This document shows, one piece after another, positions 1 through 29,461 of a DNA stretch of 29,461 nt; within the stretch, counting starts at the first letter, position 1; each line of letters begins with the position of its first letter. The notes beneath the pieces are model-generated. The model was given only the letters and a program-made list of their open reading frames with translations, made no database searches and was not told the DNA's origin. The stretch is from an uncultured archaeon (GTDB lineage: Archaea; Asgardarchaeota; Heimdallarchaeia; Heimdallarchaeales; Heimdallarchaeaceae), in NCBI GenBank assembly GCA_964549075.1, contig CAZJUB010000030.1, positions 1 through 29,461 on the forward strand. Reading direction: 5' to 3'. Position numbers and translations under genes: made by a program.

Positions 1-144
1 ATATCCCATTTTCTCAAGGTTAGCATTTTGGGATAATATGTATGGTTCTCCTTTTTACTCCAATAGACCTTTTGGTATTCCCATGCGCTTAGAATCACCA
101 GCTGCTAAGAGCACAACAGGAATATCGCTGAGTTTTATTTTCAT
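1..144 (-). pseudogene. 5' part of MobA/MocA-like nucleotidyltransferase (NTP_transf_3) with in-frame TAA; runs off window edge
   Basis: Manual translation from ATG at 144: MKIKLSDIPVVLLAAGDSKRMGIPKGLLE*KGEPYILSQNANLEKMGY. LAAGxSxRMGxPK is the MobA/MocA signature. TAA at 57-55 interrupts the frame. AGGA lies 6 nt upstream of the ATG. Not in the ORF track. Confidence 0.75.
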
Positions 145-152
145 GATAAATC

Positions 153-664
153 CTACGATTTGTTCTTTTCTAAAGCAGTAAATAATTTCTTTCTAATTTC
201 ATTATCATTGTACCCAGTTACTCTTTTAATGGTGTAGTAACTTGTCCAAAATGACTATGCTCATGCATCATCAATCCTTCAATGAGATGTGATCTATGCA
301 TCTTTCCAAGCCCAAATCCTGTTTCAAGCTCTTCATCTTCTTCTGCTTCTGAAAGACTCTCTATACCTGCTTTGATTTTTGGAGTTATTCGATGAAATTC
401 ATTTTCTACTTCTTCTATAGAGTATTTACCTCTAGCTGCTTGTCTGTATTGAATCCCTAAAGTACTGTCCTCAAATTCTACATTTGGGATAACAGTTTTC
501 AGATGTTGTAGAGAGGCTAGCAAATGTCTGAAAATATTCTCAGATGACCAGAGTTCCTCTCCTAATTTTGCATGCCAAACCTCTTTATCGAGTTCTTTGA
601 AAAGTAAGAAAAAATGATTTCGTTCCTTTTCAGTCGCATTATATACATCAATTAAACGATACAT
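153..664 (-). CDS. DinB/YfiT-like four-helix metalloprotein, apparently frameshifted near the 3' end
   Basis: WSSENIFRHL and HEHSHFGQV are DinB-superfamily His motifs. ORF track gives 218..670; likely start is ATG 664. A -1 shift at about 236 extends the protein (YTIKRVTGYNDNEIRKKLFTALEKNKS) to TAG at 155-153. Confidence 0.75.
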
Positions 665-685
665 AAGCAAGAATTGGTGTTTTAT

Positions 686-693
686 TATATAAA
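686..693 (-). promoter_or_regulatory. Putative TATA box (TTTATATA) for the DinB gene
   Basis: Archaeal TATA consensus about 22 nt upstream of ATG 664, in the divergent intergenic region; AT-rich background lowers certainty. Confidence 0.45.
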
Positions 694-724
694 GTTAGTA
701 GATTTCAATAGTTTGATAAGTAAA

Positions 725-732
725 TTTATTAA
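725..732 (+). promoter_or_regulatory. Putative TATA box (TTTATTAA) for alkaline phosphatase
   Basis: About 24 nt upstream of ATG 757, consistent with a leaderless or short-leader transcript. Confidence 0.4.
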
Positions 733-756
733 CTCAACTAATTTGATAATCTAAAT

Positions 757-2028
757 ATGAGAAGGATAATTAACACTAAATCACTACTATTTATTTTTAG
801 TATAACTCTAAGTTTAGTTTTAGTTCCGGCTGTATCCAAAATATCAACTGCAGATAATTTTCTTGCTGATAATAATAATCTCAATGTTATTTTGTTAATT
901 GGAGATGGAATGGGATTTGAACATGTTCAAATAGCTGAATGGGTAGAGTTAGGAACATCAGGATCATTTGACTTCAGAAATCTTACTGCCTTTGCATCTA
1001 TGACCACCTATTCAGCAGATGATGCAGTTACTGATTCAGCAGCATCAGCGACTGCAATAGCTTGTGGGATAAAAACTGATAATGGATATTTAGGAGTAAA
1101 TCCAGCAACTAATCCGGTTCAAAATATAGTAGAATTCGCTCAGAGTATGAATAAATCCACAGGATTGATTAGTACAGCTACTGTAGTGCACGCTACACCA
1201 GCTGGTTTTTATGCACATCATACAAGTAGATATGATTATACTACAATTGCTCAACAAATGATTGATTCTGGAGTGGATATAATTTTGGGAGGAGGAGAGC
1301 AATATTTTACAGATAAAATTGATGATTTAGTTAGTCAAGGCTATTCAATGGTTTATAACAGAGATGAGCTCCTAGATGAGACTTCTAACAAAATTGTTGG
1401 TTTATTTGACTCCAGTTATATGGAACTTGAGAGAACTAGAAATTACACTTTAACACCTTCTATAACAGAAATGACTCAGAGTGCTTTAGCTAAATTATCA
1501 ACTAATGAAAATGGTTTCTTCCTCATGGTTGAAGGAGCACAAATAGATCTGGAAGCTCATGATCATAATACAATTAACGTTGTTCTAGAAACTATAGCTT
1601 TTACTGAAGCTGTAACAGCTGCTCTAGCTTTTGCTGAAGGTCGTGATGATACAATTGTTATCGTTACAGCCGACCATGAAACTGGAGGTTTGGTTATTCA
1701 AGATGAAAACTTAAACAGCACCTTACCAGCTGAAAAAGCGACTGAAGAGGAAAAACGAGCTCTCCGAGTTGATCGAGCTAATATGTTAACAGTCGCATGG
1801 ACAAGTACTTATCACACAGCTGATAATGTGCCATTCTATGCATACGGAGATTTCTTTACATCGATGGAAAATGGTTCAATAATAGATAACACTGGTGTCT
1901 TTGATATAATGACAGCTTATTACAATGAACAACCTTATACTATCCCTGAGTTTGCTCAAACCATACTAGGATTAATTCCTTTGGTTGGTTTCTTTGCAAT
2001 AATAATTATAAGAAGGAAAAAGGAATAA
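757..2028 (+). CDS. phoA: Alkaline phosphatase (PhoA family), secreted, with C-terminal PEF-CTERM-like anchor
   Basis: N-terminal signal peptide; IGDGMG, DSAASATA (catalytic Ser), HATPA, EGAQIDLEAH and ADHETGG motifs; C-terminal IPEF + hydrophobic helix + RRKKE. Confidence 0.92.
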   Translation: MRRIINTKSLLFIFSITLSLVLVPAVSKISTADNFLADNNNLNVILLIGDGMGFEHVQIAEWVELGTSGSFDFRNLTAFASMTTYSADDAVTDSAASATAIACGIKTDNGYLGVNPATNPVQNIVEFAQSMNKSTGLISTATVVHATPAGFYAHHTSRYDYTTIAQQMIDSGVDIILGGGEQYFTDKIDDLVSQGYSMVYNRDELLDETSNKIVGLFDSSYMELERTRNYTLTPSITEMTQSALAKLSTNENGFFLMVEGAQIDLEAHDHNTINVVLETIAFTEAVTAALAFAEGRDDTIVIVTADHETGGLVIQDENLNSTLPAEKATEEEKRALRVDRANMLTVAWTSTYHTADNVPFYAYGDFFTSMENGSIIDNTGVFDIMTAYYNEQPYTIPEFAQTILGLIPLVGFFAIIIIRRKKE

Positions 2029-2029
2029 A

Positions 2030-3283
2030 TTAGAAGAAACTGATTATCCAAATAATCAAGTAAAAAACAATAAGGATAACTCCAATAATACTAGGTATTT
2101 TTTTCCTTCCTTCTAATAATTTTACAGCTGATATATTTACTGCACCAAAGATGAACATGAAAATAATACTAGCTGCTAAAGCTACAATTTCTATATTAAA
2201 CGCTAAAACAAAAGCAATACTTAATATGCCTGAAATTGTAATCGCTCTGGCTGGAACCCTAGTTTTTGGATTGATTTTTGCCAAGGATTTAGGAATTATA
2301 CCTTCGTGTGAAAGCATGTAGGATAATCTAGAAGATCCAAGTAAAGTTGCGTTTATCGCTGATGCAGCAGACACAATAGCTGCAAAAACCATAATACCTA
2401 TACCAGCATTACCTAGAAATTTCGAAGCTGAAACAGATAAAATGACTTCTTTAAATTCTCCAACTCCTTGAGTGCCTAAAACTGCTATAGTCACTATTGC
2501 TACAGATACGTATAAGATAAGTACAATAATGATTGAAAGAAACATTCCTACAGGTAAATCTCTTTCAGGATTTTTCATCTCCTCTACAGAATTCGATAAT
2601 ATCTCAAAACCTTCCATAGATACAAAAATAAGGACAGAACTGGCAACTATTGGGAAAAATCCCTTATCAAAGAAACCTTCAAAATTTGATTTGTTAGCTG
2701 CTGTTATTCCTGCTATTATGTATACTACTAGGATAGTAACCTTAACTAAAACAAGTATATTCTGAGCTCTTGTAGATTCCTTAACTCCAATCAAATTTAA
2801 ACCAATAAAAAGAAGAACACTCAAGATTTGAAAGATAAAAGCACTAATCGAAATTGCATAAGAAGTACCTTGAAAGATTTCGAGTCCTGGTACAATTGGT
2901 ATAGCCTCTCCTAGATATCTACCAAAGGTCATTGCGTATAAACTAACTGAAAAACTATAGCCAAACCATAAAACAATACCTAAAGTTCCTGAAAGCCATT
3001 TCTTCTTGAAAGCTTCTTGTACATAAATAAAAGCTCCACCTGCTTTTGGATATTTTAGAGCTAGATGCACATAGCTGAAAGCTGTAAAAGAACTTACAAT
3101 TCCAGCAAGTAAAAAGGAAAGAAAAGCAGCAGGACCAGAATTGTTGATTACTAATCCAAGAACACTGAAAACACCTCCACCAATGAGAGCACCTACAGCA
3201 ATTCCAAGAGCTTCTTTTAATCCCAACTCTTTGGATAATTCTACTTCTACTTCATTGTTTCTGGAGGTATCGTTATCAGACAT
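2030..3283 (-). CDS. APC superfamily amino acid permease
   Basis: About 12 hydrophobic segments; GALIGGGVF (TM1), GPAA, YPKAGGAFIY, EEMKNPERDLP, SRLSYMLS and TRVP motifs. Confidence 0.92.
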   Translation of the reverse strand: MSDNDTSRNNEVEVELSKELGLKEALGIAVGALIGGGVFSVLGLVINNSGPAAFLSFLLAGIVSSFTAFSYVHLALKYPKAGGAFIYVQEAFKKKWLSGTLGIVLWFGYSFSVSLYAMTFGRYLGEAIPIVPGLEIFQGTSYAISISAFIFQILSVLLFIGLNLIGVKESTRAQNILVLVKVTILVVYIIAGITAANKSNFEGFFDKGFFPIVASSVLIFVSMEGFEILSNSVEEMKNPERDLPVGMFLSIIIVLILYVSVAIVTIAVLGTQGVGEFKEVILSVSASKFLGNAGIGIMVFAAIVSAASAINATLLGSSRLSYMLSHEGIIPKSLAKINPKTRVPARAITISGILSIAFVLAFNIEIVALAASIIFMFIFGAVNISAVKLLEGRKKIPSIIGVILIVFYLIIWIISFF

Positions 3284-3409
3284 TTTGACCCCACTGAATG
3301 AAGAAAAATCGGTAAAGAATTTAAGAATGTTTGGGTATTTTAATGAAATTGTCTTTGCTAATTCTGCCGTTAGAGGCCTTTAAAACAAAATATAGTGGAT
3401 TTTATACAT

Positions 3410-4327
3410 TTAGTAACGAGCTATCAAAAATACAATGAATAAAATGAATGTAAATATGAAAGTACCAATGTAAATCTGTCTATTCCATCCTGATATATAT
3501 CTTCCTGCATAAATTCCAAAAGGTAACAGCGAAAACAGTGTAAAAGTCAACATCAGCATTGGAGTATATCCAACTGCACTTAGGTATGGAATCCCGAATC
3601 CGTTACCAAACATTAAGATGACGATAATTGTACACCAGAAAAGAATCCATGCTATTCCTGAAAAAGCAATTATTCCTCTATTTTTGTGACTCGATCTTCC
3701 TTCTCTAAAAGTCAAAAAACCAGGAATAGCAAATATAGGTATGAAAATACTCAATATACCTAATAATATTCCCCAAATCCATAATACTATTCTAGGTCGC
3801 TCATTCTTTTGTTTTGCAATAATCATTTGTATTACAAAATAACCACCAAAAACGAAATTAATAGATCCAAGATTGATAAAAACTATATTCCAATCCATAG
3901 CAGAAATAGGTACTCCGTTATATAATGTAAGTTCAACAATAATATTGAGAGTTATGAAAATACTAAAAATACCTAATATAGTTAGTAGGTTAAAATAGTC
4001 GTTTCTGAAACCTGTAATGTTAAAAAAGGAAGACCTAGTTAGAAATCTGTCTTGAGGTTCAAGATAGACTGATTTTGTTTCTGTATCTCTTGGACCATAA
4101 ACTTTGTCACCACGATACTTCTTTTTTGTTTTTTTAGGTTTTTCTTCCTTAATTTTAGTTTGTGATATTTTTGATTTCCTATATTCTTCTGATTGATAAA
4201 TACCTATCATAGGACAATCGTGCTGTTCTGGAAGTCTGTGCTTTGAACAATACATTTGATTACATAATTTACATTTAAAAGGTAAGCTTTCTTCAGCATC
4301 ACAACCAGGAAATTCACAAGTTTTCAT
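3410..4327 (-). CDS. AN1-type zinc finger fused to degenerate M50 (site-2 protease-like) membrane domain
   Basis: CEFPGC...PFKCKLCNQMYCSKHRLPEQHDC is an AN1 finger. The membrane part has the M50-like layout (GIIAFSG; FSLLPFGIYAG) but no HExxH. Confidence 0.75.
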   Translation of the reverse strand: MKTCEFPGCDAEESLPFKCKLCNQMYCSKHRLPEQHDCPMIGIYQSEEYRKSKISQTKIKEEKPKKTKKKYRGDKVYGPRDTETKSVYLEPQDRFLTRSSFFNITGFRNDYFNLLTILGIFSIFITLNIIVELTLYNGVPISAMDWNIVFINLGSINFVFGGYFVIQMIIAKQKNERPRIVLWIWGILLGILSIFIPIFAIPGFLTFREGRSSHKNRGIIAFSGIAWILFWCTIIVILMFGNGFGIPYLSAVGYTPMLMLTFTLFSLLPFGIYAGRYISGWNRQIYIGTFIFTFILFIVFLIARY

Positions 4328-4364
4328 CTAATTCACGTGTTACTTTATCACTTAAAAAATTGTT

Positions 4365-5240
4365 CTATCTCATGTGATGTATACAAACTCCAGGTGTTAG
4401 CAACTTATCCCTGATTTTACTTGAAAGTGATTTAACCATAACTTTTTGCCAGAAATTAGTTTCCTTTGTTCTACCTATTATAACTAAATCTGGCTCATCT
4501 TTTTCGAAAATAGATTCAAGAGAAGACAGTACACCGTGTCCAATTATGAAGCGAGGTTGAATTATTTGTCCAAAAATTTTTGAAAACTCTCTTACATATT
4601 GGGTAAATTGCTTTTCTTCATTTTTGATGGTTTCTTCTTTAGCTGCTCCTATTAAAGGAACTGTTTCAGGAACTTGAGCAATATGATATACCCTCACTTT
4701 AGCATTCTTCTGTGGAGCTGCAATTGCTGATGCCCATCTAAGCAGAAAAGGGTCCCTATGAGAGTATGGTAAGAGTACTGCGATATCCTTTAATTGATTA
4801 GATGTTTTTTGCATGGTTGGAGGAAATATCTGTAAAACCTCTGTTTCTAAATGTGGTATAACTGCATTGGAAATGCTTTGAATAGTTATTTTATCAAATA
4901 AAGTAGGTCTTCTTCTTCCTGACATCAATACAAGGTTGTGTTTCTTTTCATTCCAATATTCAACTATTGCTTTCGGAATATGCTTAGATTTTCTGATAAT
5001 AAGGTCATGTTTAACTTCATACTTAGCTAGTTTCTCTAAAAATGCACTAACTTTATTCCCCGGATCGGTTCCAATGTGAAGTAAATCAAGATGTGAACCA
5101 TATTCATGAGCGATATAGAAAGCTAATTCTAAACCAGTACATTCAAATTGTTTACCACCAATGGGAACTAAGATTCTGTCAAGATTTAAGAAAAATTCAT
5201 CTTGGTAATCTGGATGAAGTTTAGAAGGTAGCTTAGTCAT
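4365..5240 (-). CDS. Tandem universal stress protein (USP) domain protein
   Basis: RILVPIGG...LDLLHI...LVLMSGRR, then a second repeat IAVLLP...VYHIAQVP...PDLVIIG; two USP folds. Confidence 0.8.
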   Translation of the reverse strand: MTKLPSKLHPDYQDEFFLNLDRILVPIGGKQFECTGLELAFYIAHEYGSHLDLLHIGTDPGNKVSAFLEKLAKYEVKHDLIIRKSKHIPKAIVEYWNEKKHNLVLMSGRRRPTLFDKITIQSISNAVIPHLETEVLQIFPPTMQKTSNQLKDIAVLLPYSHRDPFLLRWASAIAAPQKNAKVRVYHIAQVPETVPLIGAAKEETIKNEEKQFTQYVREFSKIFGQIIQPRFIIGHGVLSSLESIFEKDEPDLVIIGRTKETNFWQKVMVKSLSSKIRDKLLTPGVCIHHMR

Positions 5241-5314
5241 TCTGTTATTCGATAAACACCTTAATTCATCTAATATAAAGGTTCTTCTTCACTCAGAAGA
5301 ATTATAATAATAAT

Positions 5315-6319
5315 TTAGATGTTTTCACGAAGGTCGATAATGTCTTCAGCTGAAGGACCAGTACCAATGATTGACACTTTTGTTTTTGTAGCTTTTTCGA
5401 TGGAATCAATGAAATCTTCAACTTCACCTTTAATATGATCAACACTATTTGCTCTGCTTATCTGAGGATAAATTATATCAAGTTTGGTTAAAGCAATTTG
5501 AGTTGCACTATTAAGCCTGACAGATTTCTTAGCTAAGTTATAGTTGAAAGGAGCTGCTCTTCTAGGTCTTCCTGTCACTGCTCCATATTCTACCCAACCT
5601 CTCTTTTTGAGTTCTTCCAAAGAAAGTTCTCCAGGAAGTTCTCCAGTACCTACTCTAGTAACATATGCTTTGAAAACTACAATTACTTCATCTACTCTTT
5701 TTGGTCCAACTCCTATATCAGAGCATATTGCAGCTGCTGAAGTATCTTTAGAAGTAACATAAGGATAAGAACCATGGAAGAGTGAAAGGAAAATCGCTTG
5801 ACTTCCTTCAGCTTGAACAGTTTTCCCTTCATCTAAAGCATCATTAATCTCTACACTCACATCTGTTAGATAAGGTTCCAATTCTGGAATATCTCTTGCA
5901 ACCTTTAAAATCCTCATAGCTCTATCTTGATTGGCAGGGCCTGTCCCACTCCCTGTTGTTCCAATCTTTCCTTTAAGATGTGCATTTGAAGAATCAATCT
6001 CTCTGTGTTTTTCTTCAATAATTCCTGATTGATAATCAACACCGCATATAGAATTGGTCTCTTTCATCTCTTTAAACAAAACAATAGGGTCTACTAAAAC
6101 TCCAGCACCAATTAACAGTCGTGTGTCAGGATTAATAAAACCAGAAGGAACCATTCGAAGTTTATATTCTTTACCTTTGAATTGAATAGTGTGTCCAGCG
6201 TTTGTTCCCACACCAGCTCGAACAACAATTGAAGGATTATCTTTTAATGCTAAGTATGAAAGTACTTTTCCCTTTCCCTCATCACCAAAAAATCCACCGC
6301 AAATGACTGACAATGTCAT
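5315..6319 (-). CDS. purA: Adenylosuccinate synthetase (short archaeal type)
   Basis: GDEGKGK, NAGHT, IGTTGSG, EGSQ, YPYVTS, YVTRVG, TGRPRR, TKLD and IGTGP motifs; 334 aa. Confidence 0.97.
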   Translation of the reverse strand: MTLSVICGGFFGDEGKGKVLSYLALKDNPSIVVRAGVGTNAGHTIQFKGKEYKLRMVPSGFINPDTRLLIGAGVLVDPIVLFKEMKETNSICGVDYQSGIIEEKHREIDSSNAHLKGKIGTTGSGTGPANQDRAMRILKVARDIPELEPYLTDVSVEINDALDEGKTVQAEGSQAIFLSLFHGSYPYVTSKDTSAAAICSDIGVGPKRVDEVIVVFKAYVTRVGTGELPGELSLEELKKRGWVEYGAVTGRPRRAAPFNYNLAKKSVRLNSATQIALTKLDIIYPQISRANSVDHIKGEVEDFIDSIEKATKTKVSIIGTGPSAEDIIDLRENI

Positions 6320-6426
6320 ATGTTTTGTTCTTGCTAACTTATTGTTAAATTTTTCAGTGTGAATATCGATTTTTTCTTTTGCATTACCACGAAACTTATT
6401 TTAATGTCTTAAGTATTAATTCTATA

Positions 6427-7275
6427 ATGGAATCAGCTGTTCTTGAATTTGAATCAGATTATTTTACTCTTTTTAAGCTTCAAGAAGGCGTCTATGCTGC
6501 TATTGCCAAGAATACTTTTATTGCTGGAGCTAATGCAGGATTTTTTGATGTGGGAGATTATGTTATTTTGTATGATACTATGATGGCTCCTAAAGCAACA
6601 AAAGATCTACTGAAAGCTGTGCAGTTTACTTGTTCTAAAAAAATTGGCTTTGTAATAAATAGTCATTTTCACCATGATCATATCTGGGGGAATCATGCTA
6701 TCTCTCCATCTATTCCAATCATAAGTAGTTCTGATAATCTAAAAATGATGAAAGAACAAACATTGGAAGATCTACAAAAATTTCAAAAAGATGCAAGAAA
6801 AGAAATCAAAAAATTGGATGAACTTCTAAAAACTGAGACAGATCCATCAAAACTATTTGAAATAAACAACCATTTAGATTTCTATCTTACAATTTCTCAA
6901 CATAATTTTAATTTAAGAATAGCTGATGTTATCTTTAATAAACACCTGAAAATTTATGGTAGAAAGAGATCTGTTGAAATAATAGATATAGGAGCTGCTC
7001 ATTCAGTAAGTGATGTGATAGCATACTTACCAGATGATGAAACATGCTTTTTTGGAGATTTGTTGTTAGAAAATATTGATCCAAGCTTATTAGATAAGAC
7101 AACAGGAGTATCAGTTTCAGTAAATCCTAAGAACCAACTGAAAGTTCTTAGAACTTATTTTGAAAAAGATTTAAAATATGCCATACCGGGTCATGGAAAA
7201 TTAGCTCCTTCTAAGATTCTGTTTAAAACCAATATAGAATTTCTCAGATTGAAGTACCCAGATGCATTTTCTTGA
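6427..7275 (+). CDS. MBL-fold metallo-hydrolase (cyclase/glyoxalase II-like)
   Basis: ANAGF, SHFHHDHIWGN (HxHxDH), AHS, GD and IPGHG motifs. ATG 6427 is preferred over TTG 6379. Confidence 0.88.
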   Translation: MESAVLEFESDYFTLFKLQEGVYAAIAKNTFIAGANAGFFDVGDYVILYDTMMAPKATKDLLKAVQFTCSKKIGFVINSHFHHDHIWGNHAISPSIPIISSSDNLKMMKEQTLEDLQKFQKDARKEIKKLDELLKTETDPSKLFEINNHLDFYLTISQHNFNLRIADVIFNKHLKIYGRKRSVEIIDIGAAHSVSDVIAYLPDDETCFFGDLLLENIDPSLLDKTTGVSVSVNPKNQLKVLRTYFEKDLKYAIPGHGKLAPSKILFKTNIEFLRLKYPDAFS

Positions 7276-7327
7276 GGAAATCACAAAAACTCTTATAAAT
7301 TACCAATTTAAGTTCTAAAGAGTAAAG

Positions 7328-7891
7328 ATGTCTGTCTTTGGAACCGTAAAAATCGTGCTTCTTGGTGATTACGCTACAGGTAAAACCACTCTAAAACGAA
7401 GTTTTATGGGATTACACCTTGATGAAGTGTATATGAGTACACTAGGTGTGGATCTAGCTTCTCACAAACATGTAGATGAGGATATAGAAATTAACTTTCA
7501 AATCTGGGATCTCGGAGGGCAAAAAGAATATAGCAAACTAAGGAAGAAACAGTATGTAGGTTCTGAAGGTGGACTACTTGTTTTCGATAAAAGTAGACCT
7601 GAAACTTTTGCTAATTTAACGAAATGGTTAGAGGAGCTTAATAGTTCTTTAAAAACAAAAATACCCGTCTTTTTGTTGGGTAATAAAGACGATTTGATGG
7701 GAGTTGAACAGAATAAAATGCTTGATAATCAAGCTAGAGCATTTTTAGAAGAAGCAAAAGACAAATATAAATTTGTGAAATTGATTGACTACTTCTCCAC
7801 TTGTGCTTTAACAGGTTCAAATGTTAATGATGCTTTTCTCGATTTAGGAAGAATAATAATGCGAAAGAAAAGCGATGATATGAAGATATAA
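7328..7891 (+). CDS. Rab/Ras-like small GTPase
   Basis: G1 GDYATGKT, G2 STLGVD, G3 WDLGGQ, G4 GNKDD, G5 TCAL; LLVFD..RPETF..L.KW; no C-terminal prenylation cysteines. Confidence 0.93.
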   Translation: MSVFGTVKIVLLGDYATGKTTLKRSFMGLHLDEVYMSTLGVDLASHKHVDEDIEINFQIWDLGGQKEYSKLRKKQYVGSEGGLLVFDKSRPETFANLTKWLEELNSSLKTKIPVFLLGNKDDLMGVEQNKMLDNQARAFLEEAKDKYKFVKLIDYFSTCALTGSNVNDAFLDLGRIIMRKKSDDMKI

Positions 7892-7955
7892 CAAAAGGAA
7901 AGAATTAAAATACCTTCATAAATCAGAAAGGTAAGAAATATTTGAGAGATACATT

Positions 7956-8861
7956 ATGGCTACTCTATTTGGTGATTTTGGTCAGATATTGGCAATGCTA
8001 GGACCTGTACTCATTTTCATAGGTCTATATATCGGATTCTGGATTTGGGGAAAATTTGCAAACAAGAAGAAGAAAGAGCAGTATTTTGATGATGTTCTTA
8101 CTGCAATGGACCCTTATATTATGAATTATTCTAGAAAAGATCCAAATGATCGTCAAGTCGAAATTCGTTGCCAGATGAATGAAGATTTTCTTGTTACAAG
8201 TGCATCAGCTTGGCTTATACTTCTCCCTAGAACAAGTTTTCCAACAATGTTAGTAGACGGATTGTTCTTTAGAAATAAAGATTCTTTTGGATTAGCAGCT
8301 AATTTTCCAGAAAAACCAAGAGTACTATTTGAAGTGATTCCATATAAAATGAAATCAGCAATAAAGAAGGATTTTGATTATCTGATAGAAATTGATGATC
8401 TTTCAACTCCAAATGCAGATATCAACAATAAGTTTCTCATTAAATCTAATAGAGGTAGAGCTATAAATCAATTAATCAGAAGCAATTCTTTCATAAAAGC
8501 TCTTACAGAGTATTCTAAAGAATTGCAATGGATTTCTGTTAGAACCGATGAACCTCATTTCGAATTAAAATTCAACCTTACAAAGCAACCGGCAGATTTG
8601 CTAATTTTAACAAAATTTGCTATGACAGTTTTGAAATTCTTTGCAAAGGTAACTGAATCAACTAAAAGCTTGCCAATTCCAACAGTTCTAAAGAAAGAAG
8701 TGAAAAAGCTTTCAGAAAAAGAGCTCAAGAAACAAGAGAAACAAAAAGAAAAGCAGATGGAAGAAAGAGAGAAAAGGAGAGAAAGAGCTCGAAAAGCTGA
8801 AGAAAAAAGAGCTAAAAAACGAACAAAAGAAGAAGAAAAAGCACGAAGAAAAGCTAAATAG
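7956..8861 (+). CDS. Probable CCDC47 (DUF1682, PAT complex subunit) homolog
   Basis: Single N-terminal TM ending WGKFANKK, then a globular domain with collinear resemblance to CCDC47 as recalled, then a long Lys/Glu/Arg coiled-coil tail. Confidence 0.6.
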   Translation: [301 protein letters not shown]

Positions 8862-9007
8862 AGATCGTTTTTCTCTTTTTATTTATTCAAAAAAAATTTA
8901 TAAATATGGATAGAATAAAGTATCTTGAACATTATAATTATATTTCAATTATCATATCAACTATAACATCTATTGCTATTGCCATTAAACACTCAAAGTT
9001 GGTAAAT

Positions 9008-9862
9008 ATGTCAGAGAATAAACTGAAAATAATAGTTGATAGTACTTGTGATTTACCTAAATATTTAGTAGAAAAATATGATATTGATGTTGTTCCTGTT
9101 TATATACAATATAAAGATAAGATTTTAGCTGATGGCGTTGATATAACAATTGAGGAATATTATAAGCTACTCAGAGAAGTAAAGGAATTACCTACTACCT
9201 CTGCACCAAATCCTAGGGATTTCCTTGAAAGGATAAATAAGGCATTGAAAGATTATACTTCTGTTTTCATAATTACCCTTACTTCTAAGCTTTCTACGAC
9301 TTATCAATCAGCTAAGATAGCAGCTAAAAGAATAAAAAACACTCATATTCATTTATTAGATTCAAAATTTGGCTCAGGTGTATTAAGTTTTACTGCATTA
9401 GCAGCTGCCAAACTCTCTCAAAAAGGAGTTCCAGAAGAGGAAATTGTTAAAAAAGTTGAACAATTACGGGATGAATCCTTATTACTTGGTTATGTCGAAA
9501 CACTAGAGAATTTCAAGAAATCCGGAAGAATTTCCAATCTTAAGTTCTGGATAGGCGCTGTTACAAAAGCGAAACCTCTTCTTGAATTGAGAGATGGTAT
9601 TATCCAAGCTTGCGGTAAAGCAACAGGTAAAATTAAAGCACAGAAAAAAGTGATTGCAGAAGTTCTTAGAAGAGTAAAGAAGGACCAACAGTACGATATT
9701 ATGATTACTCATGGAGATGATCCTGAAGCTGCTGAATATCTGATGAAGCAATTCGAGAAAAAGATTAATTTAGGTGAAAAAATCATAAACTATCTAACAC
9801 CTGCTCTAGCGACACATTTAGGTATAGGTACAGTTGTTATTTCACTTTCTCCCAGTATTTGA
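9008..9862 (+). CDS. DegV/FakB family fatty-acid-binding protein
   Basis: KIIVDSTCDLP, PTTSAP, SKLSTTY, LDSK, LENFKKSGRI, KPLL and HLGIG motifs. ATG 9008 is preferred over 8906. Confidence 0.92.
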   Translation: MSENKLKIIVDSTCDLPKYLVEKYDIDVVPVYIQYKDKILADGVDITIEEYYKLLREVKELPTTSAPNPRDFLERINKALKDYTSVFIITLTSKLSTTYQSAKIAAKRIKNTHIHLLDSKFGSGVLSFTALAAAKLSQKGVPEEEIVKKVEQLRDESLLLGYVETLENFKKSGRISNLKFWIGAVTKAKPLLELRDGIIQACGKATGKIKAQKKVIAEVLRRVKKDQQYDIMITHGDDPEAAEYLMKQFEKKINLGEKIINYLTPALATHLGIGTVVISLSPSI

Positions 9863-9866
9863 GCTA

Positions 9867-11405
9867 CTAGATTTCCTTTGGTCTAAAAGATAGAGCTTTC
9901 TCTATAGCAGGATAGATGAAATTAGGTATATCCGAAGCTATCAAACCATCTCCATAGCTTTGTGCTGCTATCTCTCCTGCAGCTCCTGATATATACGCTC
10001 CTATTGATGCAGCAATAATTGGATCATCTATAACAGAGAATAAAGATCCTACAATTCCTGTTAAAACATCCCCAGTTCCTCCTACTGTCATCCCTGGGTG
10101 ACCAGTTTTATTTAATTTAGTTATCTTACCATTTGAGATAATATCTATTTTACCTTTAACTAGAATCGTTGTTTCCCATTTTTTAGCAGTTTCAGAAATT
10201 ATTTTAGTATCAGTTTCTATCTCTCCAGTTAATTTCTCTTTGAAAATTTTATAAAATTCTCCTTTGTGTGGAGTCAAGATTGTATCATGAAATTGCAAAA
10301 GAAATAGATGGTCTTTCTCCATTATACTTAAAGCACCTGCATCAATGACAATACGTTTTCTTTCTTTCATTTTTAGAAACTCATGCAATGCATCTTTTGT
10401 TGTTTCAGTATTCATAGTCCCAGGACCTATTACATAACAAGAATTTTCTAATTGAGGAAGCTCAAGAATCTTTTGAATATCAACAGGTTCAATTTCATCT
10501 TTGTGTGCTGGGATTGTAATAAAATCAGGAGCGAAAGAAGCAACTGTATAGCGAATATTTTCAGGAGTTAGTATCAAAACTAAATCACAACCTGTCCTGA
10601 AAGCTCCTAGACCTGATAATGCTGGAGCACCAATATAATCTTTTGAACCTGCAATAATCGTTACAACACCATTTTGTCTCTTGTGACTATCAGCGTTTCT
10701 TTTAGGAAAGTACCATTTTAGGTCCCCTATTCCTATGTATTTCTCGCAATCTTCAGGTATACCTATATCCCTTACAACAATCTCAGAATCCTCAAAATGA
10801 TCTTTTTGAATTTTATTCCTACCTAAACAAACGATTTTCTTTGGTTTTTTGACTATGAGAGGATTTTCTTTTGTAGGATTATATCCTGAAGGTATATCTA
10901 GCGACACAATATCCCCTTTCCAAGCGTCATTGAGAAATTCGATTACAGTCTTGTAGGGCTCTCTAATCATACCTTCAATCCCAATTCCAAAAATTGCATC
11001 AACTAAAATGTAGCTATTGTCATATTTTTGAAGAATTTCAAAAGTTTGATCAGATTTGTCAATCCTATACCAATTAATATTTAGTTCTTGTGCAAGTTTG
11101 TAATTCTTCTGTGAGGCTAAAGAGTTGAAATTTTCTTTTCCTCCAATTAGAACTATATCACACTGAAAGTCTAGCTTTGAAAGATATCTAGCCGCAACTA
11201 GAGAATCTCCACCGTTATTACCAAAACCGCTAAGAAAAACTATTTTCTTCTTGTTTGTCTGTTTAGCTAATTTTTGTATTTCTTCCGAGACTACTTTTCC
11301 AGCTGTTTCCATTAGTTCATAAATTGTAACTCCAGTTGCGAAGACATTATCTTCCAAAGCTCTAGTCATTTTAATATTATACACTTGGTTTGGAAAGAAA
11401 TTCAT
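9867..11405 (-). CDS. nnr: Bifunctional NAD(P)H-hydrate epimerase/dehydratase (YjeF N+C)
   Basis: LMETAG, GFGNNGGD, DAIFGIG, SLDIPSG; HK..NG, IAGS..YIGA, GPG, IDAGAL, LTPHKGEF and GGTGDVL motifs. Confidence 0.95.
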   Translation of the reverse strand: MNFFPNQVYNIKMTRALEDNVFATGVTIYELMETAGKVVSEEIQKLAKQTNKKKIVFLSGFGNNGGDSLVAARYLSKLDFQCDIVLIGGKENFNSLASQKNYKLAQELNINWYRIDKSDQTFEILQKYDNSYILVDAIFGIGIEGMIREPYKTVIEFLNDAWKGDIVSLDIPSGYNPTKENPLIVKKPKKIVCLGRNKIQKDHFEDSEIVVRDIGIPEDCEKYIGIGDLKWYFPKRNADSHKRQNGVVTIIAGSKDYIGAPALSGLGAFRTGCDLVLILTPENIRYTVASFAPDFITIPAHKDEIEPVDIQKILELPQLENSCYVIGPGTMNTETTKDALHEFLKMKERKRIVIDAGALSIMEKDHLFLLQFHDTILTPHKGEFYKIFKEKLTGEIETDTKIISETAKKWETTILVKGKIDIISNGKITKLNKTGHPGMTVGGTGDVLTGIVGSLFSVIDDPIIAASIGAYISGAAGEIAAQSYGDGLIASDIPNFIYPAIEKALSFRPKEI

Positions 11406-11472
11406 TGATTTAATGTAAGCGTTGTGTCTAATAAGTTTTCACTAAAGTAAATAAAAATAAGAAAAATAAGAT

Positions 11473-12042
11473 CTAGACAATGTCGCCATATTTCCTTGCT
11501 TTCTTTAGTTCTTTGTCTAGTTCTAAACGTAAATTACTAATTAACTCCCTACTCCTTTCCACGATTTTGCAGTAGTCATTATATGCGGTTTCAAACGAAT
11601 TTAATGAACTTGATAATAGTTCTGTATCAACACTTCTATCACCTACAAAAGTGATAGTTTTACTGATGTTTTGTGCAAAGGTTTGTAAAAGTTTGGTATT
11701 TTCCTCTTCCTCTTTGTTCAAATCCATCAATTTATGAGTTGATTTAAGAGGGAATTCAAGCCCTTCAATTTCAATTAATAAGTCATACATCAAGGCATCA
11801 ATTCTTTCCATGTTGTTGAAAAGTTCACCTAATTTCGTTAGGTCTGTTTTTACCATTTCTTTCTTGTTTCCTGTTTGATCTTTAGAATCTTTAATCTCTT
11901 TAATCAAATCAACTACTTTTGGGCTGATTTCTAAAATCTCTGAGATATCTGTATCCCAAAGTTTATCCATCTCTTCAAGATTTTCTATAAAAGATTCTAT
12001 TTCGTGTGCGAGTGAATCGCTTCTTCTTACATTCTTATGCAT
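11473..12042 (-). CDS. Hypothetical all-alpha helical/coiled-coil protein
   Basis: Long ORF with amphipathic Glu/Leu/Lys-rich helices and no recognised motif; start is ATG 12042 or TTG 12054. Confidence 0.7.
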   Translation of the reverse strand: MHKNVRRSDSLAHEIESFIENLEEMDKLWDTDISEILEISPKVVDLIKEIKDSKDQTGNKKEMVKTDLTKLGELFNNMERIDALMYDLLIEIEGLEFPLKSTHKLMDLNKEEEENTKLLQTFAQNISKTITFVGDRSVDTELLSSSLNSFETAYNDYCKIVERSRELISNLRLELDKELKKARKYGDIV

Positions 12043-12266
12043 ATTTACCACCAATTGGATAAAACGAGAAAAATAGTTTCATTAAGTTGTTTTACAACAA
12101 AAATATTACAATTCCCTTTCGGAATCATTACATGTAATATATGTAAGAAACCTAATTAAACTTAACGCTACTCTCATTCAAGTAGTGGAAATATGATAAT
12201 AGGTAAAAAAACAAACAAGTTTCTCAAAAACCGAATCATTCAAAATAGCTAACGCAGAATCATACC

Positions 12267-13274
12267 ATGATGCCTTTCTCTGAACTATCTAATGACGTCA
12301 AGGGAAAGGTTCTTAGTTTACAATTATTTATCTCTCAATGTGCTGTTTTAGCTCATAATCTCCTTTATGCTAACGAAAATAAACCTGGAGGAGCTTCTTT
12401 CAGTAAAGAATTTGTTGATACTACAACAGAACATTTTCTTGCTGGAGCTAGTAGTTTATTTGCACCTATTTTTGGTTTAGCAAAAAGAGGTATTCTTGTT
12501 GCTGATAATCATCTCTGGTATGAAGATGCTGAAATTGGTTTTTTTATTGAGAAAGCTCTTGAAAAATCAAAAACTTGGTATAAATCAAACGGAAATACCA
12601 TTTTAGGTACTTTACTTATGTTCTCCCCGATAACACTAGGAATAGCAAATAGTTTTGCAACTGAAGGGATGAAAACCAACACAAAACTAAACCTAGACAA
12701 TGTAATCTATATTACTGATCAATTTATAAAAAATTCAACAACAGAAGATTGTATATATCTAACAGAAGCTCTCAACAAAACTGTATCGAAGAATATACTT
12801 CCATCAGATAAAGAGGAGGATAATTTTAATTCATTTTTAGAGATTCACAAACATGAAAAAACCAATCTTTATGAATTCACTACATTCTATAAAGATAGGG
12901 ATTTAGTCTTTTATGAACTATCTCATAAATATCAAATTACATTGAAAATTGGTTTTACTACTTTTCTTAGATCTTATGAAGAAGACCAAAATTTCAGAAC
13001 TGCAATTACACAGACCTATATCACTTTAATGTCTGAAAAGAAAGATACTCACATTGCAAAACGATTTGGAAATGAGATTGCTTCGAAAGTAAATCAACAA
13101 GCAAAAGAAATAATCAAAGCTGGAGGAGTATTTACAGAGGATGGTCAAGCAATGATTAAAGAATTAGATTTGTATTTGAGAACCTCAAATGGTAGAATAA
13201 TAAATCCTGGGACTGCTGCAGATATTACAGCTACTACGATTTTTCTAGCACTAATTCAAGGTTATCGTCCTTAA
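12267..13274 (+). CDS. CitG-family (triphosphoribosyl-dephospho-CoA synthase-like) protein, archaeal type
   Basis: KPG, NTILGTLL, DTHIAKRFG and INPGTAADITA motifs. Confidence 0.8.
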   Translation: MMPFSELSNDVKGKVLSLQLFISQCAVLAHNLLYANENKPGGASFSKEFVDTTTEHFLAGASSLFAPIFGLAKRGILVADNHLWYEDAEIGFFIEKALEKSKTWYKSNGNTILGTLLMFSPITLGIANSFATEGMKTNTKLNLDNVIYITDQFIKNSTTEDCIYLTEALNKTVSKNILPSDKEEDNFNSFLEIHKHEKTNLYEFTTFYKDRDLVFYELSHKYQITLKIGFTTFLRSYEEDQNFRTAITQTYITLMSEKKDTHIAKRFGNEIASKVNQQAKEIIKAGGVFTEDGQAMIKELDLYLRTSNGRIINPGTAADITATTIFLALIQGYRP

Positions 13275-14307
13275 GTGAAACTTCAACTTCAAACATTTTT
13301 TTAGTTCTTTTTAGTAATTCTGGAATAGTTATTTGGTCATATTCCATAATAATTGTTCTATTGACTAGTTTTACATAAACAAAACACCTATTTGCTAAAC
13401 AAAGAATCTGGAGATGAACTGGAGTATTAAAAAGATATTGAAAACCCTTTTCAGCTGCTTTAAATAAATCTGAAATTGTTTCATATTCATCGCTAATATT
13501 TGAGTTATTTGTGAGAGAAATATAGTCTTTGTTGAAAATATCTATCCTTGATGGTTTGTAGGTTGTTTTAAAAATATCAAGTAATTGTTGAGCTGTTTTT
13601 GTCTTAAACTGTCGGTATCTTCTAATCTCAAACTCGCTTATTTTTGATTCTAATACGAAAAATACATGTGGTAGAACAATTGTCTGTATTGAATTTCCTA
13701 AATGAGTAATATGGAAACATGTTCCTTTTGAACAATTTGTAAGTTTTTCTGATACTTTTCTGAAACTTTTTCCAAGTATCTGATAGATTGTAAAACTATC
13801 GATATTGTAATTTGGGGCGTTGGCATGGACTATAAGGGGATCATTTTCTTTAGAAAAAAGACACCAAGCTCGCAATTCTTTCCCTTCTTTATCTTCCATT
13901 AAAGAGTCAGCAATTTCTATCCCGCATTGTAGAAGTATATTCTTACATTGAATTTGAAATTCCTGAAAAAGACTTACATTTCCAACGAATTCCTTTATTT
14001 CTTTGTGATAAGTTTCAATAAATCTATTTGAGACAAGGTTCCCAACATACTCAGCGTAATCTGCAGGCATTTCATCATCAATCTGAAATATGAAAATAAG
14101 TGATTCTCTTGTTGATATGAGAAATTGACTCTCTTCTAATAACAATCTTGAAAGCTTATCTTTCTCTGTTTCTTCAACAAACCTAAGAATAGCTGTTAAT
14201 AGACCTGAAACTAGAACCTCATCTCCTCTAGCAAATTCTTGAAAATCAAATAATGGAACTCCATGTTCAGTTATTATCATGATTCGTTTAATTAGCATAA
14301 GTTTCAA
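13234..14307 (-). CDS. Multi-domain longin protein (longin plus two further longin/roadblock-like domains)
   Basis: N-terminus IMIITEHGVPLF...DEVLVSGLLTAILRFVEE is a typical longin (Mon1/Fuzzy/Asgard type). Two further beta-hairpin/helix/strand units follow. Start is TTG 14307 or ATG 14298. Confidence 0.7.
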   Translation of the reverse strand: MKLMLIKRIMIITEHGVPLFDFQEFARGDEVLVSGLLTAILRFVEETEKDKLSRLLLEESQFLISTRESLIFIFQIDDEMPADYAEYVGNLVSNRFIETYHKEIKEFVGNVSLFQEFQIQCKNILLQCGIEIADSLMEDKEGKELRAWCLFSKENDPLIVHANAPNYNIDSFTIYQILGKSFRKVSEKLTNCSKGTCFHITHLGNSIQTIVLPHVFFVLESKISEFEIRRYRQFKTKTAQQLLDIFKTTYKPSRIDIFNKDYISLTNNSNISDEYETISDLFKAAEKGFQYLFNTPVHLQILCLANRCFVYVKLVNRTIIMEYDQITIPELLKRTKKMFEVEVSLKDDNLELVLEKS

Positions 14308-15182
14308 CTCTCAACTTTGAACACTTGCAAGCTATCTTTTATCTCTTCTTGAGTAGGTTTATCGCTTGGTACTTTTTGTTTCAGTATTATTGAATAGATT
14401 CTTTCCGATAGATTCTTTTCTTTCTGTAAATTGATTATTTCTTTATGAAAGTCATAATTATAATGAAATAAAGATAATAAATAATTATCCAAACACCCAT
14501 GTTGCAATAGAACGGAGAAATTTGAAGATCCAATTTGCTTTTTTTCCATCTCTTGTGGTAATGTAAAATTCAATTTTTTGCTTATAAGGCGTATCAATCT
14601 ACTAAGAAAGTCTGAATTTTTTGAATTGAAGATTTCTGGAGAACTAAAAACAATAAATCTACCACGCCTTTTGTAAGCTGCTACCACTACTGGTTCATCG
14701 TCCATCAAAGCTAGAGGAATAAATTCCTTTATTCCATTTTCCTTTATGATTTTTCTATCACTTTCAGTATTAATAATATGTGCCTTGGTAATTGTTAGAT
14801 TTGAACCAATCAATCTAGTTTCAACTGGAATCTTGGGTAAACCATAAACATATTCAGATTGAAAAGATATGCCTATTTCTTTTCTAAATTCTTCAAAAAA
14901 TCTTCCTAAATCTGTCCATGGAGGAGAAGGGAGTGTTAATATTAAGCATCCTCCTATATCTATATAGGATATTAAGTCGATATACTGTTCTTGTGTAACC
15001 TTTTTACGTGGTAAGCTAATAAACAGAACATGAGATTTTTCCAATATCTCCCTATCTAAACCTGGACCTCTCTTCTTTACAATATTGATTTTTACTTGAG
15101 CAATTTCGGGATTAATTGCTCCTGCTATTAGTTTAGCTTTCACTTCTTCATTAAGAGATGTATCAATAGAGCAAAGTTTCAT
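14304..15182 (-). CDS. GIFT-domain (GldG/IFT52-like, class I GATase-like fold) cytosolic protein
   Basis: LEKSHVLFISLPRKKVTQEQYIDLISYIDIGGCLIL...IGISF and PVVVAA...GRFIVFSSPEIF resemble the GIFT/IFT52 pattern; no signal peptide or TM. Confidence 0.6.
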   Translation of the reverse strand: MKLCSIDTSLNEEVKAKLIAGAINPEIAQVKINIVKKRGPGLDREILEKSHVLFISLPRKKVTQEQYIDLISYIDIGGCLILTLPSPPWTDLGRFFEEFRKEIGISFQSEYVYGLPKIPVETRLIGSNLTITKAHIINTESDRKIIKENGIKEFIPLALMDDEPVVVAAYKRRGRFIVFSSPEIFNSKNSDFLSRLIRLISKKLNFTLPQEMEKKQIGSSNFSVLLQHGCLDNYLLSLFHYNYDFHKEIINLQKEKNLSERIYSIILKQKVPSDKPTQEEIKDSLQVFKVES

Positions 15183-15236
15183 CTATCTATGTGTGGATTT
15201 AGATTCATATAAGTTTATTGAGAAAGGAAAAGCACT

Positions 15237-16331
15237 TTATTCTTCACTTTCTTCAGATTTGATAATTCTCCTTAAATCCCTGCGTAATTTTCTCGCAGCA
15301 TTGTTTTCAGGAGTGTATTTTAAAGATTTTGTGACTTCAGAATAAGCTTCTTTGTTTTTGTCTTTTGATTTAAGAGCATAAGCACTTAATAGATGCGCTC
15401 GAGATATCATATGAGGAACATTCATCTGTTTTTCTTCAGTCTCAGCTAAAACTTGACCTGTATATTTCAGAACTTTGTCATAATCGCCCTTCTTGGTGTA
15501 TAATATAGCTAATTTTGATAAAATAGCCACATTTAATGGATCTTTGTCAATATATTCGTTAAGTAGAGTTATACACTTATCATCAAGTTCCATGGCTTCG
15601 TAATAATCTATAGCTTTTAAGAGAATACTTGGATCTTTTATCTTTTCAAACTTCATCGTTTTGTTGAAAACAAAGAAGTACAAAACAGCTCCTCCAATAA
15701 AAGCTGGAATCTGCATCACTAAGAGAACGATTTTATGTGCAAGAATAGGTACTGAAAATAATGATATAATCGGCTCAATTGACAATCCTATTGCTAGAAG
15801 ACCTGTAATTATGATAAAAATATAAAATCTTGGTCCAAAGAGTATATCTCTCCTTTTACTCTTAAATGTCCATTCATCCTCTTCATCTAGTTTGACTAAT
15901 AACTCCAAAGTATCTGATACAATAACATTCCCGGCAAATTCGATTAACATTAATACAAAAACAGCAAAGAAGTGGAATATTAAAGCGATAACAGCATCAT
16001 TTTCGAATAACGAGACATAACCGAATAAAATTAAAGAATATTCAATGATTATTGCAATAAGCTGATAGTTTCTAATTATTTTGATAGGCAACATGAAGAT
16101 GTTTCTCTTATAATGAATTTGCTTAGGTAACGGTCTTCTCCTAAACCTTACTAATCCCCATCCTACGATAAATAGAACAATTACTAAGAAAGAGATCCAG
16201 ACAATATTTGCTTCTGCTCGAACATCTGTGAAAGCTAGTACGAATATAACTGTTCCAAGTATTAGCATTACCAAGTCTTCGATAGACAAAGCCATATTTT
16301 CATCTGATTTGTAGACATTTTGCATAATCAT
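15237..16331 (-). CDS. Polytopic membrane protein with C-terminal TPR repeats
   Basis: About 6 hydrophobic helices followed by TPR-like DPLNVAILSKLAILYTKKGDYDKV and A...LKYTPENNAA. Start is uncertain (ATG 16331 or a downstream ATG). Confidence 0.75.
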   Translation of the reverse strand: MIMQNVYKSDENMALSIEDLVMLILGTVIFVLAFTDVRAEANIVWISFLVIVLFIVGWGLVRFRRRPLPKQIHYKRNIFMLPIKIIRNYQLIAIIIEYSLILFGYVSLFENDAVIALIFHFFAVFVLMLIEFAGNVIVSDTLELLVKLDEEDEWTFKSKRRDILFGPRFYIFIIITGLLAIGLSIEPIISLFSVPILAHKIVLLVMQIPAFIGGAVLYFFVFNKTMKFEKIKDPSILLKAIDYYEAMELDDKCITLLNEYIDKDPLNVAILSKLAILYTKKGDYDKVLKYTGQVLAETEEKQMNVPHMISRAHLLSAYALKSKDKNKEAYSEVTKSLKYTPENNAARKLRRDLRRIIKSEESEE

Positions 16332-16384
16332 TGGATGAGACTATAAAGTTTACATATTGATAAATATGACGAAAAAACAGTATG

Positions 16385-18988
16385 CTACTCTGTTTTAGGA
16401 TTTTCAATGTCTTTTGTAAATACTGAAGCATATTCTTGCAATTTAATTTCCTCTAAAACTTTAGCTAATCTCTCAATTGCATTAAGATGATGTACTAGCG
16501 AATCAAGCCATGAATAGATGTCTCCAGGATAAGTTAAGATATTAAGTTCTTTCCTTATTTCGTCAGCTATTCTGGTAGGAGAATGACCCAACTTTCTATA
16601 TTCCACTATGATCTTTGAAAAAGCTATCTCACCACAATCACAAAAAGGTTTATCTGCACATTTGCAAGTGAAAATACTTTTTGTCCATTTACCAAAAGTT
16701 TCGATTACTAATTTAGAAGGACTATTCCTCCCCCAACCATTACCTGAATACAGATCTAAAATCGCACCAGAAAAAATGTTTGTTGATATAGTCGATTTTA
16801 GTATTCTCTCAATGTCACCATGGACTCTAGGAGCTAAATGTGCAGATCTAAAAGGTTGAATCTTAATAGCTAATGTCAAAGCAAAATCGTCATCATATTT
16901 TCTAGTCTTTTTTCGTTGAATTTCTTGAACAATTCTTAATGCATATGCAGGAGATAAAAATGAAAGAGAAACAGCCCTCCCCAATCTTGTCGGTGTAATA
17001 ACTTTGTTCTCTATATGAATCATGCCCATTTTTCTTAAATCTTTAATATTCTCTCTTAATGGATTAGATCTCCCCAAGATGTTAACAAATATCATTTTAT
17101 CATCAGAGATACTGACTACATTAAAGCAGACTATCGTTGCAAGAACTTCTTCTTCCTCCTCTATTGTATCAAGGACAGGCTCAACATCTTCTATTGGCTT
17201 GGTAAGTAAACTGAAAGCAACTTGTTCCTCTGTTTCTTTTTGTCCAACATAGATTTTACGCCCTGGTTCAACTAAAAGATATACTTTTCCTCTATCATGA
17301 AAACCCAATCTTCCCGCTCGACCTAACATCTGGTGAAATTCTGCAACTGATAACCATTTTATCCCCATTGCAAGATTTTCAAAAATAACAACTGAAGCAG
17401 GAAAATCTACACCTGCTCCAAGTGCAATGGTTGTAACTACAGTTGAATATCTACCTGACTCAAAACCTCTCTCTACACGTTTTCTATGAGTGTAAGTTAA
17501 ACCAGCATGATAGTAAGTTGCATTAATCCCTCTCCGTTTCAATTTTCTGGCAAGAGTTTCGCAGTTTTTTCTTGAATTAGTAAAGACTAAACATTGTCCT
17601 TGAAAACCAGCTTTCGATTTTACCTTTTCCTCATTTTTACAAATGTTAAATAGGTGATCAAAACGTTCAGCTTCATTTTCAGTAAGAATAGTGTGTCTTT
17701 CAAGAGGGATAGGTCTATCAAGATATTCTACACAATTGGCATATAACTCCTCAGCTAATCCCTGAGGATTGCCTATTGTAGCAGATAGATAGATAAATTG
17801 AGCTTTTGGGAAAAGTGCTTTTAGACGTGCAATTAGGCCATTCAGTCTAAATCCTCTCTCTTCAGCAACAAGCATCTGTACTTCATCAATAACTATGGTA
17901 CCAATCTCTCCCATTTCTTTACTTTTCGAATCTCTAAGTAAGAAATCAAATGCTTCATATGTTGCAACTATGATCTGAGCTTTTCTAAAATTATCGTCAA
18001 CAATTGGCTTAAATTCTCCCTGTACCTTGATTCTGCTCATTCCTACACGAATAGCTGTTTTTAATTGTAAATTTCTGTATCTCTTTTTGAACTGTTCATA
18101 CTTTTGATTTGTTAAGGCAACTAAAGGTGATAAATAAACAAATTTCTTCCCTTTTATTGCTTTGGGAATACCTGCTAATTCTCCAACTAACGTTTTTCCA
18201 GAAGTGGTTCCTGCGACCACAAGTAAGTCCTTATTTGTAAATAAACCTGCTTCTATTGCAGATTGTTGAACTGGTAGGAGCGTTTTGATACCATCTCTTA
18301 TCAATTGTTCTCTAAACTTTTGAGGTAATTTGTCAAGAGAATTGATATTAACTTGCTTATCAATTTTCTTACCAGGAATAATATCAAATAAGGTTGAATC
18401 AGGATTTTTTATGGGATCTTGATTTGATCCAAAAGAAATATTTTCAAGAACATTATCTAGATGACCTTCTCTTTGAGCTTGTTGTTGAAAGAATTTTGTT
18501 AAACCTCCAGAGACATAGAGATTACTCCTTTGAAGTTCGGTTGTTAACTCTGTTTTACTGCAATAATCACATATTCGGTGCCCTTTGAATTTAATAGAAT
18601 CTGTATCTAAAACAGTCCATCTGTTTCTTTTTAGCAGACAGGTTGAACAAACTTGAACAATTTTTGGTTTGGAGATTTTGAAAGTTGTGCAATACTCAAT
18701 CAGACTATTGTTATCCCATGGCAAATCAGTATCTGGTATTAAAAGATAATCTGCATCACGAAGATTATCAGTAGCAAAACCCGGTCTAATATAGATATTG
18801 GAACTTTTCCCTAATTTAAGATATTTATACACTCTCAGTCTATTTCTTTCATAAACAAATTGTAATCTAGTATGAACCAAAGCTTTACGAGTTTTTTTAT
18901 CTTTTAGACTAAAGTAGAGTATATCGACAGAACGTTTTGTCTTATTCCAATTAAACAAAATTGCAGCATAAGGTTTTGGAAGTTTCAT
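16385..18988 (-). CDS. Archaea-specific Ski2-like SF2 helicase (ASH-Ski2/DUF5814-type)
   Basis: Q motif LLPVQ, Walker A AGTTSGKT, PLVAL, DEVQ, SAT, YHAGL and QMLGRAGR motifs; N-terminal CxxC..CxxC and C-terminal CxC...PxCxC cysteine clusters. Confidence 0.9.
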   Translation of the reverse strand: MKLPKPYAAILFNWNKTKRSVDILYFSLKDKKTRKALVHTRLQFVYERNRLRVYKYLKLGKSSNIYIRPGFATDNLRDADYLLIPDTDLPWDNNSLIEYCTTFKISKPKIVQVCSTCLLKRNRWTVLDTDSIKFKGHRICDYCSKTELTTELQRSNLYVSGGLTKFFQQQAQREGHLDNVLENISFGSNQDPIKNPDSTLFDIIPGKKIDKQVNINSLDKLPQKFREQLIRDGIKTLLPVQQSAIEAGLFTNKDLLVVAGTTSGKTLVGELAGIPKAIKGKKFVYLSPLVALTNQKYEQFKKRYRNLQLKTAIRVGMSRIKVQGEFKPIVDDNFRKAQIIVATYEAFDFLLRDSKSKEMGEIGTIVIDEVQMLVAEERGFRLNGLIARLKALFPKAQFIYLSATIGNPQGLAEELYANCVEYLDRPIPLERHTILTENEAERFDHLFNICKNEEKVKSKAGFQGQCLVFTNSRKNCETLARKLKRRGINATYYHAGLTYTHRKRVERGFESGRYSTVVTTIALGAGVDFPASVVIFENLAMGIKWLSVAEFHQMLGRAGRLGFHDRGKVYLLVEPGRKIYVGQKETEEQVAFSLLTKPIEDVEPVLDTIEEEEEVLATIVCFNVVSISDDKMIFVNILGRSNPLRENIKDLRKMGMIHIENKVITPTRLGRAVSLSFLSPAYALRIVQEIQRKKTRKYDDDFALTLAIKIQPFRSAHLAPRVHGDIERILKSTISTNIFSGAILDLYSGNGWGRNSPSKLVIETFGKWTKSIFTCKCADKPFCDCGEIAFSKIIVEYRKLGHSPTRIADEIRKELNILTYPGDIYSWLDSLVHHLNAIERLAKVLEEIKLQEYASVFTKDIENPKTE

Positions 18989-19023
18989 GGTATCACAGTA
19001 TCTTAAAATTCCTCAGAAGAACT

Positions 19024-19647
19024 TTAACCAGTTTCTGTTTTATCTAGAAATGGATCAAGTTTAATACCACATCCTCGGCAAAACTTCGCCGTTACTGCAA
19101 TTTCTTTATTACAAGCTGGGCAATTTCTTGTGAGCTGTTGACCGCAAAATTTACAATACTGCAGAAGTGGAACTTCTCGACCACATTTGGGGCACAAGAT
19201 GGTTTTTACTTTTTTTGCAGTTGTTTTTATTGTAGTTGAGGATGGTACTGGAGTAGTTTTAGTCTCTTTCTGAATTTTCGGTACAGGTTCTTTGTTTGAT
19301 AAATCTGTTTCAACTGGTTTTGCTAACCAACTTGGTTGTTCAGGAACATAGGTTCCATCAGACTGTTTTCCAGCTTGGGAGGTAAAAATAGCAGGTCTCT
19401 TGGTTTCAGGTTGTGATGGAGATTTAATACTAACTGAGATTTCCTCTTCCATTTGAGGATCTGTATCAAGAATGAAATCAAGAACAGGTGTCTCCTTAGG
19501 AACACTTATTTTTTTCTTTCCTTGTTTTAGAAGAACTAAAGCTAGATAATCTTTTACTTCTTCTTGTTTTGATCCACAATAAGGACACACTTCTTCAGTG
19601 TCCTCTATCTCTTCCCAACAAGCTAAACATTCTTTCATTTTATTCAC
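19024..19647 (-). CDS. Zinc-ribbon / double zinc ribbon protein
   Basis: N-terminal CLAC..CPYCG, Pro/Thr/Ser/Lys-rich linker, C-terminal CPKC..CKFC..CPAC..CRGC. Confidence 0.8.
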   Translation of the reverse strand: MNKMKECLACWEEIEDTEEVCPYCGSKQEEVKDYLALVLLKQGKKKISVPKETPVLDFILDTDPQMEEEISVSIKSPSQPETKRPAIFTSQAGKQSDGTYVPEQPSWLAKPVETDLSNKEPVPKIQKETKTTPVPSSTTIKTTAKKVKTILCPKCGREVPLLQYCKFCGQQLTRNCPACNKEIAVTAKFCRGCGIKLDPFLDKTETG

Positions 19648-19815
19648 TTAATTATTAAATTTTAAGGAACGCTTCTATTTCAATAAAATATCGGGAATTA
19701 ATAAAACTAGCTTTTAATAAGAAGTGAAATAAACAACATTTTTCCCAATCAACTAAATAATTATCCAAGAAGTTTCACCATCGAAAAGATTTTAACTTTA
19801 AGAAAGTATCAAAAA

Positions 19816-20211
19816 ATGAGTATTATGGCTAAGATGAAACCAATCAAATGTAAATGCGGAAATACATGGATGCCTCATGAAGTTCCAACCAATAAAGAAT
19901 GGAATATGATCTCACCAATGCCTGATAAGGATGGTAATGTAACCATAACCATAATGGCAACTTGGACCTGTCCTAAATGTGGAAAAAGCAAAACTGGTGC
20001 CAAAGGTAAAACTAAAGGCGAATTTAAGGAAGAAGAAACTCCGAAATATAAGATTGAAACAGCAATTTCTTCAGGAAAGGAATTTAGTATATCTAAGTTA
20101 GCTGAAGAAACTGGATTTGATATCGAAAATATCAAGAAAATTATCCCTATGTACATGAAAAAGAAAAACATCAAAGGCAAAATCCAAGGAGATAAGTTTA
20201 TTCCACAATAA
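19816..20211 (+). CDS. Zinc-finger protein with C-terminal winged-helix (PCI-like) domain
   Basis: CKCG...CPKCG; C-terminus FSISKLAEETGFDIENIKKII...NIKGKIQGDKFI resembles a PCI winged helix. Confidence 0.65.
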   Translation: MSIMAKMKPIKCKCGNTWMPHEVPTNKEWNMISPMPDKDGNVTITIMATWTCPKCGKSKTGAKGKTKGEFKEEETPKYKIETAISSGKEFSISKLAEETGFDIENIKKIIPMYMKKKNIKGKIQGDKFIPQ

Positions 20212-20275
20212 GACCAAATGGCAAAGATTTTTAAACGTATAATAAAATCTCGCACAAAGAACAGAAGGTATCACA

Positions 20276-20500
20276 ATGGCTTACGCAGCTTACAAGGGAA
20301 TGTTGTTTGGTGGATGGTTAACATTCGTACTAGTATTATTTATCGTATTATCTATAATAGCTATAGTTTGGTTTGTTCTTTACGTAGAGATGTCTCAAAG
20401 AAAGAATTGGAAAATGGTTACTTTAATTATCGTTATCAACAGCTTACTTGTTGCTTTTGCGATTCAACTAATTCTATTAAAAGTAAATGTGATATTCTAA
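20276..20500 (+). CDS. OST5/TMEM258-like small two-TM protein (oligosaccharyltransferase accessory subunit)
   Basis: 74 aa, two TM helices; WFVLY...SLLVAFAIQLILLKVNVIF parallels TMEM258 WFFVY...SLFMGFGVLFLLLWVGIYV (recalled), including the C-terminal end position. Confidence 0.7.
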   Translation: MAYAAYKGMLFGGWLTFVLVLFIVLSIIAIVWFVLYVEMSQRKNWKMVTLIIVINSLLVAFAIQLILLKVNVIF

Positions 20501-20579
20501 TCGCTCTTAATATTTTTCTGCTTTTCTACGCCTTTACTTCACTATTCTCTTAAGAAATTATACAAAAGTTAAATAACCA

Positions 20580-21485
20580 GTGGGAGATAAACCAACAAGA
20601 TTAACGCCGCTTAATCTCTTTGTAAGATTGGTGTCTGAAATGTCTCCTGATACATTCTTTGCATATCTCTCAGAGGAAGATATACGATCAACTTTGTCCA
20701 CTGTTGCAAAGAATAAGACTAAAGAACAATTACAACAAATGTTTTTTAAAGAACTTAAAGAGAAAAAAATTTCCTTCACAAAAGCAAGAAATTTGTGGAT
20801 AAAGGCAATGAAAAAGCTCTTTTATACTGAATTTCAACGTTTTTACCATTTTACTCCAACTAATAAATTCGACACATCTACTAAATTAAAAAATGAATTA
20901 AGTAAAATAGCTACTCAAGTCGCTATTGATCAAGAGGAAGAACTAGGCACCTCTTCAGTTGTCAAACTAAATTCTTCACCTTTACATTATCTTTATGTAA
21001 CTACTTTAGATCCCAAATCGGACTTTCAAGAACTTCTTAAAACTCCTTTAGATTCTATGATAATTCTTTCAATTTTACCTAAAAACGGTGTAATCGCTTA
21101 TTGGCCAACCCTAAAAGATAAAAAATACAAATTTGTCCAAAAATTAATAAAAGCAGTTTTCAAGGGTGTTGATGAAATAACTGTTAATGCTTTACTCTTA
21201 CGAAAATATGCTGTTCAAGAAAATATCACTAAATTAGGTATTTCAACTCCTCAAGAAATCGCTGGATTTGCGGGTTTGGATGTAATAGAGTTTAAAGGAT
21301 CCAATGTCATGTTGGGTTTATCTGGTCTGAAAAGAAGACACGATGCTAATGTTGATGTAATTACTAGAGTAGGTCCATTTACAGAAATAGAATCAGACAT
21401 AATAAGAATTGTATGTGGAAAAGGTGTACAAATCAAATCTTATGAAGGTATTGAGGCACTTTTAAGAACTTTAAAAGCAACTTAA
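20580..21485 (+). CDS. Hypothetical protein
   Basis: 301-aa ORF with GTG start, globular alpha/beta composition, no recognised motif. Confidence 0.7.
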   Translation: MGDKPTRLTPLNLFVRLVSEMSPDTFFAYLSEEDIRSTLSTVAKNKTKEQLQQMFFKELKEKKISFTKARNLWIKAMKKLFYTEFQRFYHFTPTNKFDTSTKLKNELSKIATQVAIDQEEELGTSSVVKLNSSPLHYLYVTTLDPKSDFQELLKTPLDSMIILSILPKNGVIAYWPTLKDKKYKFVQKLIKAVFKGVDEITVNALLLRKYAVQENITKLGISTPQEIAGFAGLDVIEFKGSNVMLGLSGLKRRHDANVDVITRVGPFTEIESDIIRIVCGKGVQIKSYEGIEALLRTLKAT

Positions 21486-21580
21486 GTATCCAATAATTTT
21501 TTTCTGAAGTGAAGCTGTGCTACCTAAAAAATTTTAAAAAACAAAAAAATCATATCATAGAAAGGACTAGGTTAGAAGTA

Positions 21581-22135
21581 ATGATAGAAGTTATTCAAAT
21601 TAGTAGAGGAGGAAGTGGAGGGGTAACTGGAGCCAAAATTCTTGCAAAAGCAGCAATGTTTGAAGGATTAGACTCTCAAGCTATCCCGAAGTATGGCTCA
21701 GAACGTAGAGGTGCAGCTGTTGAAGCTTACCTACGATTTGATACAAAACCTATTCGAATCCACAGCCCTGTTTATAACGCTAATCATGCACTTGTGCTAG
21801 ATGAAACATTGCTTGATAGAATTAACGTAGACAAAGTGGATAAAGAAGGATTGATTATTATCAATGCTAAAGAAGTCCCTGAAAAATTAAAAGGCTCTGG
21901 AAGAAAGGTTGCAATAGTCGACGCTACTAAAATCTCCCAAGATTTAGGTTTGGTTTTAAGTGGTTTTACATTAGTAAATATGACAATGCTAGGGGCTTTT
22001 GCTAAAGCAACCAAGATTGTTAGTCTTGATAATTTAGTCAAAGCTATAACCGAATATTGGGGAGAAAGACGTGCGCCAAAAAATGTAGAAGCTGCTAGAA
22101 GAGCTTTTGAATCGACAGAGGTGAAAGAAGTATGA
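21581..22135 (+). CDS. porG: Pyruvate/2-oxoacid:ferredoxin oxidoreductase gamma subunit
   Basis: RGGSGGVT, YGSERRGA, VDATKI and NMTMLGA motifs. ATG 21581 is preferred over GTG 21509. Confidence 0.9.
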   Translation: MIEVIQISRGGSGGVTGAKILAKAAMFEGLDSQAIPKYGSERRGAAVEAYLRFDTKPIRIHSPVYNANHALVLDETLLDRINVDKVDKEGLIIINAKEVPEKLKGSGRKVAIVDATKISQDLGLVLSGFTLVNMTMLGAFAKATKIVSLDNLVKAITEYWGERRAPKNVEAARRAFESTEVKEV

Positions 22136-22404
22136 CAGAAGGACCAAGTCAACCAATTTTATATCCAATAGTAGGATCTGCAGGAAAAACTGGAGAATGG
22201 AGAACGTTTTACCCGGTGTTAGACCCAGCTTTATGCATTAAATGTAATATTTGCTGGAAATATTGTCCAGACAATTCAATCTATCCTGCTGACCTAAAGA
22301 AAGATCAAGTGATCAGCTTTGATTACGACTACTGTAAGGGCTGCGGGATCTGCGCAGAGGAATGCCCTAAAGATGCAATAAAAATGAAACGTCAAGGTGA
22401 ATAG
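22132..22404 (+). CDS. porD: Pyruvate/2-oxoacid:ferredoxin oxidoreductase delta subunit (2x[4Fe-4S])
   Basis: TGEWRTFYP, CIKCNICWKYCP and DYDYCKGCGICAEECP motifs; ATGA overlap with porG. Confidence 0.93.
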   Translation: MTEGPSQPILYPIVGSAGKTGEWRTFYPVLDPALCIKCNICWKYCPDNSIYPADLKKDQVISFDYDYCKGCGICAEECPKDAIKMKRQGE

Positions 22405-23548
22405 AATGGTATTAAAACAAGAAATGAAATCAATGACTGGTAATGATGCGGCATCGTATGCGGCTCTATTCGCAAAACCAGAAGTAATTGCAGCTTATCC
22501 CATAACTCCACAAACGACTATTGTCGAAAATATTAGTCAATATGTTGATGAAGGTTTATTAGATGCTGAGTTTGTTATTGTTGAAAGTGAACATTCTGCC
22601 TTAGCTGCTTGTATGGGTGCTGCTTGGAGTGGTGTTAGAACTTTTACTGCTACTTCATCTCAAGGATTATTATATATGGCAGAAAATGTTTTTTGGTCTG
22701 GGTATGGTAGATTACCTATAATCATGCCTGTTGTAAATCGTTGTTTAGCACCTGGATGGAACATCTGGCCTGATTTTCAAGACAGTATGGCTTTTCGAGA
22801 TGCTGGTTGGATACAAATGTATACAAAAAATAACCAAGAAGTATTTGATACCGTCCTTCAAGCGTTTAAGATTTCTGAAAGCAAAGACATCGCTCTCCCG
22901 TCTATGCCTTGTTTGGATGGTTTTATCATTAGTCATACAACTGGACAAGTTCAATTACCTGATGCTGAAGAAGCTTATGAATTTGTTGGACCCTATGACG
23001 ATCCAGTCATAGAATTAAATATTAAAAATCCTTGGGCTTTTGGAGCTATGACCGGACCTGATCAATATGGCAAAAATAGAAAGGATCTCATAGCTGCCAT
23101 GGAACGTGCTAAATCTAAAATTATAGATGTTCACAAAGAATTTGCTGATACTTTTGGTAGATCCTATGGTAATGGTTTAGTCGAACCTTATGGAGATGAT
23201 GTAGCTGATTTAACTATCATGTCTTTGGGAACTATAGGTGATGAAGCTCATGAAGCTATAGATCGATTAGTTGCTGAAGGACTTAGTGTTAATGCTCTTA
23301 GAGTACGAACTTTCCGTCCATTTCCAGAAGAGGATATTGTTAAATTTGCTAAGAAGAATCACAAACTTCTAGTAATAGACAGATCTGCAAGTTTTGGTCA
23401 TGGTGGACAACTTGGAATCGAGGTTGAAGCGGTTCTAAAACGAAATAATGTAGATACTCCTGTTAAAAAATTAATTAGAGGATTAGGTGGAGAAGATGTT
23501 CCATATACCAAAATTATGGATGACGCTAAGGAAGCGTTGAAGGAATGA
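22397..23548 (+). CDS. porA: Pyruvate/2-oxoacid:ferredoxin oxidoreductase alpha subunit
   Basis: AYPITPQT, ESEHSA, TATSSQGL, FRPFP and GLGG motifs; start is GTG 22397 or ATG 22406. Confidence 0.93.
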   Translation: MNRMVLKQEMKSMTGNDAASYAALFAKPEVIAAYPITPQTTIVENISQYVDEGLLDAEFVIVESEHSALAACMGAAWSGVRTFTATSSQGLLYMAENVFWSGYGRLPIIMPVVNRCLAPGWNIWPDFQDSMAFRDAGWIQMYTKNNQEVFDTVLQAFKISESKDIALPSMPCLDGFIISHTTGQVQLPDAEEAYEFVGPYDDPVIELNIKNPWAFGAMTGPDQYGKNRKDLIAAMERAKSKIIDVHKEFADTFGRSYGNGLVEPYGDDVADLTIMSLGTIGDEAHEAIDRLVAEGLSVNALRVRTFRPFPEEDIVKFAKKNHKLLVIDRSASFGHGGQLGIEVEAVLKRNNVDTPVKKLIRGLGGEDVPYTKIMDDAKEALKE

Positions 23549-23549
23549 G

Positions 23550-24461
23550 GTGAAAAAGATGCCAGTAACTCAAAAAGATTTAATGAATATCCCTAAAGAT
23601 GCTATGCTAAAAGGGCACTTTGCTTGTGCTGGGTGTGGCTCAGCTTTAGCTTTCCGCCATGCAATTGGTTCAGTAGCTGATAAAGCTGTGTTAGTCGTTC
23701 CTGCTAGTTGTGCAAGTGTTTATCAAGGATCAGGAAAAGGTGTAGCCTTCAATGTTCCTACAATCAACACTGCATTTGCTGCAAGTGATGCAGTAGCTTC
23801 AGGTATATCTCGAGCTATGAAAAGAAAAGGTAAAGATGATGTTAAAGTAATTGTTTGGGGTGGTGATGGTTCAGCAGCCGACATCGGAATCGCTACTGAA
23901 ATCGGTGCCTGTGATCGTCAAGAAAACGTCCTTCATGTTATGTATTCCAACAATGTGTATGGTAATACTGGAGGACAGAGAAGTGGTGATACCATGATCG
24001 GTGCAAGGACTGCAACAACTCCTGAAGGTAATACTACTCCACGAAAAATGGTTCCATTTATTATGATGGCTAATAATGCAAGATATGTTGCTACTGCAAG
24101 TGAAGCTTATCTAGAGGATTTTGTTGAAAAATTCCAGAAAGCACTTTCTTTCGATGGTTTCAAATTTATTCAGATAGATATCAGTTGTCCACCTAATTGG
24201 CGAGCTGATTCTGCTCATTCTGTTAAAATTGCTAGACTTGGTGTTCAAACAGGTATTTGGCCTTTATTTGAATGGGATAGATCCACTAACAAAGTTGTTC
24301 TGAGTAGACCAAGTAAGAAATATGAAGCAGTGGAAAATCGATTACCAGTAACTGATTGGACCAGTTTACAAGGCAGATTCCGAGGTATTACTGAAGATGA
24401 ACTGAAAGCTTTAGAAGAGGATACAGAACGCCAGTGGAATTTTATACGCAAATTCCTCTAA
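23550..24461 (+). CDS. porB: Pyruvate/2-oxoacid:ferredoxin oxidoreductase beta subunit (TPP-binding)
   Basis: GHFACAGCG, GGDG..DIG, YGNTGGQRS, TTP and CP motifs. Confidence 0.93.
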   Translation: MKKMPVTQKDLMNIPKDAMLKGHFACAGCGSALAFRHAIGSVADKAVLVVPASCASVYQGSGKGVAFNVPTINTAFAASDAVASGISRAMKRKGKDDVKVIVWGGDGSAADIGIATEIGACDRQENVLHVMYSNNVYGNTGGQRSGDTMIGARTATTPEGNTTPRKMVPFIMMANNARYVATASEAYLEDFVEKFQKALSFDGFKFIQIDISCPPNWRADSAHSVKIARLGVQTGIWPLFEWDRSTNKVVLSRPSKKYEAVENRLPVTDWTSLQGRFRGITEDELKALEEDTERQWNFIRKFL

Positions 24462-24490
24462 TTCTATTCTTTTTTATTCTCTCCTTTTTT
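24462..24490 (+). terminator. Putative oligo-T archaeal terminator after the por operon
   Basis: Pyrimidine-rich stretch with two T6 runs immediately after the porB stop. Confidence 0.35.
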
Positions 24491-24569
24491 GTCGTGTAAT
24501 TCAATAATTTCTTTTCCTTACTTGATTACCCTCATCGATGTTTTTAATAATCATCTTACTTTTTTTTTA

Positions 24570-25223
24570 ATGACAGACTTGACAGAGACTGATACATTGG
24601 ATGAGCTATACCAGTTGATTTACGGTTTTATAGAAAGTGCAATTCAGCTGAAAAGATTACCTAGACAAGGATGGATTAGAATAGGTATTTCTCTTTCTGA
24701 CGTTGAAAGTGTTGCAGACCACGCATACAATACAACAATGTTATCGCTTCTATTAAGTGATCTTCACAATGCTCTCTATCCAGAAAAGCCGATAAACACA
24801 GAAGTTGTAATGAGATTAGCAATTGTTCATGACTTACCTGAGTGTAAATATCAGGATTTTGATCGACAAGTAAAAATTATGCTTGGACAAGATCGTTATC
24901 AACAATTTAAGAGTCAACTATTGACAACAGCTAGTACTGAAATGCTGTCTCTTATCTTAAATGAAGACGTTAAAAAACAATGGCAAGAAATGTTCCAAGA
25001 ACTTCAAGAAGAAGAGAGTACAGAAATGAAATTTGTCTCCTATGTAGACAAGATGGAAGTACTTATCCAAGCAATATCCTATGAAGCAATTGGTTATCAT
25101 TCTTTCTTATTTGATAGTTTTTGGGAGACTTCTAAGAAATTCCTTGAGGATTGTCCTTTTGAAGTAATTAACGATTTGTTACCAATTTTAGAGGAAGAAC
25201 GAGCTAGCATTGGTAAGAAATAA
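24570..25223 (+). CDS. HD-domain 5'-deoxynucleotidase (YfbR/HDDC2 family)
   Basis: LKRLPRQGW, ESVADH, HDLPE and DKME motifs. ATG 24570 is preferred over TTG 24489. Confidence 0.88.
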   Translation: MTDLTETDTLDELYQLIYGFIESAIQLKRLPRQGWIRIGISLSDVESVADHAYNTTMLSLLLSDLHNALYPEKPINTEVVMRLAIVHDLPECKYQDFDRQVKIMLGQDRYQQFKSQLLTTASTEMLSLILNEDVKKQWQEMFQELQEEESTEMKFVSYVDKMEVLIQAISYEAIGYHSFLFDSFWETSKKFLEDCPFEVINDLLPILEEERASIGKK

Positions 25224-25347
25224 TTCCCAAAACCATATCTGTTAACTAGGATACAACTATCAATCAGTTTATTAAACCAAATTTTTTAATATTACAACAA
25301 GCTTTACCTATAATGTAAAGCTATTAAGAACAATCATAGAGTTTGGA

Positions 25348-26538
25348 GTGATAAAAATTAGTGATATGGACAAAATTCACGATTTAAAAATCTCACCATT
25401 TCATGTTCCATTTCTCAGAGATTTAGGAATAAAAGTTGTTTCTATGATTGTATTTGATATTATTTATGGACCTGTTTGTTATTTGAAAGAACTTTCTCGT
25501 TCGAATTTTGGTGACAAATTAAAAGATGTAAGCTCTCTTTCTGAGATTTATACTGGCTTTGCAAGAACTAATGCTGATGTTATAACAAGCTTGGAAGAGA
25601 GAATAGTAATTGGTAGATATGTTTCTATTCAAGAAGAAGTAGAAAACATTGTTGTCCTTCTATTTGTTTGTGTTCCTTCAGCCAATCTTGATAAATTAAC
25701 TAAATACTCACGTTCACTCTCAGAAAGAACTAAAGGTAATCCTAAGCTATTTGATGATGCTTTAACACAGTTAATCGATGCTGAAAAATCTGCTGCTCAT
25801 ACAATCCCACTTACTAAAGATGGTGCTACTATACGCGGATTGGTGATTAATGATAAATCAAAAGTTTCTGGGAATGAATTCAATAATTTCTACGGTTTTC
25901 TGTTTATACCTTATCATAAAGCAATTATGGATGGTAGGTTCTTCCCAAAAATGATTGAAGGGAAAAAAATAGAGTTTACTCATATTTTTAGATTCATTGA
26001 TACTCAAAAAAATGAAGCAGATTTGAGAGGAGGAGATTTAATTAGCTTGTATTATAAAGGTTTAGAACTACTTGTTTATCGACATAACGAAAAAGATGCG
26101 ATAATGGTTGGTGCTAAAAAACCTAATAGCAAAATCAACTACTCTTATATTGATGATTGGTTTACACTTCTTTTCAATTCTTATATAAATATTCCAGGCG
26201 AAAGTACTGAAAAATCTACAATAGAAGCAATAGCTTATCTAGACAAAAATATATCTAAAAAACCCAAAAAATTCATTTCACCTGAGATAATGGATCTTCT
26301 TATCAATTCTGAAAATGATTGTCCGGAATTATCAGTTCCTTCTAGAGAAATTCAACTGATAGGCTCTATAACACTTGAGCAAAAATATCAGCTGTTTTTA
26401 GACAATTTAGAGAAAATGAAAGGAAACATGTCAATCTATGATTTAAGCCAGGATCTTTCTGTACCACTTTCTTCTGTAATCGAATTTATTATCTTCTTGA
26501 AATCAAGAGGATTTATTGATGTTTATAGAAAAAAATGA
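25348..26538 (+). CDS. uDENN/longin-like protein with C-terminal winged helix (NPRL2-like architecture)
   Basis: VSMIVFDIIYGPVCY is a longin/uDENN-type start. C-terminus P-x-L...MKGNMSIYDLSQDLSVPLSSVIEFIIFLKSRGFIDV is a winged helix. Start is GTG 25348 or ATG 25366. Confidence 0.55.
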   Translation: MIKISDMDKIHDLKISPFHVPFLRDLGIKVVSMIVFDIIYGPVCYLKELSRSNFGDKLKDVSSLSEIYTGFARTNADVITSLEERIVIGRYVSIQEEVENIVVLLFVCVPSANLDKLTKYSRSLSERTKGNPKLFDDALTQLIDAEKSAAHTIPLTKDGATIRGLVINDKSKVSGNEFNNFYGFLFIPYHKAIMDGRFFPKMIEGKKIEFTHIFRFIDTQKNEADLRGGDLISLYYKGLELLVYRHNEKDAIMVGAKKPNSKINYSYIDDWFTLLFNSYINIPGESTEKSTIEAIAYLDKNISKKPKKFISPEIMDLLINSENDCPELSVPSREIQLIGSITLEQKYQLFLDNLEKMKGNMSIYDLSQDLSVPLSSVIEFIIFLKSRGFIDVYRKK

Positions 26539-26638
26539 AGACAATATAAATTCTACTTTCATTTGAGAACTACAACAAGAATTAAATTTGATAAAAGATT
26601 TTTATATTTATAACAGTTCCAACTACAAGGTGCAAGAA

Positions 26639-27640
26639 ATGAATAAATTTTCCCTTAAATTTGAAACAACCGAGGAGGAAATTTCTCAATTATTAGATGG
26701 ATTGCTCAAATTGGCAGCTTATAAGGCTTCTGAGATGTTAAAAGATTTAGGAGTATATGAAATACTAAATCGACCACGATCACCAGAAGAGATTTTTCAT
26801 ATGCTAAATTTTAATTCATTGGATGTTGAATTTTCCAAAATTTTTGAATTGCTAGCAAATCAAGAATTATTAACAAAACAGGGAGAGTTTTATGGAGATA
26901 GCCCAAGGAGAGAATATCTTGAAATAACTTATCAAGAAAATTACAAATCTGCTAATAATAGATTTCTCGCACCAATTGATTCTTTTATTAATAAAAATAT
27001 TAGAAAATATAAATCTATTCTAAAAGGGGAACAAGGTAAACTGTCAGAGTCTGAATACATTCAGTCAGTCGATTCATTATTCAGTACTGAATTGATGTAT
27101 CTAATTAGAGATTTGTATTATAAGAGTTTAAAGCTCAGATTGCCTATATTTGATTTAAAAGAGAGAATCAAGGTTCTCAACTGGGGAGTTGGTTCTGGAT
27201 ATGAAAGTCTGCATTTTGCTGATTATTTTGGAGATAAAGTGTCTGTTATTAGCTTTGAGCCACCTAACGCTCTGAATAGGTGTCAAGTTCTCCAAGATAT
27301 TTATGAAATCTATAACGTTGATTTTATTCCAAGAGATGAAATACAATTTGAAGGTCTAAATAATTCCATAGATTTATATCTTGGCTCAAAATTTCTCTTT
27401 AAAACTGATGAAAAGTTGTACATCAGCACTATTCAATCAGTTCTAAATAAAGAGGGATATCTGACTTTTAGAATGATCCCGCAACTCAATTTATCATTAG
27501 ATTGGCTTTTGAGTATATATGATCCATTCTTTCTAGAACTTGAAAAACAATCTCATATTGCAAAATTGAAACATTATGGGATATCAAATGAGAAATATAT
27601 AGGATTAGCTAATTCATTTATACTTATGCAAAAAATTTGA
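26639..27640 (+). CDS. Class I SAM-dependent methyltransferase-like protein with N-terminal winged helix (divergent)
   Basis: LKDLGVYEIL..PRSPEEI is a wHTH-type N-terminus; motif I-like VLNWGVGSG, motif II-like ISFEP, post-motif VLNKEGYL. ATG 26639 is preferred over TTG 26588. Confidence 0.65.
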   Translation: MNKFSLKFETTEEEISQLLDGLLKLAAYKASEMLKDLGVYEILNRPRSPEEIFHMLNFNSLDVEFSKIFELLANQELLTKQGEFYGDSPRREYLEITYQENYKSANNRFLAPIDSFINKNIRKYKSILKGEQGKLSESEYIQSVDSLFSTELMYLIRDLYYKSLKLRLPIFDLKERIKVLNWGVGSGYESLHFADYFGDKVSVISFEPPNALNRCQVLQDIYEIYNVDFIPRDEIQFEGLNNSIDLYLGSKFLFKTDEKLYISTIQSVLNKEGYLTFRMIPQLNLSLDWLLSIYDPFFLELEKQSHIAKLKHYGISNEKYIGLANSFILMQKI

Positions 27641-27649
27641 AAGGGAGAA

Positions 27650-28789
27650 TTAACTCTTCCCTTCTTTACCTAAATTAGTTTTCTTTGTTAGCTCTGGAAC
27701 AATTTGTAAAAATGGAACTATAGCATTAGCAATTGAAGAGAATGCATCTTCTTTATTCCCTGTCACTATCATCTGGTCTATCTCAAGATTTTGATAAATC
27801 TCAGGTAATTTGTCTATGATCATCTCTTGGAATAATCTCGCATCGGATTTAGCAAGAGCTTCAATACGCTTTAAAATACCTTCAGCTTCAGCAGTTTTAG
27901 CTTCTCTAATAGCAGCAGCATCACCACGTGCTCTAGATTCCATCTCAAATTGTTTAGCTTCAGCTAATTGCTTAATTTTTGATGCTTCTGCACTCGCTTC
28001 AATCTGAATTTTAGTCTGAAAAGTCTGTGCTTCAACTTCTGTACGTTTCTTCTCAAGCTCTTGTACCTTGATTTCCTTATCTTTCTGTTTGGATTCAACA
28101 TCCAAACCAACTTCTTGTTGCTCGATTCCCACTTTTCTGTTGACTTCCAGATCTCGTAATTTTGTGATTTCTTCCATTTCAGCATTTTTCAGTCTAGCTA
28201 GTTTTTCTTGCTCTATTTTCATTATAGCACTTACATTTGCTTTCAAATTTGGATCTATAATCTCTATATCTCTGATTTCACAACTTTCTACTAGCATTCC
28301 CCAATCTTTAGTTAAAGAGTGTAATTCTTTTGTAACTGCTTCAATAATCGCTTGTCGGTCTCTGATAATCTTTTCTAAAGGCATATTAGCGCAAGTTGTA
28401 CGAATTATACTTTCAGCTGCATTTTTGATGATATTTTCAATATAAGCGTCATCGGATTTATTCCAAGCAGTTCTAGAAAAAGCTACCTCTGGATCTATTA
28501 CACGCCAAAATACAAATGCAGTAACACTGATCTCTTGAAATTCTCTTGATAATACTTTCTCTTTGGCTTCTAAGAAAGTGGACTGGGTAGTTACCGGAAC
28601 TACACTTACTTCATCAATCAGAGGAATAACAACTGCTCTTCCACCAATGCCTGCTTTAATAACTCGCCCATTTCTAAAATGAATCATGTAAGTATCTGAA
28701 GTGAATTTTCGATATCTTGATGCATAAAATAATAAGAACAGGACTAAAACTATCACTAGTCCTACTGGTAACCAAATATACCACATCAT
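27650..28789 (-). CDS. SPFH/flotillin family membrane-microdomain protein
   Basis: N-terminal TM; SPFH core (V.A.VFWRVIDPE, ESIIR, DR, WGMLVES.EIRDI); AE/EA-rich coiled coil (KTAEAEG). Confidence 0.9.
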   Translation of the reverse strand: MMWYIWLPVGLVIVLVLFLLFYASRYRKFTSDTYMIHFRNGRVIKAGIGGRAVVIPLIDEVSVVPVTTQSTFLEAKEKVLSREFQEISVTAFVFWRVIDPEVAFSRTAWNKSDDAYIENIIKNAAESIIRTTCANMPLEKIIRDRQAIIEAVTKELHSLTKDWGMLVESCEIRDIEIIDPNLKANVSAIMKIEQEKLARLKNAEMEEITKLRDLEVNRKVGIEQQEVGLDVESKQKDKEIKVQELEKKRTEVEAQTFQTKIQIEASAEASKIKQLAEAKQFEMESRARGDAAAIREAKTAEAEGILKRIEALAKSDARLFQEMIIDKLPEIYQNLEIDQMIVTGNKEDAFSSIANAIVPFLQIVPELTKKTNLGKEGKS

Positions 28790-29064
28790 GTCTTGTCATA
28801 CCCTCGTTTCTTTTGTAGGTGTGAAATTATCTCGCATGGGGGCTTTTTAAGGTTTCCAAATAAAAGTGATGAAATAAGGTATTTTGCTAGCAATATTTTC
28901 AATTTTAAAAAAGATTGGTTTAACTAGGCTCATATGTTCTTTTTCTCTTGTTTAGTCCTTAGAAAAATTCGGTTTTTTTATTTCAATCACCTAATGGCAA
29001 AGATTTTTATTGTTTTTTTTCTATATTTATATTTAGGTTTCTAATCAAATAGTAAACCTATAAA

Positions 29065-29070
29065 AGGTGA
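29065..29070 (+). promoter_or_regulatory. Shine-Dalgarno AGGTGA
   Basis: Archaeal SD consensus 5 nt upstream of ATG 29076. Confidence 0.6.
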
Positions 29071-29075
29071 AATTT

Positions 29076-29461
29076 ATGAATAAGAAAATACTTGCGGCAC
29101 TTGTTATTATAACTGCATTAACATTTGTACCGTTTACAACTAAAGCTGATGTACCTTATGGAGAATTAGGGTTTTCTGATGATATTGTTCCAGGAGCTGA
29201 GTTCGAATGGAAAGTAGCTCAATTCGACGCTACAGGAGATTTTGCTCCATATACTTCTGATGCTACTCTCGGTGGGGAACTACTTAGTGAAGGATATACT
29301 ATCAAAATTGTAGTTACTGAAGATCCTGATAATGCTACTGGTGATTGGTTTGAATTATACTTAAATGATAATCTAGTTACTGGAGATCCATACGATTTCT
29401 CATTTGAATTTGGTTACGGTTACGGTATTGGTACCTTCTTTATTAACCCAATAACATATAC
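29076..29461 (+). CDS. Secreted/surface protein, 5' partial (runs off window)
   Basis: Manual translation MNKKILAALVIITALTFVPFTTKA-DVPYGELGFSDDIVPGAEFEWKV...; Sec signal peptide ending TKA, acidic mature part, open to the window end; missing from the ORF track. Confidence 0.8.
   Translation, partial: MNKKILAALVIITALTFVPFTTKADVPYGELGFSDDIVPGAEFEWKVAQFDATGDFAPYTSDATLGGELLSEGYTIKIVVTEDPDNATGDWFELYLNDNLVTGDPYDFSFEFGYGYGIGTFFINPITY

Follow-up and report, generated by a model that had tools for sequence, protein, structure and literature searches.

CCDC47, a ribosome-binding part of the eukaryotic machinery that builds membrane proteins, belongs to Pfam family PF07946 (formerly DUF1682) and takes part in the PAT complex as well as in the multipass and SND3 translocons. 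To our knowledge, the multipass-translocon layer is regarded as eukaryotic, save for its Oxa1-family insertase. According to two reports (PMC7505659, PMC12572126), CCDC47 has a membrane helix; its globular cytosolic domain contacts the ribosome, and its C-terminal coiled coil, which is conserved and positively charged, is wedged between Sec61 and rRNA. The signal peptide and the acidic lumenal domain of the eukaryotic protein lie outside the Pfam CCDC47 domain. A second described system with a bearing on the locus reported here is trehalose monomycolate transport factor A (TtfA; PDB 6T84) of mycobacteria, in which, according to PMC6593404, residues 2-24 form a membrane helix, the conserved domain reaches as far as residue 205 or so and the C-terminus is disordered.

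Published discussions of Asgard archaea cover homologues of Sec61, OST and TRAP (section 10 of Eme et al. 2023; PMC11186639). CCDC47-like proteins of Asgard archaea are already known in catalogues: NCBI names relatives of the protein described below "DUF1682 domain-containing protein," and Supplementary Data S3 of a 2026 paper (PMC12962969) contains two Asgard groups, cog.009255 and cog.009962, whose best SwissProt structural match is bovine CCDC47 (Q3ZC50), marking them as ESPs with credit to Liu et al. 2021. The original prediction for this locus, which proposed an archaeal CCDC47 homologue acting as a PAT-like chaperone, had left undecided whether such a protein had been reported; these catalogue entries show that it had, while no main-text discussion of Asgard CCDC47 relatives was found in the searchable literature. 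Nor do the four supplementary files of Eme et al. 2023 or the nine of PMC12222021 mention CCDC47, DUF1682 or PF07946. Since the homology is already catalogued, the value of the finding lies in testing function.

A conserved gene of Heimdallarchaeia

We analyzed a stretch of 29,461 nucleotides (hereafter, the window) from the genome of a Heimdallarchaeial archaeon, the host of the CCDC47-like gene. The open reading frame lies exactly at the predicted coordinates (Table 1), and it is a real, conserved gene. Its product has 32 close relatives with 64-100% identity, which, where named, are assigned to Heimdallarchaeota or Heimdallarchaeaceae. A survey of distribution across Asgard lineages, as proposed at the outset, was carried out with a family profile on 400 Asgard genomes: the family was found in 112 of them, among which are nearly all members of the class Heimdallarchaeia, and further carriers are labeled by their sources as Hodarchaeales, Jordarchaeaceae and Hermodarchaeota. 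The same search found no member in the largest Asgard family sampled (0/135), so the protein is not essential for archaeal membrane-protein biogenesis.

Table 1. Features of the CCDC47-like locus, in window coordinates
Feature	Coordinates	Strand	Basis or details
Ras-family small GTPase gene, 64 bases upstream of the CCDC47-like gene	7328..7891	+	PF00071, E 4.8e-33
CCDC47-like (DUF1682/PF07946) gene	7956..8861	+	ATG-initiated ORF; 301 aa plus TAG stop
Predicted N-terminal transmembrane helix, residues ~11-32	7986..8051	+	Kyte-Doolittle; positive-inside rule; model
Predicted globular alpha/beta domain on the cytoplasmic side, residues 55-235, with a fold like that of CCDC47 and TtfA	8118..8660	+	Model strands and helices; VIA-align; Pfam
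Sequence block best conserved in the close family, [29 protein letters not shown] at residues ~89-117	8220..8306	+	Alignments A1 and A3
Linker, residues 236-253, low model confidence	8661..8714	+	pLDDT <50 at 248-252; no secondary structure at 236-253
Predicted C-terminal K/E/R-rich helix, residues 254-300 followed by K301, strongly basic	8715..8858	+	AF2 model helix
T-rich intergenic stretch after the stop codon, possible archaeal oligo-T terminator	8862..8905	+	Sequence read directly; terminator inferred

Predicted topology and domain layout

The protein has a single hydrophobic segment, with a best Kyte-Doolittle window of 2.19 at residues 11-29, followed by the basic stretch KFANKKKKE. The flank on the N-terminal side carries a net charge of -1 and the 15 residues after the segment a net charge of +4, and the same pattern, a hydrophobic segment with a positive flank behind it, was seen in 38 of 42 family sequences. 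From the positive-inside rule, we infer that the short acidic N-terminal end lies outside and that the KFANKKKKE flank and the remainder of the protein, i.e., its bulk, are cytoplasmic. Since the membrane helix begins at about residue 10, there is no room for an N-terminal acidic domain, and the absence of the lumenal acidic domain had been predicted correctly.

In the AF2 model (mean pLDDT 78.2), a single helix spans residues 2-54 and leads into the globular domain. The block most conserved in the close family has invariant columns in the close-family alignment A1, retains near-invariant G, R, P and P columns in alignment A3 and includes R92, which is near-invariant in the wide alignment; it overlaps the stretch that the model predicts with the lowest confidence (pLDDT 51 and 55 for the 10-residue blocks covering 91-110). 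The tail after residue 235 comprises 66 residues, of which 29 are K or R and 14 are D or E (net charge +15), and 47 of these residues form the predicted tail helix. In other Asgard lineages, tails are mostly short and basic or missing, with net charges of +6 to +15 where present. The layout of a hydrophobic N-terminus, a globular part and a basic K/E/R-rich tail was thus found as predicted.

Sequence profiles link the protein to CCDC47

To assess the relationship with CCDC47 quantitatively, we compared the protein with the Pfam models. PF07946 was the sole family at E<=1, scoring 36.7 bits (E 3.6e-9) against a gathering cut-off of 27.7, with residues 18-299 aligned to positions 8-316 of the 326 in the profile. 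When the tail was removed, residues 1-235 still matched (22.5 bits, E 7.3e-5), while the match of the globular residues 45-235 alone was marginal (13.7 bits, E 0.036). Loss of the tail therefore costs about 14 bits and loss of residues 1-44 about 9 bits, i.e., the score of this protein is above the cut-off only with its low-complexity tail and membrane helix. Two Asgard relatives that have no K/E tail scored 37.9 and 38.5 bits, and their globular domains alone scored 23.7 and 27.7 bits, with E values of 3.1e-5 and 1.8e-6.

The link extends across the family. Among 33 distant members scanned, 20 matched PF07946 at E<=0.1, and it was the top family in 19 of these, the exception being P0052, in which DUF3137 scores higher; some relatives pass the cut-off with profile positions 9-49 alone aligned. 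Over whole Asgard genomes, PF07946 gave matches at E<=0.01 in 40/400 and above the cut-off in 13/400, compared to none in 14 control genomes. Direct sequence searches did not reach the eukaryotic protein. No CCDC47 chain was found among PDB sequences at E<=10, either by phmmer with the window protein and two high-scoring relatives or with the archaeal profiles A1 and A2; the PDB sequences that these searches did return were rejected as tail-driven or chance matches. A search of 1.84 billion representatives with profile A1 yielded 24 matches of 159-302 aa, none of them of eukaryotic length, and no eukaryotic protein was present among the 41 matches of a word-indexed A2 search (E<=10). NCBIfam gave nothing meaningful for the four proteins scanned.

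The predicted fold matches CCDC47 in ribosome-translocon complexes

When the AF2 model was compared with the PDB using Foldseek, exactly three chains were retrieved at E<=0.001, namely 7tm3_4, 9i78_4 and 6w6l_7 (E 3.1e-8 to 2.2e-5), separated from the next match by an E-value gap of at least 100-fold. All three come from ribosome-translocon entries (7TM3, 9I78 and 6W6L), and in the available descriptions of these complexes CCDC47 is the sole component named for all three that is neither Sec61 nor ribosomal. The 371 residues of 9i78_4 fit this assignment, since the methods text of PMC12572126 gives residues 76-447 as those modeled for Chaetomium thermophilum CCDC47.

Alignment with VIA-align gave Z scores of 16.8 for 7tm3_4, 14.8 for 9i78_4 and 11.2 for 6w6l_7 (model residues 33-233), at identities of 12-14%. 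The 7tm3_4 alignment covers 227 residues at 3.9 A, pairing model residues 11-246 with chain residues 135-411, and places the membrane helix of the model on the membrane-helix region of the chain, with the aligned chain residues running from 135. Over the whole length, model residues 14-301 correspond to residues 76-418 of 9i78_4 with an rmsd of 15.2 A; by position, the basic tail falls on the part of the fungal protein that holds the connecting helix and the first latch helix. The alignment stops at chain residue 418, and the second latch helix and the tunnel-inserting end are not evident in the model. The collinear correspondence with CCDC47 that had first been drawn by eye is therefore borne out at the level of both profile and structure, and the homology claim itself withstood removal of the tail as well as structural comparison of the globular domain. 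Together, these results make it very probable that the membrane helix, alpha/beta domain and basic helix represent a remote but genuine homologue of the part of CCDC47 that extends from the membrane to the C-terminus.

Probable kinship with TtfA and DUF3137

The fold is not exclusive to CCDC47. TtfA (6t84) aligned with model residues 40-239 over 161 of 178 residues with a Z score of 11.8, and is thus about as similar as CCDC47 over the globular domain, which makes a wider prokaryotic superfamily likely. No TtfA chain was found among PDB sequences at E<=10 with profiles A1 and A2, and our literature search found no paper naming both TtfA and CCDC47. In the ESM Atlas, the nearest clusters include unnamed ones from Chloroflexota and Methanobacteriota (0.85-0.92), followed by TtfA (0.80-0.83), CCDC47 (0.79) and DUF3137 (0.78-0.79), every named look-alike scoring below 0.9 and so serving as a lead only. 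A ciliate CCDC47 cluster in the same resource has proteins of just 334 aa, so having a signal peptide and an acidic lumenal domain may not be a defining trait of the family. DUF3137 (PF11335) was not matched by the window protein at E<=1; it was matched by 3 of the 33 distant archaeal members, once above the cut-off, and one matching member, labeled Bathyarchaeia by its source, scored 31.7 bits over the same region that matches CCDC47. That both models match one region suggests that the two Pfam families are related.

These findings bear on an alternative in which the protein belongs to a wider, mostly prokaryotic superfamily (TtfA, DUF3137, CCDC47 and unnamed archaeal and bacterial clusters), whose members combine an anchor at the N-terminus with a TtfA-like alpha/beta domain and an extension at the C-terminus, and serves as an accessory or scaffold of another membrane machine, such as a transporter, envelope or lipid system, as TtfA does with MmpL3, so that it shares domain ancestry with CCDC47 but not function. 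The TtfA match and the identical layout of TtfA (PMC6593404), the DUF3137 matches, the order of the ESM Atlas clusters and, as described below, the failure to find Asterix or translocon synteny all speak for this explanation. Against it, CCDC47 is the only curated family matched by the window protein and by most of its relatives, the two best structural matches are CCDC47 chains whose alignments include the membrane helix and the helix leaving the domain, and the basic C-terminal tails fit nucleic-acid binding better than a disordered linker. We therefore regard this alternative as rather unlikely, and a single-pass CCDC47 homologue acting at the translocon as the reading to prefer.

Translocon partners in Asgard genomes

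We then asked which partners of CCDC47 are encoded alongside it. Asterix/WDR83OS (PF03669) was not detected above the cut-off in any of 400 Asgard genomes, and only 1/400 had a match at E<=0.001; the PF03669 model could miss a very divergent small membrane protein. The best match in the window's own genome (16.4 bits, cut-off 22.7) was a 130-aa multi-pass ORF beside a lipoyl-synthase-like gene, and it was judged to be due to chance because similarly weak matches occurred in 4 of the 14 control genomes. With Asterix undetected in 400 Asgard genomes, a PAT complex as known from eukaryotes is not supported for the archaeal protein, and the proposed PAT-like chaperone, for which the gene neighborhood offers no translocon link either, could not be upheld.

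The search for other partners, among them GEL and BOS parts of the multipass translocon, had a mixed outcome. In the window's genome, a SecY gene is present, and so is an EMC3/TMCO1-family (DUF106) gene scoring 75.8 bits, which encodes the Oxa1-family insertase Ylp1; DUF106 was also found in three euryarchaeal controls (M. jannaschii, H. volcanii and M. acetivorans). The EMC6/OPTI family gave a weak full-length match (20.9 bits, cut-off 23.3), and the TMEM147 model matched nothing in Asgard and control genomes alike, which makes that search uninformative.

Small GTPase genes adjoin the locus

No translocon gene was a conserved neighbor of the CCDC47-like gene across the loci compared, the single exception being a SecY gene ~2 kb away at one weak-scoring locus (L053). 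The neighbor that does recur is a small GTPase gene. In the same GTDB family as the window (Heimdallarchaeaceae), 11 of the 12 loci with a visible upstream flank have a Ras-family GTPase gene immediately upstream on the same strand. In another family of this class, the higher-scoring paralogue is adjoined in 4/4 loci by two Arf-family GTPase genes in convergent orientation to it, and in a third, a Ras-family GTPase gene is found three genes upstream. In other families, the gene is flanked by a KaiC-like ATPase gene or by unrelated genes.

This arrangement raises the possibility that the protein is a membrane platform for the adjoining Ras- or Arf-family GTPase, recruiting it or being regulated by it, with any link to protein insertion being secondary. 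With only 26 small-GTPase matches in the 3.2 Mb of the window's genome, chance alone is unlikely to account for such genes recurring beside the locus. However, the loci of one family are kin and hence not independent, the arrangement varies between families and is missing in others, and no GTPase-binding fold (roadblock or longin) was among the structural matches, so that we consider such a role improbable.

Discussion

The weakest explanation, that the likeness to CCDC47 arose by chance or convergence, with a membrane helix and a K/E-rich helix combining with a common alpha/beta sandwich to mimic both model and fold, is highly improbable: it can draw on the way in which the PF07946 score is split between helix, globular part and tail, on the relatives that pass the cut-off with profile positions 9-49 alone and on a resemblance of the fold to type III secretion chaperones (Z ~7), but it is contradicted by the globular-domain matches of the tail-less relatives, by the control genomes, by three independent CCDC47 chains topping the Foldseek results with a wide E-value gap and by an independent published structural screen with the same best match (PMC12962969).

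On balance, we favor the explanation that the gene encodes a single-pass CCDC47 homologue acting at the ribosome-SecYEG complex. By this account, the archaeal protein would dock close to the exit tunnel of the large ribosomal subunit, binding rRNA and ribosomal proteins through its globular domain and basic tail. Its neighbors there would be SecYEG and the Oxa1-family insertase Ylp1/DUF106, which the genome also encodes, and it may help the cotranslational insertion of membrane proteins. Of the two parts of this account, the homology is the firmer. Docking on the ribosome and SecYEG and an aid to membrane-protein insertion, both by homology, are put forward tentatively, and it is by analogy with eukaryotic CCDC47 that we infer binding to the ribosome or SecY and any chaperone or gating role. 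More speculative still, and in our view unlikely, is a broader proposal in which the protein would serve as the subunit that docks on the ribosome in an archaeal "proto-multipass translocon" with SecYEG and Ylp1 at the plasma membrane. This translocon layer would then be older than the ER, and the protein itself would derive from a pan-prokaryotic superfamily of single-pass factors accessory to membrane machines (TtfA, DUF3137) and possibly be controlled by small GTPases in Heimdallarchaeia.

If the homologue is genuine, one ribosome-binding subunit of the translocon would originate before eukaryogenesis. The structural kinship with mycobacterial TtfA hints, in addition, at a more ancient protein family whose members assist membrane machines.

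Comparison with known systems

The type III secretion chaperone-like alpha/beta proteins (Spa15, DR_1245 and 2PLG) share the general globular arrangement at Z scores of 6.8-8.1, a range that, for this tool, may reflect a common arrangement alone, and, unlike the archaeal protein, they are small soluble proteins with neither membrane anchor nor tail.

TtfA (PMC6593404) resembles the archaeal protein in that a membrane helix at the N-terminus is followed by a globular domain with this fold and by a nonconserved C-terminal extension. In contrast to the archaeal protein, it is actinobacterial and works with the lipid transporter MmpL3, and it ends in a disordered C-terminus instead of the basic helix predicted for the archaeal tail.

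Eukaryotic CCDC47 differs in possessing a signal peptide and an acidic lumenal domain, both missing from the archaeal protein, and in having Asterix as a partner, which is not detectable in Asgard genomes. It also has two latch helices and a tunnel-inserting end, according to PMC12572126, where the archaeal protein has one long predicted tail helix. Conversely, the two proteins agree in the order of their parts, with a single membrane helix preceding a globular alpha/beta domain in the cytosol and a basic C-terminal helix (predicted in the archaeal case), and with the bulk of the protein cytoplasmic (probably so in the archaeal case). The archaeal protein presents a simple tail-plus-domain version of CCDC47 that is useful for biochemistry.

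Sequence similarity to CCDC47

The reading frame at 7956..8861 (+), with its ATG start and 301 aa, was placed exactly by the original prediction, as the ORF listing confirmed. It encodes a conserved single-pass protein that combines a domain of the CCDC47 type with a basic tail. The hydrophobic N-terminal stretch (best 19-residue Kyte-Doolittle window 2.19, residues 11-29) is followed by KFANKKKKE, and the 66 residues past position 235 include 29 K/R and 14 D/E (net charge +15); by the positive-inside rule, domain and tail would both be cytoplasmic. A protein search returned 32 close relatives (264-314 aa, 64-100% identity), whose named sources were Heimdallarchaeota or Heimdallarchaeaceae MAGs, and a precomputed PF07946 (CCDC47) match was present in 18 of them. 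The gene is therefore a conserved one, and the most conserved block of the close family spans residues ~89-117 (window 8220-8306).

When we scanned the protein against Pfam, PF07946 was the sole family at E<=1 (E 3.6e-9; 36.7 bits vs a cut-off of 27.7); the alignment pairs residues 18-299 with positions 8-316 of the 326 in the profile. The original prediction had proposed masking the low-complexity tail, and this gave a divided result: residues 1-235 retained E 7.3e-5, but their 22.5 bits fell below the cut-off. Residues 45-235 gave E 0.036 (13.7 bits), and residues 1-44 alone gave no CCDC47 match in the Pfam scan. Three modest contributions, the tail's among them, thus add up to the above-cut-off score.

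We then turned to the wider family. A profile of close homologues (A1) retrieved 24 proteins among 1.84 billion representatives, 23 of them outside the window's close group and mostly without the long K/E tail (tail length none to 37 residues). PF07946 matched 20 of 33 distant family members at E<=0.1 and 5 over the cut-off. Two tail-less relatives scored 37.9 and 38.5 bits, and with the membrane helix also cut off they gave 23.7 bits (E 3.1e-5) and 27.7 bits (E 1.8e-6), respectively. Across genomes, PF07946 was found in 40/400 Asgard genomes at E<=0.01 and in 13/400 over the cut-off, compared to 0/14 control genomes. Since these family-wide matches include tail-less relatives, the concern over the low-complexity tail is removed. 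No CCDC47 chain among PDB sequences was reached at E<=10 with archaeal profiles or single sequences, and neither of the two large sequence searches, with A1 and with the archaeal profile A2, led to a eukaryotic protein. The sequence link is therefore one-way: a Pfam model built from eukaryotic sequences finds the archaeal proteins, and not the reverse.

Structural similarity to CCDC47 and TtfA

We modeled the protein with AlphaFold2 using 19 homologues as input (mean pLDDT 78.2, pTM 0.66). Within the globular domain, model confidence is lowest at residues 91-110 (pLDDT 51-55); this stretch overlaps the most conserved block, which might act as a binding loop or dip into the membrane. Foldseek against the PDB at E<=0.001 returned exactly three chains, 7tm3_4 (3.1e-8), 9i78_4 (1.4e-6) and 6w6l_7 (2.2e-5), with TtfA (6t84, E 6.7e-3) as the fourth match.

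VIA-align comparison of the model with PDB chains
Chain	Z	Aligned	Rmsd (A)	Model residues	Chain residues
7tm3_4	16.8	227	3.9	11-246	135-411
9i78_4	14.8	256	15.2	14-301	76-418
6t84 (TtfA)	11.8	161	4.3	40-239	27-204
6w6l_7	11.2	187	3.9	33-233	157-397

Lower matches were 2plg (Z 8.1) and type III secretion chaperone-like proteins (Z ~7). The structure matches carried entry titles, not chain names, and the identity of the top three chains was deduced by two arguments: the 371 residues of 9i78_4 fit the modelled span of C. thermophilum CCDC47 (residues 76-447; PMC12572126), and besides Sec61 and the ribosome, CCDC47 is the sole component named for all three complexes in the available portions of the papers. 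The AlphaFold and Foldseek comparison suggested at the outset thus gave CCDC47 for all three top chains. The modeled fold matches CCDC47 strongly, membrane helix included, while for the predicted globular domain alone TtfA is about as close. With PF07946 over its cut-off and CCDC47 chains as the best fold matches, the homology first proposed from the sequence held up, and we regard it as very probable.

Distribution

An Asgard-wide survey, also proposed originally, detected the gene in 112/400 genomes of the phylum (profile A2, E<=1e-5). By coded GTDB family, genomes with the gene in the window's class numbered 25/30 (f1), 1/1 (f2), 3/3 (f3), 8/12 (f4), 22/22 (f5, often in two copies), 2/2 (f6) and 11/12 (f7); outside it, they numbered 5/5 (f13), 6/6 (f14), 7/7 (f24), 4/5 (f28), 1/19 (f12), 0/14 (f19) and 0/135 (f20, the largest family). 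Single absences mean little because many genomes are incomplete; the absence from f20 is a genuine one. Among the source labels carried by cluster members are Heimdallarchaeota, Hodarchaeota/Hodarchaeales, Hermodarchaeota, Jordarchaeaceae and, in one case, Bathyarchaeia. Of 42 sequences, 38 have just one hydrophobic segment at the N-terminus, followed by the more positive flank, and the other four look N-terminally truncated. The long K/E-rich helix was confined to close Heimdallarchaeaceae-type sequences (all 6 in alignment A2); tails in other lineages are short and basic (net +6 to +15), or missing.

Gene neighborhood and translocon partners

In gene content the contig is unremarkable archaeal chromosome: it encodes alkaline phosphatase, an amino-acid permease, adenylosuccinate synthetase, a YjeF/Nnr-type protein and pyruvate:ferredoxin oxidoreductase subunits, among others. 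ORFs of 357, 292, 364, 131, 111, 301, 396 and 350 aa had no Pfam family at E<=1e-5, and the first group of these adjoins the gene of a DEAD-box helicase of 867 aa that has DUF5814 at its C-terminus.

Positions of features in the protein, the window and related loci
Feature	Position	Strand	Remark
Membrane helix and stalk, single long helix	residues 2-54		AlphaFold2 model
Mixed alpha/beta domain	residues 55-235		AlphaFold2 model
Linker, low confidence	between alpha/beta domain and tail helix		AlphaFold2 model
C-terminal helix	residues 254-300		AlphaFold2 model
Ras-family GTPase gene	7328-7891	+	window; upstream of CCDC47-like gene
DegV ORF	8906-9862	+	window
YjeF/Nnr gene	9867-11405		window
Pfam-less ORFs	13234-16331	-	window; no Pfam E<=1e-5
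DEAD-box helicase	16385-18988		window
Pfam-less ORFs	19816-21485	+	window; no Pfam E<=1e-5
Pfam-less ORFs	25348-27640	+	window; no Pfam E<=1e-5
Ras-family gene directly upstream			L005, L007-L010, L014, L018, L026, L027, L029 and window
Two convergent Arf-family genes			L015, L041, L054, L055
KaiC-like ATPase gene	2178-2876	-	L002
KaiC-like ATPase gene	4871-5548	+	L040
KaiC-like ATPase gene	3225-3887	+	L043
SecY gene	G000:C2:54218-55387		L039; window's genome
DUF106/Ylp1 gene	G000:C2:57374-58081		L033; window's genome
EMC6/Rab5ip-family match	G000:C40:13620-13862	-	L037; 178-aa frame
CCDC47-like gene	3956-4693	-	L053; family profile E 5.5e-13
SecY gene	6836-8263	+	L053

Of the 12 loci in the window's GTDB family whose flank is visible, 11 have a Ras-family GTPase gene immediately upstream, on the same strand. 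Two Arf-family GTPase genes, which also cross-match the SR-beta model, converge on the CCDC47-like gene in f5, at all four loci of the better-scoring copy, and in a third family of the class a Ras-family gene lies three genes upstream (L052). Small GTPase genes thus stand beside the gene in three families in three different arrangements. This repeated adjacency is the only recurrent neighborhood signal, in a genome with 26 small-GTPase genes.

Downstream, a DegV gene follows at 11 of 13 loci of the window's GTDB family. In the window its listed start lies ~34 codons upstream of that of its relatives (near M-x-x-x-K-M-K-I-I-V-D-S), and the true start is probably an internal ATG. The interval from the stop codon of the CCDC47-like gene to this ORF contains a T-rich stretch and a TTTATAAAT element. 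The gene adjoining the CCDC47-like one in f4 and f7 encodes a KaiC-like ATPase (~220-235 aa; PF06745 E 1.7e-8 to 5.1e-24), and a YjeF/Nnr gene is close by, as in the window.

Among possible partners, Asterix, which pairs with CCDC47 in the PAT complex, was over the cut-off in 0/400 genomes of the phylum. Its best match in the window's own genome (16.4 bits, below cut-off; similar in 4/14 control genomes) was an unrelated-looking 130-aa membrane ORF, which we rejected. With this partner undetected, the original description as a PAT-like chaperone is not supported as worded. The TMEM147 model found no match in the genomes scanned, controls being equally silent. An EMC6/Rab5ip-family (PF07019) match was weak (20.9 bits vs a cut-off of 23.3) but full-length (positions 2-81 of 81), and weak matches also occurred in 5/14 control genomes. 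The same genome encodes SecY and the EMC3/TMCO1-family insertase DUF106/Ylp1 ~2 kb apart on another contig. Together, the neighborhood and partner findings provide no tie between the CCDC47-like gene and the translocon. As a single case, SecY lies ~2 kb from the CCDC47-like gene at L053 (G296:C11), in a distant, weak-scoring lineage.

Prior record

The homology to CCDC47 is already catalogued. Two of the 32 close relatives bear the NCBI name "DUF1682 domain-containing protein," and in PMC12962969 (Nat Microbiol 2026), Supplementary Data S3 gives bovine CCDC47 (Q3ZC50) as the best SwissProt structural hit of Asgard groups cog.009255 and cog.009962, with class "ESP," category "Poorly characterized" and "Liu et al, 2021" in the last column. 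The main text of that paper lacks the terms translocon, Sec61 and multipass. Our literature search found no paper with CCDC47 and Asgard together and, within the partial texts retrieved, none describing an archaeal CCDC47; DUF1682, PF07946 and IPR012879 led to plant papers only, and among the matches listed for the PAT complex in Heimdallarchaeal literature, the subject was TRAP. In Eme et al. 2023, the translocon-linked ESPs treated in section 10 are OST and TRAP alone, and four of that paper's supplementary files contain no CCDC47, DUF1682 or PF07946. No main-text discussion of Asgard CCDC47 homologues was found in the literature searched. The family is thus already listed as an Asgard ESP, and the point of value is its putative function, which can be tested.

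Proposed function

The eukaryotic CCDC47 globular domain contacts eL6 and rRNA H25. The latch helices of CCDC47 limit access to Sec61, leaving the work to an Oxa1-type or SND3 insertase (PMC12572126). From homology, we tentatively propose, at somewhat less than even odds, that the archaeal globular domain and basic helix would dock on the large ribosomal subunit adjacent to SecYEG, and that the protein would coordinate SecYEG with Ylp1.

The main rival, a TtfA-like accessory role at some other membrane machine, seems unlikely, although it draws on the closeness of the globular domain to TtfA. 

Several links point to a wider superfamily. TtfA has a membrane helix (residues 2-24), conservation to ~residue 205 and a disordered C-terminus, and its partner is the lipid transporter MmpL3 (PMC6593404). 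DUF3137 matched 3 of 33 distant archaeal family members, including P0052 (source label Bathyarchaeia), in which DUF3137 (31.7 bits, residues 101-195) and CCDC47 (26.8 bits, residues 7-185) overlap. This double match suggests kinship between the two Pfam families and a family range that extends past Asgard archaea. The ESM Atlas look-alikes were unnamed clusters of Heimdallarchaeota, Chloroflexota and Methanobacteriota, followed by TtfA (0.80-0.83), a CCDC47 cluster from ciliates (0.79) and DUF3137 (0.78-0.79); the named ones are leads only, since their scores are below 0.9. No paper naming both TtfA and CCDC47 was found in the literature search.

All these proteins would belong to one old family in which an N-terminal anchor precedes an alpha/beta domain facing the cytoplasm, with CCDC47 as the eukaryotic branch. 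The Asgard proteins would be the closest prokaryotic branch at the sequence level, as judged among Pfam models, a set that does not include TtfA. TtfA and the window protein have the anchor-domain-tail layout in common, and over the globular domain TtfA matches the model at a Z of 11.8, compared to 11.2-16.8 for the CCDC47 chains.

Follow-up and report, generated by a model that had tools for sequence, protein, structure and literature searches.

Results and Discussion

Gene Organization of the Locus

The locus studied here belongs to a Heimdall-group archaeon and lies in the 29,461-nt stretch of DNA that was analyzed (the window). A sequence-only reading had proposed that a cytosolic IFT52-like GIFT protein, a multi-longin protein and a membrane TPR protein encoded side by side use the domain vocabulary of ciliary trafficking to regulate a small GTPase, which raises the question of what these three proteins are and whether they act together. 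The minus-strand array it described was confirmed, all three open reading frames being co-directional: a gene for a protein with six putative transmembrane segments and a TPR region (TM-TPR; 15237–16331, 364 aa) and the GIFT-fold protein gene (14304–15182, 292 aa), both as given in the open reading frame list, followed by the tri-longin gene (13234–14298, 354 aa from the ATG at 14298). The gap between the TM-TPR stop codon and the GIFT ATG is indeed 54 nt. Each of the three is a genuine, conserved gene. Homologues of the GIFT and tri-longin proteins numbered 47 and 33, and within the family Heimdallarchaeaceae the GIFT, tri-longin and TM-TPR genes were matched in 29, 28 and 29 of 30 genomes, respectively, as well as in the window's own genome.

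The GIFT stop codon TGA occupies 14306–14304 and is overlapped by a TTG at 14307–14305 (TTGA), an alternative start that would give a tri-longin protein of 357 aa (13234–14307). An in-frame ATG is located at 14298, 5 nt past the GIFT stop, and the public gene call for this protein (P0048) has 354 aa. In all of the 28 related loci of Heimdallarchaeaceae (five genera) the two genes share a strand, and the start codon at which the conserved N-terminus of the tri-longin protein begins is −20 to +9 nt away from the end of GIFT. The ATG at 14298 is thus the likelier start, and of the earlier statement that the GIFT stop abuts or overlaps the longin start the first part holds and the second probably does not. 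The likely co-translation suggested by the same reading agrees with the tight spacing in every related genome, and stop-to-start distances in this range are typical for subunits whose translation is coupled.

A TATA-like box (TTATAT, 15207..15212, minus strand) was found 25–30 nt upstream of the GIFT ATG, and an element of the TTTATAT, TTTAAAT or CTTATAT type about 20–35 nt before the GIFT start in 27 loci of the family, representing all five genera (loci containing the GIFT start were counted, and L021, which begins inside the gene, was left out). From what is generally known of archaeal promoter architecture, this box is a candidate promoter. Since it is conserved before GIFT, the GIFT and tri-longin genes are probably expressed as a single leaderless bicistron, with the TM-TPR gene apparently transcribed on its own.

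The GIFT-Fold Protein

The AF2 model of the 292-aa protein (pLDDT 91.9, pTM 0.89) contains a flavodoxin-like, class-I-amidotransferase-like domain (residues 1 to about 207), closest to IFT52's N-terminal GIFT domain, and a small β3/α2 domain (residues about 210–292). VIA-align of the model gave Z 18.9 for crIFT52N (rmsd 2.7, 194 residues aligned) and Z 18.2 for mmIFT52N, the next fold having Z 15.4, and mmIFT52N ranked top of 48,161 chains in a Foldseek-independent structure search. PF23355 (IFT52_GIFT) was the commonest Pfam match of the family, being found below its cut-off in 32 of 33 members (best E 1.8e-5; 16.6 bits against a cut-off of 27.2 for the protein of the window), and a PDB profile search with the family placed IFT52 first at E 0.062. 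The N-terminus is not hydrophobic (maximum 19-residue Kyte-Doolittle score 1.43) and the first strand starts at residue 2. Both the IFT52-like cytosolic identity and the lack of a signal peptide, as in IFT52, had been predicted from the sequence and are borne out by these results.

As the fold is common to glutamine amidotransferase (GATase), ThuA and GH42 domains (Z 12–15) and a CitG-like gene adjoins on the other strand, the protein could be taken for an enzyme of a metabolic operon, be it a class I glutamine amidotransferase, a ThuA-like protein or a glycoside-hydrolase accessory domain. This is very improbable, since the amidotransferase nucleophile has been lost: position 79, that of the amidotransferase Cys, is C in 22, T in nine, G in one and N in one of the 33 sequences, and two positions ahead of the invariant Glu183 there is a Ser or Thr in 32 sequences and an Ala in one, but in none a His. 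IFT52N stood about 3 Z units above the GH42-type, OST48 and ThuA folds and every enzyme, and Pfam and NCBIfam scans of the protein returned no enzyme family. The catalytic GATase or ThuA-type enzyme, which the sequence-only reading had itself named as the contrary case, was thus not what was found, and sequence and model together support a cytosolic, non-catalytic IFT52-type GIFT fold. The stretch KRRG at positions 171–174 is invariant.

The closest known relative in structure, the IFT52 N-terminal GIFT domain of IFT-B (PDB 5fmr, 5fms, 8bd7_B), is likewise cytosolic, without a signal peptide and non-catalytic. It has the fold in common over about 190 residues (Z 18.2–18.9, rmsd 2.7), and sequence similarity, weak but consistent, is seen around the 'GG' strand (GIFT 43–114 corresponding to 51–122 of IFT52). 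IFT52, however, has about 430–450 aa, and its IFT88/IFT70-binding middle part and IFT46-binding C-terminal domain have no match in the GIFT protein, which, unlike IFT52, stays below the Pfam cut-off, occurs in one archaeal family only and is encoded with a tri-longin protein that is no IFT-B partner. Bacterial GldG/ABC_transp_aux and eukaryotic OST48/Wbp1 (Z 12.9–14.3 for the latter) share the fold class, and ABC_transp_aux and DUF4350 were rare, weak Pfam matches in the family; those proteins are extracytoplasmic or membrane-anchored, whereas the GIFT protein of the window is soluble and cytosolic.

Asgard genomes commonly encode IFT52_GIFT domains. Secreted or anchored GIFT-like proteins of the same genome (on C92, C9, C46 and C77) differ from that of the window by hydrophobic N-termini and C-terminal transmembrane segments. 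Another one (C6, 469 aa), which represents the widespread cytosolic Asgard type, likewise has a cytosolic N-terminal GIFT domain, but it passes the Pfam cut-off (41.3 bits), matches IFT52 directly (phmmer E 2.6e-6) and carries a long charged C-terminal region, the C-terminus and gene context of the window protein being different; the two are only remotely related (hhalign E 0.069).

The Tri-Longin Protein

Three β-β-α-β3-α units were recognized by DSSP (residues 3–102, 142–247 and 251–337) in the AF2 model of the downstream protein (pLDDT 84.5, pTM 0.82), by which the earlier claim of a multi-longin protein is made specific: it is a tri-longin protein like Fuzzy, Inturned, Mon1 and Ccz1. Three consecutive longin-type domains per chain are likewise found in the TLD RabGEF subunits Mon1/Ccz1, HPS1/HPS4 (BLOC-3) and Fuzzy/Inturned (CPLANE), and all 17 Foldseek matches listed to rank 21 were MON1A, CCZ1, HPS1/HPS4, Fuzzy or Inturned chains, aligned collinearly over about 360–490 columns at E 9.1e-9 to 5.5e-5. 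The arrangement of the domains in the model does not superpose on those subunits (global TM 0.19–0.29, rmsd 20–24 Å), and the archaeal protein is far more compact, with 354 aa and no long inserts. In rigid-body alignment only the first domain (LD1) matched, a canonical longin whose fit to SNARE, SRX and adaptin longins is as good as that to HPS4 or Fuzzy (Z 13.6 against 12.6 and 12.0).

PF19036 (Fuz_longin_1) was found below the cut-off in 18 of 32 family members and at E ≤ 1 gave no match to the copy in the window, no matches to LD2 or LD3 families were seen in the tri-longin protein, and neither of the two tri-longin alignments yielded a match when searched as a sequence profile against the PDB. 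Hhalign comparison of the Heimdallarchaeaceae alignment with distant Asgard relatives gave 99.3% and E 1.8e-20 over 317 columns, and four of the seven sequences of the distant alignment pass the PF19036 cut-off of 26.1 (35.0, 40.8, 29.2 and 27.9 bits). Conversely, searching with the profile of the distant family recovered the Heimdallarchaeaceae proteins at 1e-26 to 1e-28, about half of the matches being full length and the rest covering the first ~250 positions. At the level of sequence profiles the tri-longin protein is thus shown to be related to a broader family of Asgard proteins scoring above the Pfam threshold for Fuz/Mon1/HPS1 longins, LD1 being linked to Fuz_longin_1 through these relatives.

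In eukaryotes, TLD GEFs are built from paralogues that form heterodimers. No second tri-longin gene was found in the window's own genome (89.7% complete), and the distant-family profile gave a single match per genome in 59 genomes. The single-copy protein could therefore at most form a homodimer, in contrast to the eukaryotic heterodimers.

Platforms built from longin or roadblock domains include GEFs and GAPs as well as scaffolds, and the tri-longin protein might act as a GAP or only as a passive platform for GTPase binding, comparable to MglB/Roadblock, Ragulator or FLCN/SMCR8, with or without the GIFT protein. LD1, structurally a generic longin, has an invariant G13-x-P15 in the β1-β2 loop and a nearly invariant Arg24, and Asgard longins that combine an arginine finger with a GP motif of the GAP type are described in the accessible sections of PMC12290439. 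The motif of those longins is an adjacent GP and not G-x-P, and both the three-domain architecture and the Fuz_longin_1 family point to the TLD GEF group. MglB, Ragulator-like, FLCN/SMCR8-type and TRAPP longins, which share the use of the fold as a small-GTPase platform, are single longin/roadblock domains or GTPase/DENN fusions, as opposed to three longins here. We regard the GAP or passive platform as rather unlikely and the tri-longin protein, by analogy, as a candidate GEF-like regulatory platform. The accessible sections of PMC10933270, PMC12290439 and a 2020 preprint report Asgard genomes to be rich in longin/roadblock GTPase-platform proteins, and no description of a three-longin chain was found in them.

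The fold-level matches to IFT52N and Fuzzy/Inturned could also be read as a proto-IFT/CPLANE module, in which the GIFT protein is the direct ancestor of IFT52 and its pairing with Fuzzy/Inturned-like and TPR proteins prefigures ciliary trafficking. The IFT-B model in the accessible part of PMC9753473 has the IFT52 GIFT domain in contact with the IFT88 TPRs, and the same source agrees with the premise of the sequence-only reading that the TPR proteins IFT88 and IFT70 are in contact with IFT52. Such a module is nonetheless highly unlikely here, because the GIFT family is limited to one Asgard family (a search of 1.84 billion representatives gave 9 hits at E ≤ 0.001), the C6 paralogue is far closer to IFT52, nothing matches IFT52 outside the GIFT domain, and the tri-longin protein matches Mon1/Ccz1/HPS as well as Fuzzy/Inturned. 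Given that IFT52_GIFT is common in Asgard and better matched elsewhere in this genome, the 'ciliary trafficking vocabulary' amounts to fold resemblance, and a ciliary link of the pair is unsupported.

Conservation of the Neighborhood and the Membrane TPR Protein

In the three Heimdallarchaeaceae genomes lacking one member of the GIFT/tri-longin pair, the other was located at or near a contig start or was a truncated match (G035). The GIFT and TM-TPR families were confined to Heimdallarchaeaceae, and a search of 16 further genomes from the order did not find the latter. None of nine distant tri-longin loci examined had a GIFT neighbor, and seven of them pair the gene with an unrelated membrane protein instead. 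The linkage expected across Asgard genomes thus holds in Heimdallarchaeaceae (28/28 loci) and not in other Asgard families, and by these searches GIFT and TM-TPR are lineage-specific additions.

The whole block of about 10 kb (helicase, TPR, GIFT, tri-longin, CitG-like, 189-aa and NnrD-like genes) is syntenic across the family, and the conserved neighborhood may therefore be mere inheritance. The three proteins would then be independent, their close spacing a matter of genome compactness and joint transcription and not of a common complex, with the partners of the tri-longin protein encoded elsewhere as in other Asgard archaea, whose tri-longin genes lack GIFT neighbors; the lineage-specific origin of GIFT and TM-TPR also fits. 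To this explanation we assign a minor though appreciable probability, as the −20 to +9 nt spacing has been kept in 28/28 loci despite identities down to 43% (GIFT) and 53% (longin), and TM-TPR has stayed adjacent even where inverted.

Hydropathy indicated about six transmembrane segments in the TM-TPR protein (14–32, 43–61, ~88–109, 114–132, 171–189 and ~197–219), followed by a C-terminal part, about 145 residues long, that forms a TPR region of some three repeats (residues ~235–345) and in which TPR families were matched below their cut-offs (best PF13431, E 0.0011; also TPR_7, TPR_12, TPR_2 and others). The loop 62–77 contains seven K/R and no D/E, and by the positive-inside rule the TPR region is predicted to be cytosolic. 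The gene adjoins GIFT in 29 of 30 family genomes and in the window's own, on the same strand in 28 genomes and on the opposite one in G015 and G016; its proposed role as third linked gene is thus sustained as regards neighborhood, and probably not as regards a common transcription unit.

A connection between TPR and this type of longin exists elsewhere in the window's own genome, where three TPR proteins have a C-terminus matching LD1 (E 3.1e-6 to 1.2e-5), one of which (C35) scored 23.9 bits with Fuz_longin_1, below the cut-off. The genome also encodes a multi-transmembrane protein with a C-terminal longin.

Small GTPases and Proposed Function

No small GTPase gene is present in the GIFT/tri-longin operon, the nearest lying 5.3 kb away, and the window's own genome has 36 Ras-family matches. 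The Ras-like gene at 7328–7891 has an orthologue 4.4–7.5 kb from the tri-longin gene in four of five genomes of other genera, and in a single distant locus, G280, the gene directly upstream of the tri-longin gene encodes a Gtr1/RagA-Arf GTPase.

The sequence-only interpretation is thus upheld in its folds, its tight gene pair and its TPR neighbor, and not in its wider linkage or its ciliary reading. As a tentative explanation, to which we give a probability approaching even, the pair would be a lineage-specific small-GTPase regulator, a two-gene operon for a GIFT scaffold and a compact tri-longin protein. A TATA-like promoter of its own would drive the operon, giving a leaderless mRNA on which the tri-longin reading frame would be translated in coupling with that of GIFT, and the GIFT protein may serve as a non-catalytic protein-binding scaffold and accessory subunit. 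The archaeal tri-longin protein, a putative relative of those subunits of the RabGEFs Mon1-Ccz1, BLOC-3 and Fuzzy-Inturned that contain three longins, would by analogy pair through LD1 with a second copy. The GIFT and tri-longin proteins would associate, and the dimer platform would bind one of the genome's many Ras-superfamily GTPases and regulate its nucleotide state, as GEF or GAP, with the 6-TM/TPR protein as a candidate membrane receptor that would recruit it.

Gene Organization and the GIFT/Tri-Longin Junction

The TM-TPR ORF (15237-16331, 364 aa), the GIFT ORF (14304-15182, 292 aa) and the tri-longin ORF all lie on the minus strand, the last extending over 13234-14307 (357 aa) when counted from a TTG codon and over 13234-14298 (354 aa) when counted from an ATG. 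The sequence-only reading had the GIFT stop abutting or overlapping the longin start. At the junction (...GTT GAG AGT TGA AAC TTA TGC...) the TGA stop of the GIFT ORF occupies 14306-14304 and is overlapped by the longin ORF, read from its TTG, by 4 nt; the in-frame ATG of the tri-longin gene is located at 14298, 5 nt past the GIFT stop. The public gene call for the tri-longin protein (P0048) has 354 aa, matching the ATG start, and in all 28 related loci the conserved tri-longin N-terminus begins at an ATG, GTG or TTG found −20 to +9 nt from the GIFT stop. The genes therefore abut as proposed, and translation probably does not begin in the TTGA overlap; the TTG at 14307 was rejected in favor of the ATG at 14298 on the basis of the start positions in these 28 loci.

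The co-directional TM and TPR gene reported 54 bp upstream was recovered, with 54 nt separating the TM-TPR stop from the GIFT ATG. A TATA-like element, TTATAT (15212-15207, minus strand), precedes the GIFT start in a window with a G+C content of 29-39% throughout, and such an element stands about 20-35 nt ahead of the GIFT start in all the loci holding that start (27 of the 28), in all genera. Applying what we take to be the archaeal promoter geometry, this element was read as the putative dedicated promoter of a leaderless GIFT/tri-longin bicistron, with TM-TPR as a separate unit. All or part of the window is contained in 19 DNA runs, mostly from salt-marsh and sediment metagenomes, and no RNA run was among those listed.

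On the other side of the pair, the tri-longin gene (13234-14298, minus strand) is convergent with a CitG-like gene (12267-13274, plus strand; PF01874, E 5e-45), their 3′ ends sharing 41 nt, and this arrangement is kept in the family. Immediately upstream of the TM-TPR gene there is a gene for a Hel308/Ski2-like DEAD-box helicase of 867 aa (16385-18988, minus strand) with a C-terminal DUF5814 and an N-terminal Cys-rich region, which belongs to a conserved block. None of the TM-TPR, GIFT and tri-longin proteins was matched by PADLOC defence models.

Conservation and Linkage in Heimdallarchaeaceae

When 400 Asgard genomes, or for TM-TPR those of the order, were searched, a full-length tri-longin was found in 28 of the 30 Heimdallarchaeaceae genomes besides that of the window, and GIFT and TM-TPR proteins in 29 of the 30 each. 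Outside the family only five weak partial GIFT matches were obtained in 369 genomes, and TM-TPR was found in none of the 16 other genomes of the order. All named homologues of the GIFT and tri-longin proteins belong to Heimdallarchaeota or Heimdallarchaeaceae metagenome bins, and out of 1.84 billion representatives the GIFT profile, used with no length limit, retrieved only nine at E≤0.001, none of them fused to longins.

In every locus with both genes on one contig (28, from five genera), GIFT is the gene immediately before tri-longin and shares its strand. The three genomes of the family with only one gene of the pair have it right at or close to the start of a contig, or as a truncated match (G035). 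The TM-TPR gene is always beside the GIFT gene, on the opposite strand in both genomes of one genus (g5), and the triplet is conserved within the family. In genome G027, TM-TPR and GIFT genes on contig C37 and a partial GIFT gene with a tri-longin gene on C96 look like one locus broken in assembly, or two strains, which accounts for G027 having two GIFT matches.

The helicase, TM-TPR, GIFT, tri-longin and CitG-like genes, together with one for an NnrD-like protein and one for a protein of 189 aa, are syntenic across the four other genera examined. Because the whole block is syntenic, conservation of the neighbourhood alone says little, and the retained near-zero spacing of the GIFT and tri-longin genes is the stronger argument. 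Prediction of a GIFT and tri-longin complex, each protein with its own alignment, gave scores of 0.00 and 0.00 against a mark of 0.32, which speaks neither for nor against binding.

The GIFT Protein

The window GIFT protein matched the Pfam family PF23355 (IFT52_GIFT) over 47 residues with 16.6 bits (E 0.0042), under the cut-off of 27.2 bits. Counted as matches at E≤1, with cut-off status pertaining to the window protein only, PF23355 was hit by 32 of the 33 members of the GIFT family (best E 1.8e-5) and was by far the commonest Pfam match, followed by DUF4350 (five members) and ABC_transp_aux (two members). One relative (P0013) has a precomputed PF23355 label. In a search of PDB sequences with the family profile IFT52 ranked first and second at non-significant values (E 0.062 and 0.11, residues 43-114), and NCBIfam gave no match for either the GIFT or the tri-longin protein.

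The AlphaFold2 model built from the 33 sequences (pLDDT 91.9, pTM 0.89) retrieved with Foldseek class-I-amidotransferase-like folds, namely GH42 middle domains, IFT52N, OST48/Wbp1 and ThuA-like proteins. In VIA-align the best match was Chlamydomonas IFT52N (crIFT52N; Z 18.9, rmsd 2.7 Å, 194 residues), the second mouse IFT52N (mmIFT52N; Z 18.2, rmsd 2.7 Å, 189 residues) and the next fold had a Z of 15.4; in an independent search of 48,161 chains IFT52N was again on top (Z 18.2 versus 15.2). The IFT52-like GIFT fold suggested beforehand is thus borne out by comparison with the IFT52 N-domain, which comes first at Z 18.2-18.9, about 3 above the next fold. The GIFT protein has no hydrophobic N-terminus, in agreement with the earlier view that it lacks a signal peptide, and should therefore be cytosolic, as is IFT52.

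The same fold class includes enzymes, and the sequence-only reading had named a catalytic GATase/ThuA-type protein as its alternative. Enzyme folds of the class I amidotransferase or ThuA type were indeed matched by the GIFT model, at Z 10-13.7 versus 18-19 for IFT52N. The positions presumably equivalent to the amidotransferase Cys-His-Glu triad, equated by motif rather than by residue-level structural alignment, have lost their catalytic residues: residue 79, after an invariant Gly-Gly, is Cys in 22, Thr in nine, Gly in one and Asn in one of the 33 members, and two residues ahead of the invariant Glu183 there is Ser in 24, Thr in eight and Ala in one, never His. With the Cys not conserved and no His before Glu183, the GIFT protein is unlikely to be an enzyme.

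Residues ~210-292 form in the predicted model a small domain of three strands and two helices, and an invariant KRRG (171-174) lies within a β-hairpin. The alignment with IFT52 (8bd7_B, 454 aa) covers only residues 1-207 of the GIFT model, with 82 residues beyond the GIFT domain.

PF23355 was found above its cut-off in 373 of the 400 Asgard genomes and in none of 14 controls, most matches lying in ORFs 300-500 aa long and spanning positions 2-108 of the profile. The genome of the window encodes on contig C6 a cytosolic IFT52_GIFT protein of 469 aa (C6:16864-17187; L056:424-1830, minus strand) that scored 41.3 bits with PF23355 and matched IFT52 (5fmr_A) in phmmer at E 2.6e-6 over residues 2-163. 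Its N-terminal GIFT domain is followed by a long Glu/Lys-rich C-terminal region, and a gene for a ParA/MinD-like ATPase is divergent from it. Four further GIFT-like proteins of this genome have hydrophobic N-termini and C-terminal anchors. The relation between the window GIFT and C6 proteins is remote (hhalign E 0.069). Given the abundance of GIFT proteins in Asgard archaea and the closer match of the C6 protein, the window GIFT protein is one divergent, lineage-specific protein within a large repertoire and not the best candidate for an ancestor of IFT52.

The Tri-Longin Protein

In Pfam the window tri-longin protein had only a chance-level match (TEP1_N, E 0.07) and none at E≤1 to PF19036 ("First longin domain of FUZ, MON1 and HPS1"). 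PF19036 was matched at E≤1 by 18 of the 32 family members with a best E of 0.0013, and hence with scores under the 26.1-bit cut-off. The AF2 model (pLDDT 84.5, pTM 0.82) contains by DSSP three β-β-α-β-β-β-α units, at residues 3-102, 142-247 and 251-337.

In a Foldseek search of the PDB all 17 matches listed to rank 21 were subunits of tri-longin domain (TLD) RabGEFs: MON1A, CCZ1, Drosophila and fungal Mon1/Ccz1, HPS1/HPS4 of BLOC-3, Fuzzy and Inturned. These alignments were collinear over ~360-490 columns (E 9.1e-9 to 5.5e-5), and bacteriophytochromes came next at ~1e-4. The multi-longin protein that had been postulated is accordingly upheld, with three longin units in the predicted model and collinear alignments to TLD subunits. 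Global TM-scores to the TLD subunits were low (0.19-0.29, rmsd 20-24 Å), pointing to a different arrangement of the domains or to a poor model of it. In rigid-body VIA alignment only the first longin domain (LD1) was superposed and TLD proteins were not favored over other longins, LD1 behaving as a generic longin (VAMP7 and Sec22b Z 13.2-13.6, HPS4 12.6, Fuzzy 12.0, CCZ1 11.1). Since rigid-body alignment picks up LD1 alone, the TLD assignment rests on the collinear Foldseek matches and on the Pfam bridge described below.

Sequence-profile searches of the PDB with two tri-longin alignments gave no matches (E≤10 and E≤1), and no eukaryotic LD2 or LD3 family was among the best 25 of the 27 Pfam families matched by the 32 members; a similarity of the modelled LD2 and LD3 to those of eukaryotic TLD subunits is suggested only by structural collinearity. 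In the ESM Atlas, taken as a lead, the nearest clusters were unnamed Asgard proteins (0.92-0.93), with a cluster named Fuz_longin_1 at 0.84. Weak evidence against fused forms came from proteins of 621-2000 aa, among which none was seen. The fold assignments as such, GIFT for one protein and three longins for the other, can be held with high confidence.

The genome of the window (89.7% complete) encodes one full-length tri-longin, the four other matches (E ~1e-6) being single longins.

The Wider Asgard Tri-Longin Family and Its Other Partner

The Heimdallarchaeaceae tri-longin HMM picks up proteins of other Asgard families (348-396 aa) at E 8e-13 to 3e-19, several of them over nearly the full span, and hhalign of the two alignments gave 99.3% probability and E 1.8e-20 over 317 columns. 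Four of nine distant tri-longins scored above the PF19036 cut-off of 26.1 bits (35.0, 40.8, 29.2 and 27.9 bits). The Heimdallarchaeaceae tri-longin is thus homologous to a Pfam-recognised Asgard family of Fuz/Mon1/HPS1 type, and this bridge through the distant Asgard proteins is its strongest tie to the eukaryotic family. Searched with the distant-protein profile, 59 of the 400 Asgard genomes, from families f17, f18, f19, f20 and f21, each yielded a single full-length match (E≤1e-80), and the Heimdallarchaeaceae tri-longins were recovered at 1e-26 to 1e-28. Eukaryotic TLD RabGEFs are heterodimers of paralogous subunits, whereas the Asgard tri-longin is single-copy in the genome of the window and has one match in each of those 59.

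The linkage put forward in the sequence-only reading holds for the triplet within Heimdallarchaeaceae but not beyond it, as none of the nine distant tri-longin loci examined had a GIFT-like neighbour. At seven of the nine (L037-L040 and L042-L044, in genomes G137, G127, G169, G142, G129, G280 and G217) the tri-longin gene adjoins, in any orientation, a gene for a well-conserved multi-TM protein of ~345-436 aa (41-68% identity), which belongs to no Pfam family and whose C-terminal domain is Cys-rich. This membrane protein was found in 36 of 341 sampled genomes, adjoining the tri-longin gene in 28 of the 36, and was absent from the 30 Heimdallarchaeaceae genomes and from that of the window. Its C-terminal ~160 residues resemble RdxA_C and V4R clusters of the ESM Atlas (TM 0.62-0.79 by row), which is given as a lead, and the pairing of longin with V4R/Bet3-like domains at the distant loci recalls TRAPP. 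The tri-longin is thus the ancient element and its partner lineage-dependent; GIFT and TM-TPR are the Heimdallarchaeaceae version of its partners.

In G280 the tri-longin gene is directly preceded by a co-directional gene (L043:2545-3972, plus strand) whose 476-aa product matches Gtr1/RagA and Arf GTPases. None of the other eight distant loci has a gene for a GTPase beside its tri-longin gene.

The TM-TPR Protein, Other TPR/Longin Proteins and Small GTPases

Hydropathy analysis of the TM-TPR protein indicated about six TM segments. The loop at residues 62-77 has seven Lys/Arg and no acidic residues, and by the positive-inside rule the N-terminus and the C-terminal ~145 residues would therefore be cytoplasmic. 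Residues 235-345 matched several TPR families of Pfam, all under the cut-off (best E 0.0011), and MamA and PrsT TPR matches were obtained in NCBIfam (E 3e-4).

The genome of the window also encodes three TPR-array proteins of ~575-610 aa, each ending in one longin of the LD1 subtype (C35, L003:1426-3252, minus strand; C4, L005:1294-3108, minus strand; C181, L004:31-1752, plus strand; E 3.1e-6 to 1.2e-5 with the tri-longin profile). A multi-TM protein of 387 aa with a C-terminal longin is encoded on C116 (L002:751-1911, plus strand; E about 1e-5 to 1e-6 with the tri-longin profile), the longin being of the LD1 subtype here too. The C35 protein, the only one of the three TPR proteins scored by Pfam, reached 23.9 bits with Fuz_longin_1, under the cut-off. 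These domain fusions hint that TPR arrays, membranes and LD1-type longins may work together.

Ras-family matches in the genome of the window number 36. Within the window a Ras/Rab-like small GTPase is encoded at 7328-7891 (plus strand; PF00071, E 4.8e-33), and its orthologues (53-62% identity) remain within the block, 4.4-7.5 kb from the tri-longin gene, in four of five genomes of other genera. At that distance and with unrelated genes between, it was rejected as the module's own GTPase and stays a candidate client only. The gene that starts 64 nt past it (7956-8861, plus strand) matches CCDC47, a PAT-complex subunit (PF07946, E 3.6e-9, 36.7 bits, above cut-off).

Proposed Mechanism and Significance

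Mon1-Ccz1, BLOC-3 and Fuzzy-Inturned govern endosome maturation, the lysosome-related organelles and the building of cilia, and tri-longin RabGEFs are, to our knowledge, regarded as eukaryotic inventions. The GIFT domain was reportedly the subject of a paper by Beatson and Ponting. The GIFT and tri-longin proteins would be translated from a common message and associate with each other; the tri-longin protein would dimerise via LD1 and regulate a small GTPase, acting by analogy to the TLD complexes as a GEF; the GIFT protein would act as an accessory scaffold, and TM-TPR may dock the complex at the membrane. To this composite of one message, association, LD1-dimer GTPase regulator, GIFT scaffold and TM-TPR docking we give slightly less than an even chance. 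In the IFT-B model (PMC9753473), the IFT52 GIFT domain touches the TPRs of IFT88 and the coiled coil of IFT57/38.

For the link with ciliary trafficking proposed in the sequence-only reading, nothing beyond fold resemblance was found. A far-reaching version would make the Asgard tri-longins the ancestors of the eukaryotic TLD RabGEFs, acting as homodimeric Rab-like exchange factors at a membrane, to which Heimdallarchaeaceae would have added a GIFT scaffold of the IFT52 type and a membrane receptor with TPRs, as a free-standing counterpart of the GIFT-TPR-longin set of the ciliary base (IFT-B and CPLANE); we consider it very improbable.

New here is a prokaryotic single-copy tri-longin with a GIFT-fold operon partner. 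The literature searched did not link Asgard archaea with IFT52 or "tri-longin", and the excerpted text of PMC10933270 and PMC11513930 describes no archaeal Ccz1 homologue. Papers on Asgard eukaryotic signature proteins (ESPs) report, in the portions available, numerous families of longin and roadblock proteins as well as longins of the FLCN/NPRL2 type (10.1101/2020.10.19.343400, 10.64898/2026.10.28.762692, PMC12290439, PMC12962969); Mon1, Fuzzy, HPS and IFT homologues do not figure in those portions of the main text of the same four papers, whose supplementary ESP tables may list them. Automatic annotation already puts Fuz_longin_1 on some Asgard proteins, as in the name of an Atlas cluster.

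Were the two proteins not to interact, they would be two lineage-specific hypothetical proteins with eukaryote-like folds, which are common in Asgard genomes. The GIFT partner in Heimdallarchaeaceae versus the membrane partner with a V4R/Bet3-like tail elsewhere suggests that anchoring or adaptor subunits are interchangeable. A three-longin protein that is both compact and single-copy is found in Asgard archaea, in this window and, in a form that Pfam recognises more readily, in no fewer than five further families; it would root the TLD family in prokaryotes and would offer a tractable minimal system for the sufficiency of a homodimer, the target archaeal GTPase and the roles of accessory subunits.
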